From contig VRVR01000039.1 in assembly GCA_009859145.1 (NCBI GenBank), forward strand, positions 128,284-192,283: 64,000 nucleotides of DNA, read 5' to 3'. Positions within the stretch are counted from its first letter, which is position 1, and every line of letters starts with the position of its first letter. The position numbers and the translations under genes are program-made. This document shows, piece after piece, positions 1-64,000 of this stretch. This stretch comes from Andalucia godoyi And28 (Eukaryota; Protista; Jakobida). The notes beneath the pieces are model-generated. The model had not been told where the DNA came from, made no database searches, and saw only the letters and a program-made list of their open reading frames with translations.

Positions 1-89
1 CCGGAACAACAAAAACATGAACAACGATTTTACGTGCCGGTATATACACTTCATTCTCTTTGGCATTTGCTTCTCTGTGATCGGATTCC

Positions 90-791
90 TCAATTTGCAA
101 TCTGCTGCTTGGCACGCTGAGCAGGCTCCGGGGCAACCTCGGCCACTGGCTCTCTTTCGGGGACGCCAACATCCAGTGCATGGTCTTCTGCAGCATGCTC
201 CGCAACCGCGGCATTCGCACCACCCTTGTCCGTTTCCGTGTCCAAATACGAAGAATCGCCTTCCATCTGCATTTCGAGTTCTAGTCCCTCCAATTCCGCA
301 TCCAAATCCGCTTCGTCCATATCTTCAGGGACACCGTATGTCCGACCAAGAGCTTCCTGAATCTCCGAAGCATCTTCGAACACGTCGCTCATGTCGTCCT
401 GGAGCTTCTCAACATCCTCGATCTTGATGTTTTTGTACTGTTTTTTCAGTTCTTTGTGCGCTACCTTCATCGACGAGACCGTATCGATAGTCGTCTGGGC
501 CGTTTCTTTTGCAAAGGCGGTCTGTTCGATGTTGAACTGCTGAGAACGGACATTGTCAAGCTGACCCTCATACATTCGCTTCTGCTGCAAGACCCTCAGC
601 GCCCGCTGCTTCATCCGCGTCTTCGCAGGACCGTCCGGCATCTTTGCCATTTGGTTCTTGAAAGACACGAGCTCCGCATCCAGACGCTTAATCTTGGAGT
701 CAATGGACTCTGTACGGCTGTCGAGACGACTCGAAACATCATCAAGGGTCGCAGCAGGCTGACTCTTGGAAGAACCAAATAATCGTCGCAT
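90..791 (-). CDS. CHMP5: ESCRT-III Snf7-family protein Vps60/CHMP5
   Basis: 233 aa; MRRLFG N-terminus, KQRALRVLQQKRMYE, QQFNIEQ and IQEALGRTYGVPED..DEADLDAEL match CHMP5/Vps60. Confidence 0.93.
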   Translation of the reverse strand: MRRLFGSSKSQPAATLDDVSSRLDSRTESIDSKIKRLDAELVSFKNQMAKMPDGPAKTRMKQRALRVLQQKRMYEGQLDNVRSQQFNIEQTAFAKETAQTTIDTVSSMKVAHKELKKQYKNIKIEDVEKLQDDMSDVFEDASEIQEALGRTYGVPEDMDEADLDAELEGLELEMQMEGDSSYLDTETDKGGANAAVAEHAAEDHALDVGVPEREPVAEVAPEPAQRAKQQIAN

Positions 792-1277
792 TCTATTTTG
801 CCTCTTGTTTCCCCGCTCTTCTTTTTCTTCTCACAGGAGATGCAAGGCAATGAGTTGAGAGTGCAAGTGTAGGAACAACCACAACCGCAGCAAGAACAAC
901 AACAAACAATAAGCGGTAGAATTTAAAGTCGGTATAAGAAGAAGAACAGAAAAACCGTAAAAAACAAAGAGAAAATCGTGGGATTGGTCGTGAAGAGCAT
1001 GGTTGCGTATGGTGTGGATTTGTGTGACAAACACAAAAACTCGACTGTCGACACGAATCTCTTGGATGCCAGGATTGATGCTTGATTCTGAATCTGGTCG
1101 TCGGTTACGAAATGCCTGCTGTTTCTGCTGCTTTTTTTTAAAAATTTAATTAGCAAGTTGTTGTTGTTGTTGATGTTGTTGTTGTTTCTTCTTTCTTCTT
1201 ACCTGTTTGTTTTCATTTCGTTTTGTTTATGTTTTGTGATTTGCTCTGAGAAGAATTGGAAAGCTGAGTGCTCAGGA

Positions 1278-4200
1278 ATGTCGGGCTTGGAAGAATCTCT
1301 GGTGCATTCACTGCCGTCTGTTCCGCTGAAGCAGACTGCGCTGGATCCAATTCCATCGTCAAAAAGCAGGCTGGAGGCATATCAGTTCCGCGTCGAAGAA
1401 CAACACCGAAGGCGCATTCAATCGTACCAAGCGCAAGTCGCAGATATTGCCAAAGATATTGAAACACGAATTTTGACGGCGTCAAGTTCGCTGTTTGAGC
1501 GACAACTTGTTCGCTGCGAAACAGCAGACAGTCAGGCTTCCTTGTCGAATTCTCGAAAGTTGCATTCGTCCAAGAAGGCTGTGAGAGTTGCAGAGCATGT
1601 TGGACAACTGGAGGATGCTTGCGCTGTTGGGAAAAGGGCGCTGGCGTATTTATTTTCATTGGAAGATGAGCGCAAAAGAAGAATTGCAAATGCGCTCGTC
1701 ACGCTGAGCACGGATTTGCTTGATATTGGGGTGTTTCTTCAGCCTGAAATCCGGGCGTTTGTTTCGAACGAATTGGAGTCGCAGTGTCGCGTGACAGAGG
1801 AAAATAGGAGGTTATACGTTAAACTGGTTAAGAGGAAAGTCGAGGACATGGTCGCGACCGATGAACAAAAGGAACGCGATGCGTTTGAACTTGCCAAACA
1901 AGCAAGGTTGCAGGAATGCGACTTGCTGCAGCGCACGTTTTATTATCCGCCTCTTTCAACAGAACACGGTCGTGTGTACTCAACCATGTATATTGCAGAG
2001 TTTGCAAGAAGTGCGCAGTCTCTCAAGTCGGAATTGCAAATCCTTCAATCGTTTTATTCTCCATTTGTGTTTCGTTTGGATTTTTCAAAGCTTGACCGCG
2101 AACTGTCTGTCCTGCAATCAAGCTTCAATAAGACCATGGAAGACACGAATTCTGGCCATAGGAGCAATCATAGCAACAGCAGCACCGATGCCGACATGGC
2201 AGAATTTGAATGGAGTAAGGGGAATGCCAAGGCTATGTTGGATCCGTTGAAGCTTTCCGAGATTATCGAGCATTTGAATTTACGGGTGCGTTCTCTTGAA
2301 AAGCTTGCAGCTCGGGTGTCAGACCAGGTCAAGTTTGAAAATCGTCAGTATGTGGTGACTTGTGACGCGAAAAGAGATGCTGCGCTTGCTGAATTTCCTG
2401 CTCCGAAGTTTGCCTTGGATCTTCCGAAGATCGATATCGATACGGAGACTGTTGACGTTCCTGACTACACGCCAATTGTTCAAATCTCTCAGGCAATCGT
2501 GACTGAGCAGTGCAACATGTTCAAGGCAGCCTTGGAGCAGCTGATTTTGTACTTCGATAAGTGGTCCAATTCCTTGGGCGACCAGCAGTCGGAATGGCTG
2601 TCCTACTTGCGAAACTATCACGAGTATCTTCGTTTACGGGATGATCGCAGGAAAACTGGCATCAGCACCGACGATTTAACAGTTGTGGAAGAACGTCCCG
2701 GTGGACCTCTTCCAATAGTCGCCCCAGAATCGCCGGGATCGCTGTTTCCGGACCAATTCTCCGGTATTGCTGCATCAATGAAGGATTATTTTCTGCGGGT
2801 ATCAGACTCTTTTGTCGTATCGGAAACTGCAAAGTTCGTTTTGTCTTGCGAGGATCGCAAGAGGCGAGAGGAAGTAGAAGCGCTTAAAGCAAAGAGGCTT
2901 GAACAAGGAAACTTCGAAAAGACTCGAAAAGAGCGTGAGTTGGCAGCTCGGGAGCAGCAAAGGACCGAAAAACGCTTGCGCGACGCGGTGACTCGTGTTG
3001 CGGAATTAGAGGCCAGAATACGAAGTTTTGCAACGGAATATGCAGATGCGGCAAAAGAACCGTTGCCAAATGCATCTGCATTGTTTGCATTGCAACGGAA
3101 GATGGCTTCTATCAAGGAAAGCGCTGGCAATTTGCAGAAGCAAGTCCAGCAAGCGAAGATTCTGATCGCCGATGCAAACGATCAGGAAGCTGCCCATGCC
3201 GTTCTCAGCGCAGCTCCCGTTTTCGCCTCGGACGTGGCGAATTCGTTTTCGCAGACAGACAGTTCGTTCTCCAAGGTTTCCGATGCAAAATCAAAGGAGT
3301 TTGCGGAAGTCCAGAAGCGAGAGTCGGCTTACAAGGCAAAACAGTCTGCAATGCGCTCTCTGATTGCTGGTTCTCAGCATGCTCAGGAACAGCTGCAGGT
3401 GATGTGTGACTCTTCATGGTCTGACATCCCCCAGGTTGAATCTTTGGCAAAGACGCTATATGCTCGTGGAGTCGAGTTGTCTGTCCTTAAGGAGCCTTAC
3501 TGGACTTCGATTTCTCCGTCGCAGTCTCTGGATCAGCGCGCACCGAAGGATTTCTCAAAGGAGTCTCTTGTTCAGCACCTTGAAGTTGCTGTTCCTGCGT
3601 ATGCTCGACAAGTGGCACTTATGGAATTCTGTATGCTTCGCTTTCCCAAAACATATTTTTCGACGGTCGAGTCCAAAATGATCGAGGAGGTGCAAAATGA
3701 AGACCGCCGTCGAGCTATGTTGTTTGATGCCTTGTGGAAAGAGAGTGTGGGGGAGCGTCGAAAACACACACAACAGTTGTCTCCTTCGCTGTCCAACCCT
3801 GCGCTTTTCCCAGTTCTTGAGAAGCTTCTGGTGGCAGAAGAAAGTCGACGGTCTGCAATTGTCACTCAAATTCAGGCGTATAGGACGGATGCGTTGGCAT
3901 TTCTGCTTGGATTCTTTGCCCGATCTGCTCAGAGCGTTTGTGGTGACTTCAAGGCAGTGTGTCAGGTGTTTGACAACATGCCCTACGTTGCAGACTTGAC
4001 ATCCTCAGCTGCAGAATTTGCCCGTCCTGAGAATGCAGCGACAAATGTTAAACGCAAGAATTTCTTGGAGCTCCTTAAACCAAGGCTGGAAACAAAAGTT
4101 CCGGACCGGAAGGCTGCGAAATCGACTGTTTCGGTATCTGTTTCCTTCTCCGAGAATGGTGTTCCGAAGACTGTCAAGGAAGAGTTTGCTTCAAATGAAA

Positions 4201-4376
4201 CGAATGCACATCAGGAAGCCCAGCGCAGTGCCCAGGCGGTGTTAGATAAGCTGCGGAGCCTTGTAGAAATGAGAACAGGGGAGATCAACCAGCGGTGCAG
4301 TAGTTGTGTCAAAGAGGAGGAAAACTTTAGAATCGGCTGGGAGTGCACAGTCAAGACTATTCGTCCGCAGGCGTAA
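1278..4376 (+). CDS. CCDC180: CCDC180/CFAP76-like coiled-coil flagellar protein (DUF4455/DUF4456-like)
   Basis: Long coiled-coil ORF. The ORF-track start at 1158 is a TTG in a (TTG)n tract; the likely start is ATG 1278 (MSGLEES). C-terminal KHTQQLSPSLSNPALFPVLEKLLVAEESRR resembles the DUF4456 LRPxLGHP...EExR motif. Confidence 0.6.
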   Translation: MSGLEESLVHSLPSVPLKQTALDPIPSSKSRLEAYQFRVEEQHRRRIQSYQAQVADIAKDIETRILTASSSLFERQLVRCETADSQASLSNSRKLHSSKKAVRVAEHVGQLEDACAVGKRALAYLFSLEDERKRRIANALVTLSTDLLDIGVFLQPEIRAFVSNELESQCRVTEENRRLYVKLVKRKVEDMVATDEQKERDAFELAKQARLQECDLLQRTFYYPPLSTEHGRVYSTMYIAEFARSAQSLKSELQILQSFYSPFVFRLDFSKLDRELSVLQSSFNKTMEDTNSGHRSNHSNSSTDADMAEFEWSKGNAKAMLDPLKLSEIIEHLNLRVRSLEKLAARVSDQVKFENRQYVVTCDAKRDAALAEFPAPKFALDLPKIDIDTETVDVPDYTPIVQISQAIVTEQCNMFKAALEQLILYFDKWSNSLGDQQSEWLSYLRNYHEYLRLRDDRRKTGISTDDLTVVEERPGGPLPIVAPESPGSLFPDQFSGIAASMKDYFLRVSDSFVVSETAKFVLSCEDRKRREEVEALKAKRLEQGNFEKTRKERELAAREQQRTEKRLRDAVTRVAELEARIRSFATEYADAAKEPLPNASALFALQRKMASIKESAGNLQKQVQQAKILIADANDQEAAHAVLSAAPVFASDVANSFSQTDSSFSKVSDAKSKEFAEVQKRESAYKAKQSAMRSLIAGSQHAQEQLQVMCDSSWSDIPQVESLAKTLYARGVELSVLKEPYWTSISPSQSLDQRAPKDFSKESLVQHLEVAVPAYARQVALMEFCMLRFPKTYFSTVESKMIEEVQNEDRRRAMLFDALWKESVGERRKHTQQLSPSLSNPALFPVLEKLLVAEESRRSAIVTQIQAYRTDALAFLLGFFARSAQSVCGDFKAVCQVFDNMPYVADLTSSAAEFARPENAATNVKRKNFLELLKPRLETKVPDRKAAKSTVSVSVSFSENGVPKTVKEEFASNETNAHQEAQRSAQAVLDKLRSLVEMRTGEINQRCSSCVKEEENFRIGWECTVKTIRPQA

Positions 4377-4433
4377 TGGCACTGGTGTTTTCTTCAATGA
4401 TTGTAGTGTATTGATTCATAGTGTCTAATATCT

Positions 4434-5075
4434 TCATTGTAAACACTTTTCGTTTGCAACTGTACATTCTGTTCGAAATTTGATTGCGAGCACCGGCGCG
4501 AGCCAAGTGGAGAGACCGTGACGTTCAAGACTGCTGCGTGCCAGCTGCAGGGATTGGTGGAATTTTGCATTCACACCATTCATTCCATGCATGAACAGCA
4601 GTGCATTATTCGTCTCAGGTCTGCACATGCTTTGCAAACATTGCACGTCCTTATTATCGAGAAACACCACCAAGCTCGCTGGTTGCTGAGCGCCCAACGA
4701 ACATGCCCAAATGCCTCGCTCGGCAACAACCGGTTGCAAAGAATAATTCTGTAGCATTTCCTCACATCCGGAATCGAGCAACAGCGCCTTGATGCACCCG
4801 TTCTTGATCATCTCTTGAAACCACGGAGCGTGGTTCAACTGCAGCTGGAAGAGCATGGGATCCGAAAAGTGAAAAACACACTCTTCGCCAGTGCGCCTGT
4901 TACTCTGCATCCGGCCTTCAAAGCGGCATTCATTTGCCTCAACGTTTGTGAGACGAAATCGGAGATCAGGATAAAACGCTGAGAGAAGTCGCGCCACGTA
5001 GTGCCCCGCGTACCCTGTTTCAACCGCCGTGCCAACACTGCTGTTCTGGAGCGAAAACACAGCGATGCGGCACAT
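4434..5075 (-). CDS. hypothetical protein (213 aa; 5' structure uncertain)
   Basis: ATG-started ORF filling the gap between genes, convergent with CCDC180 (57-bp gap); no recognised motif. Confidence 0.4.
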   Translation of the reverse strand: MCRIAVFSLQNSSVGTAVETGYAGHYVARLLSAFYPDLRFRLTNVEANECRFEGRMQSNRRTGEECVFHFSDPMLFQLQLNHAPWFQEMIKNGCIKALLLDSGCEEMLQNYSLQPVVAERGIWACSLGAQQPASLVVFLDNKDVQCLQSMCRPETNNALLFMHGMNGVNAKFHQSLQLARSSLERHGLSTWLAPVLAIKFRTECTVANEKCLQ

Positions 5076-5772
5076 CGATTCTCATCGGCGAACTGACTCG
5101 CTTTCGGCAAATCCGCTTGCTATCACGCTCTCTTTCCAGCGGACAGGAGTTTCCAGACAACAGTCGTGTCACCGTCACACGCGTGGCCCGAGACGCCGAG
5201 GACTGCGGGTGCGTGCGCGGGAACTGGAAATGAGAGAAAGAATGGGCTCGCACAGCACATGTTGATGTTTTCGAAATGTCCGACAAGCCGTGAAAGAAAG
5301 AGCCTCATGTCTTAAAACTCATTCCAGTCGGATGAGTTCTCCAATTTGACAGCGTCTGATTGCTGCTGTCATTTTCGCGAAGCTTCTGCTTGTTTCCGTT
5401 TGCTGAGATTCCATTCGCGATCGCAGCAGTTCACGTCCACCATCCACCAAAAATTTCTACCAGATCACCCCAACCCTCTAAATCGCGTGCCTGCTGGACG
5501 ATCGCAGGGATTAGCCACCAAAACAAAAAAACAAGTCCTTTCTGGTTGTTACGAACCCCCCCACCTGCCCCCCCAAGGCTTGCAACGCGCAATACTTTTT
5601 CAAAAACTGCCTGCAGCTATCCCAAACTACCCAGGTCCTGTCGAGATACTCTCTTCTTTGTTTGTGTGTGTTCTGTTTACTTCCCCCCCGGTCACGAACT
5701 GGCTTATTGAGAAATCTCCCGTTTTGTACATTGCATCTATTCTGATATTAGGCATCGTGCTGCGCTCGGTGA

Positions 5773-6513
5773 ATGGCACGAGTAATTCCGTGTGCAAAGC
5801 CCTCGTCCAGTCACGTTTCTCCGACCACAACCCCATATTCTGATTCTGTGCTGTGGGGTCCGATTGCTACGCATTCCCCATATTCTACACTTTTGCACCA
5901 CCAACAACAACATCAGCAGCAGCAAGGACAAGGACAAGGACAAGGACAAGGACGACGGGAGCAGCATTCTCTGCCGTTATCGTCGAAGCGTCCGTCGTTT
6001 CAGTCGCTGTTGCGCAATTCGATTCCGGAGGGTCCACAGCCCGAGTCCGGAATGATGACTCCGTATGTGCCCGATATTCCAGAAGAATCTTTGCAGTACA
6101 CGCTCGATGGCTGTCCTGTGGATGCTGACGAGATTTACGGTCTTCTACGTCCTATCTTGGACCCAGAGCACTCCAAGACACTCGAAGCTCTTGGTGTGAT
6201 TCGGCAAGGCTGCGTGACCGTCTCGTCCTTGCCTCTGTCCAAGCATATTCTTGTACATGTGCAGTTTATTCCAACGGTCAAGCATTGCGCATTGGCTTCC
6301 ACGATTGGTCTCTGTTTGCAGCACCGTATTCGAGAGTCGCTAACTGGCATTCGAGGCGTCAAGATACTTGTGACATTGGCTCCTGGTTCGCATGACCAAG
6401 AGACAGAACTCAATCAACAGATCAATGACAAGGAGCGGGTTGCTGCTGCACTGGAAAATGCAGACTTAGCAGCGCTGGTGAACAGATTGGTTTATCCATC
6501 AGACTCGTACTAG
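5773..6513 (+). CDS. CIA2: cytosolic Fe-S assembly component CIA2/MIP18 (FAM96 family)
   Basis: DPEHSKTLEALGV, FIPTVKHCALASTIGLCL and QINDKERVAAALEN motifs. N-terminal Q/QG-rich extension; an alternative start lies near 6052. Confidence 0.92.
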   Translation: MARVIPCAKPSSSHVSPTTTPYSDSVLWGPIATHSPYSTLLHHQQQHQQQQGQGQGQGQGRREQHSLPLSSKRPSFQSLLRNSIPEGPQPESGMMTPYVPDIPEESLQYTLDGCPVDADEIYGLLRPILDPEHSKTLEALGVIRQGCVTVSSLPLSKHILVHVQFIPTVKHCALASTIGLCLQHRIRESLTGIRGVKILVTLAPGSHDQETELNQQINDKERVAAALENADLAALVNRLVYPSDSY

Positions 6514-6794
6514 TCGATTTTTCCCTCGTTCTTCTTTGCCCCGTTTGAGGATCACGTGCGTTTCGTTATTTCCGCACTGCTTTCAGCGCCTCCCTTTTGT
6601 ACTGTATTATTCATTGCTGGACTCCAGCACACCACAAATCCAAAAACGTTAGATGTACATATTTACGCCATTTTCTTGCTTGCAGTAGGAAAGTATCCGT
6701 CATGCGTTACGAATCAGGAGGGGAAACAACAAGATCCTTCATCTGCAAACAAGTTCAAAAACACAAAAGGGACATCTCTTCGCATGTTTACCGT

Positions 6795-8522
6795 CTAGCT
6801 AGTTTTCTCCTCCAAAAACTTGATAAACCGTTTTGCGTATGCCTTTGGAGGAACAGCACTCATGGCGTACCGGTCGTGCGCAATCGCCTTGAATTGGTGC
6901 TCAAACCACTTCCTCCAGTCATAGTCTTGCAATATATCTATGATTCCCATGTGATATCCGCCGTTTGAATCAATGCCAAGCAACAACGAGTAATCCATGA
7001 TATTTTGCTTGGACAAGAACCGGGCATCTCGTCTCACTTGTTCCAAAAACTCTTCTCGCTTTCCATTCATTGGAATAGGCTGGACGAGATTGAGATCCTT
7101 GCGAATGCAACCTGGTTTTTTCAATTCTTCGTCTGAAGCGCACCGACCAAGAGTAGATCCCTTTAGATCGTACTTTGTGACAATCGGACGATCGGCAGGG
7201 AAAATGTTATTCATAATGATCAAACGAATCTTTCTTCCAGAGTGCGGCTTGATACGAAACATGCCGTAAAACCTTGACAGCATCGTATCCTTGTTCGCAA
7301 CAATATGCTGGTAGTACTGCGGCAAAATCCTGCGGAAGAATTTTCCTTCATTATGAGTCAAAGTTTTGATGATGTACTGCATATCCTCTGAGAAGTAGAA
7401 AAGAGCACCCGACTTGCCAGCAGTCCGCAGTTCGCGTAAAGAGTTGTCGCCGCAAATAGAAAGCATGAAATCGCCAGCATCGATGCCAAACGTCTCTCTC
7501 AACTTTCGAAAAACCATCGGAGCATACTCTTTGAACTTAAAGGACCGAAAATGATGCGGAGGAGTTTCCAAAGAACCCTGCGTCGGAAAGTAGACCTTAA
7601 CACGAGCCGCAAAGTCAGCTTGTGTAAGGGTCTCTGGCGCTCTCAATGGCGTGATTTTGGAAATAGACACTCGAATTCCCAGTTGGAGGTTGTTCATGAT
7701 TTCAAAAGACTTGTGCCCCTTGTAAATCAGTTCTCCGACGGTATTCTCTCGAACACGTTCTTTCTTTTCGCCAAGAATATTTCCACGATCTCGTCTTTTC
7801 TTCTTTTTCATCGCTTCTGTCTTGTCCATTGACTTCGTTCGTCTCTTTTTCTTTCGTTTTCCAGAAATTTCATTCGAACTACTGCTCGCGGCAACCTGAT
7901 TCTGGCCAGTGGCGGTGCTCGTCGGATTCTCTTGGCCAGCCGCATCCATCTGGCTTCCACTCCTCGATCGCTTCGACCGATCCATGGACGCGGACCTCCT
8001 CGAAACTCGAGGAGGACCTTCACCGATAGTACTGGAAGCGCCTGAAGATCCTCCAATTGCACCCGCATCGACTGTGGCACCAGCACTCGAAACATGCTCT
8101 TGATTCTCGTCTTGAGAAGAAGAAGCGTTCACATCATGATTCACTGAATTGTCAAAATCAGAATCTCCGCTGTCTGATTCTTCGCTGTCAGAGTCATACT
8201 CCCCACTAGAAGAATCATCGTCGTCATTGTCAGAATATTCAGAATCCGAGACGGTCATCGCCGTTGACGGCGTAGTGGGAGAAGTAGCCACAGTAGGCGC
8301 TAGGTACGCAGAATCTGTATGAAGACCACTCCCATTTGCATCGCTAACTGAAGCTGAAGGGTGAACAGCATCGTCGTGAGGTGCAGGAGAGGTTGGGCCC
8401 ACGGACGAGTTTGTGCCGTTGGGCTCACAAGCTGCTTCGGAATGTGCTTTGGATTCTGCGGAAGCACTTTCCGTCAGAACAACCTCGGAAGGTGAAACCG
8501 CTGATTCGGTGGCAAGAGACAT
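6795..8522 (-). CDS. PIP5K: phosphatidylinositol-4-phosphate 5-kinase (PIP5K family)
   Basis: FKFKEYAPMVFRKLRETFGI, GKSGALFYFSED..YIIKT, KYDLKGST, IMDYSLLLGI and GIIDILQDY; acidic/Ser-rich N-terminus. Confidence 0.95.
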   Translation of the reverse strand: MSLATESAVSPSEVVLTESASAESKAHSEAACEPNGTNSSVGPTSPAPHDDAVHPSASVSDANGSGLHTDSAYLAPTVATSPTTPSTAMTVSDSEYSDNDDDDSSSGEYDSDSEESDSGDSDFDNSVNHDVNASSSQDENQEHVSSAGATVDAGAIGGSSGASSTIGEGPPRVSRRSASMDRSKRSRSGSQMDAAGQENPTSTATGQNQVAASSSSNEISGKRKKKRRTKSMDKTEAMKKKKRRDRGNILGEKKERVRENTVGELIYKGHKSFEIMNNLQLGIRVSISKITPLRAPETLTQADFAARVKVYFPTQGSLETPPHHFRSFKFKEYAPMVFRKLRETFGIDAGDFMLSICGDNSLRELRTAGKSGALFYFSEDMQYIIKTLTHNEGKFFRRILPQYYQHIVANKDTMLSRFYGMFRIKPHSGRKIRLIIMNNIFPADRPIVTKYDLKGSTLGRCASDEELKKPGCIRKDLNLVQPIPMNGKREEFLEQVRRDARFLSKQNIMDYSLLLGIDSNGGYHMGIIDILQDYDWRKWFEHQFKAIAHDRYAMSAVPPKAYAKRFIKFLEEKTS

Positions 8523-8550
8523 TGAGAAAATGCAAGTCCAGAAAGAAAAA

Positions 8551-8580
8551 GAAGAAGAAGAAGAAGAAGAAGAAGAAGAA
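8551..8580. repeat. (GAA)10 microsatellite
   Basis: Read directly, 28 nt upstream of the PIP5K start. Confidence 0.9.
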
Positions 8581-9211
8581 GCACGGGCAACAGTTCGCTA
8601 TGGACAGATGTTTTCTGGGAACTGATTGACTAACGTAATGGGCAAAAAAGCCACATAAAAAACACGCCTACCTGGACCAAAATAGAAACCGCGCAATGAT
8701 ACAGGGCCACAACAGAGCTTCTATTTTCTAGTTCTTGCCCTGTCTTTCTTGAATCTTAGTGATAATGTCTTTGAGAAGTGCGCAAAAGAAGAAACAAGAG
8801 GAAGGCAACGAAACGGAAGGTTTGTTTTTCAACAGAAAAATCTGCCACCTCCTCACTTGAGCAAGACTGGTTGCTGGTGCAACGTAGAATCAAGCGATCA
8901 GTCGTTCGTACGACAGTGGATTGTCGGAGACGGCGGTACTGTTTGCTTATACAAGAGAAAAACTTACAAAAAAGGCGTTAACCGGAATTGGACAGCAAGC
9001 CCAGCAAAAAACTTGCAATTGACTGCTCTTGACTGCCTGTGGGGGAAGAGAGAGGGATTGAAGCAGAGGGACCAACCGGACAGTGAAAACACACAGGAAA
9101 AGATGACAACAGACCACTCACCACTGACCGACCGCTCATTTCATTTGCTGAAAGAATAGACCACCAGCAAAGCACATTCGTGTCACTTCCATTGTTGTTC
9201 GAGCATACAAT

Positions 9212-12200
9212 ATGGATGCCTTGAGGCAGCCTTCGCGCCCACCTCCTCCTTTAGGATCAGCCCCTTCTGCTCTTCGAGCAAATCCGACGACACAGTCAGT
9301 ATCACAACCACAATCACAATCCAGTGGTTCTTCGAACGCACAGCGCAGATTACCCGTTCAATCTCGTCCTCGTCCTGTATATACTGCATCAAATGCCGCT
9401 TTCCGTCCTCGTTTGGACGAGCCTGGTGCGGATGTTGAGGTTGTGCAGATTAATGATGCGTATGGCATGCGGCTCTCTTCTTCTGTTTCGGGTCCTGTAG
9501 CTGCTGGTACTTCTCCGTCCTCTCCAAGAGGCACGTCTTTTGGTGGGTATGTTCCGCCTTCTCACGCTGTGTTCCCTCGAAATCCGCCTCCATTGCCTTT
9601 GGCTATTCATGGGGTTTCAGCTGCCTCTCCAACTGACGTCAGGACGGATTCCGAGAAGAAATCGGAGAGACGATGGTTTTGGATCGGAATTGTCCACTGC
9701 ATCGCATTCTGGATACTGGTAGCGTTCTGCGTCTACACCTTCTTGTACATTCAAGAGGTGGAGTTAATTCGATACTCCTCGCTAAACCCCGACGTTGTCT
9801 ACGCCCAGTCCTTGCAGGCATCATCCCTTACCCTTTCTAACCCGAATAGTCAGTCATTAGTAGTAGAATCTACATCTGGATCTTCGTCACTTGTTGTGCA
9901 GTCGGCGAAAGGAGGTGCCCGGCTTGTTCTGCAAGAGAAACAAAATTCGGTTATCTTCTTGTCGAAACAAGGGACCTTTTCTTTGAGTATGAATGGCACC
10001 GAAACCATTATGGCATCGAATTCCGGAATGACTGTGCACGGAAATTTGACAGCAAACCAATTCACTGCCGATTCTTTGGATCTCTCCCAATCTCAGCAGA
10101 GAACGCCGTCCTCTGCAATTTCTCAGGTGCAAACATTCGCTGGAAGCCTCACAGCAATGCAAAATTCCGATATCATCCGTTTCGCATTTCTGAATGGGCA
10201 GCTTTTTTATTCGCAAAATGAGATTCCCACTTTCATCATAACCAACAATGTCCACATAACGCCTTACAGGGTCAATGGTAGTGTATTTCTTCAGGAAATG
10301 GTGGTTGATGCGGAGAGTTTGAGATGGAAAGGGTTCCGACTGTCGGTGATCGATGAAGGAGCTGTGAAATTTACGTCGCCGGGAACGTTCTTTTTCGTGT
10401 CGGCCACAGGGGCCATCGTGCTGGATGCGTGCTCGGTGGTGTTTCAGAACTCCTCGGCTCCAGTGGAAGTGCATCGAGTCATGTCTCCTGTGGGCCTGCC
10501 TCTTGTGCTAGGATCCTCCGAAGCGGTGTTGCTGAGCAGCAAGTCCGTGATCCTGAACTCGCCTGGAGGAGGTCGGTTGCATTCGTCGTCGTGGATGTCT
10601 TTGTCTTCGACTGCAGGGTATAATGTAAGACTTTCTGCAGGTTCGGAGAGCTTCGACGGAAGCGATGCTGTCGTTGTTGCGAATGCGACTGTTCCTGTTG
10701 GGCAAGAAGAGGTTGTTATTGATGCACCGGCAGGGCGTAAGAATGAGACTGTGTTTCGGTTGTCTGGTGGGTATCCGTCGCTACTTTTCGGAAGCAGTGC
10801 GTTCTCAAGCGGATCATTTTTTGCGATATCGGGAGACACGAGAGCGGCGGTTCTTTCGGTTTTTCACTCGTCCAATCGGAGCCGGCAAGTGTTGAGCATT
10901 CAACCTAGCAGAGATGATGGGGAAGTTCGGATGACGACGGGCAGCGCGCGGAGTCTTTTCTTGGAGAGTATCAGCGGAACTGCGTTCTTGGAGTTGCAGA
11001 AGGCATGGCGGATGTCGTCTGGACCGTCGCGGAGTCTGGAGCTTCATAACATTGATGCGGCCGGAGCCGGATCGATTTCGTGGATGGATGTTGGATTGCT
11101 GCGCCTTGTGAACGTGACTGTCGATTCGACGAGGCCTGTGCGAGCACCGGAGTTTTTTTCTGGTGCAAGTGCGGATGCGCTGCAGGGGGAATTTGTGTCG
11201 ATTACTGCAGCACTGGTCAATGTGTCTGAGGACTCAGTGCTGCGCGTTGGTCGTGGTATTGCTGAGATGAGCGGTGATTCTTTCGTGCTGCGAAGTATAT
11301 CTGGAAAGTCTATGGTGGTCTTCTCAGACGCAGGATTGCCAGCAGGCGGAGATTTGATTGTCAATGGCACATCGCGTGTGACGGTTTGTTCTGCGGCAGC
11401 GGATGTTCATATTCGTGCAAGCTCGCACGTGCGGTTGCTGTCGACGACCCAGTTTTGTCCGGAGGATGTGAATGATGTGCGTTGCGGATCGTGGTTTGCT
11501 GTGGACCCGAGTCTGCGAACCATCTCCTCTGACGCGCTGACGATTGACTTCAATCAATCGTCAATGAAGCTGCAAGCGATTGACGCGGACTACCTGTATA
11601 GTTCGTTGGGAGCATTGACTGTTGAATCGACTCGACTTCTGCAGGGCCGTGCAGGGCGAAATGGCGGGCTGTCTGACATGGGCATCATGTTCTGGAATTC
11701 CTCGATGATGACAGAACACGGTAATTTGTACCTGGAACCTCGAAACATGTCTGCTGCCGTTGAGATCGTTGGATCGAAGCGTTTTGTAGTGGGAGGCGTA
11801 TCTATCGATGGCTTATCGGGGCAAATTGTTGGAGGTGGCGGTGCGGTGGACGTACTGCGATCTCGTGTTTTGTTTTATGCAGATGGGTATATTGGCTCTG
11901 TTGGTAGTGTTGCGCTGAATGGCTCGGCAGGGCTTACGATTACGTCTCTTGAGGGCTCTCGGATGTTGCTGTATGGTGGGTCACGAGTAATTGATGGGGG
12001 TGAGATGATGCTAGACTGTGGTCGCGGTATTGTGTCCACAAGCGGCTCTGCGCTTCGATTAAACAGTTCTTCGATTGTGTTGGTCGATGGTGGCGCGTCT
12101 ACTCTTGTAGTCGGTAATAAGGACTCTGGGACATTTTTGGCGCTGCGTGCATGGGATGTATCGTCATTGAACATGACAATAGACTTTCGCAGATCCTCCA

Positions 12201-15200
12201 TCGAGGAAAGCGCTGGTAACCTCTCTATCGTTGCGGTGAACGGCTTTGTTGATATTTCGGCCGGCTCTGCTGTGATGCTGAGTTCGGGTGCAACGAAGCT
12301 TCTTAATCGCCAGTCGTCACTGGGTTTCGATTTTGCGTCACGCAAGTTGTTTACTTCGAAATCTGAAGGATTTGTGATTGATGTGGATTCTTTTGTTGAG
12401 ATTTATGGCAAGCAGTTGCTGGCGTTTGGTGCAACCGCGGATCGGCTTGTGATAAATGGCACCGGGCGTGTGATTACGGGTGGAAAGTTGTCCATGGCGT
12501 TTGGAGACTCGTTGCTGGAATCGTTGTCTGAAAACCCGTTGCGTCTTGTTTCGGGTGGAATGTTGCAAGTGAATGCGAGCGCTGGTGTGTACTTGGGGCG
12601 CCGTGCGGTTGTTTCGGATTTTGGAGAATCTCTTACTGTGAGTTTTGAGAATCGCACCATCGTGGCGAGCGGTGCCGCAACGCTGTTCTTGATGAGCGAC
12701 CGCTTGCAGTTCAGTTCCGTTTCTTCGGCGTTTTCCGATTTTAATGTGTCTTTTGTGTCTTCCGTCCCGGTTCGGATAGTGCGGACCGGCAATGCGTCAC
12801 CGACGCAGTTTTCGTTGGTTGGACAAGATGCAGTTTGCGATGGGTGTGCCCATGGAGGAGGTGTTGTAGTTGTTGGGGGATCTTCATTTTCTAGTTCGAA
12901 CGTGGGTGCTCGGGGAGGAGATGTGATTCTCGAAGGTGGTGGATCCATTGGTGCAGTTGGCTGGGGCGGCGATGTTGTGCTCCGTGGAGGTGCTTCTGGA
13001 AGCACCAGTCGAACTGGGAAGTTGCGATTAGAAGGCAGTGGCTTTCACCTGTTCCTGAAAACATTGAACATTTCCTTGGTGACCATGGACTCGTCTGGTG
13101 CTCTGATCCAATCAAACAAAAATTTGCAACTGTCTTTTTCAGCATTGACTTCGTCAGTGACTTTTCAATCAGGTATTTTTGTTTTTTCTGCCAATTCTTC
13201 GTTTGCTGCTGCGGGGGGTGCTTCGTCGGTTATATCTCGCACTGGTATCACGTTCTCCTCGGAATTTTCTTGCATACGCTCAAACTTACTGTATTGTTCA
13301 TTGTCCATGTACGCTTCTTCTTCGGTAATGCGACACCGCGATGTTGTGTTTCAAGCGACATCTTTACTGTCAGTCAGCTCGGGTTCTGTGTTTCGTCTTG
13401 GAATCGGTTCATCTGGAGCGACGTTGTCAACTTCCTCGCTGACATTGCCATTCAATGTACTGCTGGACATTGGAGATGGTATTTTGACACTACGCCGAAC
13501 GGCATCGGTGACTGCGGCAGGTGGTTTTTCAGTCGTTGGTCAACCATCTCTATCCAACAGCTGGGACGGAGGTTCCGTCCGAATGACCGGCGGAAACGTA
13601 TCTTCAGATGCTTTCGGGCTTCGTGGTGGATCAGTTCTCTTACGTGGTGGCTCTGGCAGTATGGATGCATCAGGTGGTCTTGTGCAGATTTCCGGAGGAA
13701 CCGGCTATGTTGGTGGATCGGTGTCTCTTCAAGCAGGCCGGGGAACCATTGTGCGCAATGGTTACATCACCATGACTAGTCCTGTGATGCGGTTTCGGTC
13801 TTCTAAATCGACGACGAGCATGGTGGAATTCGATGGAACTTTAACGACAAAGAAAATCGAGATCGGATACTTTGATGCGATGGCTCCTGAAAGTACAAAC
13901 AATACCCTCAGTCTATGTCTTTCAGCATTCGAAATGACCCTGATCGGAGGAACGATCATTCACCTGCAGACCATTCAAAGTACAAGCAGGAACTCTTCGA
14001 TAATGATTGGAAATCACGTTTCGGTTTCTGGATTTGAAACCAATGTGGTGTCCGTTCGTGGACAGATTGTGCGTTTGATTGACTCCCAGTTCTCAGTTGG
14101 CTTGGAGATGCGCAATGATTCTCTCGTGGTCAACAGAAGCCAGTCGGTTTCGATGTCATCTGGCGCGGATCTGTCGCTGTACGCTGGGTCGTCGATGGTG
14201 CTGTTCACAGGCGACGGTGGCTTGTCGGTTCTGCATCGTATTAGTGTGAATCCGCTGTCTGTGTGGCTAGGGACAGGAGTCAGCGATGTTGTCGTTTCCC
14301 GACCGAAATCAGTTGGCACTGCAGGGCATATGACTTCGGTATTTGGACAGAACGCTTGTGTGGGATGCGGATCTGGAGGAGGTGTGTTGATTGCAGCAGG
14401 CTCCGGCGACAGCGCAGTGTCGATTCCGTCTTCTGCAGGAGGTGTAACAACTGTTTCTGGAGGTAATGGGTTTGGTTTGGCGAATGGCGGCGATGTTGTC
14501 CTTCTGTCAGGAAATGCAACTACTGTTGGCTCTGCAGGCAACATTGTGCTGGTAACTGGAGCTGGTCAGTCGGGTGCATTGCATGGCTCTGTGCGTGTCA
14601 AGTCCTATGAATTCAGCGTTTCGTCGCCGGCTGCAGGAGATGTAGTGCTGTCAGTTCGCTCGTATGGATATGGCAATTCTTATTCGGAAGTGCGTATTGG
14701 AAATGCAGATACGCGAGTGTCTCCGGAAATGTCTGCATTCACGAGAAGTGTGGGTGTGCGTGGTGATAACGTGAGCATTTCTGGTGGCTCTGGGGTTTTT
14801 GTGAACACCGAAAGAAATGCGGCAGTGTATGAAACCAGGATTCTTGTGGGCAATCATTATGTTGCAGCTGAGAACAGCACCGGTGTTGTTTCTGTGCAAG
14901 CGGGGAAGGTGCAGCTCCGGGATTCGTTGGGGGCGTTGAGCATGGAGGTTGGTGGTTCGTATGCAGTGTTTAATCGAAGTCAAAACATTTCAATGTGGAC
15001 GGATGTATTTTCTCTGTCGGCAGTTTCAGAGGTGCGAATTGGCGTTGGTGCCGTTGGGGTATCCGTGAGCCCAAGTCCTGCTATTGTGGATCTGCGTGTG
15101 TCTCTGGGATCTGGTGCTAGCCGAGTCATTGTGAAGAGGCCGGAGTCGTTTGGAGGTGCCGGTCATGGAACATTGGTGTACGGACAAAGTGCATGCAGCG

Positions 15201-18067
15201 GCTGTGGGGCTGGTGGTGGGCTGGAATTTAGTGCCGGAAGTGGTAGTTGGTTTTCCGCAGTGTCGATACCCTCTGGTGGGGACATTGTTCTACGAGGAGG
15301 AGAGGGACAAGGACAGGCTTTCGGTGGAAACGTGTTTGTGACTGCCGGTAATGCGAGTTCAGCCGTCGGAGGCTCTGTGTACATAGAAAGTGGCTATGGA
15401 GCGAATGCGGATGCAACGGGGTCTGTTTTTGTGGACACACAGAATTTTGCCGTCCGGAGCCGTAGTGGGCAAGAGATTGTGTTTCTCGTGGACACTGCTC
15501 AGAGCAGCTTGTCTGTCGATCGAGTGTTGGTTGGGAATTGGAATGGGTCGCTGACCGCGTCTTCTGTTGCCTACACAGATGTTGTGGGCATCCGAGCTCG
15601 GAATGTCTCGATTGTTGGTGGCGAGAGTATTGAGTTCATCACGGAGACGAACATTTCGTCTGTGTCATCAATTTATGTTGGTTCGCACGGCGATCCACTG
15701 TCAGCGACTTCTCTGGTGTCTTTGCGCGGGAAGGTAGTTCAAGTTCTGGACGATTTTGGTGTTCTGTGGCTTTCCAGTTTTTTGAATGCTTTTCAGCTGA
15801 ATGCGCAGACGTTTGCTGTTGATTGTGACAATCTGCTTTTGTCTTCTTCAGTTCTTTCACAGATTGTTGTCAATAATTCGCAGTTTTTTTTGCATCCGGC
15901 GAACAAAAGTACTCCGTTGATTGTGACAATTGGGTCATCCAGGTCCGATGTTGTTTTGAGTAGGCCCGTTTCGTTTTCTGGTCCTGGTCACTCATTTTTC
16001 TTTGAGGGCCAGGATGGTTGTTTTAGCTGTGGGAGTGGCGGAGGATGGTCTGTTGTTGCCGGTTCTGCGCATTCTTTGTCATCATTTGATGCAGGTGGAA
16101 GTGTGTCATTCTTCGGTGGTCTCGGAATCAATGGTTCATCTGCTGGTAATGTCGATTTCTTCGCAGGAAACAGCAGTCTAGGAACTCCTGGAAATGTTTA
16201 TGTAAGGAGTGGCTCTGGTCTTTCTCGTGTTTCTGTAGAGGCGCAGACTTCTGTTTTTCGCTCTGTCTCAGGAAAGAATGTGTCTCTTCTTTCATTTTCA
16301 TTTCCAAGCTTACTGAATCCTTTGAAGCCGTCCGTTCTGTTTGGCGATGTCTATTCCAATATTGTAGCGTATGCTTCTATGCGATCTGCGAATATTACAA
16401 TCTCTACGGGTCGAAGTATGCAGATTTGGACTTCGGAACCGTCATCGAGTATTCTTTTAGGAACCAGTTCTCTTGGCGTGACAGAACAGGTCTCCATTCT
16501 TGCAAGGAGCGTTTTCTGCATTGATCGATTCGAAAATCCATCAGTCATAACAAACGATTCTGCGCTGTCGTTTTCTCGTAATTCTACTATTGATTTGGCT
16601 TCTGATGTGGTGACTTTGAAGGGGACATTTCAAACTCAGGTAATCGCTGGGTCTGATGGCATTGTGCTTTCTCCAAAAGGCTTGCGGGATCGTTTCATTC
16701 TAGTCATTGGAATGCAGGGAAGCGTTGTTTTTGATAGGCCACAAGGGAGTGTGTCGTCTGCGAGTTATACTTACTTTCGAGGGCAATCTGCTTGCGGAAA
16801 TTGTGGCAGTGGTGGCGTCCTCAAATTTTGCGGTGGAAGTGGTGATTATCCAACTTCATCTGCAAGTGGAGGTGTAATCATCCTCACTGGCGGTGATGGT
16901 AGGTCCTCTGCTAGTGGCGGTGCGATTGTTATGCGGAGTGGTAATTCGTCAAGTGCAAATGGGGGAAGTTTAGATTTTCAAACTGGATTCGGGTTGTTTG
17001 GTTCTTTACGTGGAAGGGTGATCGCAGAAGCCTATAGTGTTGCCTTACGAGGTTCTGCAGCTCATGTTATTTTTTTAGCAAGACCTCAGGTTTCTGGTAC
17101 TGATATATTAGGGGTGTTTGTTGGCAATCAGGATCCGAGTATAGTGCCCGGTTCTGAGTTGTATTCCGCTGAAATACGAGCAAGAGGAGACAATGTTACG
17201 TTTCAAGCTGCAGTATGCCATCGGTGGATCACTGAGTCTTCTCCAGTGTCATCGAATACTGCTATTGAAATTGGCGATTCTACGTCATTGTCTTCTGGGT
17301 ATCCTCGAAATCTGCTGTTTCGTTCAGGATCTGTACAAATGATGGATTCGTCTCTTGTGTCCTCGCTGTTTATTGATTCTTCCTCTGCTACACTTTCTCG
17401 TTCATCTAATTTGTACGTCAAAACATCTTCTGGGCAGACAACCTCAATCTACTTTGGAATTTCTCCATCTGATTCCCCGTTATCGGCTACGGAAAACATT
17501 ACAATCCGAGCACGGACGTTTGCCGTGTTTCAGGAGCTGTCTTCTGTTAGTGCCCGAATCGAGGTCACGGCAACCGATCTTTATTTCAGAGTGGCCTCGG
17601 GAAATGCAGTGATTGTCCAAGGAGGTGACTTGAATGTTGCTTCTGGTAAGGTTCGTGAAGCAGGATCGGCCATAGTGCCATCAGGTGCGATCCTGTTCTT
17701 TTCATCCTCTTGTCCTTCAGGGTTTACGGAGTTTGTCAGTGCGTCTGGTCGCGCAATTTTTGGTCCCACAACTACGTATCCTGTGGGAACCATCCTTGGA
17801 TCGTCACTTACTGCATCATTTTCAACGTTTCAGTTTTCCGTTCCTTCGCAGACAGTCACTGTTTCTCTTTCTCATGGTCACTCTACATTTAATGATATCT
17901 TGCCGTATTCTTGCGGCCAATACTATTGTGGGCCGTTGAATGTGCACACCGCTGGCTCCATTAGCCCTTCCACTGTGGATGTGTCTGTGTCTTCGGTGTT
18001 GACAACATCTGTTAGTCTTCCGTCTATTTTACCCATGGTCTTTTTGAGACTTTGTCAAAAGGATTAA
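9212..18067 (+). CDS. giant type II membrane protein (2951 aa), Gly-rich/CxxC repeat stalk, C-terminal phage tail-collar-like domain
   Basis: Pro/Ser-rich N-terminus and one TM helix (WFWIGIVHCIAFWILVAFCVYTFLYI, ~9673-9750), then a beta-rich region with many NxS/T sequons and GQxxCxxCGxGG + GGxVxLxGG repeats. C-terminus VPSGAILFFSSSCPSGFTE..GR..G....HGH....LPMVFLRLCQKD resembles tail-collar/short-tail-fibre domains. Confidence 0.85.
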   Translation: MDALRQPSRPPPPLGSAPSALRANPTTQSVSQPQSQSSGSSNAQRRLPVQSRPRPVYTASNAAFRPRLDEPGADVEVVQINDAYGMRLSSSVSGPVAAGTSPSSPRGTSFGGYVPPSHAVFPRNPPPLPLAIHGVSAASPTDVRTDSEKKSERRWFWIGIVHCIAFWILVAFCVYTFLYIQEVELIRYSSLNPDVVYAQSLQASSLTLSNPNSQSLVVESTSGSSSLVVQSAKGGARLVLQEKQNSVIFLSKQGTFSLSMNGTETIMASNSGMTVHGNLTANQFTADSLDLSQSQQRTPSSAISQVQTFAGSLTAMQNSDIIRFAFLNGQLFYSQNEIPTFIITNNVHITPYRVNGSVFLQEMVVDAESLRWKGFRLSVIDEGAVKFTSPGTFFFVSATGAIVLDACSVVFQNSSAPVEVHRVMSPVGLPLVLGSSEAVLLSSKSVILNSPGGGRLHSSSWMSLSSTAGYNVRLSAGSESFDGSDAVVVANATVPVGQEEVVIDAPAGRKNETVFRLSGGYPSLLFGSSAFSSGSFFAISGDTRAAVLSVFHSSNRSRQVLSIQPSRDDGEVRMTTGSARSLFLESISGTAFLELQKAWRMSSGPSRSLELHNIDAAGAGSISWMDVGLLRLVNVTVDSTRPVRAPEFFSGASADALQGEFVSITAALVNVSEDSVLRVGRGIAEMSGDSFVLRSISGKSMVVFSDAGLPAGGDLIVNGTSRVTVCSAAADVHIRASSHVRLLSTTQFCPEDVNDVRCGSWFAVDPSLRTISSDALTIDFNQSSMKLQAIDADYLYSSLGALTVESTRLLQGRAGRNGGLSDMGIMFWNSSMMTEHGNLYLEPRNMSAAVEIVGSKRFVVGGVSIDGLSGQIVGGGGAVDVLRSRVLFYADGYIGSVGSVALNGSAGLTITSLEGSRMLLYGGSRVIDGGEMMLDCGRGIVSTSGSALRLNSSSIVLVDGGASTLVVGNKDSGTFLALRAWDVSSLNMTIDFRRSSIEESAGNLSIVAVNGFVDISAGSAVMLSSGATKLLNRQSSLGFDFASRKLFTSKSEGFVIDVDSFVEIYGKQLLAFGATADRLVINGTGRVITGGKLSMAFGDSLLESLSENPLRLVSGGMLQVNASAGVYLGRRAVVSDFGESLTVSFENRTIVASGAATLFLMSDRLQFSSVSSAFSDFNVSFVSSVPVRIVRTGNASPTQFSLVGQDAVCDGCAHGGGVVVVGGSSFSSSNVGARGGDVILEGGGSIGAVGWGGDVVLRGGASGSTSRTGKLRLEGSGFHLFLKTLNISLVTMDSSGALIQSNKNLQLSFSALTSSVTFQSGIFVFSANSSFAAAGGASSVISRTGITFSSEFSCIRSNLLYCSLSMYASSSVMRHRDVVFQATSLLSVSSGSVFRLGIGSSGATLSTSSLTLPFNVLLDIGDGILTLRRTASVTAAGGFSVVGQPSLSNSWDGGSVRMTGGNVSSDAFGLRGGSVLLRGGSGSMDASGGLVQISGGTGYVGGSVSLQAGRGTIVRNGYITMTSPVMRFRSSKSTTSMVEFDGTLTTKKIEIGYFDAMAPESTNNTLSLCLSAFEMTLIGGTIIHLQTIQSTSRNSSIMIGNHVSVSGFETNVVSVRGQIVRLIDSQFSVGLEMRNDSLVVNRSQSVSMSSGADLSLYAGSSMVLFTGDGGLSVLHRISVNPLSVWLGTGVSDVVVSRPKSVGTAGHMTSVFGQNACVGCGSGGGVLIAAGSGDSAVSIPSSAGGVTTVSGGNGFGLANGGDVVLLSGNATTVGSAGNIVLVTGAGQSGALHGSVRVKSYEFSVSSPAAGDVVLSVRSYGYGNSYSEVRIGNADTRVSPEMSAFTRSVGVRGDNVSISGGSGVFVNTERNAAVYETRILVGNHYVAAENSTGVVSVQAGKVQLRDSLGALSMEVGGSYAVFNRSQNISMWTDVFSLSAVSEVRIGVGAVGVSVSPSPAIVDLRVSLGSGASRVIVKRPESFGGAGHGTLVYGQSACSGCGAGGGLEFSAGSGSWFSAVSIPSGGDIVLRGGEGQGQAFGGNVFVTAGNASSAVGGSVYIESGYGANADATGSVFVDTQNFAVRSRSGQEIVFLVDTAQSSLSVDRVLVGNWNGSLTASSVAYTDVVGIRARNVSIVGGESIEFITETNISSVSSIYVGSHGDPLSATSLVSLRGKVVQVLDDFGVLWLSSFLNAFQLNAQTFAVDCDNLLLSSSVLSQIVVNNSQFFLHPANKSTPLIVTIGSSRSDVVLSRPVSFSGPGHSFFFEGQDGCFSCGSGGGWSVVAGSAHSLSSFDAGGSVSFFGGLGINGSSAGNVDFFAGNSSLGTPGNVYVRSGSGLSRVSVEAQTSVFRSVSGKNVSLLSFSFPSLLNPLKPSVLFGDVYSNIVAYASMRSANITISTGRSMQIWTSEPSSSILLGTSSLGVTEQVSILARSVFCIDRFENPSVITNDSALSFSRNSTIDLASDVVTLKGTFQTQVIAGSDGIVLSPKGLRDRFILVIGMQGSVVFDRPQGSVSSASYTYFRGQSACGNCGSGGVLKFCGGSGDYPTSSASGGVIILTGGDGRSSASGGAIVMRSGNSSSANGGSLDFQTGFGLFGSLRGRVIAEAYSVALRGSAAHVIFLARPQVSGTDILGVFVGNQDPSIVPGSELYSAEIRARGDNVTFQAAVCHRWITESSPVSSNTAIEIGDSTSLSSGYPRNLLFRSGSVQMMDSSLVSSLFIDSSSATLSRSSNLYVKTSSGQTTSIYFGISPSDSPLSATENITIRARTFAVFQELSSVSARIEVTATDLYFRVASGNAVIVQGGDLNVASGKVREAGSAIVPSGAILFFSSSCPSGFTEFVSASGRAIFGPTTTYPVGTILGSSLTASFSTFQFSVPSQTVTVSLSHGHSTFNDILPYSCGQYYCGPLNVHTAGSISPSTVDVSVSSVLTTSVSLPSILPMVFLRLCQKD
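10248..10406 (+). repeat. 159-bp exact direct repeat, copy 1 (partner 20445-20603)
   Basis: Base-by-base identity from ATGTCCACATAACG to GTGTCGGCCA; offset 10,197 bp; flanks diverge immediately on both sides. Confidence 0.95.
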
Positions 18068-18994
18068 GTCCATGGCTGTGAAGACGTTCGTTTGACGAAA
18101 GGCTGTGTATGTGACGAACAACAATGTGAGCATTTGTGTTCAGAATAGTGTGTTTTCTGTGATGAGGGTCATGGGATGAGAATCTTAGCAGGAGGAAGTC
18201 TCAGCATTTCGATAAATCATAGACAGTACGTGAGTATCGTGAGCAAGTTCAAAAATAAGGTCCAGTCGTGTGTTTCTGACCGCCAGATTCCGGTAGAACA
18301 TCTACGTGTAATGCGGCGCTCTTGCGCACTGCAAGCATTCAGAATAGGCAGGGGAAAGTTCAGATGTCTCTTCATTGAATTGTGGTCTTTTTACTGGAAT
18401 GAAAGCTCGTAATGTCTGCTGATGCTGTACATCTGTCAGTGGACTCCTTAAAGATTTGCGACCACCCGTCATCCATTGGAATCACTCAAAACGTGCGTTG
18501 TCTCCGTTTTAGAAACACGTCATTGATCTCAATGCTTTGCCGTTGGGTCGATAAGATCTTTACACGTGCGTCTGTTGTCTGAGAGGAAGCGATAGCTCCG
18601 ATTATCTCATGAAAACGTTTATGCTCCCATGAATGAAATGCCCCGTCCTTACATTCTCAAATTTTCCGTCAGCAAACAACACTTTTTTTCAATTGTCTTT
18701 GCTCATCTGCACGTCTGCTCGCATCACAGCATTTTGTGCTTGGGCCTCAGGAAACTTGTGAGTAGGGAAACTGGGGACTTCTTGGCGGCTTTCGTTGCCA
18801 GACCTCCCCCCTCTTTCTTTGTTCTATTACGATGTTATTCGTCTTTTTATTTGAACAGCACATCCTATCTTAGTTGACGCTATTTTCCCCGCAAAATACC
18901 CTGTTTTCGTGCTCAGATTCGTGTTTCAATTTGATTTCAACCGTAAGGACGCTGTTTTTTTCACACCATATAAATCAAGCATCCCATCGATGCA

Positions 18995-20839
18995 ATGTCA
19001 GATCCTTCGCTTGCAAGATCGATTCCTGTGAGCACCTTTAGCTCCGCCTCAGTTGCTGGTCGTGAAAAATCAAGAAGGGGAACGTTGGCTGAAAATTCAT
19101 TGCTTGGCTCAAAACTTCCGAGAGATGAAATTCCTGAAGATGCCGCTTTTGATGTTGAGCCTCTCACTGCAATGGAGCTGATTCCACGCCGGCACGCATT
19201 GCAGTCACAGGCTGTTTCTGAAGCTCCTTTTATTCCGGTTTTCCATGTACATTCCAAGAAAAATACTTCCGATTTGCAGCCTAATCCTTCGTCAGCACTC
19301 AGTGCGCAACCTGGAAACGGTCCGAATAATCTTCACGCTGCAGTCAATGGGTTGAAATCTTCAAACGCTATTCAAGAGGCTCGTCCATTCATAGAGCCGT
19401 TAAGCTCAAAAAGACAGTTTCTGATTCCGATACGGCCGCCTCCCCCTTCAATATCGGAAGAATTGATGGAACAGGGCCGCAGCGCCAGAAAACACTTGGC
19501 GAGTCCTATCGGAGAAGACATCCATTCTGGAGCAGCTGATGCTGTCTCTGGGATCTCGCAGTCTACGTATCCTCATACTTCCTTCAAGACTTCTCTGTTG
19601 TCTCAACATACAGCACGCCATCGAGATCATTTACAGAGTGTTATGGAAGAAGTTTCTGTAGACATTCGACCATTAACGAACATTGATTTGAGGTATCCTT
19701 CGCTTGAACATTCTGTAGGGCAGAGTGCGATTTCCAATTCGAGTAGCCCCAACGACGAACTGACAAATCTTGGCAAGGATCGAGTTGCGTCGTACCATTA
19801 CCAGGCGTCCCCGGAAATGACGACCACCGAGCCAGAGCATGCGACATCTTCAAAAAAGAGGCTTTTTTTCTGGATTTTCGTAATCCATGTGATCGCCTTT
19901 TGGTGCTTGGTTTGTTTTTGCATGTACACCTTTCTCTATCTTCGGAACGTAGATTCTATGCAATACGGGAATATCCAATCAACATCTTTGTCAGCTGGGA
20001 AGATAGAGTCAAAATCTGTGGTCGTATCTCAAACGGGGTCTCAACATATTCCCGTTCAATCTGATACCTCATCCTCCGCAGTTCTGATTAAGAGTGCTGG
20101 GGTGAAATCCAGTTTTAATCTCGTAGATGGCGAACAATCTGTCCAGTTGGCTTCTGCTGAAGGAATATTCACTCTCACCGTGAATCACAGTACAGTCGTG
20201 AAGTCCACGCAATCGGATACTTTCATTATGGGAAACCTGATAACGAATAACCTGTTCGCGAGCTCTCTGAACCTCTCACAATCAATCCTCTTCCACCAGA
20301 TCCCCGCAGTTCACGCAATAATGGGATCTCCGGCACAGTCCATGATGCCCAGAACCACCAGTTCTACAGAGATACGATTGACGTATGACGCGGGAGAACT
20401 CGACATTTCAGTCATGCAATCAGCTGTCCTTCATGTGAATCAGGATGTCCACATAACGCCTTACAGGGTCAATGGTAGTGTATTTCTTCAGGAAATGGTG
20501 GTTGATGCGGAGAGTTTGAGATGGAAAGGGTTCCGACTGTCGGTGATCGATGAAGGAGCTGTGAAATTTACGTCGCCGGGAACGTTCTTTTTCGTGTCGG
20601 CCAGGAACGCTCCTTCGTCAAAGGACACCCTGGAATTACCGGTAATGGAAGACTCCGCCAGTGAATCGGGCAGCCCACGATGCAACATCGTCGCGGACGG
20701 AAATGTAGCCGTCCTCAATTGCATGGAATTTGAAGCGTCCAGGGATGTGGCTCTGATATCATTTGTAGTCACACCCATTCGGAACTTCGTGTTCAACGGT
20801 GAGCATTGCATTATATCAGAATTACCGACTGACAACTGA
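18995..20839 (+). CDS. paralogue 2 of the 9212 protein (N-terminal part only; homology ends at 20603)
   Basis: Same architecture: TM FFWIFVIHVIAFWCLVCFCMYTFLYL, homologous beta region, then the identical in-frame 53-codon box. The last ~78 codons are merely the antisense of paralogue 3. Confidence 0.75.
   Translation: MSDPSLARSIPVSTFSSASVAGREKSRRGTLAENSLLGSKLPRDEIPEDAAFDVEPLTAMELIPRRHALQSQAVSEAPFIPVFHVHSKKNTSDLQPNPSSALSAQPGNGPNNLHAAVNGLKSSNAIQEARPFIEPLSSKRQFLIPIRPPPPSISEELMEQGRSARKHLASPIGEDIHSGAADAVSGISQSTYPHTSFKTSLLSQHTARHRDHLQSVMEEVSVDIRPLTNIDLRYPSLEHSVGQSAISNSSSPNDELTNLGKDRVASYHYQASPEMTTTEPEHATSSKKRLFFWIFVIHVIAFWCLVCFCMYTFLYLRNVDSMQYGNIQSTSLSAGKIESKSVVVSQTGSQHIPVQSDTSSSAVLIKSAGVKSSFNLVDGEQSVQLASAEGIFTLTVNHSTVVKSTQSDTFIMGNLITNNLFASSLNLSQSILFHQIPAVHAIMGSPAQSMMPRTTSSTEIRLTYDAGELDISVMQSAVLHVNQDVHITPYRVNGSVFLQEMVVDAESLRWKGFRLSVIDEGAVKFTSPGTFFFVSARNAPSSKDTLELPVMEDSASESGSPRCNIVADGNVAVLNCMEFEASRDVALISFVVTPIRNFVFNGEHCIISELPTDN
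20445..20603 (+). repeat. 159-bp exact direct repeat, copy 2 (partner 10248-10406)
   Basis: Encodes VHITPYRVNGSVFLQEMVVDAESLRWKGFRLSVIDEGAVKFTSPGTFFFVSA in the same frame in both genes. Confidence 0.95.
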
Positions 20840-21606
20840 AAGGTTTCGGAAACAGAACTCATAGTGACGGAGCTTTTCGTTTCTTGCAACACCAATCTGG
20901 CCCCCTGATCTGCAGCTTTGACAAACAGTTCAGAGGTTGAGTTAAGGGACTGCAATATAACTTCCTGAGATTCCGCTCGCGAAACAACAAGGGAGTTTGC
21001 TGCTGCAGAACCCGATGTTAGGGAATCTGCGTGAAAATTCTCAAATCGATTCTCGTGAACATGCCGCGCATAAATAAAGATGTATATACAGAACGCGCAT
21101 AGCAACCAAAATGCAAAGATGTGGACGATTGCAACTGCTCTAACGTAGTTGATGCGCGCCTTTCGATCCGTGTTCCGGGTTTTCCTTGCAATAGCCGCAG
21201 TCGCAGAAGTGGAATTTGAGAACATCTGCGGTAGTTCTGCGTTATCAGCGTTGTCCGCACGCCTTCGAGGCGAGAAGGTAGAAAGATGTTCCATTCTTGT
21301 CAACGGTTGAATCTCCACAGCGCTCACGGCAGTGGTGGTGGGATACATTTCGCCAGTTCTTGAAAAACCTTCGAAGTTGTCGAAAACTGGAGGATGACAA
21401 GAGTTCTCATCAAAAGACACGCTCCTTTCGTTAATTTCTTCCACACGGGAAGAGGTCAATTTTCGGTTCCGGACATCCGTTAACTCTGCGGAAATAGCAG
21501 GCGGAGGTGGACGGACAGGAATCATGAGATGTCGGTGAGGAGAAGAAAAAGCACCGATTTGCTGTTTTTGACTCCTGTTTACAGCGCCACCAACGGTATT
21601 TTCCAT
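20488..21606 (-). CDS. paralogue 3 of the 9212 protein (truncated; homology ends at ~20604)
   Basis: First ATG at 21606 (MENTVGG). Shares IPVRPPPPAISAEL with paralogue 2 (IPIRPPPPSISEEL), TM AIVHIFAFWLLCAFCIYIFIY, and GARLVLQE with paralogue 1. Runs into the antisense of the 159-bp box and stops at 20488. Confidence 0.7.
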   Translation of the reverse strand: MENTVGGAVNRSQKQQIGAFSSPHRHLMIPVRPPPPAISAELTDVRNRKLTSSRVEEINERSVSFDENSCHPPVFDNFEGFSRTGEMYPTTTAVSAVEIQPLTRMEHLSTFSPRRRADNADNAELPQMFSNSTSATAAIARKTRNTDRKARINYVRAVAIVHIFAFWLLCAFCIYIFIYARHVHENRFENFHADSLTSGSAAANSLVVSRAESQEVILQSLNSTSELFVKAADQGARLVLQETKSSVTMSSVSETFQLSVGNSDIMQCSPLNTKFRMGVTTNDIRATSLDASNSMQLRTATFPSATMLHRGLPDSLAESSITGNSRVSFDEGAFLADTKKNVPGDVNFTAPSSITDSRNPFHLKLSASTTIS

Positions 21607-22069
21607 TTGAATCAAAAGTGTACTGCAGAAATAAACGGAAAAGCGGTGTACAATGGCTGCATGAATGATCGCAGAATGAGGAACAATGCACCGTCGGTTT
21701 CAACGACTTCATTGCGTGGAATGCAAAGGAGATGCTGGATGGTGAGATATTTGAACTCTGTCCGCTAGTGGAAAATCTGGGTTCTTTCGTTTTCTTTTTC
21801 ACGATGGCTGTCACATCACGTCACAGCACAGATGTTGCGAGCACACATCCCCTGCTTAGGTGCGCTTTCTTCTTCTTTTTCTTCTTCAACCCTTGATTGC
21901 TGTTTTTCTGTTTTGCCAGCTGTACGTTGGCGTCTCTTCGCATTCCCTTGTGTTTGATGCCTTTTGTTTCCCTCTCTGTCCAGTTTTTTCCCGTGGCATT
22001 CTGGGAGCAAACCGAGAGATCTGCTTGCGTCTGGCCGGTTGCGTCATGCGATTTGCATCATTGTGAAAT

Positions 22070-24781
22070 ATGTTTCCGTTCAAATGTTCCCTGCGTGACG
22101 TTTCAGTGGATGCATCGCAGCATCATCTTGTGGTGACATCGTCGGATGGTCTTTCTGTTTACTTCACCATCGACTCGCAGCTTGAACTTCAGCGAAACAT
22201 TTTAGGACATGCCTTCCGATCTGCACAATTTTCTCCCCACGCATCAAACGTTTCACAGTTTGCTTCACTTACGTCCCAGTACCTTGAGTTGTGGGATATA
22301 CATGTGGAGGAGCCGTTGCGAACGTTCGATCATTCTGCTCACAGTGTTGAGTGGTCCCCGTTCGATCCGAATGTAGTACTTACGGGCTGTGGGAAGTTGT
22401 GGGACTGGAGAAAGAGAGAGCCGCTCTCTGCACTCTCCGTGTCTTCGTGGGCCACCACATTTGGGTCATCCTCGCTCTCGTGCCTCACATTTAACAAAAT
22501 CAATCCATATCTGATTGCTGGTGTTTGCGGAAATGATGTGCGTGTTTGGGATACGCGCAATCTCTCCACCCTTTACATTCTCGCGCCTCACAGCAAGCCG
22601 GTGCTTTCGATTGACTGGTCTTCAGTGAATCAGAACCTGTTGGTTTCTTCCAGTGCGGATGGACGTGTGAAAGTGTGGGATGTTCGAGATGGCGAAAAAC
22701 CATTGACTACTACTGTGTCTTCCGAGATGAATCCCGTGAATGCGGTGAAGTTTGCACCATTTGGAATTGGGTATCTCTTCTCTTGTAGAAATAATCTCTG
22801 CCTCTACGGTTTACGGGATATTCGTGAGCCGGTTCTGGCTGCCGAGTTCGTGGGCCACACTCGTTCTGTGAAAGGGTTTTCCTTTTTGTCGGATGAGAGG
22901 TTTGTGTCGTTTTCTGAAGATAATTCTCTTCGTTTTTGGACTGTTGATCCAGTTGCAGTGGAAGCGTGTGGAAATACAAAGGTCGAATTTACACGGGGTC
23001 GCAAAGTCCCATTCTCCCGTACCGAAGTATCTCGCGCATTGCCAGCAGAGAATTCTGTTGAAGCTGATCGTCCACGGCCTGTGCAGAATGTGCAGTTGCC
23101 TCCTTCAGTCCTCGACACGTTTGTCAGCAAGCCAGATATGTCCCTTATTTCCGATGAGAGTGTTCTGTCATTCCTTCGGTCTCTGGACGGCGTGGTTTTT
23201 CTTGAGCAGTACTACATGGGCACTATTGCACAACCAGCCCAACGTGAGGTTGTCTTTCAATTATCCATTTTTCCTTTTGTTTTTCGGTTTGAAATGTCTT
23301 TCGTTGCCGGCCAGCTTTTAGGGGTGGTTTACATCCGATTTTTGTCCGTTTCTCCTCCTGTCTTGAATGCTGGGCTTCTGTCTTCGATGCTGTCTTTGGA
23401 CTGTCACTATTCTCAAGACACGATCTCCCCCTTTTCTCGTTTAAGAGCATTTGTGTCTGCTTTGTTTGTTTCTCTGCATCGAGATGTACCTCCGTCACTT
23501 TCTAACCAGGATTTGGAGCCGCCTTTGGAAATGAGTTCTAGTGAATCAATACATTCCACCGAGCCTGTTTTGGAAGCCAACGATTCTTCTCGACTGTCTG
23601 CTCATCAAAGCGGGGATCATCTCGTTCCATCTCCCCGTCTTTTTGGATTATCCTTCTGGTCTGGAACATCGACATTTGTCAGGTTTGAAAATCCTTCCTC
23701 CGCACTGCTTCAGCAGTCACGATCATTTGCTGAGTACCAATCCATTCGATCCGAAGAAGTAAGACATGCGCTCGAACTTTCAAGGACTTTGCAACTTGAT
23801 GCCCAGTCTTCCAAGGCATTGGATATCGAACAGTACTTTTCCAATGTTTTTGCTTTTGCTTCTTCGTCCACTACCACGCCGTCGTCTCATCTTGCAGGAC
23901 TGGGTAGTAGCGACACGAAGAAAATGACAGGTACGTCTGGAAAAACTCTCCTAGGCAGTTCTCTTTCAATTCGTCCGCCTGCATCTTCGGATGTGTCTGT
24001 TTCTGGCTCTAAGATTTTGTTGGGTTCTTCCAATGTTGGGCTCGATACCAACTTGCTTTGTCGCTTGTATAGCATCCAGGGTCTTCCTTCTGATGTCGCT
24101 CTTTTGAATCTGAAGGTTGCTTCTGACTGCTTTGGAAATTCCCAATGCGCGGCCATCGCGACGTGGGAATTTGCCACGCGTCTTTGTCATGGTATGGATT
24201 GTTCATTCGACGTCAAGTTTGGGTATTCTCATCCGTTTATTGAAGGAATGGTGATGCACATTTTCGGGCGTTTGATTGCAGAACGAGATTTCATTTCGGT
24301 ATCGTTCTTCTTGTGTTGGATTATTCAGCAGCCTCGGCTCCGCATGATTGTTGAGCGATCTCAGGACTATTCGTTTTACTCGGATGTTGTTTCACGATTT
24401 TGTGATCTCCTTTGCGGCTTGCAGTTATGGACTAAATATGCAGAAGTCATGAAAATCATGTCGTTGTACGATGATGTGCTCAGTCGAAGGGTTCGAACAA
24501 CAACCGAGGCGATTGTGTGCTCGGTGTGCCACCGTCGGGCCCGTGGACTTGTGTGCGTGTGTCCATGCTGCGGTCATGGTGGTCACCTATCTCATGTTCT
24601 TGAATGGTTTAAGTGCGTTGATGACCGGCTGTTGATATCATGTCCATGGCCAGGGTGTGGTTGTGAGTGTCATCGTCATACTGATTCTTGGATGCAGGAG
24701 GATACTTCAAATTTCCGTAACCCGTTCAAAATGCAGTCCGTCTTATTTGGTCACAACCAGAACGATGCGTTTCAAATGTAA
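22070..24781 (+). CDS. WDR59: GATOR2/SEA complex subunit WDR59 (Sea3)-like: WD40 + RWD-like + C-terminal RING
   Basis: WD40 repeats (HSKPVLSIDWS, SSSADGRVKVWD, FVGHTRSV..DNSLRFW), VPSPRLFGLSF motif, HPF motif and C-terminal CSVCH..CGHGGHLSHVLEWF..CPWPGCGCEC. Confidence 0.75.
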   Translation: MFPFKCSLRDVSVDASQHHLVVTSSDGLSVYFTIDSQLELQRNILGHAFRSAQFSPHASNVSQFASLTSQYLELWDIHVEEPLRTFDHSAHSVEWSPFDPNVVLTGCGKLWDWRKREPLSALSVSSWATTFGSSSLSCLTFNKINPYLIAGVCGNDVRVWDTRNLSTLYILAPHSKPVLSIDWSSVNQNLLVSSSADGRVKVWDVRDGEKPLTTTVSSEMNPVNAVKFAPFGIGYLFSCRNNLCLYGLRDIREPVLAAEFVGHTRSVKGFSFLSDERFVSFSEDNSLRFWTVDPVAVEACGNTKVEFTRGRKVPFSRTEVSRALPAENSVEADRPRPVQNVQLPPSVLDTFVSKPDMSLISDESVLSFLRSLDGVVFLEQYYMGTIAQPAQREVVFQLSIFPFVFRFEMSFVAGQLLGVVYIRFLSVSPPVLNAGLLSSMLSLDCHYSQDTISPFSRLRAFVSALFVSLHRDVPPSLSNQDLEPPLEMSSSESIHSTEPVLEANDSSRLSAHQSGDHLVPSPRLFGLSFWSGTSTFVRFENPSSALLQQSRSFAEYQSIRSEEVRHALELSRTLQLDAQSSKALDIEQYFSNVFAFASSSTTTPSSHLAGLGSSDTKKMTGTSGKTLLGSSLSIRPPASSDVSVSGSKILLGSSNVGLDTNLLCRLYSIQGLPSDVALLNLKVASDCFGNSQCAAIATWEFATRLCHGMDCSFDVKFGYSHPFIEGMVMHIFGRLIAERDFISVSFFLCWIIQQPRLRMIVERSQDYSFYSDVVSRFCDLLCGLQLWTKYAEVMKIMSLYDDVLSRRVRTTTEAIVCSVCHRRARGLVCVCPCCGHGGHLSHVLEWFKCVDDRLLISCPWPGCGCECHRHTDSWMQEDTSNFRNPFKMQSVLFGHNQNDAFQM

Positions 24782-24808
24782 AACATGTAAATGCGAAAAA
24801 CAAATTCA

Positions 24809-26622
24809 CTAGTATCCACCTTGATCTCCGAACAATGCATTAATTGCAGCATTGTTGGGATTTACAGGACCCCAAATATCAGGATGATCCCGTGCAACTT
24901 CTTCCCAGAAGTACTTCGCGAACAAGTTGTTCGAAACCTGCGATGGATGAAATCCATCAATGGGCTCGATTAGTTCCCAAGCTTGGCCCCCTTGGGCTTC
25001 CCAGATCTTCAAAACGGCAGCAACATCGTAAGGATAATAGACCATCTTGAAATTCTTAAAAGTATTCTCCTGAATAATCTTTGGATAAATCGCACTCAAG
25101 ATTGCTGCTCTTTCGGAGGTCAGATCACGAATTGTTTCATTCGTATTCATCCAGCCTCTGCACGGGGAAATGCTCAAGCAATTCAAATAGGAGTACACGT
25201 CTTCGTAAGTGACGCCGATCGGATGAGTTCTTGCATGCATCGTGTCCCAGAGGATACGTCCATCGACCAACCCAATCAGTATCACCGACGATCCACTCGG
25301 CAACTTTGTGTCCAGCCAGTTCAGCGTCTTGAGAACAGAAGCTTCAAAGTCTGTGGGCTGGGTCCACCGTAAATCATCATGTCCATTGCAGACATCATTG
25401 CCAATGAGCGCGTGAAAAACCACAGCCGGATTATCTGTAAGCTGATTTCGGTTCATGGAATCTTTGATGCCGTCTGCCATCGATCCAACTCTTGCGCCGT
25501 TCACACCGATATTTTGAAAGTCTCGGTGATTGCACCGGTTCGTCTGTCTCAATCTGAGATAGATTGAATCCACAGGACCCGGAACATCGCCAGTTTGATC
25601 CGTTGTATGTCCCGTGTAAGATCCTAAATGAGGCCAATCCAACTCATTCTCCAATGCCCAGAGCAGCCAATCAAACGTCCCCTTGCCAATAAGCGAAGCA
25701 TTCATCCACGAAGACGGAATCCGGAAATCTAAAATTGAACATAGAATAGCCCAACAATGAAAAACACCAAAACAAACTCCATAAGGATGAACTGTTCAAA
25801 AATGCATTAAACCCACATAAAAAAGAAAAACAAAAAGTACATACGAGCAGTCGCAGAATCTCCCAGAGCGATCAGGCCGCGGGGAGCCGTTCCCTTACAC
25901 AGCAGATCCTTGAACGACTCTCCACGAATATTGATTCCTTTGATTCCGTTGCAGTTATAGTCAACAAACGGGTCGCGCTTGGCCTGAACATTGCGTCCAG
26001 GATACACTGCGGCATCCTCGTCATTGCAGTCTGCCCCACGCCAGCTGGTACCACGGAACGTATCGAGCGTAGAGAAAAAGTCCTCGTCAAGATCCACCAG
26101 CGGTTCATGTGAGTCAAACACGCGAAGAAGCTGTTCCTTAATCCAATCCCACGGATCCGTTCCACCGATAGAAGACGTCAGAATCTTCTGCAGTCGCACT
26201 TCTTCTTCCTGCAGCGCGGACAATGAGCGTCTGGGAGATGAAGACGGCTTCGGAAAGACTTGGCACTGCGGCCACTGATCGCATATCTTGATTCTTCGGC
26301 AAGCCTCGTCTGCACCAACTTTCTGGTCGATCAAGTTGATCACCAAAGGACCGAACTTGTCAACAAGATTTTGACAAGGCGTCTTGAGAGCGACGGGAAA
26401 CCAGTCGCAGACTTCGGCTACAGTTTTCGCGATTCCCTGCGCGTGAATGTCGGAATACTGTTCGAGAAGACCGACAACGATCGTGCATGCCGCGCAACTC
26501 GTTGGATTCGGAGAATCGCCTGTCAGCAGACCAGGACCGTTCCAGAAAAATGCCCGAGACGAAGAAACAAACAGGGCAAAGATGAGACAAAGCCCACACA
26601 ACAGTGACCCAGAGCGCCGCAT
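24809..26622 (-). CDS. AOAH: acyloxyacyl hydrolase (LPS deacylase); join(25845..26622, 24809..25728)
   Basis: Signal peptide, saposin-B domain (CAACTIVVGLLEQ), GDSL motif GDSATAH completed by splicing, GVNGAR, GNDVCNGH and IEPIDGFHPSQ. Spliced length 1698 nt = 566 codons. Confidence 0.95.
25729..25844 (-). other. spliceosomal intron in AOAH (116 nt, phase 1)
   Basis: GTATGT...TTTTAG; removal joins C|AT to give His in GDSATAHFRIPSSWMNA. Confidence 0.92.
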
Positions 26623-26720
26623 ACTATCAAAATATTCCCTTTTTTTCCCTTCCCCTTTCCCTTTTCTCTCCTCTCTTTCTCACAAGAAAAGAAAAGAAAA
26701 AGCCTTTTTATTACTACTAT

Positions 26721-26742
26721 TATATATATATATATATATATA
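26721..26742. repeat. (TA)11 microsatellite
   Basis: Read directly, between divergent genes. Confidence 0.9.
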
Positions 26743-26991
26743 TTGGGCATGAAAAATGCCCGGGTAGCGCAAACCGCAAAAAATGAGAGGCTGCTGGACT
26801 GGGCTCCAGCCCCTAGCGGATTTGAATAGGAAGGCAGCTGTCATGCATCACGTGAGGCCATGCAGGTTCAAGCTGGGAAAATGAGACATGGAAAGTGTTG
26901 AGATTCTCAAGATTTTTTAATACTTCGTTTTGGCTTTTGGTATCTTGTTTGTGGTCAAGACAGGCCATTTTCTTGCGACGCAGTTGGAGAA

Positions 26992-28116
26992 ATGTCGAAT
27001 GTGTCAGAGGCGGTTGCGTCCAGTAGCTCGGAGGTCGACGAGTTGTTGGAAGAAGAATCATCTTTCTGGGGATCTGTGTGGGGGGCCGCGTCTCGGATAA
27101 CACAGAAAATTCAGAAATCTGTGGATGGAATCATTGCACCCGTTGAAGCACCCAGTCCCACTGGCCGCGAGGATCAACCTCCAGCAGAGAATCCACCTGT
27201 GCAAGAGCATGTTCTGGGTTCGGACGATGTGATTGAGTCTGATGCTGACGAATCCAAAAAAACTGGACTGTTTTCGTACTTTGCCAACAGCGACGAGTTC
27301 CGATTTGTCAGCAAACTTGCTTCCCAGGTTGCTTCAGATGCGATGAAGGTCTTGAATTCAGATATATCTGCACTGGCAGGTCCGACAACGGAGACCGAAT
27401 CGTTCGACAATTTAAATGACGCACTGCGTTCGGCAGACCAGGCTGCGCCTGTGCCTGAAGCAATGGAAGACACGCCAACCAATGCCGGCGACAGCATGGA
27501 TGGAGGATTCTCCATGTCGGAACTGAATAGCACTTTGGACGTGGGAGCAAAAGAGCGGGATGAAGAAACTGGTTCGTTTGATTCCAATTTCAGAAAGCAA
27601 GGAGGCATCGATCTATTGGAGAAGTTTGGAGAGCTCAATTCTGCTTTGGAAGGTACCGTCGTCGATCCGTCCGTTATCAAAAAGTTAAGGATTCCACAAG
27701 ATGCTCTTGATCTGTCGGTGAACACGGAATTGCTTGAGAAACTCCCCTTCCGCATTCAGGACCATCAAGGGGTTGCGGAGAATGTTGTTTCCGCAATGAG
27801 ATTCTTATTTGAATTTGCAGAGAATCTGTCGTCTACGAAGAAAGTTCCGGAGTGGTTCCGAGAAGTTAAACTGTGTTTTGCAGTCTCATATTCCGAAGAA
27901 TTTTCCACACCCCCCGATTCGCCACGCGATCTAAATCTGGATCTGGTGTTGCAAGATGCTGTGCATTTGCAGTTGTTTGTCGAGTTTGTGATTCAGCAAA
28001 TCGAGTCCGTGATTCGAAGCAGGAAGCTCGATGTTTCTCTTTCCGGGGAAATACGCAGCATTTTTTCTGATTGTGTGGAGCCGTTCGCGGCGTTGTTTAC
28101 GCAGATTGAGCGGTAA
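26992..28116 (+). CDS. FAM114A-like protein (tentative)
   Basis: 374 aa, acidic; SFWGSVWGAAS N-terminal motif and SFDSNFRKQGGIDLLEKFGEL resemble FAM114A/DUF719 segments. The coding call is solid, the family call tentative. Confidence 0.5.
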   Translation: MSNVSEAVASSSSEVDELLEEESSFWGSVWGAASRITQKIQKSVDGIIAPVEAPSPTGREDQPPAENPPVQEHVLGSDDVIESDADESKKTGLFSYFANSDEFRFVSKLASQVASDAMKVLNSDISALAGPTTETESFDNLNDALRSADQAAPVPEAMEDTPTNAGDSMDGGFSMSELNSTLDVGAKERDEETGSFDSNFRKQGGIDLLEKFGELNSALEGTVVDPSVIKKLRIPQDALDLSVNTELLEKLPFRIQDHQGVAENVVSAMRFLFEFAENLSSTKKVPEWFREVKLCFAVSYSEEFSTPPDSPRDLNLDLVLQDAVHLQLFVEFVIQQIESVIRSRKLDVSLSGEIRSIFSDCVEPFAALFTQIER

Positions 28117-28168
28117 AGAAGATAAACATATATAAATAACTGTACATCGAGGTTGGCGGGTTGGGAAA

Positions 28169-30502
28169 TCACTGCCCTTTGGCGTTGGACAGGATGTTTC
28201 CGAGATTCAATTCAGCTCCGAGATCGCCGACGGGACGCGTTTTGGGCGCCTGCTGACAAAGACCAGAGTTATATCTCTTTCGCAGTTTGACCAACTCTAC
28301 CATGCCAATCACCAACCTTTCCCAGCGACCAACACACTCCTTTTCGCGCCTCTCTGTGGCTCTTTGCAGTCGCAGTTCTTCTGCCTTTTTGTATTCAATG
28401 AGCAGTTGTTCTTTGAATTCGGAACACACAACAATTCCTTCAATGCGCGGAACCGACCTACCTCCACGAACATCAAAGCCGGTCATCGCGGGAGCAAAGT
28501 CTAAACCAAGTTTTCTTGCGGTGATGCTTAAGCGCGGTAGGTTCAGTTGGACAGTGCCAATCGGTAAACAAGAAGGATTCCACACTTCGACATTGCCCCT
28601 CTCATTCTTTGGGACTTTTCCGTTTTCAGCCACTCCTGCTCGAAAGACATCAGTCTGCCAGGCACCGTACAGAAGAACATCTCCAGTGTTCCTGTTTGCA
28701 CGAGAGGCGACTGTTTTGGCAGGACGCGGAATCTCTTCAGCTCGAACCTGTCGTCCTTCCCGAATCCAGCGGGATTTAGTATGGAGCAAAGCCTTATCCG
28801 ACACGCGAAACACGGGTGCACCACGAAATACGCCCACGGTCCGAGCACTGGGAGGAATACATTCATACCGGGACAGGTGCTTTTCAAGAATATATGTCGG
28901 ATGACTCTTAAACGCGCTTTCAGAGGACGGAAGCGGCTCATTCTGCCTCGCAAACTCGAGCTGCGACACCTCATTCTTTGTAAAAATTGTATCATCCTGT
29001 TTGGCCGAAGCCTCAGATAGCAAGCGGACAACCTCTTCTTCGGCAAGTCTCCGCTGTGCAATGGCAGACCACTTGTTGCAGTATCTAGGACTTACGTCTA
29101 CGACAAAGCCATCTTCACTGGAGATGTAGTAGGAAAACTGATCGCTTTTCACCACCTCTTCTCCGCTATCCACTTTCTTGGGACACTTTTCTCGACGAGT
29201 CGCCGAAACTTGCGCATCATCCAGGACTATGGGAATCCACACATCATTGATGCTATCGTACACTTCGAGAACAACAATTTTCCAAATAGCAAACTCATTC
29301 TGGAATGCGGGATGCTCAAACTGTCGAGATATCGAGCCATGCACCGTTGTTGATATGCTAGAATTCTGACGTTTTGGAGCTTTCAAACTCTTGGCATCCG
29401 GCAAGCTCGGAAAGTAGAGTCTCGCATTCAAACCCGGAATCCACAGAGTTGACGTCATCGAAGGTCGCAATGGGTACGGTTCCACGGGGACCACTACCCT
29501 GCATCGGATCTTCAGCAATCGACAAAGACTGCAGAGCAGCACAACATCCTTTCTTGAAAACTGCTTGCAGAACTCACGTACTTCAGCAATTGTTGGGTGT
29601 GCATTCATATCCCAATCCTCTGGGAGCAAAGAAAAGGCAATGTTCTTGGTAAGATCATCATCAGCTTGGTTCGACAAACTCAGAGCAGAGTTGCAGGCCA
29701 CGAGAAGGTGGACAATATGCTGCAGTCGAGCCAGCTTGGCTTCGCGAGGAGTTATTCGTTTGACAGGCACACGACTTCTCTTCTTGATTGGCCCTTCCTC
29801 TGCAGAAATGTCTTCATTAACCGCTTCGCGCTCCAAGTCTTCTTCTCCATGTTTTTGCACACTGGCACTCGTACCAAGACGATGCTCGACAAGATCGTAC
29901 ACAGAGAATCCTTTGGAAGACGGCTGTTGTGGATGTTCATCCCATTCCTCATCATCATCTTCATTTGTGGCGCGCAGATCCTCATCGCAGGCCTCTGTCC
30001 TGTGTTCGTAATCCGGAACAGGGAAGCGCTCCCCGCTGTGCTCACCTTCCAGGACAGCCAAGTGTCCCAAAGCGGAAGATGACTCTTCGATAGTTCGTCT
30101 TCGGCTAGCAACTTTTGATTCTTTCCGTCTGCTGTCCGCCACCAGTCGCGACTCCCCTTTTCTCTTGTTCAGGACATGGGACATCTGCAACGAACTCGCC
30201 TCAATAAGGGTGTCCAACTGGTCGGATTGGACCGCAGAGGAACCAGGGGCTTTTGGTACCACAGGAGGAATGCCAATCTTTGGGTTTCTCTTAATTGTGT
30301 CCGCAGCACGGTCAACGGACGGCTCTTCGTTGCGTGTTGGCGATGTCGACTGCAGCAGCTGCGGTCCTTTCGGCATCGTCCGACGCCTTTTTTTGGGAAT
30401 CGGTTCTTCGTACTCCTCTCCCGACGACAACAATTCGTCCGTGTCAAAGTCGTCATCGCTTGGCTTTCGACGATCCTTCTTCCTCGAGTCCTTTCGCACC
30501 AT
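28169..30502 (-). CDS. XPC: nucleotide-excision repair damage sensor XPC/Rad4
   Basis: HIVHLLVA, DVSPRYCNKW, EPLPSSESAFKSHPTYILEKHLSRYE, LYGAWQT, VPKNERGNVEVW and APAMTGFDVRGGRSVPRIEGIVV (BHD1-3). Confidence 0.95.
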   Translation of the reverse strand: MVRKDSRKKDRRKPSDDDFDTDELLSSGEEYEEPIPKKRRRTMPKGPQLLQSTSPTRNEEPSVDRAADTIKRNPKIGIPPVVPKAPGSSAVQSDQLDTLIEASSLQMSHVLNKRKGESRLVADSRRKESKVASRRRTIEESSSALGHLAVLEGEHSGERFPVPDYEHRTEACDEDLRATNEDDDEEWDEHPQQPSSKGFSVYDLVEHRLGTSASVQKHGEEDLEREAVNEDISAEEGPIKKRSRVPVKRITPREAKLARLQHIVHLLVACNSALSLSNQADDDLTKNIAFSLLPEDWDMNAHPTIAEVREFCKQFSRKDVVLLCSLCRLLKIRCRVVVPVEPYPLRPSMTSTLWIPGLNARLYFPSLPDAKSLKAPKRQNSSISTTVHGSISRQFEHPAFQNEFAIWKIVVLEVYDSINDVWIPIVLDDAQVSATRREKCPKKVDSGEEVVKSDQFSYYISSEDGFVVDVSPRYCNKWSAIAQRRLAEEEVVRLLSEASAKQDDTIFTKNEVSQLEFARQNEPLPSSESAFKSHPTYILEKHLSRYECIPPSARTVGVFRGAPVFRVSDKALLHTKSRWIREGRQVRAEEIPRPAKTVASRANRNTGDVLLYGAWQTDVFRAGVAENGKVPKNERGNVEVWNPSCLPIGTVQLNLPRLSITARKLGLDFAPAMTGFDVRGGRSVPRIEGIVVCSEFKEQLLIEYKKAEELRLQRATERREKECVGRWERLVIGMVELVKLRKRYNSGLCQQAPKTRPVGDLGAELNLGNILSNAKGQ

Positions 30503-30720
30503 TGCTATTGTTATTGTGTTTTTGTCAATTTTGCCGATTTTGCCGGTTATTCTGCAAATGACAAGGATGCAGGTTTCTCAATCTACAAACTTGAGAAAGT
30601 CGAATCTTTATTCTTCCATTCTTCGGCGTTTTGATCCAGATTTCCTCACCTACACGAGTTTTCGTTGAGGCACTGTAGTTGCCAGACACAACTCGCGCAA
30701 CAGGGATCTCGTGTCTGCCG

Positions 30721-31344
30721 TTAGCAGGATGTGTTTTGCCGAATGGCTGTGATCATGTCTGCAACGGCGCTCCAGGAATGCGCACGAATAACGCTTTCAT
30801 GTGTCTCGGCTTTGTTCCAACCATATCGGCCGTCCCAGTCAAATAAGATGGTTTGGATTCCAACTGCTGCACACTGGTTTGCATACCGAACGTTATCGTC
30901 AATCAAGACTTTTGCGCCAACGGACAGACAAAGTTCGCTCTTTGGAATGGATTTTCCCGTCTGGCTATAGTGGTTGCCAAACAGAACTTGCGTGAATAAG
31001 TCTGGAAAATGCTCGTTGAGCCATCTTCGTGTCTCCGCTTCAACGATGTTTTGACGAGCGGTCACAACGACCAAATTACAGCCGCTGTTCTTCAGATTCT
31101 GCAGCACTTGCAAAGAACCAGGAACAGGCTCGATTTTCTGAAAGTCTTCTGATTGGAAAAACTGCAGCACCTTCTCCGACGATTGCTCCGCTGTCCCGCC
31201 CCACACATTCATAAAGTCATACGAAAAGAAATCATCCAAACTCAAATTGGAACCAAACAACTTGTTGTGAAACCTGCACAGAGCCTCCACAAACTGCCCC
31301 AGAACTTCGTCCAGATCCACAGCAACAGTAAACTCGTGTCGCAT
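30721..31344 (-). CDS. 5'(3')-deoxyribonucleotidase-like HAD phosphatase (NT5C family)
   Basis: AVDLDEVL motif I, VVTARQ motif II, K and LIDDN motif IV; ATG at 31344 (track start is a GTG). Confidence 0.85.
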   Translation of the reverse strand: MRHEFTVAVDLDEVLGQFVEALCRFHNKLFGSNLSLDDFFSYDFMNVWGGTAEQSSEKVLQFFQSEDFQKIEPVPGSLQVLQNLKNSGCNLVVVTARQNIVEAETRRWLNEHFPDLFTQVLFGNHYSQTGKSIPKSELCLSVGAKVLIDDNVRYANQCAAVGIQTILFDWDGRYGWNKAETHESVIRAHSWSAVADMITAIRQNTSC

Positions 31345-31779
31345 CAAAAAAACAATCCTTTTTTCAGATATAATAAAGAATAACAATACCACTCGCTGCT
31401 CCCGGCCTCTTTCGCCTATTTTTTTTCTTTCCCTTTCATTTGCTGTTCTCCTGGATTTTCCCGGACTTTCAGCGAAGAAGCCCGCTTACCCTGATAAGGT
31501 GTCGCCATCTGTCGACTTGCGGGATCCCCCCCGATTTGGAAAGAGAGAACTGTTTTTGTCCGTCTTTTTGGAGTTTGGACAATGACGACTCTTCATCATA
31601 TCGCACGGATTTATTCGCTATCAGATCGACTTTGGCGTCCGCCTTCACCGTTCCCCCTACCTCCCGAATTCAAGGATACGATTGCGAAAAGGGCCTGTAC
31701 AGAATCGATACAAGCACTCGTAGTATCATTTTTTGGAATTGTTGCTTGTTGCTGATTTTTTTAAAACCTTAAATTTTGG

Positions 31780-32127
31780 ATGTCGATTGCGAGGAATCTG
31801 CTGTCGTGCATCTCTTCATTAGATGCGCATCATGCTGTTCTGAGTGCAGAAATGCACCAAATCAAAGAAGATGTTGCGAGACTGGAGCGGCTATCGGAGA
31901 AGTACAGGCTGCGCAAAACAAAAAAGGCAAATCGGATGCTCGGCGCCCTGTTGGATGAGAAGGAGCAGCTGAAACGTGAAATCGAAATCCAGATCGATCT
32001 CTTTTCCTTGCATTTGGATTCGGGTGTCAAGATTGCAAAGCGCTTGGATGTTTCTTGTGGAGCCGCAGTGCTTTCAGGAGGAGTGATCGATGCAGAAAGC
32101 AGCATCCTTGCTCACCAGTCCCTGTAA
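31780..32127 (+). CDS. small coiled-coil hypothetical protein (may have an upstream exon)
   Basis: 115-aa ATG ORF with heptad character (AEMHQIKEDVARLERLSEKY...LLDEKEQLKREIE). Confidence 0.45.
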   Translation: MSIARNLLSCISSLDAHHAVLSAEMHQIKEDVARLERLSEKYRLRKTKKANRMLGALLDEKEQLKREIEIQIDLFSLHLDSGVKIAKRLDVSCGAAVLSGGVIDAESSILAHQSL

Positions 32128-32714
32128 AAAGCCCTGAGTGCGCGTGTTTGCGTTATCATGGACTTATCGTGCAGCAACCAATGGTTTCCCCCCGTCTCTG
32201 CTTCCGTGTTCAAGCCGTCTCAAACTGTCTTGTCTTTTTCCGGTATTCTTTTTATATTATTTTTACCATACGTCAAACATCCAAAAGGGCGCTTCCATAA
32301 ACTTGAAATCAGAGAATTCGAGACTTCTTCCGTCTCCGTTGTTTCCTTCTCAATCCCGTCTCCTGCATCCGTTCCCCACTTCTGTTTGTGGTCCCTCTGC
32401 TGGTGCTTCTTCGGACGATGCAGTCTTTGAGCCTGTCAAAAAGGAAACCGCGTCCCCGAGATTATCGAAATACGTGCGTGCATATCCCGAGTGGCAAGGG
32501 CACGTTCCTGGCACCGAAGAAGTGGACTCTGGCCAGGATGAGCAAACTGTTTCCAGATGATCATGATGGAGATGACACGATGAAGAGTGCAGAGTGATGC
32601 AGTCTCCTCCTCTCCCCAGGAATCATCTTTGTTATCTTTTGTTTTGTTTTAGTTTTGTAAATTCTGCGAGTCAGTTTAATTTTTAAAAAAAAATACATCA
32701 TTCTTAGATCATGT

Positions 32715-32740
32715 TCTCTCTCTCTCTCTCTCTCTCTCTC
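32715..32740. repeat. (TC)13 microsatellite
   Basis: Read directly. Confidence 0.9.
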
Positions 32741-33229
32741 CCTCTCTTTCTTTACCCTCATACTGTTTAATTTAAAAAATTAAAAAAACCAAAACGCGAA
32801 GAGTTGGACTTACGATTTTGAACTGTGCACCCGCGACATTCCGTGAATGTTTCCCGGATTCTTTGCTTTTATAACCCTCCAACCCAAACGTCTGGTGGAC
32901 GGCTGTGAATACCATCGGATAGTATGGCTGAAGGTGTGCAGGTCGAGGCCCAATGAGACACTCTCGAATACTGACAGCCGATTTCCTTGTTGCGGATTGT
33001 AAAAAAGTCCCTTTACGCCAAATAATCTGTTTGAGGCACGGCATGCGAGACAAATGTTCTCTAATGTCGATCCTGCTGGCCAGTTTCGCCTCCTTTCTCA
33101 GAACCGCATTTCGTTCTTTCGTTTTTGCTCTTTTGTTTTTGTTTTATTTTGTTTTGTTTTGCTATAAACACGGATTTGTGTTTTGCTTGTTGGTTTCATA
33201 ACTCAGGGCGCAAGTCTAGTCTGCTTAGG

Positions 33230-33472
33230 ATGAGAATCGGAACGTTGGAAGTGCCACCGGGGTTGCTTAGAAGGACAACACGACGCATTAAACCGACTTG
33301 TGCAGGCGAAATGCTTGCGTTCCTCGCATCGCTCAAGCGAAACGGATTCGATGACACAAAGTGCGCCATGGAGAAACAGTCGCTGCAAGACTGTATGAAG
33401 AATCTCCAGTCCAAAGCCAAACCAGCAAATACCTTGAATTTCCATCTCCAACGCCTTGCCAAGAAGGTTTAG
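33230..33472 (+). CDS. CHCHD1: mitoribosomal small-subunit protein mS37 (CHCHD1/Mrp10-like)
   Basis: PTCAGEMLAFLASL..DDTKCAMEKQSLQDCM and LNFHLQRL resemble plant-type mS37. A candidate acceptor (ACTCAG at ~33206) suggests a short upstream exon giving an ..GRK.. N-terminus. Confidence 0.75.
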   Translation: MRIGTLEVPPGLLRRTTRRIKPTCAGEMLAFLASLKRNGFDDTKCAMEKQSLQDCMKNLQSKAKPANTLNFHLQRLAKKV

Positions 33473-33931
33473 TTTATATATTCCTTGTGCCCCGCTTCTC
33501 CATGGATAATGGTTTTCAAAAAACGAACAGACAAAAGCGTTCTTACTTTTAAAAGGATTAATCTAGGTTTTTTTTAATTTAAAATTTAAATTTCAAATCA
33601 TGGTTTTTAATTGTTCGTCTCGGCGTAAACAATGCTGTTGTCGCCTTCCAACACCAGCCCCGCTCAATCCCACGCAAGGCGCACGTCCAGAATGACCAAT
33701 CGAAGACGACGGTCTTCAAAGGGCGTCGCAACTGGCAAGCAGCACGATCTAGTGTCACAACGGCTATTCTCCACGTCTTTTGAAACCGCCGATATCTCAA
33801 GCACTTCCGACAGGAAACAATGTACGGGAAAATGTGTGAAACTTTCCGTGTTTGCCAATTGTCCCTGCAAATAATAAATAAATAAAAATCTTCGTGGTTG
33901 CGGACACAACAGGAATTCTTCGCACGGGATG

Positions 33932-35683
33932 TTACATGTATCCAGCTCCTTCAAAAAGTGCAAGGACTTGTTCCGATCTCCGCTGAGGATCTCCGAGAAT
34001 GGCGACGGAGATGCCTGGGTCAAGACACTCTGCAAGAGACAAAAACAGCGCAAAGTCGTCCTCCGATTCGAGCGCCAAGTCGCTCCGAAGCAGCCTGAGA
34101 GCCGAGTCACGTAACCCCTCTCGAATCGACGGCGCAAACAGCGGCGAGAACGGATTCGGGGTTGAGGAGGACGTGACAGATAACGGGGTCTGCACTGCAG
34201 ATGAGTGCTGAGAGTCGTCGAATGCATCGAAGCGATGTGCTCCATCTCGGTCCCACATGTAAAACACAATCTCCATGGCACGCCTCCGAATAAGTCGAAA
34301 GCTATCGCGAATGAACGTCGGTCGGATGTGATCAGGAATCTGAAAGATTGAATCTACAAGACGGGACACGACAGGGGCAGGTTTCGTCAACTTTGACCAA
34401 GTCAGGGAAACTTGTAACGGTTTTCGGGTACTGAGCAGCAGCCATGGCGGGGATACTGCGTGCTTGGAAGGAAGATCCTTCAGCAGCGGTTCTTTTGCAG
34501 GCAGCTCAAGAAGAGGGGGTTCGATCGCCATCAATCGCAACACATCTGTAAAGAAGCCATGTCGAAGAACGTTGTAGTCATTCAGCGACTTGATACGCTT
34601 CACTCGTCGACGAATCAAGTCCACAACAGCGACGGGAAATGGAGAATGAAGAAGGAAGATGTCCATTCGAGAAAACGAAGTCTTGCCGCGATACACATCT
34701 GCGTCTGCATTGCCCACAAAGTAGTTGGACGAAGACGAAACAGACGCCATATCGCTGTCGTCTTCCAACGCCACGCCATGGAGCTTTTCTAGCGCTTCTG
34801 CAGCACTTTTGTGCGGGACGCTGATGCCTTGCAAGTACAGGCCAGGGACAAACATTCGTCCTGGCGTAGCAGAACTGATCGCGTTTCTTTGGTCATCCGT
34901 GAACAGCGCCAGCGTGCCAATCATCCTGCAAATATCCTGCATATCATCGCCAATGACGACAGTTGCACACTGCGACTGCAGATGAGCGCAAATGCACTTT
35001 GCCAAAAAGTCTCGCTGGATTTGATTGGTATGCGGAGACAAGTTGGCGAGTTTCTCTGGAAGATTCGTCGAAAACCACGACTGCTCGATGCAGGGAACAA
35101 TGCTTGACGTCAGCCACGCACTGAAGTCAATTGCAAACTGAGAAAGATGCGGGAAAAACGCCCTAACAGCGAGCGAAAGCCCCCAAATCAAGTTGGCTTG
35201 GAGAACGAGCGAGAGCGTCAGCATCCGATCTTCCAGCACAAGCAAAAGCTTCTGAAGCCGCGGCAGTGCTTCGCTGCGGAACACCACAGAAAACGCGAAC
35301 AGGGTGGCGTCATCTTTCAGATCATCGTGGCCATCACCGCTGTATGCAAAACTAGAAGAATCTCCAGAGTGAAGCCCATGACCACGAAACACAAATGACA
35401 ACACGACAATGTCCCACGCTGGCATGACGTTCATCTTGAACTCCGGAGAGTGCACTCGGTCAATTCGACTGACTTCCTCCATCAGCGAATGCCGTCCAAC
35501 AGCTACAAACGCTGCGTCTGGAATCGCATACCGCGTCTTCCACACGTGCGCGACACGCGGTCCCAGAACGTCGTCCCACACCGTCACCTGTGCAGCACAC
35601 ACCGTTCCGAGATCGCAATTTTCAGATGCAGAATCCAAAAGCGGCAAAGTCGATGCACTGCCAGGCCCTCGACTTCCCTCCAT
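33932..35683 (-). CDS. C9orf72: C9orf72 homologue (longin/DENN-fold protein)
   Basis: TVWDDVLGPRVAHVW, GRHSLMEEV, EFKMNV..DIVVLSFVF, FLAKCICAHLQSQCATVVIG and LYLQG match C9orf72 conserved blocks. Confidence 0.85.
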   Translation of the reverse strand: MEGSRGPGSASTLPLLDSASENCDLGTVCAAQVTVWDDVLGPRVAHVWKTRYAIPDAAFVAVGRHSLMEEVSRIDRVHSPEFKMNVMPAWDIVVLSFVFRGHGLHSGDSSSFAYSGDGHDDLKDDATLFAFSVVFRSEALPRLQKLLLVLEDRMLTLSLVLQANLIWGLSLAVRAFFPHLSQFAIDFSAWLTSSIVPCIEQSWFSTNLPEKLANLSPHTNQIQRDFLAKCICAHLQSQCATVVIGDDMQDICRMIGTLALFTDDQRNAISSATPGRMFVPGLYLQGISVPHKSAAEALEKLHGVALEDDSDMASVSSSSNYFVGNADADVYRGKTSFSRMDIFLLHSPFPVAVVDLIRRRVKRIKSLNDYNVLRHGFFTDVLRLMAIEPPLLELPAKEPLLKDLPSKHAVSPPWLLLSTRKPLQVSLTWSKLTKPAPVVSRLVDSIFQIPDHIRPTFIRDSFRLIRRRAMEIVFYMWDRDGAHRFDAFDDSQHSSAVQTPLSVTSSSTPNPFSPLFAPSIREGLRDSALRLLRSDLALESEDDFALFLSLAECLDPGISVAILGDPQRRSEQVLALFEGAGYM

Positions 35684-36009
35684 GCTTTTGTTTCAGAAGA
35701 CCAAACCTATACAAACATGCGCAATCAACGCAACAACAGACAAACGATGATGACGTAAAAAAAAACGAGCCGATGAATAATGACACGTCATTATCATGCA
35801 TACGGAAGGAAGTATACATACACAGACACGGTCAAATACTGGCCGACACTGGCACGCTTGTTTCACTGGGAATTCGTGCTTACGCACGCTCGGCCAAAAT
35901 TCAGCCGGTGACACAGGCTCCGCATTTTCGACACTCTTTAGCGCAGCATCCGTAGCCATCTATTCTATCATTCTTTGGTTCCGCTTTATTAATTCAAATA
36001 TGGGCGTGA

Positions 36010-36398
36010 GCGCGCTGGGACGACGCATTCGCCTACGCCTACGTCGCTCGATACAGGGCCTCCTAGGTCCCGCAGACCTCCTAAGAGACCACATGTCACT
36101 ACGCCTACCGCCTCTTCCTCTCGTATCTCCAGTTGCATCAATCGCGCTGCAACTGAGGACACGAAAGCGCCTGCTGCTGCTAGGGCCGTCAGAATCAAAA
36201 TGCACCCTTCTCAGGAACCACGTGTCACGCTGAGAAAGTGGCTCACCGATTGATCGAGATTGGGAACGGAGCGCGGAGCATTTATCTGAAGAACGCCAGC
36301 AAGGCTTGTCGGGGGCCTATCCCCTTCCCGGCAACGGGATGGAAGACTGAGTATGCATGTCTATTCGTAGATATGCATGTTCAGTGTATAAAGTAGGC
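36010..36398 (+). mobile_element. degenerate Fanzor2/IS607-TnpB relic A with omegaRNA-like 3' end
   Basis: Frameshifted remnants TEDTKA/CCC*G.QNQN..TCHAEK/GSPIDRDW/NGARSIYLK correspond to the zinc finger plus RuvC-III DRDxNGARNI. Structured 3' region follows. The left boundary is uncertain. Confidence 0.7.
36300..36398 (+). ncRNA. putative Fanzor omegaRNA scaffold A
   Basis: Hairpins TCCCG-GCAA-CGGGA (36326-36339) and ATGCATGTCTA-TTCG-TAGATATGCAT (36353-36378); terminal 23-mer shared with copy B. Confidence 0.5.
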
Positions 36399-36561
36399 GT
36401 TCTTTTCGTTTTATTCCTTCTTCCTCCCACCGGATTTTTTTTAGACGGGAAAAAAGAGAATGCGCTGCTCTATGATTTTTCGACGTTCCCTGCCGGCCAG
36501 ACTGGTTTCTGGGGCAGCCACTTTCCTCCAGCCAAGTGCACCTGTTGTTTCTCCTTTTTCT

Positions 36562-36562
<1 letters not shown>

Positions 36563-36596
<34 letters not shown>
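36563..36596. repeat. (GT)17 microsatellite
   Basis: Read directly. Confidence 0.92.
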
Positions 36597-36598
<2 letters not shown>

Positions 36599-36918
36599 CG
36601 TACTGTCGTCGCTGGGTGCATGCTGCGGACGTGCGGTCGTTGCGCTGTCTCCTTCATTGTTCACAATCTAATTTGTTGATTGCCCTCCCCCCTCCCTCCT
36701 GTCATATTCCAACACAAGGTTTTCGGTGGGATATATGCATCTTTTAAATAAAAAAAAAATCAAAACAAAACAACAAATGCGATAGTGATGCCCTTTCCAG
36801 TTAACGTGTCCTGCAGACACCATCAGGTGAATATGATGGTGATACGTAGATGTGTGTCATTCGTTCAGCAGTTTTTACAGATATGCCTGTGGGTAGTCCG
36901 GATGCATACAGTACAATG

Positions 36919-38433
36919 CTATCGAGCGCGATACTTCACTCGGAACGGAACTCCGAAAAGATCAAACTCGGTGCGAATCTTCGCAGCAAACCATCGCTGC
37001 CACGACTCATCTGGTTCAGTACGACACCACGCTACAAAGGTCGGCGGGCGAGAACGAGCTTGTGTCACGTACTTCACAAGGCCTTCTGTTTCGAGTCGAT
37101 GAGCCTCGACAAAGCGGTTCAATTTTGCTGTCGGAATCCTGGAGTTCCATCGATCATACACACGGACTGCTCGTCGAAGAAGCTTCAAGCATCCATCACC
37201 ACGTTTAGCGGAAATGCCAACCACAGGAAGGCCTTCGCCAAAGAAGTGCTCCATATACATTGTAATAGACTTGACGACAAGCGGGTCCACCTGGTCTACC
37301 TTGTTGATGGCAACAACGAAAGCCCGCCCTTCTTCCATAACCCGAGATAGTATGGTGTAGTCTTCTCGCAACGCATTTGGAGCATGCATCTTGGAAGCCT
37401 CGGTGGCATCGATCATAAGAACACACAAGTTTGCGTATGAAATGGCTCGTTTTGCGTCTTCATCGGCGAGTTCGGCGGGCCGCGTCCCGTCTCTCTTGGC
37501 GGCTCTCCGGAGCCCGGCAGTATCAATAGCAATGATTTCTCTTGTCGAAAAACTCTTATCGGGGTCCTCGAAAACACACGGAACTTCGATTGCGTCTCGC
37601 GTTAGACCGGGAGTAGGACCAGCGAGCACGCGCTCTTCTCCCAAGAATTGGTTCAGTAATGTTGATTTTCCAGAATTCGGTCTTCCGACGATGGCCAGCC
37701 GGATCGGGCTTTGTTTTTCTGCTGCCGATTGATCTTTGTCTGTCAGCGACTCGACAACAGATTCATCGCTCAGCTTTGGCGGATTCTGAACAGAAACATC
37801 CGATGGCCCCGACACGTCAACATCAAGCAGCGGGACGTCGATATCCCTATGTTTTGCATCTCCAGTCAGCTGCTGACCCGGACTTGGGTCGAGAATCTCT
37901 CTCAAGCAGGGAAATAGGTCCGTTGTGATCCCCAAGGCATGCTCAGCACTCACGAAAACGGGAACGGGGTGCTGCATCCCACCGATGAGAGTATCGCTGG
38001 ATTCCATCTTCACTGCCTGCGGATTCTCGCACTTGTTCACGACCCACAGCATTTCGCCTCTCTTATTCGAGCCTTTCTTCGCCAGCTTTTTCTGTACGTA
38101 TTTTGCCCATTCCCTGTCTTCCTCAAGAAGCCCCGTGCGGCCATCTGTGACCAGCAGCGCCACCGCAGAGTCCTCAATGGACTGCTGGGTCGTAAATGAA
38201 ACATCATTGGGCGGTTGATCCGCTCCAGGAGTATCCGTAAGAAGAAAGTGCAAATGGCCAAATGACACACCGGTCTCTTTGGCATCCCGCGTCGTCCCTG
38301 CAGTTTTGTCCACGATTGCAAATTTTCCGTTTTGCGCAAGCTTGTTGAACAGCGTGGATTTCCCCACGTTAGATCGCCCAACTACCGTCACACGCGGCAG
38401 CTTTGGAATTAGGCGTCGGAGCAACGAAGTCAT
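36919..38433 (-). CDS. der: ribosome-biogenesis double GTPase Der/EngA, probably mitochondrial
   Basis: Two G-domains (GRSNVGKSTLFN, GTTRD, DTPG; GRPNSGKSTLLN, GLTRDAI, DTAG, NKVD) and a KH-like C-terminus (TQARSRPPTFV...GVPFRV). First ATG 38433; the frame is open to a GTG at 38577, so the true start is uncertain. Confidence 0.93.
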   Translation of the reverse strand: MTSLLRRLIPKLPRVTVVGRSNVGKSTLFNKLAQNGKFAIVDKTAGTTRDAKETGVSFGHLHFLLTDTPGADQPPNDVSFTTQQSIEDSAVALLVTDGRTGLLEEDREWAKYVQKKLAKKGSNKRGEMLWVVNKCENPQAVKMESSDTLIGGMQHPVPVFVSAEHALGITTDLFPCLREILDPSPGQQLTGDAKHRDIDVPLLDVDVSGPSDVSVQNPPKLSDESVVESLTDKDQSAAEKQSPIRLAIVGRPNSGKSTLLNQFLGEERVLAGPTPGLTRDAIEVPCVFEDPDKSFSTREIIAIDTAGLRRAAKRDGTRPAELADEDAKRAISYANLCVLMIDATEASKMHAPNALREDYTILSRVMEEGRAFVVAINKVDQVDPLVVKSITMYMEHFFGEGLPVVGISAKRGDGCLKLLRRAVRVYDRWNSRIPTAKLNRFVEAHRLETEGLVKYVTQARSRPPTFVAWCRTEPDESWQRWFAAKIRTEFDLFGVPFRVKYRAR

Positions 38434-38796
38434 GTTATGCTTTCTGAACTTTGCATGTGGTACCTGTTGCTTATTTTCCCCAAGAGTCAATCTTCGCAAG
38501 TCGACAGTTCCGCCAGTTCCAACAAAAAGTTGCCCAACCGGTGATGATAGGAAGCTGTCTTTCTTTGTTCGGCACACTCTACTGTTAAAAAAAAAAGATT
38601 TTCGCGCAAGGATTCGAATCCCCGACTCCTGGTTATAGCATCATCATTATCCCCCAGCTTTCCTCACGTGAAATTGTCCTCTCCCGACTGTAACCACCCT
38701 TCCCATCCACTCGCGCATTTCTTTTGTCGCATTCCGTTCTTCTTTCTTTGGCCTTGTTGGCTTATTTGTCTGCTGTCTTTCACATCCGCAAACAAT

Positions 38797-39281
38797 ATGA
38801 CATCTGCGCCTCAACCGTACGACACTGAGCCGCCGCGGGTCGCTTCCGCCTCTTCCGCACTGGATCTCACAAATTGGAGTTTCCGTTTTACTGTTAATAA
38901 AAATCAGGTAAGTTTTATTTTCTTGGTGTTGCCACAGAGTTTTATTTGTGCATTCCACAGACGGGTGTCGTGCGGGACGAGAACCAAGTCCCACTCGACA
39001 AGAGGCGCGTGATTGCGGATACATCAACAGATCCACGCAACCTGACGACGGACATGCATCGCAAGTTTGCAAAATGGCTGTGTGAGGGGTATGACTGCAC
39101 TCTGCTTCCGAAATTCGATACGCCTCGTATGGTGCGGAGGGAGCCGGAAGAAGGGAAGAAACCCCGCATTAGAGGGTGTTTGCATGTCCATAGTGTGTAT
39201 GCCGGATTGATCGCGCGGTGGGAATGGGTGCGCGCAACAACATTTATCTTAAGAAGGCCGACAAGGCGTGTAGGGGCCTAA
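38797..39281 (+). CDS. possible spliced 143-aa ORF join(38797..38907, 38961..39281) whose exon 2 is Fanzor-derived
   Basis: ATG 38797; CAG|GTAAGT donor at 38908; CCACAG acceptor at 38960; phase 0 to phase 0 keeps the frame into NLTTDMHRKFAKWLCEGYDCTLLPKFDTPRMVRR. Confidence 0.4.
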
Positions 39282-39373
39282 CCCCCTTCCCATCCATGGC
39301 GATAGGGCCCGGGTTGCAAGAGGGGTTATGGATGATCAGCCATGATCAACCATGATTAGTGTATATTGTAGGC
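38997..39373 (+). mobile_element. degenerate Fanzor2/IS607-TnpB relic B with omegaRNA-like 3' end
   Basis: RNLTTDMHRKFAKWLCEGYDCTLLPKFDTPRMV is the Fanzor2 'H.K.A.WL...YD..LLP.F' block. After an internal deletion, another frame reads VFACP*CVCRIDRAVGMGARNNIYLK. Confidence 0.82.
39270..39373 (+). ncRNA. putative Fanzor omegaRNA scaffold B
   Basis: GGGG-CCTAA-CCCC hairpin, CATCCAT...ATGGATG stem (39291-39334), TGATCA-GCCA-TGATCA hairpin (39333-39348); terminal 23-mer 19/23 identical to copy A. Confidence 0.5.
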
Positions 39374-39814
39374 AGACTGGAGTGTTTGAACGAAGAGTTC
39401 CGCGGAACGTCAAAACCAAAAACTCAAATACGGCCTCAATGAAACTCAAACGGATTGACAAAGAAAAGAAAAATTGTCGACCAGTCGAATCGAACACGTG
39501 GCTGACAAAATTTCCCCCTCTCGACCGAAAAAATAATAATTGGGATATAAAAATTGTCGGGCAAAACGAAAAACTAATAAATAATAAATTTTAAAAAAAT
39601 GTCAGTCCTTACTCTCTTACTCGTGCACTCTTGCACCAACACGCTCCTTTGGCTTCCTTTCACTGTTGCTTCGTTTTTACTTTTATCCTATTATCATACT
39701 GTCCTTTTTCTTCTTCTTCTTCTTCTTTTCTTTTTCTTTTTCCCTTCTATTTTTTGCGGTTGTTTCCCCTTGGCTGTGTTTCTTTTTGCTTGCATTCCTG
39801 TTGTTTTCTGAAGC

Positions 39815-40393
39815 ATGCGATTCTCATTGCTTGTTCTGGCTCTCGTGCTGCCATTTGTGCTCTGCTCCAATGTGGTTGTGTACAAGCAGCTCTCGTCGGA
39901 TCTCGTTGGAGTGCAGCAGCCGTTGACCGTGTCTCTGGTTGTGTACAACGAAGGCCGTCTGCCGATCCACAATGTCTATTTGAATGATTCGCACAACTGG
40001 CCTGCCGAGGCATTTACAATCACAGAAGGTTCGGCTGTGACGACGGTTCCGGAAGTTGCTCCAGGCGCATCGGTGAACATTTCCTTTGTGGTTGTTCCGT
40101 CTGTGGAGGGTGAGCTCTTTGCTGTTCCAGCAGAATATTCGTATGAGATCTCGATCAAGGAAAAGGAGGAAGACGAAGAGCAGCTTGTCACCCTCAACGG
40201 ACGATCGAACTTTGTTCCGCCTTTCCCTGTGTTCTCTGCTCGCAAGTACGCAGTCGAAGCATCCACGAAGCAGTTTGAATGGATTGCTTTCTTTGCAATG
40301 ATCATCTTCCCGACTTTGGTCCCTGCCGCAATCTACATCACCATTCGCAACCAGCGTCTCCGAGCAATGGTCTCAAAGCCAAAGAAGGCATGA
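39815..40393 (+). CDS. SSR2: translocon-associated protein beta (TRAP-beta)
   Basis: Signal peptide, VVYKQL..LTVSLVVYNEG...V.LND, APGASVNISFVVVP, C-terminal TM (WIAFFAMIIFPTLVPAAIYI) and KPKKA end. Confidence 0.88.
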   Translation: MRFSLLVLALVLPFVLCSNVVVYKQLSSDLVGVQQPLTVSLVVYNEGRLPIHNVYLNDSHNWPAEAFTITEGSAVTTVPEVAPGASVNISFVVVPSVEGELFAVPAEYSYEISIKEKEEDEEQLVTLNGRSNFVPPFPVFSARKYAVEASTKQFEWIAFFAMIIFPTLVPAAIYITIRNQRLRAMVSKPKKA

Positions 40394-40865
40394 TAAAAGG
40401 TCAAAAAAAAATGTGCCCAGCACATTTTCCCCTTTCGAATACACTACCTTGTGCTGTACAATAAATGACGCTTGCTTGGATGCCTGGTCCCTGTTCCCCA
40501 CAACCTCGTTGCTCACGGCCCCCCCTGCATCAGTGCCCACCGCAACCCGCAGGAGCGCTCCTGGCCTGCTGTAAAACCGTTCGACTGCTTCTGAAGAACA
40601 GACGATTTGGGGAAACTCCCGCCGCCCAAAGCATTGCGTTGCCCAGTTTTCCAATATCCAGTTTTCAGTATTCCAAATATCCAGTATCCATCGAGGATTC
40701 TCTTCAGGTTTTCTTGTGCTATCCTTTTCCTTGCTCTGTCTGTTTTGTCTGTCGCGGTGGGCAAACATAACAAACTAAACAACAAAACAACAACTGAAAA
40801 AAAAGAAAAGAAAAGAAAGGAAGAAAAAATAATAATATTAATTGAATTCTCGCTGCGTTGCTAGC

Positions 40866-43800
40866 ATGGAGTCTCTTCGTCTCTGGCTTCGTCTTTCGTT
40901 TGGCGCGCTTTCCGGAAGCGCAAAAAGCGAACTGGATACAAAAATACAGTCCGTGCTTTCCTCGGAAGCGGCCACACTCTTTTTGACGTCTCCGAATGTT
41001 CTCATTCTCCGTGTGCTCTTTTCGGAATCGCAGGGATCCATGTTCTGCACGAACGGATCTTGGTCGGCCGTTTCGGAGCCTGAGCAAGGAATGAGGAGCC
41101 CTGGAATGACTGCAACTTTCACTAAGCGGGTTCCATGCGTGGTCTCGGACGCGCAGTTCCACCACTGCGTCGGCGTTACCACGTCATCGGAAGGCCAAGG
41201 TCTTTCGCTGTATGAGTATGAGTACTGGATGTCACTGTCTTTGTCAGCGTCTTCAAAACAGGAGAAGGAGGCTGCTGTGGAGTACTCGACGACTCTGAAG
41301 CGTGTTGCAGAAGAAGTCTCATATCTCGGGGATCGATCAATCGAGTCGCTTGCGGATTCAATCCAGATTTTTTATGAGAGTCTGAATTCTCTATGGGTCG
41401 ATGGAAAGTACTCAAAGCAATATCCAGAGTCTCGAATGGTCGGCTTGCTGCAGGCGCTGTCATTCGCGATAGTATCCGTGTTGCAAGCGAAGCTTGACAG
41501 GTCCTCCTTATTGGACGGAGATTTCTCCTCTGTAAGACAGTCCGTAGATGATTCAGTTTCCGTCTGCGATCAGTGGATCAAGTGCACAACGGAGTTGACA
41601 GGAATCATGTGGCCAAACTCTGGGCATCGCTGGACCGGACAGCGTTTCTCAAGCCCTCTTGTTTCAGCTCTTTCGCAGCGACTGGAAGAGATATCCCGCA
41701 TTCGATCGCTGCATGAGCAGCTGAAAACCGTACTGGATTCGTCTGACCTGAAGCGAGAGTCCTTCGGTGACATGCTGACACCGCTCCATAGCATCAACGT
41801 GCTCCACATTACTGTGGACCTCTCCACAGGAATCCTTGATAGCCTTGACCGCTTTCAGAAAGCAAAGACCGATTGTTTATCGAAGCTGGCTCCCTTGGAG
41901 CAGCGCATTGCGGACCGGCTGAGTCTTCGATTTTCTTTTGTGCTGTCCAATCCCAACCAGTTGATTCACGAATTTTTGCGGTTTCAAAGTTTGATCAGTC
42001 TTGGATCCATTCGCACAACTCTCTCGAAAGAAAGGAAGATATGTGTCGATTACTTGGCAAAACATGCAGAAGATGTGAAGAAACAGTTATCTGTCGTCGA
42101 ACGGAGCAGTAGCCGAAAGGACACTGCGGCAGCAGCTTCGTTACTTGGGGTCAAGGTGGGGTTGTCCGCTGTGTCGGAGCACTTGATATGGGCCAGACAA
42201 CATGTTGTGAAGCTGCGTGGGTTCATTGAATTTGGAAATTCGCTACTGTCGGATTTAAGCTCGTATTCTGGTGTCCGAGAGCGTCTTGATGGCTGTTTGT
42301 CTGATCTCACCAATTTTGAAGAATCTCAGTTTCATGACTGGATTGATGCTGTCCGGCCTGCCGTTTCCGGAAAGAACGCGTTGTCTGGTTCATTAATGGA
42401 AATTGACAAGAAAGATGGTCGGCTGAAGGTCAACTACGACGAAGGGCTCGTCAATTTGATCAAAGAAGTTCGCCAGCTTTCATCGTCCGGCTTTCAGATA
42501 CCCCGGGAGATCATGGGATCGGTGCGAAATGCCGAAAAACTGTACAGATACGGTGTCATCTTGAAGCAGATTGCCAACTTTTACAATACTGTGGACAAGC
42601 AGATTGTCCTGAGCCAGAAGCCGATGTTGCTGGACGTTGCATTAGCTTTTGAAGAGGTTGTTAAGACACGTGTCTCATCTTCAAAGACTGCCTCAGGAAC
42701 ATGGGATGATGCAGAAGCGACTGCAAAGTATGTCTCACGATTGCAGGCCGCGTCGCAGCAGTTCGTTCAGGAAAATCGAAAGTTACGAAAGTATCATATG
42801 GAGATTTGCCAGGGGTTGTCTTGGCTTCTTGATTTGGATCTTGTTCGGCAGCAAGGAAAGTGGAAGGAGAAACTGGACGAGTTGCGCAGTGTGATTGAAA
42901 ATCTTGAGAGATCAGGATACAAGAACATGCAGATGTGGAAGTTGCATCTGGACAGACAACTGTACAAAGTTCTGGATTATCAATATGTTCTGGGTTTGAA
43001 TGCGCTGAATGTCATTCTTCCAGAGACAAAGGTAGAATTCGTTTTGAAGGATGGATCTGTTGTATTTCGGCCTTCGTTAGAGTCGTTGCGTGACAAGTAC
43101 TATTCTCGTCTCAAAGATTATGTTCGTTTGCCAACTCGGTTCAAAGGATTTTGCGGAAACGTGACATTATTTTCAGAGATTGTAGATCGAAACGCCGGTT
43201 TGCTGATCAAAGTCTATGAGAAAGCCGAGTCTTTGTTTTCAAAACTGGAGAGGGTTTCGGAACCTTTTGGCGCGTTTCTTGTTTTAACATCTGTCCCGGA
43301 CAGTTTAGATTTCGTCGTTGACAATTTGTCCTCGGTAGAAGATTTCGAGTACAATTTCAAGTTGATCAAGCAAAAAGGTAAGGATCTCGAGAAGCTGGAG
43401 AACGGTTGCCGGGTGGAGTGTTTCGCCGTGTCCTTTGTGTCTTTGAAGCGCGACATCGAAAGCCACTTGTCAGTGTTTGCAGATTCCGTTGTGTCCGGAT
43501 TGAGGAAAAAGGCTCTTGTACACGTGGAAAAGATCGCCAAGTTCCTTCAGTCGGCCAAGGACGCGGTTTCTCAGAAGCCACAGACGCTTGAGGAAATCGG
43601 CCAAGCAAATATGCAGTTTCGCAAGCTGAGCGAGGACCGTACCCAATTTTTGAAAGAGTTTGACGAGTTTGAGCTGAAGAATCGCCTGCTGAAGCAGGTG
43701 TCCGGGGAAGAATTGGATGTCTCCCAGTACCGCGTCCAGTGGGAGAAGTTTTCTGACATGGTTCTTGCTCATGAATTGATGATTAAAGAGCAAACGGATG

Positions 43801-46800
43801 CGTTGAAAACGGGAGTATTGTCTCGGATTCAAGCTTTTGAAAGCGAGATTGCAAAGTTCGCCTCGAAATTCCAGCAGTCCAAGCCTAAAGATGTCCGAAT
43901 TTCTAATCGGAGCGGTGCTGCGGAAGCACTGGGATTCGTGAAAGATCGCAGAAAGGAGCTCGTAGTGCTGATGAATCGCTCCAAGGAGTTGGCTAAAGAG
44001 GCAGAGTACTTCGGGTGCGCAGTCCCGACTTTTGATGATCTTTTCGATGTAGACGCGGATCTTTCGGGTTTGGAGACGTCATGGGGGCTTTTTGACAGTT
44101 ATTTGTCTGCCTTTTCCAGTATCTGGGATGAGGACTGGGTGACGTTTCGCAAGAACATGTTTAAATTGGAAGATTTTGCTTCCAAACAGCTGGACCTTTT
44201 GAAGAAGATGACGCAAGATCGAATTGCAGGACAAATTCGGGATGAGCTCGCTTCTTTCCGTCCTTTGTATGGGTTGCTTCCGTTTCTTCGAGGCGATGGT
44301 TGGGAGAAAGATCACTGGTTCAGGCTGTTCTCAATATTGAATATTCCTCGATCGGTTTCTGTGGAAGATTTGAAAGTATCCCATTTCTTGGAACGTATTG
44401 ATACCGTTGTTGCCCAACAGCAGGCAATCAAGGAATTGCATGCTCGCGCGCAAGGTGAAGTCATGATCCGCGAAGCACTCCTGGAAATCAAAACATGGGG
44501 CAGCAGCGCTGTGCTGACAATGATCGTCGTCGGAGACGCTACTAGAAAGACACCGCTTGTCAAGGAATGGAAAGACGTACTCATGCAGATTGGAGATCAC
44601 CAGTCGCTTCTTGCGACTTTGAAAGAGTCTCTGTACTTTTCTCTGTTTGCAGACGAGATTGGTTCATTGGAAGTCAAGCTCGTGACAGTGGATCGATGCT
44701 TGCAAATATTGAACCCTGTGCAACGAAAATGGTTGTATCTAGAGCCAATTTTTTCGCGTGGATCCTTGCCGGAAGAACAGGGTCGCTTCAACAATCTCGA
44801 TTCCGAGTTTCGTGAGATCATGACGGATATCGCTTCTGACCCATTGGTGCTGACGCTATCCCGTCTGCCAGACTTGGAAGGACGGCTAAAGGGGATTTTG
44901 GATAATCTCGAACGCTGCCAGAAGGCGTTGAACGATTTCTTGGAACAGAAGCGAAACAAGTTTCCGAGATTCTACTTCATTGGAGACGATGATCTTCTTG
45001 AAATTCTTGGACAAGCGAACAATCCAGCTGTCATTCAGAATCACCTCAAGAAGCTGTTTGCGGGTATTCATTCTGTTGTGTTTGACCCTTCGTCTACAAC
45101 CATCCTGGCAGTGCGTTCAGTCGACGGCGAGCAGGTGCAGATCATTCGACCCATTCAAGTCGATTTGGTGGTGGAATCATGGATGTCTGCCCTGGATACG
45201 GTCATGAAGCAATCGTTGCAACAATTGCAAACCTCTTGTTTGAATGGCCCCCAGTTCATGGAGCTTGGCAAGTATCCTTCCCAAGTACTTGATCTCGTTT
45301 GTAATATCCGCTTTACCGCAGACGCAGAGTCGGCGATTCGTTCACGCACTCTCGACAAGTTTGAAAGTCAGGTCCGCGCATTCCTGAACGAGCTGACGTC
45401 TCAGGACACTTCGGCTGACAACGTGTTGGATCTAAAGGTGAAGTCTTTGGTTCTGACCGTGATCCACCAATTGGACGTTGTTCGGCAGCTCAATCGGAGT
45501 GGAACGCGTTCCACAGAGGACTGGCAATGGCAGAAGCAGTTGCGCTTCTATGCGGACAGCAATGTTGGTTGCGTTGTGAAAATGTGCGATGCGGTCTTTC
45601 CGTACACGTATGAATATCAGGGTAACGCACCCAAACTTGTTCACACTCCTTTGACGGACAAATGCTATCTGACTCTGACACAGGGAATGTGGTTGGGCTT
45701 CGGTGGAAATCCGTATGGTCCTGCAGGGACAGGTAAAACCGAGTCTGTGAAGGCACTTGGGCAAGCTCTTGCCAGACAAGTTCTGGTTTTCAACTGTGAC
45801 GAAGGCATTGATTTCCAGAGTATGGGTAGAATATTCATTGGTCTGGTGAAATGCGGAGCTTGGGGCTGTTTTGACGAGTTCAACCGACTGAAAGAGGATC
45901 AGTTGTCTGCCATTTCCCAGCAGATCCAAGTAATCCAAGCCGCCATCAAAGACAAACAGCCTGAAGTCGAATTGTTATCACAGACAATCAGCGTGAATTT
46001 TAATGCTGGTATCTTTGTTACGCTGAATCCCGCGGGCAAAGGATATGGCGGCCGCTCGAAGCTTCCGGACAACTTGAAGCAGCTTTTCCGATCTGTTGCT
46101 ATGACTTCCCCAGACAATGATGTGATTGCTGAAGTGATTCTGTATTCAGAAGGCATGCGACATGCAGAGTCGCTGGGCACGAAGCTGGTGTCCGTTTTCC
46201 GGCTTTCCAAACAACTCCTTAGTCAACAGCAACACTATGACTGGGGACTGCGTGCCCTGAAGACTGTGCTGCGCATGGCAGGGTCGCTGATCAGGTTCTC
46301 CTCTGTCGACACGAAGACCAGATCTGTGGAAGATGAGGCCGAGATTCTGGTGAAGGCTCTCCGTGCAAACACACTCCCGAAATTGACGTTTGCGGATGCC
46401 ATAAGATTTGATGGAATCGTCCGAGATCTGTTTCCAAACATTCGCTGCGTCGACCTGAGCGATGAGTTGCTGGACAAGGCCATCCGAGAAGCACTCACGA
46501 GAAGAGGGTACAGACCAATCGATTCTCAAGTCTTGAAAATTTTGCAGTTGAATGAGACGATTCGACAGCGTATGGGCGTTGTGCTCGTTGGACCGACGGG
46601 CTCTGGAAAAAGCACACTGTGGTCCATATTGCACGAAGCATTAAATTCAGTTGGTCGACAAGTGAAATTGCACACGCTGAATCCGAAGGCGATGCCCAGG
46701 AACCAGCTGTTGGGCCACATGGATATGGATACTCGAGAATGGTTCGACGGTGTCTTGACAGCCAGTGCAAGAACGGTTGTGAAAGAGAGCCTGGATGTTA

Positions 46801-49800
46801 CATCCTGGATTGTTTGCGATGGAGATATCGATCCAGAATGGGTGGAGTCTCTCAACTCGGTCCTTGATGACAATAGATTGCTCACAATGCCGTCGGGCGA
46901 GCGCATTCAGTTCGGTCCGAATGTCAATTTTGTTTTTGAATGCGACCATCTTCGGTATGCTTCTCCCGCTACTGTTTCACGCATGGGAATGATCTTCTTA
47001 TCTGACGAAGATATGCCTGTTGGTGCACTTGTCGATTCTTGGTTCTCCTTCCTCGGTGACAAGGAATTTTTTGCAAAGAACAAGGATTTTCTTTCGAAAG
47101 TGTTTCCTCAGATGCTGCTTCCGGCTGTCGACTTTTTCTTCTCTAGAGCTGGTGGCACCTCGAAGGATATCGAGGTTCGCGCGACTGTGATACCCTCGAA
47201 ATATTGTGTCTTGCGGAACATTTTTTCTCAGTTGGAGTTTGCAATGGCTTCAGTCCCCATGTCTTCGATGACGATGGAGGAGTTTTGCGTTTGCATCCTT
47301 CGAGGTCTTGGTCCGTTCTTTGCAGACTCCATTTCGTTGACATCTTTCTCCAAGTTTCTATTCGACCGAGCGAGCATTCGGTCTCCGGACAGTGCTACGT
47401 ATTATTCTGTCGATTTTGATCGGAAGACCATGCAAATATGTTCTCTTGCTTCAATTCCCTTTTCTGGAGACTCTGCCTCGAAGTCCCTTTTTGTGAAGAC
47501 GGCCAATGTGCAACGAGTCATGAAAGTTTTGGAGCCGTGGCTATCGTCAACCGGCGGTGGAAAATCGAATCTTCCTCCGCCTGTCCTCTTGGTGGGTCCA
47601 GAAGGTTGTGGTAAGTCTCTTGTACTTGAAAATGCTCTGAGCGTATTGCGTGGCGCTGCCTTGTCTGTTATTCACTGTACTGCGCAGACCTCCGCTTCCC
47701 AACTTATCCAGAAGCTACTGCAGACTTGCGTCTTTGCAACGACGACGCGAGGCCGCGTTCTGCGCCCGAAGGAAGGCAAACTTGTATTATTCCTTAAGGA
47801 CATTAACCTTCCGAAGCCCGATCAGTATGGAACTGCGCAACTGGTTGCTTTCTTGCAGCAGCTCATTCACTACTGCGGATTTTGGGACCATAATTTGGAA
47901 TGGATTGGCCTTGAGAAGATCCAGATTGTGGCCTCCATGAATCCTGTGACGTCTTCTGGCCGCTATGCGGTGTCCCCGAGGCTCCTGTCCACCTTCCACG
48001 TTTGCTCTTTGTTGGATCCAGATGCGAAGGATATGGAATTGATCTCATCTGCTGTCTTAGGCAAGTCCCTTGGGCTGCTCTTGAGCTCTTCGTCAAAGGC
48101 AGGCAAAACGGTCGTTGTTCGTCCGCCGAAGCCGTTTGTGGACAAACTTGCAAGTTGGATGGTCAAAGTGTACTTTGCCGTCCGTGATCGATTGTCGTCG
48201 GAAGTTCATCCTCATTATGTATTCTCACCACGCATCATATCGGCTTGGGCGGAAGGGTTCGCTCGGTATCGCGCAGGTCTTTCTGCAGAACTGGAAGAAA
48301 AGAAGTCAGTGGATGAATCCGAGATCGTCGCCCGCTTGCTGCAGGCTGCCATTTACGAAGGCGAAAGATTGTTCAAGGACAAGCTGTCTTTGGACGACGT
48401 CGACAAGTTCTCTTCTTTTGTTGCCAGAACGGTTCGAGAGACGTTTAGTGCTGATGGAGCCGTGAATCCAGATTATGTGTATTCTTCCTGTGCGGGCTCT
48501 GCTGTTGCGTCGTATGATGAAGACTCGGAGGAATCCGAAACTTCTCAAAGCTTAAATGCAAGCTCCCGGTTCCTGCCCCTGTCCAGAATATCGATTTCTG
48601 AATATCGTGCGTTTGTTGCCGATGTTCTCAAAATCGTGAAGAGAGAAGTGAAACCTCTTGACGTGCTTCTGATTGACGAATTTCTTTTGCGCGTTGCAAG
48701 GATCGAACGAGTGCTTTCCAACCCATCGGAAGGCTCCTTGCTGTTGTGCGGACCTGCGGGATGCGGGCGACGATCTGCTGTGTGTTTAGTGTCTCATATG
48801 TTGCGTCTTTCTGTAATGACGCCTCATGTGACGTCTTCCTACGGGATGCGCGAGTTCAAACTTGATCTAAAGTCCGTGTTGTCAAAGGCTTCGGTGGACG
48901 GCGAGCGAATACTGTTCTTGCTGGAAGAGCATCAAATCGTAGACGAAGGCATGTTGGAGTTGATCAATGCGCTGCTTTCGGCAGGTGAAATCCCTGGTCT
49001 GTACTCAAAGGAGGAATTTGATGCTCTTCTTCAATCCTTTAGCAACTCTTCTGCATTTGCTGCCTTTTCGAGTTCATCCGCATTTCCTTCTGTCACTGCG
49101 AGCTTGCATTCGATATTTGTCGCCTGTATCAAGCGCAATGTTCGGGTAGTCATTGTTCTGGATCCTTTACACGAAAAATATGTTTCTCGTTGTCTGTCGA
49201 ATCCTGCTCTGTTCTCTCGCTGCTCCGTGCAGTATGTGGAAGGCTGGGGAAAAGACAGCTTGCGCAGCTTCGTTGACCACAGAGTGGCGTCTGCTATTGG
49301 CAAGCGGCAGGATGCAGCGAAGGAGCCGAGGTCTTCAAAGGACGTTCTCAACACTCTCTCAACGGCTTTTCTTGGGCTCATTCGAACCGCTGCAGAGCAG
49401 CTTACAGTGCAACCTGCAGATGTTTTCCATTTGCTGTCCACGTATGAAGCCGTATTTCATGACAAAAAATCCCTTCTGGAGTCGCAACTGGCCCGTTTGT
49501 TAGCTGGATTGAACAAGCTCAAGGATGCTGCGTCTACTGTCGATGAATTAGCCAAGGACGCGATCAAGAAGAAGAAGGAATTAGAAGAGAAACAAAAAGA
49601 GGCTGACACGGCGTTGCAGGACATCTCTTCTGCGATGGAGACCGCGTCGAAGGAAAAGTCTGCTGCAGAAAAGCTGCGAGTTCGTCTTGAGAAAGATGAG
49701 CAAGTGATTTCGAAAAACAAAAAGGACATGGAAGCGCAGTTAGCTGAGGTCATGCCAATGGTAGAAGCCGCGAAGTCTTCTGTGAGTAGCATTTCGTCTT

Positions 49801-52800
49801 CGCAGCTGGCAGAAATTGGTTCAATGGCTATGCCTCCCCCGGCAGTGCGAGATGTTCTGGAGGCCGTACTCCGTCTCATGGGTATTCAAGACACCTCGTG
49901 GAATGCTATGCGCAAGTTTTTGAAAATGAAGGGAGTCAAAGACCAGATTTTGTCGTACGACGCTTCGTCAATTGAGAAATCAACTAGAGATGCGGTCCGT
50001 GCAGTGTTTCAAGCAAACTCCAGTTCGTTCGAGCCTTCTACTATAGAGCGAGTGTCACGGGCCGCCGCTCCACTGGCTTCCTGGGTCCGCGCTCTTATTG
50101 ATTATTCATACGTTTTGGAAGAGATCAGTCCGTTGACGGACAATTTGAAGCGTTTGGAGTCTTCACTGGCGGATTCGCAGGACCAACTGAAGTCCACTGA
50201 AGAACGAGTTGGCGCGATTGACAAGAAAGTCGACTCTCTTCGCCGACAGTTCGCACAAAAGACGTCCGATGCGGAGAATTTACGAATCGGACTTCAAAAG
50301 GCCCAGGACACTCTGGATGCTGCCCGCAATTTGTTAAACAAACTGGGCGGCGAACGAGGGCGCTGGGAAGAAGAGGCAGACAGTCTCCGGTCGAAAGTGG
50401 ACAGACTTCCAGTTCGAGCGATTGTCGCTTCAGGATTTCTTGCCTTGCTGCCCGCGTGTTCTGAAGACGTGCGCGGGGACATGGTCAAATTGTGGATGTC
50501 TGTCGTGGAACCGGAGCCGAATCAAAGCAGTTTCTCTGGAAAAGACCTTGTTCAGAACTTTTTGACTTCGGAATCTGAGTTACTGCAATGGAAATCGGAA
50601 GGATTGCCTGCAGATTCCTTGTCTCGGGAAAATGCTATGGCCGTTGTTTTCAGTGGAAGCTCGAACGACCGTCGTGTACCTCTTATTCTGGACCCGTCCA
50701 CGCGTGCTGTGGCCTGGCTCAAGGCGCATTTGTCTCTCGAAAAGGGTGCAACTGTGGATATTGTCCGTTATGGTCAACCTCGTTGGTCGACACAGTTGGA
50801 ACTTGCCGTCAGATTCGGAAAGACACTCGTTCTGGAGGAACTGGACCGTGTCGATCCTCTGCTGATCCCACTGCTCAGACGCGACTTCCTGTCTTCACCA
50901 GGAGCATCATCATCCGAGTCCACGACTGCGGGTGTCGCGAGTAATGTTTCGAAGCGAACCGTGTGGATCGGAGACAAGAACATAGAGTATCATCCAAACT
51001 TTCGATTGTTCCTTGCTTGTCGTGCATTGCCATCTCTGTCACCTTCTTTGCAGCGCTGTGTATCTGTTGTGAACTTTTCGGTATCGCGCTCTGGTTTGGA
51101 AGCGCAGTTATTGGGGATTGCGCTTGAGCACGAAAAGCCGGAATTGGAGACGCAACGGGCCGGTTTGTTGCAGAAAGAAGAATCGCTTCGACGACAACTG
51201 CATGAATTGGAGGAGTCGCTTTTAGTAGAACTCGCGCAAGCGCAAGGCAATTTGCTTGAAAACCGGTCTCTCATTGATCGTCTTAACGACATTAAGGAAG
51301 CTGCCGGGACTGTTAAGGCGTCGCTTGAAGAATCCGCTCGCATTCAGCTATCGGTGGAAGCACAACGTGATGTTTATCGATTGTTTGCACGTTCTTCGTC
51401 ATCAATTTACTTTGTCACCCAAGATCTCTCGCGCCTCAGTCACATGTATCGGTTCTCGCTCGAGTCGTTCATATCCTTGTTCAAGGAGGCCTTGCATGTT
51501 GCGTCATCGAGTGACTCTGTGGATGCCCGTATATCCATGCTTGTTCATGAAGTCGTGTTTCGGGTTTCCCAATTGGTGGGGACTTCCCTCTTCCAAGAGC
51601 ATCGTCTTGTGTTTTTGTTGCATCTTGCGAGATCTCTGCATGGTGAAGCATTTGTTTCTCATGAAGAATGGCTGTTTTGGCTGACGAGTAGTATGCAGTC
51701 AGGCTCTCCGGAGTTGTCGTCCTCCATCACGAGTGGCGCGGCTTCGTCTCTTCCTCGAGAATTGGAAGGAAGAGTGCCACGAGACCGTGTTCCGGCAGTT
51801 GTAGACTTGCTCAGCAAGTTTCCAAGCTGCATGAAAGCAGTTGTGGATGCCTGCTCATCATCTTCCGGAATCCAGTCGCCGGGTTCGTGTATGTCTTCTC
51901 CTTATTACCTTACCTTCTAGTTTAACTGTTTCTGTTTTTCTTTCCCCGTTTAGTTTTTCTTTCTTTCCTTCTTCTTCTTTTCTTTTTTTGTTTGTTTGTT
52001 TGTTGATGGAAGCCTTTGTTTCTATACTAATCAATGGTTGCTGCAGCTACTCCATTCTCTCGTGTGCTTGCCGAGGCTGCTGTTAGACCCGATAGAGCAC
52101 TGACAGTTTTAGAGAATGCAGTGACCTCTGTCCTGGGACTGCCGGCGTTGGCAGATTTTTGTTCACTGTCTCTTGATTCGCTGATCGAAGGAGACGCAGC
52201 GGGCGGAAAGGGCCATGCCAGGGCATTTTTAATCATGATGTCTCCCGGTGCCGATCCTTCACGTGACATCGAAGACATTTGCTTTCGAACCATCAAATCC
52301 GCGCCTGTTTCGATTGCAATGGGACAAGGGCAGACTGTGGAAGCTCTGCGTCTTTTGAAACGTGCTGTGTTGGATGGCCAGTGGTTGTTTTTGAAGAATT
52401 TGCATCTTGTCACACCGTGGCTACCTGTGCTGGAGAAGGAACTTTTGTCGTTGCTGGACTCTGATCGATTGCCCGAAAAGTCGGATGGAAAGCACACTCA
52501 ACGGGTGCACCCCGCTTTCCGACTGTTCTTGTCCACAGAGTCGCATGATTCGATCCCGCCTGTCTTTTTGACCTTGGTCCGCAAGGTTGCGTATGAAGCA
52601 CCCCCCGGTCTCCGCGCAAATCTGCGTCGCACGTTAGAATCGTGGGAAACGGATTCCACTGTGCCGTGGCCGGCGTCCGTGCCTCGAAGAGCTCAAATTC
52701 GGTTCACTTTAGCATTCTTGCAGGGTTTGCTGCAGGAGAGGAGGACGTACATTCCGCAAGGATGGTTGCGCTTCTACGAGTTTGGAACTGCAGATCTACG

Positions 52801-54064
52801 AGCAGCGACCGACGTGTTGGAGAACCGTTCTTCATCACCAGGTGGCATCGATTGGAAGACTATCCACGGCTTGTTTTCAAGCGCTGTGTACGGCGGCCGT
52901 ATTGATACTCCGCAGGACATGCGTGTTCTGCATGCGTACCTCCACTCACTGTTTCCTGTTTCCTCGGATGCAAAGTCGTCGTCTTCATTCTTACTGAAGG
53001 GACAATTGTCTGCTGGCCCATCTACGGGTTCTTCGATTTCCGACTACTTGCGCATGGTCGAAGATGCTGTACCTGCGGTTGACAGCCCATCCGTGTTTGG
53101 ACTTGCTGCGAATGCCAACCGCGTGGTGAACATCAACCGGGCGGTGAATGTTGTTGCGGGATTGAAAGTTTTAGTGCAAGGGTCGATATCGCATGAAGGA
53201 AAGTCATCTGGACATTCGTCGTCGAAAGTACTTGAACCGCTGATTCCAATCCTCAAGCAATTCATGCAAACGTCTTCTACAGCGTTAGCAGCGCCCCCCG
53301 GGAAGACGGCCGTGGATCTTTCGCCGCTGTCGTCGTTCATAGAATCGGAGTACAAGTTCTCTCGTGATTTGCTTCAACGAGTTTTCGAGCGAGTTTCGGC
53401 TGTGTTGTCGTCGCTCTCTCCTCTTACTACTACTACGGCACAGTCTTCCAGAACTTCAAACACAAAGAATGATGTGCTTTCATTATGCAGCGGAAACATC
53501 CCAGAGTCGTGGACGCTGGGTTGGGAGGATGGCCCTGTTGGCTCCCCGGCTGCCTGGCTTTCGCTGATTGTTACACGAACGCAGACATTTTCAAAGCTAC
53601 ATACTGCGGGGGCGAAGTCATTTGTGGACATTCCTTTCGAGTCCGTCTTCCATTCCGAAGCGCTGTTGTCCGCGCTTCGACAAGCCACTGCCAGAAAACT
53701 TGGATGCGCACTTGACGCCTTGTCTTTCTCAACTTCATTTTCATCGTTTGATAATTCGTATCCGCTGTCATCCTTGTGGATTCAGGGAGCCATTATTGAT
53801 CACGGCAGTATCGCAGATTGCTCATCGGACTCTCCTGCTGTCGTGAAAGTTCCCGAAACCGTCCATGTCGGCTGGGTCGTTGCCAATTCTGCGGCAGCCA
53901 ATGCGAATGATCCGAGTTATGTTACATCATCTGATGGACGTGTCGTCATACCTTTATTTGCTAATCCGTCTCGTGAGCATTTGCTCGCGGAATTGGAATT
54001 ACCTTGCGAGAACTCGCGGTCACGCTGGATTCTGAGTGGTGCTGCATTTTTTGCAAGGTCATAA
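40866..54064 (+). CDS. DYNC2H1: cytoplasmic dynein-2 heavy chain (retrograde IFT motor); join(40866..51888, 52047..54064), 4346 aa
   Basis: AAA1 GPAGTGKTE/FDEFNRL, AAA2 GPTGSGKS, AAA3 GPEGCGKS, AAA4 GPAGCGRRS (dynein-2-type), stalk and MTBD. Spliced length 13,041 nt = 4347 codons. Confidence 0.95.
51889..52046 (+). other. spliceosomal intron in DYNC2H1 (158 nt, phase 1)
   Basis: GTATGT donor, T-rich body, TACTAAT branch-like motif at ~52025, CTGCAG acceptor; restores the frame into TPFSRVLAEAAVRPDR. Confidence 0.9.
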
Positions 54065-54213
54065 CGCCAACGTGTCATTCGGTGTATTTCTTGTTTTTGT
54101 TTATTTAATCAATAGTAATAATAACAACATTAAATTGAAGAATGGAAAACGAATGGATACAGATTCGCGCTCCTTGTCCCATCGTTTATTCACTTCCCCC
54201 CCCTCTTTTCCTC

Positions 54214-57200
54214 TCAGTTTTCATCAAACTTCAGAGTTTCAAGCCGCGAGATGTGTCCAAAATCAAACTCGTTGTCACTGTCGCAAAGCAGATCTTCTCG
54301 GCCTGACTGTTCAACAAGGAGCAGGACTTCCTCAGCAGCCGCAAGTGGAACATCCACCAGTCCGTCGGCATGATCCCGTTCCAGATCGGAGAGTGAAGGG
54401 ACAAGCGAAAGATCCATTTCCGCAGATTCACCAAATTGCTGCGGAATGTGCGAGCTGGCATCCAAAATCCCAGAGTGTTCCCAGTTCCAACAGACTTCAT
54501 TTCCACAAAACAATCTTCCTTCGCCGTTTTTCCCGCAGCCAAAGCAGACAAATTTTCCATCCGCTCCGCAAGAGCACTTGAAACCACTCACGGGTTTTGA
54601 GATCGAATTATCGTTGTCAAAAGTGACATACAGTCGACTTGTTTTCCGTTTCCAGATGTACAAAAGTAGCATGAGACAGATCGAAAGCACAAACATGAAA
54701 ATCGCAAGCAAAGCAAGCCAAAAGAGCGTTTCTCCAAAGGTGCAAACCAGGAAGGATGAAGAACACGCACTCAGGGAGGCGGAATCTTGCGTTGCCGGTA
54801 TAGTGTGAACATCGGACAGAACCGTGAGGTTGCTGAAACTGACCGACATGACTGCGGACTTTCCGTACTGCATCCAACAGCGGTCCGGAGACGGTATGCG
54901 CAAAGACAGTATGCAGTCTACTGGGGGGAGGGCTGTTATGTTCGACACATTGCCATAGTACCCGATCGCTCGAACGCTTCCCACAAAGGTGCAATCCGTG
55001 GAATTGCATCCGGCTTGGGAAGCAGTGATAGTCGCTTGTGACTGAACCTTTCCTTCGCAAACCATTTTGGCAATGAGGGATGCAAAAGATGCAGAGGCCT
55101 CGCCAGCATTCTTCGTTGAAAACGTAAAGTTCTTTTCTGGAACAGAATTGTGCACCGCCCAGGTGCTCTCCGACCACACAATGGTTTTCACCGAGGACAC
55201 GGGAATCAGCCCAGAAGAGGAGTTGAGAGCAACCCACTGCGACTCTGTCATTATCACAAACGGTTCTGGGGGCACCGAACTCGGAGCACATGTCTGCTGG
55301 AAGGCACCGTCTTCCACAGCAGCAACGAGGGCATTGTCTTGAGTAAGTGCCAAGTCCGCCGAAGACCAAAGAGGCGACGGGGAATCAATGCTTGCCGAAA
55401 AGGAACAAACATCCTCTGCAAACAGAAGCGACGTCCCAACTTCCAGCAAGAAAGAAAAGAAGACAGTCTGATTCGCCGCAACATCCGACGCATGGCTCAT
55501 CAACGCGGAAGAGAATCTTCCGCAATCGGCAGTAACTCGAAATACCCCCGAGCGCTCACCAGCATTTCTCAAGGATATGCAGAAAATAGCATTGCTGTCA
55601 GAGGGCACGTTGAGCGAGCAACCAGAGGTCGAAGCCATGGGAAACTGATCGACGAGAGTGTGAATTGCCGACAAAGACGCAACGGAAGGGGAAGCAGGTG
55701 TTATGAGCCGAAAAGGATCGGAGTCCGAAAGAGAAATGCGCGGTTGGTGAAATCGGAGTGCAGAGGTCTGGACCCCTACGCTGATACTGAAATTAGACAG
55801 GGAAACGTTGTCGACGGCAACAACAACTTCATCTCCCGACTTGGTCAAGTGCACATCGGCAGCAGAAACGTTAAAAAATCTGGAGAAGTCGTAGGAGGTA
55901 TTCCGCAAGAGGCTCGCAAGCATACCACCAGCACACGTACCTTGCGGCTGACTGCAAGAGAATGATTCGACAAATCGAGTGTGATCGACCATCAAACCAT
56001 GACATCCTCTTTCTTCACTAGCATTCTTCGGTACCACCAAAAGACGATGTCTCAATGACGGGTCAAGATGCTTCGCTGGAGTCGACAAATTGCAGACGAA
56101 TAGATGCATGTCTGACCAACCCGAGACAAGTTTTGGACGCGAAAAATTCATCAACCGTATGCTGTACAGAGTGGAAAGCGAGGGCTGTGACGCGGTTGCA
56201 GCGCCTACGGCCAGAGAAATAGAGTCATACTGAGGAGACGTCCCGTACATGTGGTTCAGAATCTGCAGCTCCACTCCGAATCTCAGCAGCGTGTCCGTCG
56301 CAATGTCAATGTCAAACACTTCACACACAACCCCGAGATCCCTCTTCAGCCAGTGGAATGTACGGTTGCAAAAGAGACACTCTTGGTTTCGTACCGCGTT
56401 CGATGGGCAGGATTTGTTGGCAAACTTCGAAGCATTTCCGTATTTCACGGTTACCGCGCCATCCGAGCCGATCTGGGAGAGAGTTTCGGACTGCATCAAA
56501 GACATGAACCAGCAAATGGTTGCTGCATCAGATGCACAGCGATCAAGAGCAAGAAAGTATGTTTCCATGGAAGAAGTGTTTGTGATCTGAGCTTTGAACA
56601 CAACACCGCTGAGCTTGAGCATGATTTCAATGGAAGAAACGTCGAGTGGCACCGTGGATGTTCCAGCTGCAGTGGAGTCCGTCCACGGGACAAAAGAGTT
56701 CCGGGACAAGTCGTATATCGTCACAATGAACATCGAGCGATGAGAAAGAAACGCATCGAACAGCTGCTGCACATCGTTTCGGTCTGCAAGCAACGCGATG
56801 TCCGCACCGGATGGGAAAAACGCTGGGTTGTCGATGTAGGCGACCCATTCGCGAAACTCTGTGACGATGGCTGTCTTCCGAAAGCGAAGGGACACCGAGG
56901 GGTAGCCTACCGTGGCGGTCTTGATTTCAATCGGCTGCGCACTAAGAAACCCGTCTTCGCTTGTAATGTTTGGAAACACTGCCAAGGACGCACTTGGTAC
57001 GTGACCTGTTTCCGTTTCCGATTCACCTTCAAAATAAATTCCATTAAACGAATAGTTGGACACAAATAGCCTGGAAGATTTCCAATGAATCGTAAATGCG
57101 TGGGAATCATTGCCTCTCGCCACCGGCGCCGCCTCATGATCGTCCTCCACAGGTTGAATGCCACCGGTGCTGTTGCAGTTCTGACCGGTCTTCAACGAAA

Positions 57201-60200
57201 CAATCGACAAAACATTCGATAACGGTACTGTTAGGGGATGGGACAACGGCAGTATCAATTCACCGCTGCGCATGTCGACAAACACCGGCGACACACGCAG
57301 ATTGGCTGATCCGCCAGCACCGGAAACGTGAAAAGACGCTGTAAGTTTGGAGTCGTTAGCAGACATCGACAGGAGTCGGTGGTCTGTCCCCGCAGAAGAC
57401 AGTGAGACGCAAGAGCTCAATAAGCAGTCTGCTAACAGATCTGCCGCAAGGTAGTACCTGCCGATAGCGTGCCCAGTCGCACCGTCATTTTCAATGGTAA
57501 GCAGCGCCACTTCCACTGACAGCGAGAACTCGACGGAGACGTTCAAGACCGACCCGCTGCGATAAACAGAGAGATCAAAATAAGAGCACGCTTGCTGAGA
57601 TATGCCGCGCTTCGCAATAAACTCCGTCGCGCTACCAAGATTCGTCTTCGCGTCAACCGGAGCATCATCCGGTTTCGCGGGTTCCGAAAACGATCCATTA
57701 TACAGGTACCCGTATATGGCGTAGTTCACTTGCTTTTCCCATACTCCATCTGTCCAAAGGCGCTGCTTCCGCAGTTCAAACGAACGCACTTCGCAACGTA
57801 TCTCACCCGTGAACGCCGCGGACGAGGATACGGCCACCTCGAAAATTCCAGTGCTCGCGGCCGGAATCACAACATCGACTACAGAGGAATTGACAATGGA
57901 AATGCCCTGGGAGCAGGAAGTGTTCATGTGGAAGTTTCCGCTCGCAAATCCGAGATTCTCCAGCTGAACACGGTACAGAGCAGACTTTCCATGTACAGGA
58001 TCAGTAACAGCAAAGGAGGTGGAAACCTCGGCATCTCCAATTACCGGCACGGCGAATGACAGCGACTGGAGACGAAGCAGCACCGATGAATTCATGATTT
58101 CGGGATTGGGAAATTTGAACTGAAGAACCGATTCTGCCGTGCGGAGTTCAACCGAGCAGTTTCCGCAATTCGAGAAAACAATCGATGGATCCAACGAGGA
58201 GTTCGATGCGACTGCAAAAAACTGCATGTTATCTGTAGGAAGGGAGCACATGGATGCTTGAAGCAGATATTGCTCTACAAGACCGCTCAAGGTGGGTTCA
58301 GCAGAGGACGGCGCAATCCGGATGTCGCCATTCTTCATGCTCAGCACATATCTTCCGCTTGGACTTGGCATGTACGCCAACGCAGAAACGGAAGACAAGG
58401 CAAACCCGCCGAAAGAAGAACGGACAAAATGAGTATCATTGCTGCCGATGATCAGCGACGCCGTATCCTCGATGACATTCGATACGGTAGACAGAAACGC
58501 TCCACGCATTCGCAACACATATGGTGAGGTTAACGACCCAGTCGTGGGGTCAAACTGCCAGACATCTGCATACGTTCCATAGTATGACTGGATCAACGGA
58601 TAGGTGCTGCTGGAAAGGAGCTCCGTTGGCGAACACGTTGGTGCTTCGTGAAAAGAAAGACGCAAATTCCAGCCATAGCGGGATGGCTCTCCCGGAACAA
58701 CTGCATATTTCAAGTGGGCCGAGCACGACAGCAAGCTGTTTTCCATGTTCCAAGAGAAGTCCGTCAGGTATGCAATACCAAACTCAATTGCAGATGTGTC
58801 CACAGACATTAGCGGGTCGGACACGTTCACCCACGGCACAAACGAAGACACGGATGAATTAAACACCTTCAGAGTCCAGCCATCATCTCCCCTGCTTGCC
58901 TTGTGCACCAACTGATCCACAAACTGGCGACTGACAACGATCCAGTCATAGCCAGCTGAAACGGACACATTACGGAATGCATGCTTCTGCTGTGCAACTT
59001 CCAGTCCAACTCTCTTGACAAATGCAAGAGGAACTTCAAATGTTGAGTATTCGGGAGCAGACACTGTCAAAGATATCGGATTCTTAAGGGCATACACCTG
59101 CAAATCGACAGGGTCCTGAATACTCTGAATCGTGAGCGGCGCATCGCTGGATCCTCTGCGAACTCGAAATTGCATTTCGATCAATTGTGATGCATTCCAC
59201 GAGCTGACATCGCCACAATGATAGGTGTACTGTGCTGTGCAATTGCGGAAGTACCAGACCGGCTGATCAATCGGGGTAGGTGACCCTGTGGCGGCGTCGA
59301 CTGTCGGAGACTGTGCAGCAGCGTGCGTACTTTCCAGGAGGGGCAGTGGGGAGTCTCTGTCGTACTCCGTGGGTCGCGTTACATTATGCCGCAGAAAATC
59401 GAGGACACCAACAGAATGTACGCTAGACGAAAAGAACATCCCATGCTGAGCTTCAACGAGAGCATCGCTGAGAACCAAGAAATAGGTTTGCGATACATTC
59501 ACCGATCGAAACAGTAACGAAAGATCTGGAAGAATATTTTCAAAATTGAGAATATCGCTCGGCAATATAGTTCTGTTTGTTTCTGCCTCGAATAAGTAAA
59601 CGGCTTTCACTTTCCGTATCCATGCCAGGCAGTCGTCAGCATAGGCAAAAGTGGAAAGCAAACACAATTCTGCAGCATTGTCGCCGCAGAATATGCTGAT
59701 GTTTGTAGAGATGAATGTCAGCGTGAGATTGAAAGTCGCTGACAGAAGACTACCAGGTACGGAAACTACTTTTGCCGTCACAGTGCGACTCCTTGGAACA
59801 AACAAAACGGCGTCCGCGGAATACACAACGTTGGATCGCTCGATGATCACCTCGGATTCTGGGACGAAGTACCCGTTGAAAACTGGAAACGAGACTGCGT
59901 TTTCCAGGAGTCTGGATTTTGAGGTTGCGCTCCATAGCGGAAGACGATCTACAGAAACCAGAAACGAGCATGATTGATAGCCGTATTCCTCAAGAATCCC
60001 TTCTAAAGAGAAATTGAAAATGGCGGTTTGCAGCGGAAGTAATGTTGCACTGCCGGGTTGGCTGACAATGGAAACACCCCGAGAACAATTAGCGATTGCA
60101 GTAAACGTGCCAGCAGCAGTTCCATTGTTCTTAACAGACACGGATGCGACTCCCGTTCTTTGCTGCCCTCTGGATGTACCATGAGAAAAGGATGCTCCGA

Positions 60201-63200
60201 AGGATGCGTCAACAGAGGGTTCCTTGAAAGACAGTAGGGAAGAAGGCAGATTCACAGAGAAATTTCGGGGGACATCCGACTGCCCAAATGCTATGGACAA
60301 ACCGTTTGAGATGGAAAAGCGGCTTGTGTTTGACGAAAGAGTCTCCCATAATGGGAGAATGCTCAACCAGTGCGAGGTGTTGGCGATCACATTTGCCAAT
60401 CGATTCTCGAGACACGAAGCAAATGGCTTGGAACAAAACTCTGTCTGATTCCAAAACGAATTGTAATCGATGTTAACAGATCCGCATTTGCCGTGAAAGA
60501 GACCTTTGGGAACGAGTCTTGACTGAAGAAACGGGCTGACGAGGACGCTGGAGTAATCTGAAGACGGGAACATCAGATACCGATCTGCGAAGAGCCCACT
60601 GATGCCTCCAAACACATCTGAGACACGGACATCAACTCCAGCACCCAAATTGATAGGCGACGACGTCACGTTCGCAGATTTCGAATACTGAATCGCTATG
60701 TCGGGGCCTGCAATCGAGAAATTCAAGGATACCTCGTCAGAAATCGATGGATTTCCGAGAGAGAACACCTCGTACGTTCCAAGAGCACTGGAAGACAACA
60801 ATACATGATGAACAGCATCGCAGTACGGGCAATAGGCATTTCGAGGAGAGCCTCGAGGACACGTGACACCGCGGATTTGCGAATCGGATGGAACCACCGC
60901 CCATCTACAAGACGTTGAACTCAGCGTTCGCCGGAGACTGTCACGGGCAAAAAATGTTCTTACGATAGTTCCATCAGCCATCACGGCCTCAACATTTCCA
61001 GCCGTTGGAGAGCAGGCGATTGTAGAGGCATTCAGACTCCCGCTATACGCGGAACTTCGGGAGAACTGTCTATTGCTGGAGACGGACCCGTTTCGAAGCA
61101 GGGTGAAGCGAGCTGCTGCATTTGTCCACGCGCTTTGAATGACATTAAGCGGGGTGTCAAGGTACACTCTTTCCGTGCTCCAATACATGTTTCGAGGAGG
61201 AAACTCGATGTCGGACTGCACGTGTTCATATGTGTTCGTTAAGTACTGCTGCAGTGTCATCGCTGCAGTTACCTTTGGAGTGGAAGGGGCAAACGCAGAC
61301 AGCGTAATTAAGCCATTCAGTTCGTATTCAACGCCGTCTGCATCTGTAATGGCTGTCCAAGAAACGAGCTTCCCTGGATTCGTGCGATCTCCCAAAACAA
61401 AGGATCCGCTCAGAGTAATGTTCCGAATAGACGATTCGTTAAAGTAAGCGGACATTGTCGAGGACGGTGATCGCAGTGCACACAAAGATGTCGACGCAGC
61501 GCACGGCGATGCAAATGTCAGAGACGCGTTTCCAGCGGAAGGAATGCCGAACAATGTCGAAGCAGGAACATCAAAAATTGGAAGCATGGTTACCGCAGCA
61601 GCACCGACGTAGTAGACATAGCCGACCGACGGAAATGTTTCAAAAATCGGAACAGAACCGAATGTTCGCGCAGACAAAAAGCGATCTGTGGAAATGACCT
61701 GGAAGAATGAATTGTTCGGAAGATTGGAAAACCTAAGAACCAAATCGTTGCCCACAACGGGGAATGTCACAATCGATGTCGGGGAGACAATCGTTTCAGA
61801 TGTTGCGTTCAGCGCTCGGAGGTAAATAGCGGGTTTTGCATACGCTGCGTAGGCAAGCAGAGATTGCAGCAAACCAGATTGGCTCTGCGTGAAGTCCTCC
61901 AAAGCTGACCACACGACAGAAAGCGCTGGACTGGAACGATTGACGTAGGATAGGTACACAGAGCTTGCTCCTCGGAAGGACACCGTGACATCTACGGTTG
62001 TACCCTGAATCACGAATCCTGAGGACGGCGTGATGACCGGAGCTTCATTCAAGATATTCGAATACACACTGTATCCGCGCTGCAGAGACATGTACAGAAC
62101 GGTAGAGGGGGCCAAGCTCGGAGCAGTTGGCTGATATGCCTCCAGTTCTGGAATGAAGTAGCCATTGTCAAGAAAGAATGCCGAGAGTGTACCCCTCTCT
62201 ACTTGACAGGTTAGCAAACTCGGGTCCCATAGTGGTTTTGGACGCACCGCGGCCTGAAGAGAGCATTCGAACCAGCCAGAGAGACCTGCAGAGGCCGTCA
62301 ACAAAAATGAAAAATTACTTCGCTGACTTGGCAGGAGGTACAGGAGGATAGCGGAATCATTTGTGGAAGGCACTCTCGCAGAAATGCCAGAGTTTGGGCA
62401 AGCCAACGACACGTTGAACAATCCGGCTTCATTTCCAGAATTGTACAGAGAACCAGAGACCATCGCGGTTCTTTCCTGCAATTTCACGCGAGAAGGGGTC
62501 AGCACCACATCGGATTGGGCGACTGTGGAGCAACGCGGTTGCTTGATACCAAAAGAAGACCCAAGCACTCTCACGCTAACCCAGGGGTCATTGCCACGGT
62601 GCTTGTAATCCAGTCGCAGAGAGGCTGTTGGAGTATACGTAAACGCAGCACGAGCAGTGCGATCGGTCGTGGAAGGGCACAACGAGTCATTTTGCGGAAC
62701 AAGGTTCCAGAAAGACAGCGATGAATTGCGCTCCAGCATGCTGAAGACATCCCGGAAGCAGCTGTGCACGGGTTGATCACAAAAATTTGCCTGACTGCGA
62801 AGAGTACTCACATCCATGCCGATCCCGTGGCATCCAGAGGCAAACAGCGACTTTGGAACCAGGTAAAACAAGCTGGTGTCCACCGGCTTCGCTGCGGAAT
62901 TTGCAATTCCTGAAAAGAACCGGTAGTTTTCGAGCGGAGAAAGATTCACCGTAAGAGAAGGATCGTGTAAGAGACGGATTACCTCGCCGACAACGTTTGC
63001 GGAGGACGATTGCGAAGAGGACATTACAGACAACGATTCCACGTTCTGCAGATCAGCACAGGACGCACAAACCAACGACACCGAAACCGCTTTGCTAGGA
63101 ATCGCATTAGACACATCCATGTCAAAATACGCATAGTTGGGGAACAAGTCAGCAGCAAATTGGTGCTGGATCCTCGAGCAGTTTGGGCAAAACGGAAGAT

Positions 63201-64000
63201 TTCTCACGGACCCTGCAGGGCATTCCACGACAAACGGCACATCAGCTTCTGCACGCCACGTCTTCGTGGATCGATCAAAGGTATACTCGATGTAAGAAGT
63301 TCCCAAAACGTCGTACACCCTGTACGCGGCGGTGCAAAGTGCATTCGCGTAGTGGAATTGTTCAATGCCGCGCACACTGCTTATGGCATACAATGATCCG
63401 CGCTGGCTGACCAAAGATGGAGACCAGGGCACATATTGAGGATAGCTGTTACTTGAAATCATTACATTGCGATTGTTCGAAACGGCTTGATCGAAGATTG
63501 CCTGCAGGTTTTCAGATGATTCAAAAGTCTTCCTTCCAACCTGCTTCTGCTGATTTGCAGAGTCAAACGGCAGATACATCGCTTCGTAGATGTCATTCGC
63601 TATGGAATGTATTTTGAGCGGGATCAACGTCCTCCTCACGGCACTCACACTGACCGTTATTGTCAGATTGTTTGTCAATTGATAAGCGTCATTCGACGCC
63701 GGGTCTAGAGGAAGCGAGGCGTTGAATGAAAATGCCGTATCTGTACCATTCCAGATAGCAGAATACATCGTATTCAACTCCAACAAAGAGACGTTGTAAT
63801 CCATGTACCACAAACAACCCTGAATTCCTGCTGTGGCGCACTCCCCTAAAGAGCTGGTGACGGAATACTGTTGGACTGGTCTGTTTGCAATGTATTGAAG
63901 CGGCGGATCGGGCAACACGACCGGCGGTTTCCGCAGCGACTGTGGATACAACGAGCACGACCGTGAAGATTGAGATTGCGTGGGCTTGGGCAGATTCGCG
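54214..64000 (-). CDS. giant single-pass membrane protein with four tandem HAP2/GCS1-like modules (5'-partial, >3260 aa)
   Basis: The frame is open to the window edge (the track start at 63951 is a TTG). Repeated HAP2-like motifs (NQTEFCSKPFASCLENRL, QANFCDQPVHSC, YEVFSLGNP, V.NxG...G.F....C Ig domain), TM at ~54650-54730 and a Cys/His-rich tail. Confidence 0.8.
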   Translation of the reverse strand, partial: ANLPKPTQSQSSRSCSLYPQSLRKPPVVLPDPPLQYIANRPVQQYSVTSSLGECATAGIQGCLWYMDYNVSLLELNTMYSAIWNGTDTAFSFNASLPLDPASNDAYQLTNNLTITVSVSAVRRTLIPLKIHSIANDIYEAMYLPFDSANQQKQVGRKTFESSENLQAIFDQAVSNNRNVMISSNSYPQYVPWSPSLVSQRGSLYAISSVRGIEQFHYANALCTAAYRVYDVLGTSYIEYTFDRSTKTWRAEADVPFVVECPAGSVRNLPFCPNCSRIQHQFAADLFPNYAYFDMDVSNAIPSKAVSVSLVCASCADLQNVESLSVMSSSQSSSANVVGEVIRLLHDPSLTVNLSPLENYRFFSGIANSAAKPVDTSLFYLVPKSLFASGCHGIGMDVSTLRSQANFCDQPVHSCFRDVFSMLERNSSLSFWNLVPQNDSLCPSTTDRTARAAFTYTPTASLRLDYKHRGNDPWVSVRVLGSSFGIKQPRCSTVAQSDVVLTPSRVKLQERTAMVSGSLYNSGNEAGLFNVSLACPNSGISARVPSTNDSAILLYLLPSQRSNFSFLLTASAGLSGWFECSLQAAVRPKPLWDPSLLTCQVERGTLSAFFLDNGYFIPELEAYQPTAPSLAPSTVLYMSLQRGYSVYSNILNEAPVITPSSGFVIQGTTVDVTVSFRGASSVYLSYVNRSSPALSVVWSALEDFTQSQSGLLQSLLAYAAYAKPAIYLRALNATSETIVSPTSIVTFPVVGNDLVLRFSNLPNNSFFQVISTDRFLSARTFGSVPIFETFPSVGYVYYVGAAAVTMLPIFDVPASTLFGIPSAGNASLTFASPCAASTSLCALRSPSSTMSAYFNESSIRNITLSGSFVLGDRTNPGKLVSWTAITDADGVEYELNGLITLSAFAPSTPKVTAAMTLQQYLTNTYEHVQSDIEFPPRNMYWSTERVYLDTPLNVIQSAWTNAAARFTLLRNGSVSSNRQFSRSSAYSGSLNASTIACSPTAGNVEAVMADGTIVRTFFARDSLRRTLSSTSCRWAVVPSDSQIRGVTCPRGSPRNAYCPYCDAVHHVLLSSSALGTYEVFSLGNPSISDEVSLNFSIAGPDIAIQYSKSANVTSSPINLGAGVDVRVSDVFGGISGLFADRYLMFPSSDYSSVLVSPFLQSRLVPKGLFHGKCGSVNIDYNSFWNQTEFCSKPFASCLENRLANVIANTSHWLSILPLWETLSSNTSRFSISNGLSIAFGQSDVPRNFSVNLPSSLLSFKEPSVDASFGASFSHGTSRGQQRTGVASVSVKNNGTAAGTFTAIANCSRGVSIVSQPGSATLLPLQTAIFNFSLEGILEEYGYQSCSFLVSVDRLPLWSATSKSRLLENAVSFPVFNGYFVPESEVIIERSNVVYSADAVLFVPRSRTVTAKVVSVPGSLLSATFNLTLTFISTNISIFCGDNAAELCLLSTFAYADDCLAWIRKVKAVYLFEAETNRTILPSDILNFENILPDLSLLFRSVNVSQTYFLVLSDALVEAQHGMFFSSSVHSVGVLDFLRHNVTRPTEYDRDSPLPLLESTHAAAQSPTVDAATGSPTPIDQPVWYFRNCTAQYTYHCGDVSSWNASQLIEMQFRVRRGSSDAPLTIQSIQDPVDLQVYALKNPISLTVSAPEYSTFEVPLAFVKRVGLEVAQQKHAFRNVSVSAGYDWIVVSRQFVDQLVHKASRGDDGWTLKVFNSSVSSFVPWVNVSDPLMSVDTSAIEFGIAYLTDFSWNMENSLLSCSAHLKYAVVPGEPSRYGWNLRLSFHEAPTCSPTELLSSSTYPLIQSYYGTYADVWQFDPTTGSLTSPYVLRMRGAFLSTVSNVIEDTASLIIGSNDTHFVRSSFGGFALSSVSALAYMPSPSGRYVLSMKNGDIRIAPSSAEPTLSGLVEQYLLQASMCSLPTDNMQFFAVASNSSLDPSIVFSNCGNCSVELRTAESVLQFKFPNPEIMNSSVLLRLQSLSFAVPVIGDAEVSTSFAVTDPVHGKSALYRVQLENLGFASGNFHMNTSCSQGISIVNSSVVDVVIPAASTGIFEVAVSSSAAFTGEIRCEVRSFELRKQRLWTDGVWEKQVNYAIYGYLYNGSFSEPAKPDDAPVDAKTNLGSATEFIAKRGISQQACSYFDLSVYRSGSVLNVSVEFSLSVEVALLTIENDGATGHAIGRYYLAADLLADCLLSSCVSLSSAGTDHRLLSMSANDSKLTASFHVSGAGGSANLRVSPVFVDMRSGELILPLSHPLTVPLSNVLSIVSLKTGQNCNSTGGIQPVEDDHEAAPVARGNDSHAFTIHWKSSRLFVSNYSFNGIYFEGESETETGHVPSASLAVFPNITSEDGFLSAQPIEIKTATVGYPSVSLRFRKTAIVTEFREWVAYIDNPAFFPSGADIALLADRNDVQQLFDAFLSHRSMFIVTIYDLSRNSFVPWTDSTAAGTSTVPLDVSSIEIMLKLSGVVFKAQITNTSSMETYFLALDRCASDAATICWFMSLMQSETLSQIGSDGAVTVKYGNASKFANKSCPSNAVRNQECLFCNRTFHWLKRDLGVVCEVFDIDIATDTLLRFGVELQILNHMYGTSPQYDSISLAVGAATASQPSLSTLYSIRLMNFSRPKLVSGWSDMHLFVCNLSTPAKHLDPSLRHRLLVVPKNASEERGCHGLMVDHTRFVESFSCSQPQGTCAGGMLASLLRNTSYDFSRFFNVSAADVHLTKSGDEVVVAVDNVSLSNFSISVGVQTSALRFHQPRISLSDSDPFRLITPASPSVASLSAIHTLVDQFPMASTSGCSLNVPSDSNAIFCISLRNAGERSGVFRVTADCGRFSSALMSHASDVAANQTVFFSFLLEVGTSLLFAEDVCSFSASIDSPSPLWSSADLALTQDNALVAAVEDGAFQQTCAPSSVPPEPFVIMTESQWVALNSSSGLIPVSSVKTIVWSESTWAVHNSVPEKNFTFSTKNAGEASASFASLIAKMVCEGKVQSQATITASQAGCNSTDCTFVGSVRAIGYYGNVSNITALPPVDCILSLRIPSPDRCWMQYGKSAVMSVSFSNLTVLSDVHTIPATQDSASLSACSSSFLVCTFGETLFWLALLAIFMFVLSICLMLLLYIWKRKTSRLYVTFDNDNSISKPVSGFKCSCGADGKFVCFGCGKNGEGRLFCGNEVCWNWEHSGILDASSHIPQQFGESAEMDLSLVPSLSDLERDHADGLVDVPLAAAEEVLLLVEQSGREDLLCDSDNEFDFGHISRLETLKFDEN

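Follow-up and report, generated by a model that had tools for sequence, protein, structure and literature searches.

The locus and the architecture of the protein

The 64-kb stretch of DNA analysed here (the window) carries on its forward strand, at 9212..18067, one uninterrupted ORF of 2,951 codons plus a stop, which the analysis confirmed to be real and which links a C-terminal tip to an anchor and a stalk. Its neighbours encode Snf7, DUF4455/4456, PIP5K, WD40-RING, saposin, Rad4, C9orf72-like, EngA, dynein heavy chain and HAP2 proteins; the PIP5K gene lies 690 bp away from the ORF, that of the dynein heavy chain carries a GT..AG intron, and no viral hallmark genes were found in the window. 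Codon usage is close to that of the neighbours (RSCU r 0.84; GC3 0.45 vs 0.46-0.58). The public gene model (P0001) has 2,636 aa, starts at M316 and is devoid of the anchor. The 315 N-terminal codons absent from it have homologous sequence at the start of the paralogs described below. Since the cytosolic region, the transmembrane (TM) helix and the juxtamembrane segment are homologous in all paralogs, we consider the long ORF to be the better model. A word-index search with the whole protein, in which low-complexity words took up all 8,000 candidates, listed the protein itself alone among the matches. The features are as follows (window coordinates, strand, description):

9212..18067, +, giant protein of a jakobid family, predicted type II membrane protein; complete CDS, 2,951 aa plus stop
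9212..9673, +, predicted cytosolic N-terminal region, aa 1-154; Pro/Ser/Gln-rich, 0 sequons, basic cluster KKSERR at its end
9674..9748, +, single TM helix (putative signal anchor), aa 155-179; from hydropathy, a six-member alignment and the TM positions of the paralogs
9749..12553, +, membrane-proximal ectodomain (predicted), aa 180-1114; Ser/Val/Leu-rich, sequon-rich, repeat not detected
12554..13381, +, stalk repeat unit 1, aa 1115-1390; GQDAVCDGC at aa 1204
13382..14071, +, stalk repeat unit 2, aa 1391-1620; degenerate, CxxC motif lost
14072..14908, +, stalk repeat unit 3, aa 1621-1899; GQNACVGCGSGGG at aa 1712
14909..15733, +, stalk repeat unit 4, aa 1900-2174; GQSACSGCGAGGG at aa 1991
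15734..16507, +, stalk repeat unit 5, aa 2175-2432; GQDGCFSCGSGGG at aa 2266
16508..17518, +, stalk repeat unit 6, aa 2433-2769; extended at its C-terminal end, GQSACGNCGSGG at aa 2524
17591..18064, +, C-terminal tip domain, aa 2794-2951 (158 aa); in the unnamed prokaryotic 'CPxGW...PYIQLLVCQK' family, remote kin of phage tail collar and tail-fibre tips
17672..17764, +, collar-like motif IVPSGAILFFSSSCPSGFTEFVSASGRAIFG, aa 2821-2851; invariant Cys2834-Pro2835 and Gly2846-Arg2847, pLDDT >90
17873..17881, +, HGH, aa 2888-2890; aligned to the second HxH of the prokaryotic family, in which both HxH motifs are nearly invariant
18026..18064, +, terminal strand ILPMVFLRLCQKD, aa 2939-2951; invariant Cys2948 and Lys2950, pLDDT 93 for the last block

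Hydropathy analysis of the 2,951-aa protein disclosed no N-terminal hydrophobic signal sequence and one strong TM candidate, WFWIGIVHCIAFWILVAFCVYTFLY (aa 155-179; 19-residue KD mean 2.4), whose His and Trp are conserved in all paralogs (V.H....W...A...Y). As KKSERR precedes this helix and QEVE follows it, an N-in/C-out orientation fits the positive-inside rule. A second, weaker hydrophobic peak, which at aa 392-411 falls in the beta-rich ectodomain, probably does not represent a TM helix. The protein is rich in Ser (16.9%), Gly (11.7%) and Val (10.6%), and every one of its 49 NxS/T sequons is C-terminal to the TM helix; shuffled ectodomains contained 25.0 ± 4.3 sequons and none of 5,000 shuffles reached 49. 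The first-pass annotation of this DNA had described a protein with no signal peptide, one TM at aa ~155-180, its C-terminus outside and dense sequons, all of which agrees with these results, the type II topology as far as the charges flanking the helix can tell. It had also assigned about 2,700 aa to repeats. These are real, as BLAST comparisons reveal six tandem units of about 230-340 aa (~275 aa) that are mutually 24-39% identical (E down to 2e-31), but they span only aa ~1115-2769, no repeat being detected in aa 180-1114 at the sensitivity used. Their pattern is RPxS...GQxxCxxCGxGG followed by Gly-rich turns of the GGxVxL type, the GQxxCxxCG motif being present in most units, and the tip domain comes after them. 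No homologs of the stalk were found in PHROG, Pfam, PDB or outside jakobids. The best PDB match of the stalk-unit profile was the gp5/VgrG beta-helix (E 0.51), which was rejected as compositional, so that no fold is assigned to the stalk. From these searches the stalk appears to be jakobid-specific.

Four paralogs were found in Andalucia godoyi (P0002, P0004, P0005 and P0008) and one relative in Stygiella incarcerata (P0006), the family records being ANDGO_02946, _08282, _07176 and _02922 plus Stygiella TRINITY_DN2387. The jakobid members have in common a TM helix with the conserved His and Trp, a juxtamembrane motif, the tip and, save P0008, the stalk units. Each has one TM helix, at aa 73-220, and the six-member alignment shows that the predicted cytosolic N-terminus and the juxtamembrane segment are conserved, as are the first ~80 aa of the membrane-proximal ectodomain (S..GS....V.S..G...LVL). 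A unit HMM counted six stalk units in the protein under study, four in P0002, two in P0004, one in P0005 and one plus a weak second in P0006. P0003 gave one strong match along with fragments, and P0008 gave none. All members have the tip, and in the Andalucia copies, which number at least five, the paralog tips are 26-37% identical to that of the protein at 9212..18067. A match of P0004 to Sarcoglycan_1 (E 0.035) was weak and was dismissed. This protein family appears to be undescribed.

The tip domain and its prokaryotic and phage relatives

Residues 2804-2951 read GGDLNVASGKVREAGSAIVPSGAILFFSSSCPSGFTEF...GR...SHGH...LPMVFLRLCQKD*, so that the C-terminal segment quoted in the first-pass annotation is present letter for letter. 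A phmmer search of 1.84e9 proteins (E<=1e-3) yielded 47 non-jakobid matches with E values from 8e-10 to 1e-3, nearly all of them aligned to aa ~2794-2951 alone and many ending at their own C-terminus, and a search with the family profile raised 216 matches. When jakobid-only and prokaryote-only tip profiles were compared, hhalign gave 99.9% (E about 5e-31). Judged by these alignments, the tip is a bona fide member of the prokaryotic 'CPxGW...PYIQLLVCQK' family, which ends in ...NAPYIQLLVCQKD and consists of hundreds of 'hypothetical proteins' with no Pfam match and uninformative annotation. Its hosts are Elusimicrobia, Patescibacteria/CPR, DPANN archaea, Myxococcota, Solirubrobacterales and others. 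Most of these proteins have an N-terminal hydrophobic segment and carry the domain at the extreme C-terminus (the C.K motif is the end of the protein in 158/162 non-jakobid relatives), and some are fused to prepilin N-termini, collagen repeats or Peptidase_S74. Like the giant protein, they run from an N-terminal hydrophobic anchor through a spacer to the C-terminal domain; however, their median length is 239 aa and they have at least two HxH motifs, whereas the jakobid protein has 2,951 aa and one HxH, and falls in a clade of its own. This clade comprises the eight jakobid-type tips in an NJ tree of 160 domains (without support values, and with distances near saturation, ~0.7) and suggests that they had a single origin.

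Closest to the tip are short proteins from uncultured bacteria and archaea, whose genes were cellular in all seven contexts examined: three in type IV pilus or T2SS-like clusters, three in ordinary chromosomal neighbourhoods and one beside a Collar gene and a C1q gene. The idea that these relatives are generally pilus-tip proteins was rejected, as a strict prepilin/T2SSE motif scan found markers within ±3 kb in 4 of 80 loci. In our sample, the family is frequent among lineages with cell-attached or predatory members (CPR, DPANN, Elusimicrobia, Myxococcota, Bacteriovoracia), and its function may be cell attachment too.

The invariant residues of the family (C41, P42, G53/R54, P148, C155 and K157 in domain numbering) are all kept in the tip, as C2834, P2835, G2846, R2847, P2941, C2948 and K2950, and PYIQLL is replaced by P(M/V/G)(V/I)(F/Y)(L/F) in jakobid tips. 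In the two HxH motifs of the prokaryotic family (domain positions 87/89 and 95/97), each His is found in at least 90% of 121 aligned sequences. The tip of the 2,951-aa protein keeps the second (H95, H97) and has Q and V at positions 87/89, and of the eight jakobid-type tips six retain one HxH and two none. Since the first motif is lost here and both are absent from two relatives, metal binding may not be conserved.

Direct searches for phage relatives were negative. Pfam, NCBIfam and PHROG scans of the whole protein and of its C-terminus were empty, and Pfam PF07484 (Collar), to which the first-pass annotation had pointed, was matched neither by the whole protein (E<=1) nor by the isolated C-terminus (E<=10), nor, at E<=0.1, by any of 121 sequences (the tip and 120 prokaryotic family members). 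A word-index search with the 228-aa C-terminus found nothing, a scan of viral contigs with the C-terminus confirmed no relative, and phmmer against PDB gave antibody chains at E>0.5 only, which we regard as noise. When 50,697 phage records were searched with the C-terminus by tblastn, E values were 3-5 and not significant; all the matches were in tail genes, and this led to the phrog_5795 family.

With this phage tail-protein family, the tip family aligned at 97.6% in hhalign (E 3.7e-12, 126 columns), co-linearly across the whole domain and including the C-terminal strand. The jakobid-only profile against the phrog_5795-type phage family gave 93.8% (E 1.7e-7), and the controls 0.2% (reversed target) and 0.6% (stalk units). 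A phage-only HMM, built with the seed excluded, scored the tip at 9-11.5 bits, a value that 0-2 of 5,000 shuffles, and no other segment of the protein, attained. Members of the tip family matched 13 annotated PHROG families (E down to ~1e-16), all of them tail fibre, tail or tail collar, and one unannotated family besides (E 7e-17), and the Collar scores of the bridging phage proteins were sub-threshold (15-17 bits vs a cut-off of 24). In PDB, matches were obtained to the tail fibre 9qgo (E 0.02) and, for the family member P0054, to 6ov6 (E 0.005). An AF2 model of the C-terminus from the single sequence was unusable (pLDDT 33), and a monomer model of the tip from 121 sequences reached a pLDDT of 74 and a pTM of 0.47. 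Foldseek matches of the latter were weak both in PDB (phage Pa223 tail fibre 9nxk, E 0.056, probability 0.89, TM 0.33; 6ov6) and in BFVD, where the top ten were mostly tail collar, MdpB or tail fibre proteins (E 0.009-0.06, TM ~0.3); the annotations agree with each other, although for this moderate-confidence monomer model the individual scores are non-significant. Taken together, transitive and profile-level homology plus weak, consistent fold matches support placing the last ~150 aa in the tail-collar/tail-fibre-tip superfamily. The collar or tail-fibre similarity claimed at first pass has hence been found at the level of profiles, the fold matches being weak.

The phage tail collar proteins (PF07484, T4 gp12, MdpB/COG4675, phrog_8469, 9116, 31611, 1800 and 5795) show homology to the tip at the level of profiles, with consistent but weak fold matches. 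Co-linear in both are a hydrophobic strand, PxG(W/F), (D/G)R-h-x-G, the HxH region and a hydrophobic end strand with a final K: IVPSGAILFFSSSCPSGFTEFVSASGRAIFG aligns with VPSGLIIMFSGSTPSGW...DLRDRFIVG of phage tail proteins, and ILPMVFLRLCQKD corresponds to ...PYIQLLVCQKD in the prokaryotic family and to ...PPYYALKFIMK in phage tail proteins. In both, moreover, the domain is at the distal C-terminal end of the fibre. Unlike canonical Collar, the jakobid tip has the Cys before Pro-x-Gly-Trp and not after it, and a second invariant Cys in the last strand; it differs from phage collars also in its lack of a PF07484 match, its single HxH and its carrier, which is a eukaryotic TM-anchored protein instead of a virion. 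Nor is it a baseplate component of the T4 gp12 type, its gene being that of a eukaryotic membrane protein with no phage genes nearby. Giant-virus collar proteins, such as a Terrestrivirus 'microcystin-dependent protein' and a Fadolivirus tail-collar protein, ranked high in the fold comparison of the tip model, which indicates that collar-type domains circulate in viruses of eukaryotes. However, no giant-virus collar-domain or MdpB protein was among the sequence homologs of the tip, and these gave no evidence of a route of the jakobid domain through a giant virus.

Proposed origin and role

The first-pass annotation had viewed the whole protein as a domesticated fibre derived from a phage or a giant virus. 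This did not hold, as the nearest relatives of the tip are cellular in the contexts examined and the stalk has no PHROG, Pfam, PDB or non-jakobid homolog. Since the stalk lacks detectable phage relatives, the likeness to phages is confined to the tip, and the protein is better described as a eukaryote-specific stalk with a prokaryote-type tip. We propose that the protein is anchored by its short cytosolic tail and single TM helix in a membrane, which would most likely be the plasma membrane and from which ~2,600 aa of a beta-rich and probably N-glycosylated stalk would project outward, with Gly-rich, solenoid-like segments and CxxC in most units; topology, glycosylation and oligomeric state are predicted properties. 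At the far end would stand the ~150-aa domain of the tail-collar/tail-fibre-tip superfamily. The tip, and not the stalk, would have been acquired by a jakobid ancestor from prokaryotes or their viruses and joined to a stalk and an anchor of eukaryotic type, and duplications of the composite gene would then have given rise to the Andalucia copies, which carry one to six recognisable stalk units (none in one paralog). The prokaryotic relatives, with their hydrophobic N-terminus and, in some, pilin fusions or pilus clusters, follow the same anchor-to-distal-tip logic.

Characterised phage tail-fibre and tail-collar proteins bind bacterial surfaces, and the analogy with its phage and prokaryotic relatives suggests that the tip may be the ligand-binding end of a long surface adhesin or receptor. 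For a flagellate that feeds on bacteria, the most attractive ligand would be a bacterial surface glycan, that is, prey capture or recognition, and the distant relationship to phage receptor-binding tips makes the protein a candidate prey-recognition adhesin. To the explanation as a whole, a jakobid giant type II glycoprotein with a prokaryote-type tip that works as a surface adhesin, we assign a probability of about 0.5. Its architecture and homology are held with high confidence; an adhesin or receptor role, argued from the relatives, is an evenly balanced proposition, and prey capture in particular is a tentative suggestion.

A structural coat, glycocalyx or cyst-wall protein, in which the stalk would be the functional part (a spacer, a protective layer or a matrix) and the tip a folding or trimerisation nucleus without an external ligand, is in our opinion unlikely. 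Such a protein could well have the extreme Ser/Gly/Val content, the two-fold excess of sequons, the different stalk lengths among paralogs and the partial loss of HxH motifs seen in jakobid tips, and in phage fibres C-terminal domains often start the folding of the trimer. Yet the tip is the best-conserved recognisable module across the paralogs and between Andalucia and Stygiella, and none of the invariant residues of its family, which has tail-fibre and tail-collar phage relatives, has been lost from it. Moreover, conservation of a TM helix with polar residues would not be required of a mere spacer.

Within-species recognition (a gamete or mating agglutinin) or a cell-substrate attachment fibre seems improbable. 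The sexual agglutinins of Chlamydomonas are giant hydroxyproline-rich glycoprotein fibres on flagella with a distal globular recognition head, and our protein resembles them in working only, as a very long, membrane-associated and presumably heavily glycosylated fibre with a distal head. They are hydroxyproline-rich, whereas the jakobid stalk is rich in Ser/Gly/Val with CxxC units and bears a prokaryotic/phage-type head, and no sequence relationship was found. Several divergent paralogs of a giant fibrous membrane protein would suit this role, and a HAP2-GCS1 gene in the window indicates that the organism has gamete-fusion machinery; but many unrelated genes separate the two over a distance of 36 kb, no evidence of co-regulation was found, and the relatives of the tip are phage tail-fibre and tail-collar proteins and proteins of uncultured prokaryotes.

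It is very improbable that the collar resemblance is due to chance or convergence and that the prokaryotic 'CPxGW...LVCQK' family is an unrelated fold. The significant matches of its members to 13 annotated PHROG tail-fibre and collar families, the co-linear hhalign result with its clean reversed and unrelated controls and the predominance of collar and tail-fibre annotations among the top fold matches outweigh the lack of Pfam Collar matches (0/121), the shifted Cys and Foldseek TM-scores of only ~0.3. Finally, the reading that the DNA is a contaminant from bacteria, a phage or a giant virus, or a recent viral insertion, that was mis-joined to eukaryotic sequence is effectively refuted even though the tip relatives are prokaryotic and phage only, because the tip, the eukaryote-type anchor and the jakobid-only stalk are all encoded in a single unbroken ORF, the contig is full of eukaryotic genes with PIP5K close by, codon usage is native-like, four A. 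godoyi paralogs and a Stygiella transcript exist and the window is free of viral hallmark genes, so that the gene belongs to a eukaryotic genome.

Returning to the reading as a surface adhesin with a captured tip, the gene is a clean case of domain-level transfer, in the direction we propose from the prokaryotic/phage world to a deep-branching eukaryote, followed by fusion to an anchor and expansion, and its analysis has brought to light a large prokaryotic domain family without a Pfam match. How heterotrophic flagellates recognise and hold their prey at the molecular level is largely unknown, and the jakobid family provides concrete, testable candidates: the tips are small, evolutionarily linked to domains that bind bacterial surfaces and present as several divergent copies in one small, intron-poor genome. 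It is conceivable, albeit doubtful at present, that jakobids display a captured bacterial or phage tip on self-made stalks of varied length as a family of prey-recognition receptors, the tips of the paralogs forming a repertoire for different bacterial glycans. If this were true, a protist would be catching the host of a phage with the phage's own tool.

Gene, membrane anchor and genomic setting

The gene encodes a very long protein with one candidate membrane-spanning helix near its N-terminus:

9212-18067, + strand: target gene, a single uninterrupted ORF of 2,951 codons
9674-9748, + strand: candidate transmembrane helix, with a His and a Trp conserved (V.H....W...A...Y) in 6/6 members of the gene family (the window protein and the matched proteins P0002-P0005 and P0008)

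By hydropathy, the window protein displayed no N-terminal signal sequence and one strong transmembrane candidate (aa 155-179). KKSERR lies on its N-terminal side and an acidic stretch on its C-terminal side, and from this the positive-inside rule would predict an N-in/C-out (type II) orientation, as the first-pass annotation had proposed. The conserved His and Trp are unusual in that they seem atypical of a simple anchor, and such polar residues hint at helix-helix association/oligomerisation or at a membrane partner. Ser, Gly and Val made up 16.9%, 11.7% and 10.6% of the residues after the helix, and all 49 NxS/T sequons were C-terminal of it. Shuffled ectodomains yielded 25.0 ± 4.3 sequons and 0/5,000 reached 49, which bears out the dense sequons noted at first reading. 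The public model of the gene (2,636 aa, starting at M316) omits the cytosolic tail and the transmembrane helix (window 9212-10156, +), and, since full-length family members all have both a cytosolic N-terminus and a transmembrane helix, it is probably 5'-truncated.

The other genes in the window encode Snf7, a DUF4455/4456 ciliary protein, PIP5K (on the opposite strand, 690 bp upstream of the target gene), a WD40-RING protein, a GDSL lipase, a saposin-like protein, Rad4, NT5C, a C9orf72-like protein, EngA, an axonemal-type dynein heavy chain and a HAP2-GCS1 protein. The A. godoyi genome is compact (~20 Mb), with few introns (PMC7050145), and the dynein gene is split in two:

40842-54064, + strand, gap at 51889-52047: dynein heavy chain, two ORFs of 3,692 aa and 676 aa

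Opening with GTATGT and closing with CAG, the gap contains a CTAAT element as well as a long pyrimidine tract. In a region that otherwise has few introns, this is probably a spliceosomal intron of about 160 nt. In codon usage the target gene resembled its neighbours (RSCU r 0.84), its GC3 (0.45) was just under theirs (0.46-0.58), and no viral hallmark genes were found in the 64-kb window. On the basis of the neighbours, the dynein intron, the codon usage and this lack of hallmarks, the target is a resident eukaryotic gene, and contamination is poorly supported.

Some further observations concern the neighbours. The HAP2 homolog is unusually large: its 3,245-aa ORF (54214-63951, -) carries the HAP2-GCS1 gamete-fusogen domain at aa ~1059-1331 only, with about 2,900 aa around it lacking annotation. 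About 13 units of a (GAA)n microsatellite (~8541-8580) occupy intergenic DNA immediately 5' of the PIP5K start codon, that gene being on the strand opposite to the target. Four ORFs of 213-614 aa had no Pfam match (18995-20839, +; 26992-28116, +; 4434-5075, -; 20488-21615, -), the 614-aa one being the immediate downstream neighbour of the target.

Stalk repeats and the jakobid gene family

Six tandem units of ~275 aa each, 24-39% identical, span aa 1115-2769. A typical unit is laid out as a Ser/Leu-rich stretch, an RPxS...GH...GQxxCxxCGxGGG motif (its cysteines missing from unit 2), 3-4 turns of ~16 residues of GGxVxLxxGxGxxxxx type, and a conserved VGN...YT...R..NVTI.GG...TE...SSI.IG segment. 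Repeats were not detected in aa 180-1114. The repeats announced in the first-pass annotation are thus present, but extend over about 1,650 of ~2,770 ectodomain residues and not over about 2,700 aa.

When aa 2390-2951 were searched exhaustively with phmmer against a set of 1.84 billion representative proteins, 55 proteins matched at E<=1e-3, the best of them 1,329-2,173 aa long. Exact look-up identified four of the best as Andalucia godoyi ANDGO_02946, _08282, _07176 and _02922, and a 640-aa match as a Stygiella incarcerata transcript; two more, from a sequencing-run assembly (P0003) and a metagenome (P0007), were of the same character. In full-length members a short cytosolic N-terminus leads into one transmembrane helix and a conserved juxtamembrane segment, followed by a stalk rich in Ser and by a C-terminal domain common to them all. 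There are at least five paralogs in one genome, with stalks of varying length and tips 26-37% identical to that of the window protein; most members bear one to six of the ~275-aa units, and none was recognised in the paralog P0008.

Pfam, NCBIfam and PHROGs gave no match anywhere in the window protein or its paralogs, the non-jakobid phmmer matches all fell on the tip or on the last few stalk residues adjoining it, and a profile of the six units found in the PDB only a compositional match to the gp5/VgrG beta-helix (E 0.51). The stalk has no relatives outside jakobids, and for this reason we do not call it phage-like; its Gly-rich periodicity makes a beta-solenoid a reasonable guess. The earlier interpretation is thus partly supported: its anchor, tip and eukaryotic residence stood, while its phage-like stalk and its view of the whole protein as a domesticated phage fibre are wrong or at least unsupported.

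The C-terminal tip and its relatives

The C-terminal segment had been read exactly. Short proteins accounted for 47 of the 55 phmmer matches; nearly all aligned to aa ~2794-2951 only, and many of the alignments extended to the matched protein's own C-terminus. A family profile retrieved 216 proteins at E<=1e-3 (word-index search), nearly all named "hypothetical protein" and devoid of Pfam domains, a few bearing collagen repeats, Peptidase_S74 or a prepilin N-terminus. The consensus reads vPsGAvMFFnl.sCPsGWtE.t.arGRy.VGlpsGGtl.gt.GtaL...E.R..G.H.H..dpgH.H ... NAPYIQLLVCQKd*, and the window protein has all the invariant (C41, P42, R54, C155) and nearly invariant (G53, P148, K157) residues. A pair of invariant cysteines, placed in the collar motif and the last strand, suggests a possible disulfide, which would fit an extracellular location. 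A jakobid-only profile matched a prokaryote-only one at 99.9% (E 5e-31, 147 columns), and 8/8 jakobid-type tips fell in one clade of a neighbour-joining tree of 160 domains that lacks support values and has distances near saturation. Judging from these comparisons, the tip is clearly a member of this unnamed prokaryotic family. Some prokaryotic proteins (P0021, P0025, P0045, P0049) carry three tandem whole tip domains, each ending in a ...LLACRKD-like sequence, and therefore the domain is not confined to the extreme C-terminus.

Scanning prokaryotes at one genome per species gave 80 loci, 78 of them titled as metagenome-assembled genomes, concentrated in Elusimicrobia, Patescibacteria/CPR, DPANN archaea, Myxococcota, Solirubrobacterales and unclassified proteobacteria, with single loci in Bacteriovoracia, Omnitrophota and others. 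Many of these lineages live attached to, or prey on, other cells, and the sample may be biased. The proteobacterial bin LJ_bin-0460 held at least eight copies on separate contigs. Most family members have a hydrophobic segment at the start and a length of about 240 aa. Three of seven neighbourhoods examined were type IV pilus/T2SS-like clusters, one was a small cluster, in an uncultured bacterium, of genes with a putative role in surface recognition, and three were ordinary chromosomal contexts:

L037 8001-8669, L038 8001-8951, L039 7001-7912: family members near genes for N_methyl pilins, T2SSE, T2SSF, PilM or secretin
L041 9547-10299 and 10795-11454: canonical PF07484 Collar protein (250 aa) and C1q-domain protein adjoining the family member, with Lcl_C proteins further along

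One pilus-cluster member is a prepilin fusion directly downstream of the secretin gene. The link to pili is occasional and not general, since pilus markers turned up near only 4/80 other loci when these were scanned with strict motifs. None of the seven neighbourhoods contained phage capsid, portal or terminase genes. The genes most closely related to the jakobid tip are thus cellular ones, from uncultured prokaryotes.

The first-pass annotation had also proposed a tail-collar tip, to be checked with Pfam PF07484. This model matched 0/121 sequences (the window tip and 120 family members), nor did it match the whole window protein. In tblastn against all phage records the tip gave non-significant matches only, every one in a tail gene; the best aligned AIVPSGAILFFSSSCPSGFTEF..GRAIFG with AGVPSGLIIMFSGSTPSGWYDCNGANGTPDLRDRFIVG of an archaeal virus tail protein, coinciding there with a sub-threshold Collar match. 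HMMs made from 12-27 phage homologs of this viral tail protein, the seed sequence excluded, scored the tip at 9-11.5 bits, a value matched by 0-2/5,000 shuffles and by no other segment of the jakobid protein. By hhalign, the tip family matched the phage family at 97.6% (E 3.7e-12), the 126 columns reaching from the VPSG strand as far as the terminal ...LVCQK / ...YIMK strand; the controls gave 0.2% (reversed target) and 0.6% (stalk units). Family members matched 13 annotated PHROG families, all tail fibre, tail or tail collar (E to 1e-16), and an unannotated one (7e-17). In the PDB, the family profile found tail fibre 9qgo (E 0.02), and member P0054 found 6ov6 (E 0.005). These four independent lines (tblastn, phage HMMs, hhalign, PHROG/PDB matches) tie the family to phage tail proteins, and a chance likeness is poorly supported.

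An AF2 model of the tip built from 121 sequences had a pLDDT of 74 (>90 over the collar motif and last strand). Its best PDB matches were the Pseudomonas phage tail fibre 9nxk (prob 0.89) and 6ov6, and its best predicted viral structures were mostly "phage tail collar domain", "microcystin-dependent protein" and "tail fiber". With TM-scores of about 0.3 and E-values of 0.009-0.06, these matches are weak, and the fold evidence is consistent, not decisive. We conclude that the tip is part of the tail-collar superfamily, where it forms a distinct subfamily that the Pfam model does not cover: it would work like tail-collar domains and is distantly related to them, yet escapes PF07484.

Proposed function

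The protein combines a transmembrane anchor, a very long sequon-rich ectodomain and a conserved domain at the far end, whose relatives form the distal ends both of phage fibres and of small prokaryotic proteins that are anchored or fused to pilins. We propose that it would project from the cell surface, its tip outermost, and act as an adhesin or receptor. T4 gp12 binds LPS core. Because jakobids eat bacteria and characterised relatives of the domain bind bacterial surface structures, prey capture or recognition is the most attractive hypothesis for the ligand. As rival explanations, the protein might serve only structurally, in a coat or cyst wall, with the tip as a folding nucleus, or might mediate intraspecific cell-cell recognition.

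Literature searches on these gene identifiers, on jakobids with tail fibres and on tail-collar domains in protists turned up nothing relevant, and the full anchor-stalk-tip protein is without a described counterpart. The tip is a known type of receptor-binding domain; what is new is the subfamily, the architecture and the domain of life that hosts it.

Follow-up and report, generated by a model that had tools for sequence, protein, structure and literature searches.

The locus and the giant protein

The window (the whole stretch of DNA that was analysed, 64 kb) holds on its minus strand a gene of about 9.8 kb at 54214..64000, in which an open reading frame (54214..63999, stop codon at 54214-54216) runs uninterrupted for 3261 codons without a stop and is still open at the window end. 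The database gene model, P0001, is 3314 aa long and has 53 more N-terminal residues, which are encoded past the window end. The DNA has a G+C content of 49%, and Rfam and tRNA scans of the 64-kb window found nothing.

Features of the protein are given here by P0001 residue and by position on the minus strand of the window. We found that four homologous modules, with a period of about 725-795 aa, precede a weakly DIII-like block, one transmembrane helix and an acidic tail. An N-terminal segment (residues 54-149; 63712..63999) leads into module 1 (150-690; 62089..63711), a HAP2-like ectodomain with CPAGSVRNLPFCPNC, the motif LVPK...C...C..P..SC and a DIII-like block that closes with PLW and NGYF. 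The spacer domain between modules 1 and 2 (691-935; 61354..62088) is kept in the ortholog P0002, described below, and is followed by module 2 (936-1453; 59800..61353), the best-conserved of the four and the one that alone exceeds the Pfam HAP2-GCS1 cutoff. After the spacer domain 2-3 (1454-1679; 59122..59799) comes module 3 (1680-2179; 57622..59121), a degenerate HAP2-like copy, and after the spacer 3-4 (2180-2428; 56875..57621) comes module 4 (2429-2975; 55234..56874), which is HAP2-like with all landmarks present and has no Pfam hit. Spacers 1-2 and 2-3 are homologous (hhalign 92.9%, E 3.7e-7); they match only each other, with no similarity detected between spacer 3-4 and the other spacers, or between the spacers and the N-terminal domains of single-module relatives.

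The chain is completed by an extra block adjoining the membrane (2976-3135; 54754..55233), a single transmembrane helix (about 3143-3167; 54658..54732) and a cytoplasmic tail of 144 aa (54217..54648), so that the helix and tail described in the first-pass annotation are borne out. The same annotation called the extra block Ig-like, and this stands in a weaker form: the block resembles module 4 with z=3.3 and a DIII-domain alignment with an hhalign value of 60% (E 8e-5). Within the tail, at 54448..54576, lies a Cys/His motif, C-x-C-G-x7-C-x2-C-x8-C-x4-C-W-N-W-x-H-S-G...H, which is common to P0002 and Heterostelium PPL_05275 and which found no match in Pfam or the PDB.

Several indicators bear on whether the topology is that of a single-pass type I protein. 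N-glycosylation sequons number 70 in the ectodomain, where shuffled sequences have 30.8 +/- 4.9, and the tail contains none. No clear signal peptide is seen at the annotated start of P0001, the true N-terminus and signal peptide lying outside the window, and the internal modules have neither a signal peptide nor a transmembrane helix of their own. The basic (Lys/Arg-rich) tail looked for in a HAP2 protein was not found; there are 12 K+R against 27 D+E residues, and the tail is basic only at the juxtamembrane KRKTSR.

Four diverged copies of one unit

Blastp of the protein against itself gave no internal matches, and the repeat emerged by Smith-Waterman alignment with 100 shuffles. Modules 1 and 2 align over about 500 aa with a z-score of 30, followed by modules 2 and 4 (z=22) and modules 1 and 4 (z=17.5), and the pairs that include module 3 are weaker (z=10.5 with module 2, 6 with module 1 and 6.3 with module 4). 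By these scores the similarity between the modules is far above chance, at an identity of about 20-25%, and the four-module repeat reported earlier from inspection of the sequence is upheld, with z from 6 to 30. As no DNA-level repeat remains in the gene, the internal duplications are old. The modules group weakly in a poorly resolved neighbour-joining tree (38% bootstrap).

The ordered landmarks on which the repeat had been proposed were also recovered. C-P-x5-R-N-x2/3-C-x2-C lies at 63178-63225, 60820-60864 and 56368-56412, with a degenerate form in module 3; VPK...C...C..P..[ST]C lies at about 62758-62862, 60412-60516 and 55933-56034; and the LW of xNxGxxxGxF...C...C...[PR]LW falls at about 62235, 59940, 57762 and 55374. 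The DIII cysteine pair is present in all four modules.

Similarity to HAP2/GCS1

HAP2/GCS1, the ancestral gamete fusogen of eukaryotes, is to cells what the class II fusion proteins are to viruses. The whole protein matches the Pfam HAP2-GCS1 family (PF10699) with 68.7 bits (E 4.9e-19), where the gathering score is 27.4 bits; the lack of any HAP2 profile hit, named beforehand as one part of the outcome that would speak against the assignment, did not occur. Searched one by one, as the first-pass annotation had suggested, module 2 lies above the cutoff (48.3-49.9 bits), module 1 falls under it (17.1 bits, E 0.002), and modules 3 and 4 individually give no Pfam match.

More sensitive comparisons place every module with HAP2. 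When aligned by hhalign with 16 single-module HAP2 proteins, over a span of about 390-410 columns and with templates that had themselves been picked by a profile built from the modules, module 1 reached 99.5-99.7%, module 2 99.9-100% and module 4 98.8-99.1%; module 3 reached 97.9% only when paired with its ortholog and 16.9% alone. Each module singly resembles at least one Pfam-verified single-module HAP2 by Smith-Waterman, for example module 4 with P0006 (z=21.6) and module 3 with the Heterostelium protein (z=7.7). A phmmer search of the PDB matched Arabidopsis HAP2 (5ow3, E 1.3e-5), and a profile of the four window modules matched HAP2 structures only (5ow4, 2.4e-4; 5ow3, 1.1e-3; 7s0k, 3.7e-3). 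The latter profile found 24 matches among 1.84 billion representative proteins, and all those that were scanned with Pfam belong to the HAP2-GCS1 family. PDB searches with ortholog-pair profiles of modules 1, 3 and 4 gave no HAP2 match; word-indexed homology searches with the whole protein, the four-module alignment and a 21-sequence alignment recovered nothing beyond the protein itself, and metagenome pattern scans with the ortholog pairs of modules 1 and 2 gave no additional relatives. We conclude that the proposal of a giant, probably type I membrane protein which contains four modules in tandem, all derived from HAP2/GCS1, is supported, at the level of sequence and profile, by Pfam, hhalign and the PDB profile.

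The domain II tip and the predicted fold

The domain II signature C-x16/17-C-x2-P-x2-[ST]-C keeps all three cysteines in modules 1, 2 and 4; module 3 has the middle one only and also lacks the CxxC, and retains the conserved Arg and the DIII block. In the alignment all four modules show an Arg at the cd connection (VRN, PRN, SRY and VRN). In HAP2, where it is invariant, this Arg is joined by a salt bridge to a strand-b Glu (PMC6089408); in the modules that Glu could not be placed, the alignment with HAP2 being unreliable towards the N-terminus.

In canonical HAP2 the domain II tip carries seven conserved cysteines (PMC6089408), a number that the modules do not reach. Their tips read C...RN..CxxC (three Cys), where canonical HAP2 has CCxC...R.N..C...HC (five); one Cys thus stands for CCxC, RN is followed by CxxC, and only one or two cysteines lie upstream. 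The dictyostelid and Anaeramoeba relatives are likewise reduced. Only about five polar residues (e.g. PRGSP) separate the first Cys from the Arg, and it is about eight residues to the conserved His. No hydrophobic stretch, whether fusion loop or amphipathic helix, was found at the domain II tips of the modules.

Since AlphaFold2 models built from four-row alignments reached a mean pLDDT of about 36 (35.7 for module 2 and 36.4 for module 1), the class II fold that we propose for the modules is drawn from their homology. Only the DIII-like block of modules 1 and 2 came out higher, with a moderately confident beta-sandwich (pLDDT 60-80) exactly there, and Foldseek matched this part to generic Ig-like folds, among them domain D3 of P. 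berghei HAP2 (7lr3_D, TMt 0.55) and Fsx1.

A collinear ortholog

The search of 1.84 billion proteins yielded one orthologous giant, P0002 (3872 aa), assembled by Logan from a public sequencing run. It is collinear with P0001, about 25% identical to it, and has four HAP2-like modules (matching stretches 416-849, 1198-1671, 2179-2501 and about 2989-3469), conserved spacers, an extra membrane-proximal block and one transmembrane helix; the tails of both proteins carry CxCG...CxxC...C....CWNW.HSG. A collinear BLAST match joins residues 538-1486 of P0001 to 716-1726 of P0002 (215 bits). The modules pair by position, the Smith-Waterman scores for module 2 (364), module 3 (87) and module 4 (109) with their counterparts each being the top of their row. 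Module 2 has all its HAP2 landmarks in the two organisms alike and is more constrained than any other part, and the junction of module 1 with its spacer is conserved as DNGY[FL]IPELEAY.

The two proteins also differ. P0002 has a clear signal peptide and an additional N-terminal domain of about 240 aa, and it has lost signature cysteines in its modules 1 and 4, whereas P0001 has lost them in module 3. Unlike P0001, it is rich in Ala and Ser, which suggests that its host genome is high in G+C.

A possible role in gamete fusion

We consider it probable, at roughly 60%, that this gene of a ciliated, intron-poor eukaryote encodes an intact surface protein of single-pass type I form, heavily N-glycosylated, that acts uncleaved in gamete fusion. 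The ectodomain would go back to an old fourfold duplication, within the gene, of a whole HAP2/GCS1 (fusexin) ectodomain unit, which in at least two copies would have included the upstream spacer domain of about 230-250 aa, and the four-module layout would be older than the split from the organism of P0002. On mating-competent cells the uncleaved protein may engage and fuse gamete membranes. The membrane-distal part, module 1-spacer-module 2, which is the most constrained, would do the HAP2-type work of oligomerisation and of contact with the partner membrane or a partner protein; modules 3 and 4 and the extra Ig-like block, which are faster-evolving and partly depleted of cysteines, would serve mainly as a long stalk.

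The canonical hairpin places the fusion loops beside the protein's own membrane anchor. The best-conserved modules lie about 1700-2500 residues away from the transmembrane helix, a distance that does not fit such a hairpin. EFF-1 fuses membranes without hydrophobic fusion loops, and bilaterally. Because the module tips have no hydrophobic loops, an EFF-1-like mode, bilateral or partner-assisted, would be likelier here than direct loop insertion.

More tentatively, P0001 and P0002 might represent a conserved single-chain, four-module fusexin family in a protist lineage, whose modules cooperate to join gamete membranes without hydrophobic loops. Cooperation of this kind could take the form of four stacked inter-chain trimers, or of a pseudo-oligomer within one chain, which would shorten a very long tether by folding back step by step.

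The same short, polar cd connections would also be expected if the HAP2 fold had been taken over as a repeating unit for structure or adhesion, in an adhesin, a cell-coat protein or a recognition protein that no longer fuses membranes. The loss of signature cysteines in one module of P0001 and two of P0002 points in this direction, as do the acidic tail, the distance of most modules from the membrane anchor, and the extra Ig-like block beside the membrane, together with the several DIII-like repeats of the Heterostelium relative. Against it, module 2 has kept its full set of HAP2 landmarks, under the strongest constraint, in both organisms; the known roles of the HAP2 family, including those of the divergent dictyostelid HgrB, are gamete interaction and fusion only, and EFF-1 fuses membranes although it lacks hydrophobic loops. 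The first-pass annotation had named a repurposed adhesin, a pseudo-trimer and a polyprotein among its possible readings; we regard a co-opted scaffold as rather unlikely.

It is improbable that three modules of a single chain, or all four, are packed in the manner of protomers in a class II post-fusion trimer to form a pre-assembled fusogen. The spacers are long enough for neighbouring modules to lie in parallel, and the number of modules is the same in two distant organisms; that number is four, though, and not three, and the low identity and lineage-specific decay of the modules fit equivalent protomers poorly. Still harder to sustain is a polyprotein from which cleavage between modules frees several separate HAP2 units, as the modular layout and isolated basic sites, PRSRT behind module 2 among them, might suggest. 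With one transmembrane helix and at most one signal peptide, modules 1-3 would be freed as soluble proteins and not as membrane-anchored fusogens; moreover, the equivalent boundaries of P0002 have no conserved basic cleavage motif, and the conserved junction after module 1 has the look of ordinary sequence, not of a protease site. Finally, despite the uncertain N-terminus of the giant protein and the lack, by exact look-up, of a contig-collection record for P0001 or two neighbours, an assembly error, a gene model that wrongly joins four adjacent HAP2 genes, or a pseudogene in decay is most improbable in view of the long stop-free frame in DNA of balanced composition, of modules that are only about 22% identical with no DNA repeat and therefore no assembly collapse, of internal modules without signal peptide or helix, and of the independent collinear ortholog.

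If the modules do cooperate in one of the two ways suggested above, the class II fusogen superfamily would gain a new mechanical solution. Four HAP2 copies that are covalently linked and have decayed differently allow one to ask which features of the fold function needs, and a four-module chain bears on whether HAP2 protomers must be separate chains; polar-tip modules raise the further question of how such HAP2s engage a partner membrane. The gene is a candidate sex gene of its host.

Comparison with known fusexins

All described HAP2/GCS1 members, to our knowledge, have one ectodomain per chain and act by trimerisation of separate chains. The first-pass annotation knew of no tandem HAP2, and our literature searches for tandem or multi-domain HAP2 agree, having found nothing relevant; the same layout is present in public data as P0002, from the one other organism with which this four-copy arrangement, new against the described single-copy members, is shared. 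With the canonical structures compared here (Chlamydomonas 5mf1/6e18/6dbs, Arabidopsis 5ow3, T. cruzi 5ow4 and Cyanidioschyzon 7s0k), all of which were matched at E 1e-36 to 1e-45 by a profile that includes the modules, the giant protein has in common the PF10699 signature (C...C..P..SCL.NQL-like), a predicted Ig-like DIII with a cysteine pair, by alignment the cd Arg, and probably the type I layout. It differs from them in having four ectodomain modules per chain and not one, folded spacer domains between the modules, and an acidic tail with a Cys/His motif.

The modules fall in a divergent short-tip HAP2 clade, little studied and here extended, together with dictyostelid proteins, the Anaeramoeba 'hapless 2' and environmental sequences. 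The tip of this clade is minimal and polar, C-P-x-G-S-x-R-N-x-x-C-P-x-C, where long hydrophobic fusion loops would be. The dictyostelid relatives, Heterostelium album PPL_05275 (1590 aa) and Acytostelium SAMD00019534_040450, have one HAP2 module each, share the short tip (C-P-x-G-S-x-R-N) and an LW after DIII, and are possibly of the HgrB type of Dictyostelium; PPL_05275 has extra DIII-like repeats before its transmembrane helix and the same cytoplasmic Cys/His motif as P0001. In Dictyostelium, mating depends on both HAP2 homologs, the weakly similar HgrB included (PMC4910948). 'Protein hapless 2' of Anaeramoeba ignava (KAJ5070230.1; Pfam HAP2-GCS1, 69 bits) belongs to the same clade and resembles module 2 (z=21.6) and module 4 (z=9.8) by Smith-Waterman; unlike the giant protein, it has a single module, and its cytoplasmic tail is long and unrelated.

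Archaeal Fusexin1 (7p4l) and nematode EFF-1/AFF-1 belong to the same fusexin superfamily, are single-module proteins and have no specific sequence relationship to the modules beyond DIII, Fsx1 being matched by the family profile at E 2.8e-5. Domain IV of Fsx1, between DIII and the membrane, is analogous to the extra block of the giant protein, and by analogy the mechanism of EFF-1 may serve as a model for the polar tips of its modules.

A single chain with a large ectodomain and a short tail

The minus-strand ORF at 54214-63999 runs for 3261 codons without a stop, and its frame continues past the end of the window. The database model of its product (P0001; 3314 aa), which carries a precomputed PF10699 match, has 53 more residues at the N-terminus. 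P0001 looks like one uncleaved chain: its only TM helix, a hydrophobic segment at approximately 3143-3167, is followed by an acidic tail of 144 residues, and the chain has neither a further TM helix nor a signal peptide in its interior. N-x-[ST] sequons number 70 in the ectodomain, where shuffled sequences average 30.8 ± 4.9 (z=8.1), and are absent from the tail, as expected for a type I surface glycoprotein. No convincing signal peptide was seen at the annotated N-terminus (residues 1-111, the first 53 of them encoded past window position 64000); because the orthologue P0002, described below, is longer at this end by about 160 residues, which comprise a signal peptide and a domain, the gene model of P0001 may lack an upstream exon or start. 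The tail also contains a Cys/His motif, CxCG-x7-CxxC-x8-C-x4-CWNW-x-HSG...H (54448-54576, minus strand), that looks like a two-zinc finger, found no match in Pfam or the PDB, and is common to P0001, P0002 and Heterostelium album PPL_05275.

The first-pass annotation had described four homologous modules in one chain, and every landmark that it listed was found in place. The N-x-G-x3-G-x-F...C...C...[PR]LW block is present in all four modules (m1-m4; residues 150-690, 936-1453, 1680-2179 and 2429-2975), with 765, 726 and 796 residues between equivalent LW positions, while C-P-x5-R-N-x2/3-C-x2-C and VPK...C...C..P..[ST]C are each found in m1, m2 and m4. Smith-Waterman comparison against 100 shuffles bore out the homology for every pair, with z=30 over some 500 aligned residues for m1-m2, 22 for m2-m4, 17.5 for m1-m4, 10.5 for m2-m3, 6.3 for m3-m4 and 6.0 for m1-m3; judged by these alignments, the repeat is not due to chance. 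Since no DNA-level repeat was found across the modules and their identity is only about 21-27%, the duplications are judged to be ancient. The extra Ig-like block noted near the membrane (2976-3135) proved to be weakly DIII-like (z=3.3 versus m4; hhalign 60%, E 8e-5).

The modules are related to HAP2 ectodomains

Assignment of the modules to HAP2/GCS1 was upheld by several comparisons. The Pfam HAP2-GCS1 model scored 68.7 bits on the whole of P0001 (cutoff 27.4); taken singly, m2 exceeded the cutoff (48.3 bits), m1 fell below it (17.1 bits, E 0.002), and m3 and m4 gave no score. In the PDB, phmmer found Arabidopsis HAP2 (5ow3) through m2, and a profile built from the four window modules only returned three entries at E<1, all of them HAP2 ectodomains: Trypanosoma cruzi 5ow4 (E 2.4e-4, with the alignment spanning domain II through DIII), Arabidopsis 5ow3 (E 1.1e-3) and Cyanidioschyzon 7s0k (E 3.7e-3). 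A full HMMER search of 1.84 billion representative proteins with the four-module profile recovered 24 at E<=1e-3; the matches scanned with Pfam were HAP2-GCS1 members (18 of the 21 alignment members), and named ones include an Anaeramoeba ignava 'protein hapless 2' and a 'Male gamete fusion factor'. Each module was also aligned by hhalign with 16 single-module HAP2 ectodomains, covering about 390-410 of 443 template columns, giving probabilities of 99.5-99.7% for m1, 99.9-100% for m2 and 98.8-99.1% for m4; m3 reached 97.9% when paired with its orthologue and 16.9% alone. Every module was likewise significant by direct Smith-Waterman against at least one Pfam-verified single-module HAP2. We conclude from these comparisons that each of the four modules descends from a HAP2 ectodomain, with m3 the most eroded, and we hold this architecture and homology with high confidence.

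The profile also matched archaeal MAG proteins annotated 'DUF499 domain-containing protein' (P0014; Thermoplasmata/Nanopusillaceae) and P0020, in each case through 3-5 tandem DIII-like copies only, which may be just CARDB-like Ig repeats.

AlphaFold models of m2 and m1 were built from four-row alignments of window sequences only, because three word-indexed homology searches had returned no homologue, and mean pLDDT was low (35.7 and 36.4, respectively). In both models the DIII-like block alone, a beta-sandwich, reached 60-80. The Foldseek matches of this block were numerous Ig-like domains; they included domain 3 of Plasmodium berghei HAP2 (7lr3_D, TMt 0.55) and archaeal Fsx1, which did not rank above unrelated folds. 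The three-domain class II fold of the modules therefore rests on homology.

The four-module layout is shared with an orthologue

The best non-self match of the deep search was P0002, a 3872-aa protein from an 18.7-kb Logan assembly contig. Its signal peptide is clear, it has a single TM helix, and its tail carries the Cys/His motif seen in P0001 (CxCG-x7-C-x2-C-x7/8-C-x4-CWNW-x-HSG). The module profile matches four stretches of it (m1'-m4'; 416-849, 1198-1671, 2179-2501 and approximately 2989-3469). By BLAST the two proteins are collinear, with one 215-bit segment running from DIII of m1 through the spacer and the whole of m2, and by Smith-Waterman score the best module matches fall by position (m2-m2' 364, m3-m3' 87, m4-m4' 109). 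The four-module layout is therefore older than the split of the two organisms, whose proteins today share about 25% identity, and is maintained by selection. Conservation between the two proteins extends to the spacers, and the m1-spacer junction, DNGY[FL]IPELEAY, is almost identical. Spacer 1-2 is itself homologous to spacer 2-3 (hhalign 92.9%), so the unit that was duplicated consisted of spacer plus HAP2 ectodomain for at least two copies. In alignments of P0002 with the window modules m2 is intact in both proteins; m3 of P0001 has lost its CxxC and two of three signature cysteines, m3' retains the signature, and cysteines are lost from it in m1' and m4'. Judged from these alignments, module erosion differs between the lineages.

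The modules belong to a short-tip group of HAP2

Multiple alignment split the HAP2 proteins into two groups. Canonical members have GFCCxC, a 9-14-residue loop, R-x-N, C, a loop and AHCLR; the short-tip group has a single Cys, some five polar residues, R-N, C-x-x-C and His, and in addition an LW motif that follows the second cysteine of DIII. The latter comprises the eight modules, the dictyostelid proteins of Heterostelium (PPL_05275, which shares the tail motif and carries additional DIII-like repeats) and Acytostelium, the Anaeramoeba HAP2 and several environmental sequences, and a neighbour-joining tree placed all modules together within it, though with weak support (38%). For Fedry et al. 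(PMC6089408) the defining features of the HAP2 domain II tip are seven conserved cysteines, a salt bridge between Glu and Arg, and hydrophobic insertion motifs that vary; the Arg is retained in all four P0001 modules, but they have fewer cysteines and lack the hydrophobic loop. Dictyostelium has two HAP2 homologues, one of them (HgrB) weakly similar, and both are needed for mating (PMC4910948). The short-tip clade is poorly studied.

Genomic neighbourhood

The window is compact eukaryotic DNA with few introns, coding on both strands and about 49% G+C; intergenic distances are frequently <100 bp, so the source genome is very compact. Among the neighbours, those for a DUF4455/4456 protein (1158-4376, plus strand), PIP5K (6795-8522, minus), Rad4/XPC (28169-30502, minus), a C9orf72-like protein (33932-35683, minus) and an EngA/Der-type double GTPase (36919-38577, minus) are housekeeping or ciliary genes of the usual eukaryotic kind; a WD40-RING protein and a dynein heavy chain in two plus-strand ORFs (40842-51920 and 52034-54064) are also encoded. 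The best match of the C-terminal part of the dynein is the heavy chain of cytoplasmic dynein-2 (IFT; 4rh7/6rla, E 2.5e-85), so the source organism builds cilia. The gap of about 155 nt between the dynein ORFs (about 51889-52045) probably represents a spliceosomal intron whose signals resemble those of yeast: GTATGT at the 5' end and, near the 3' end, TACTAAT, a pyrimidine tract and CAG. A second giant ORF (9212-18067, plus strand; 2951 aa) had no Pfam match; its product (Ser 16.8%, Gly 11.6%, Val 10.6%), with one TM-like helix about 200 residues from the N-terminus and then an extended Ser-rich stretch of beta-like appearance, may likewise be a large protein of the cell surface.

Possible function

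Gamete membrane engagement and fusion is the sole role known for the HAP2 family. We propose, at a probability of about 0.45-0.5, that P0001 would act in these steps at the surface of cells competent to mate, that m1 and m2 would be its functional HAP2 units, and that a long stalk would be formed by m3, m4 and the extra block. Constraint is strongest in the membrane-distal m1-spacer-m2 half, m3 and m4 evolving faster and losing cysteines, and the domain II tips are polar. Given tips that lack hydrophobicity and the long distance from the best-conserved modules to the protein's own anchor, a bilateral or partner-assisted, EFF-1-like mechanism looks more plausible than the canonical one, in which loops insert and the protein then folds back as a hairpin onto its own TM helix.

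That the same chain is a repurposed adhesin or scaffold is credible but unlikely, and that its modules form an intrachain pseudo-oligomer is improbable. A processed polyprotein is very improbable, since freed modules would be soluble and there is no conserved cleavage motif, and an artefact we regard as negligible.

Open-literature searches, the main reviews and the Fsx1 paper included, gave no description of tandem, multiple or repeated HAP2 domains, in agreement with the first-pass annotation, and pattern scans of metagenome contigs revealed no further members. As read from its sequence, the architecture of P0001 would be surprising to cell-fusion specialists. By homology P0001 is a clear member of the HAP2 family, but it departs from the family's rule of one ectodomain per chain, and unlike canonical HAP2 its modules carry the reduced tip of the short-tip clade.
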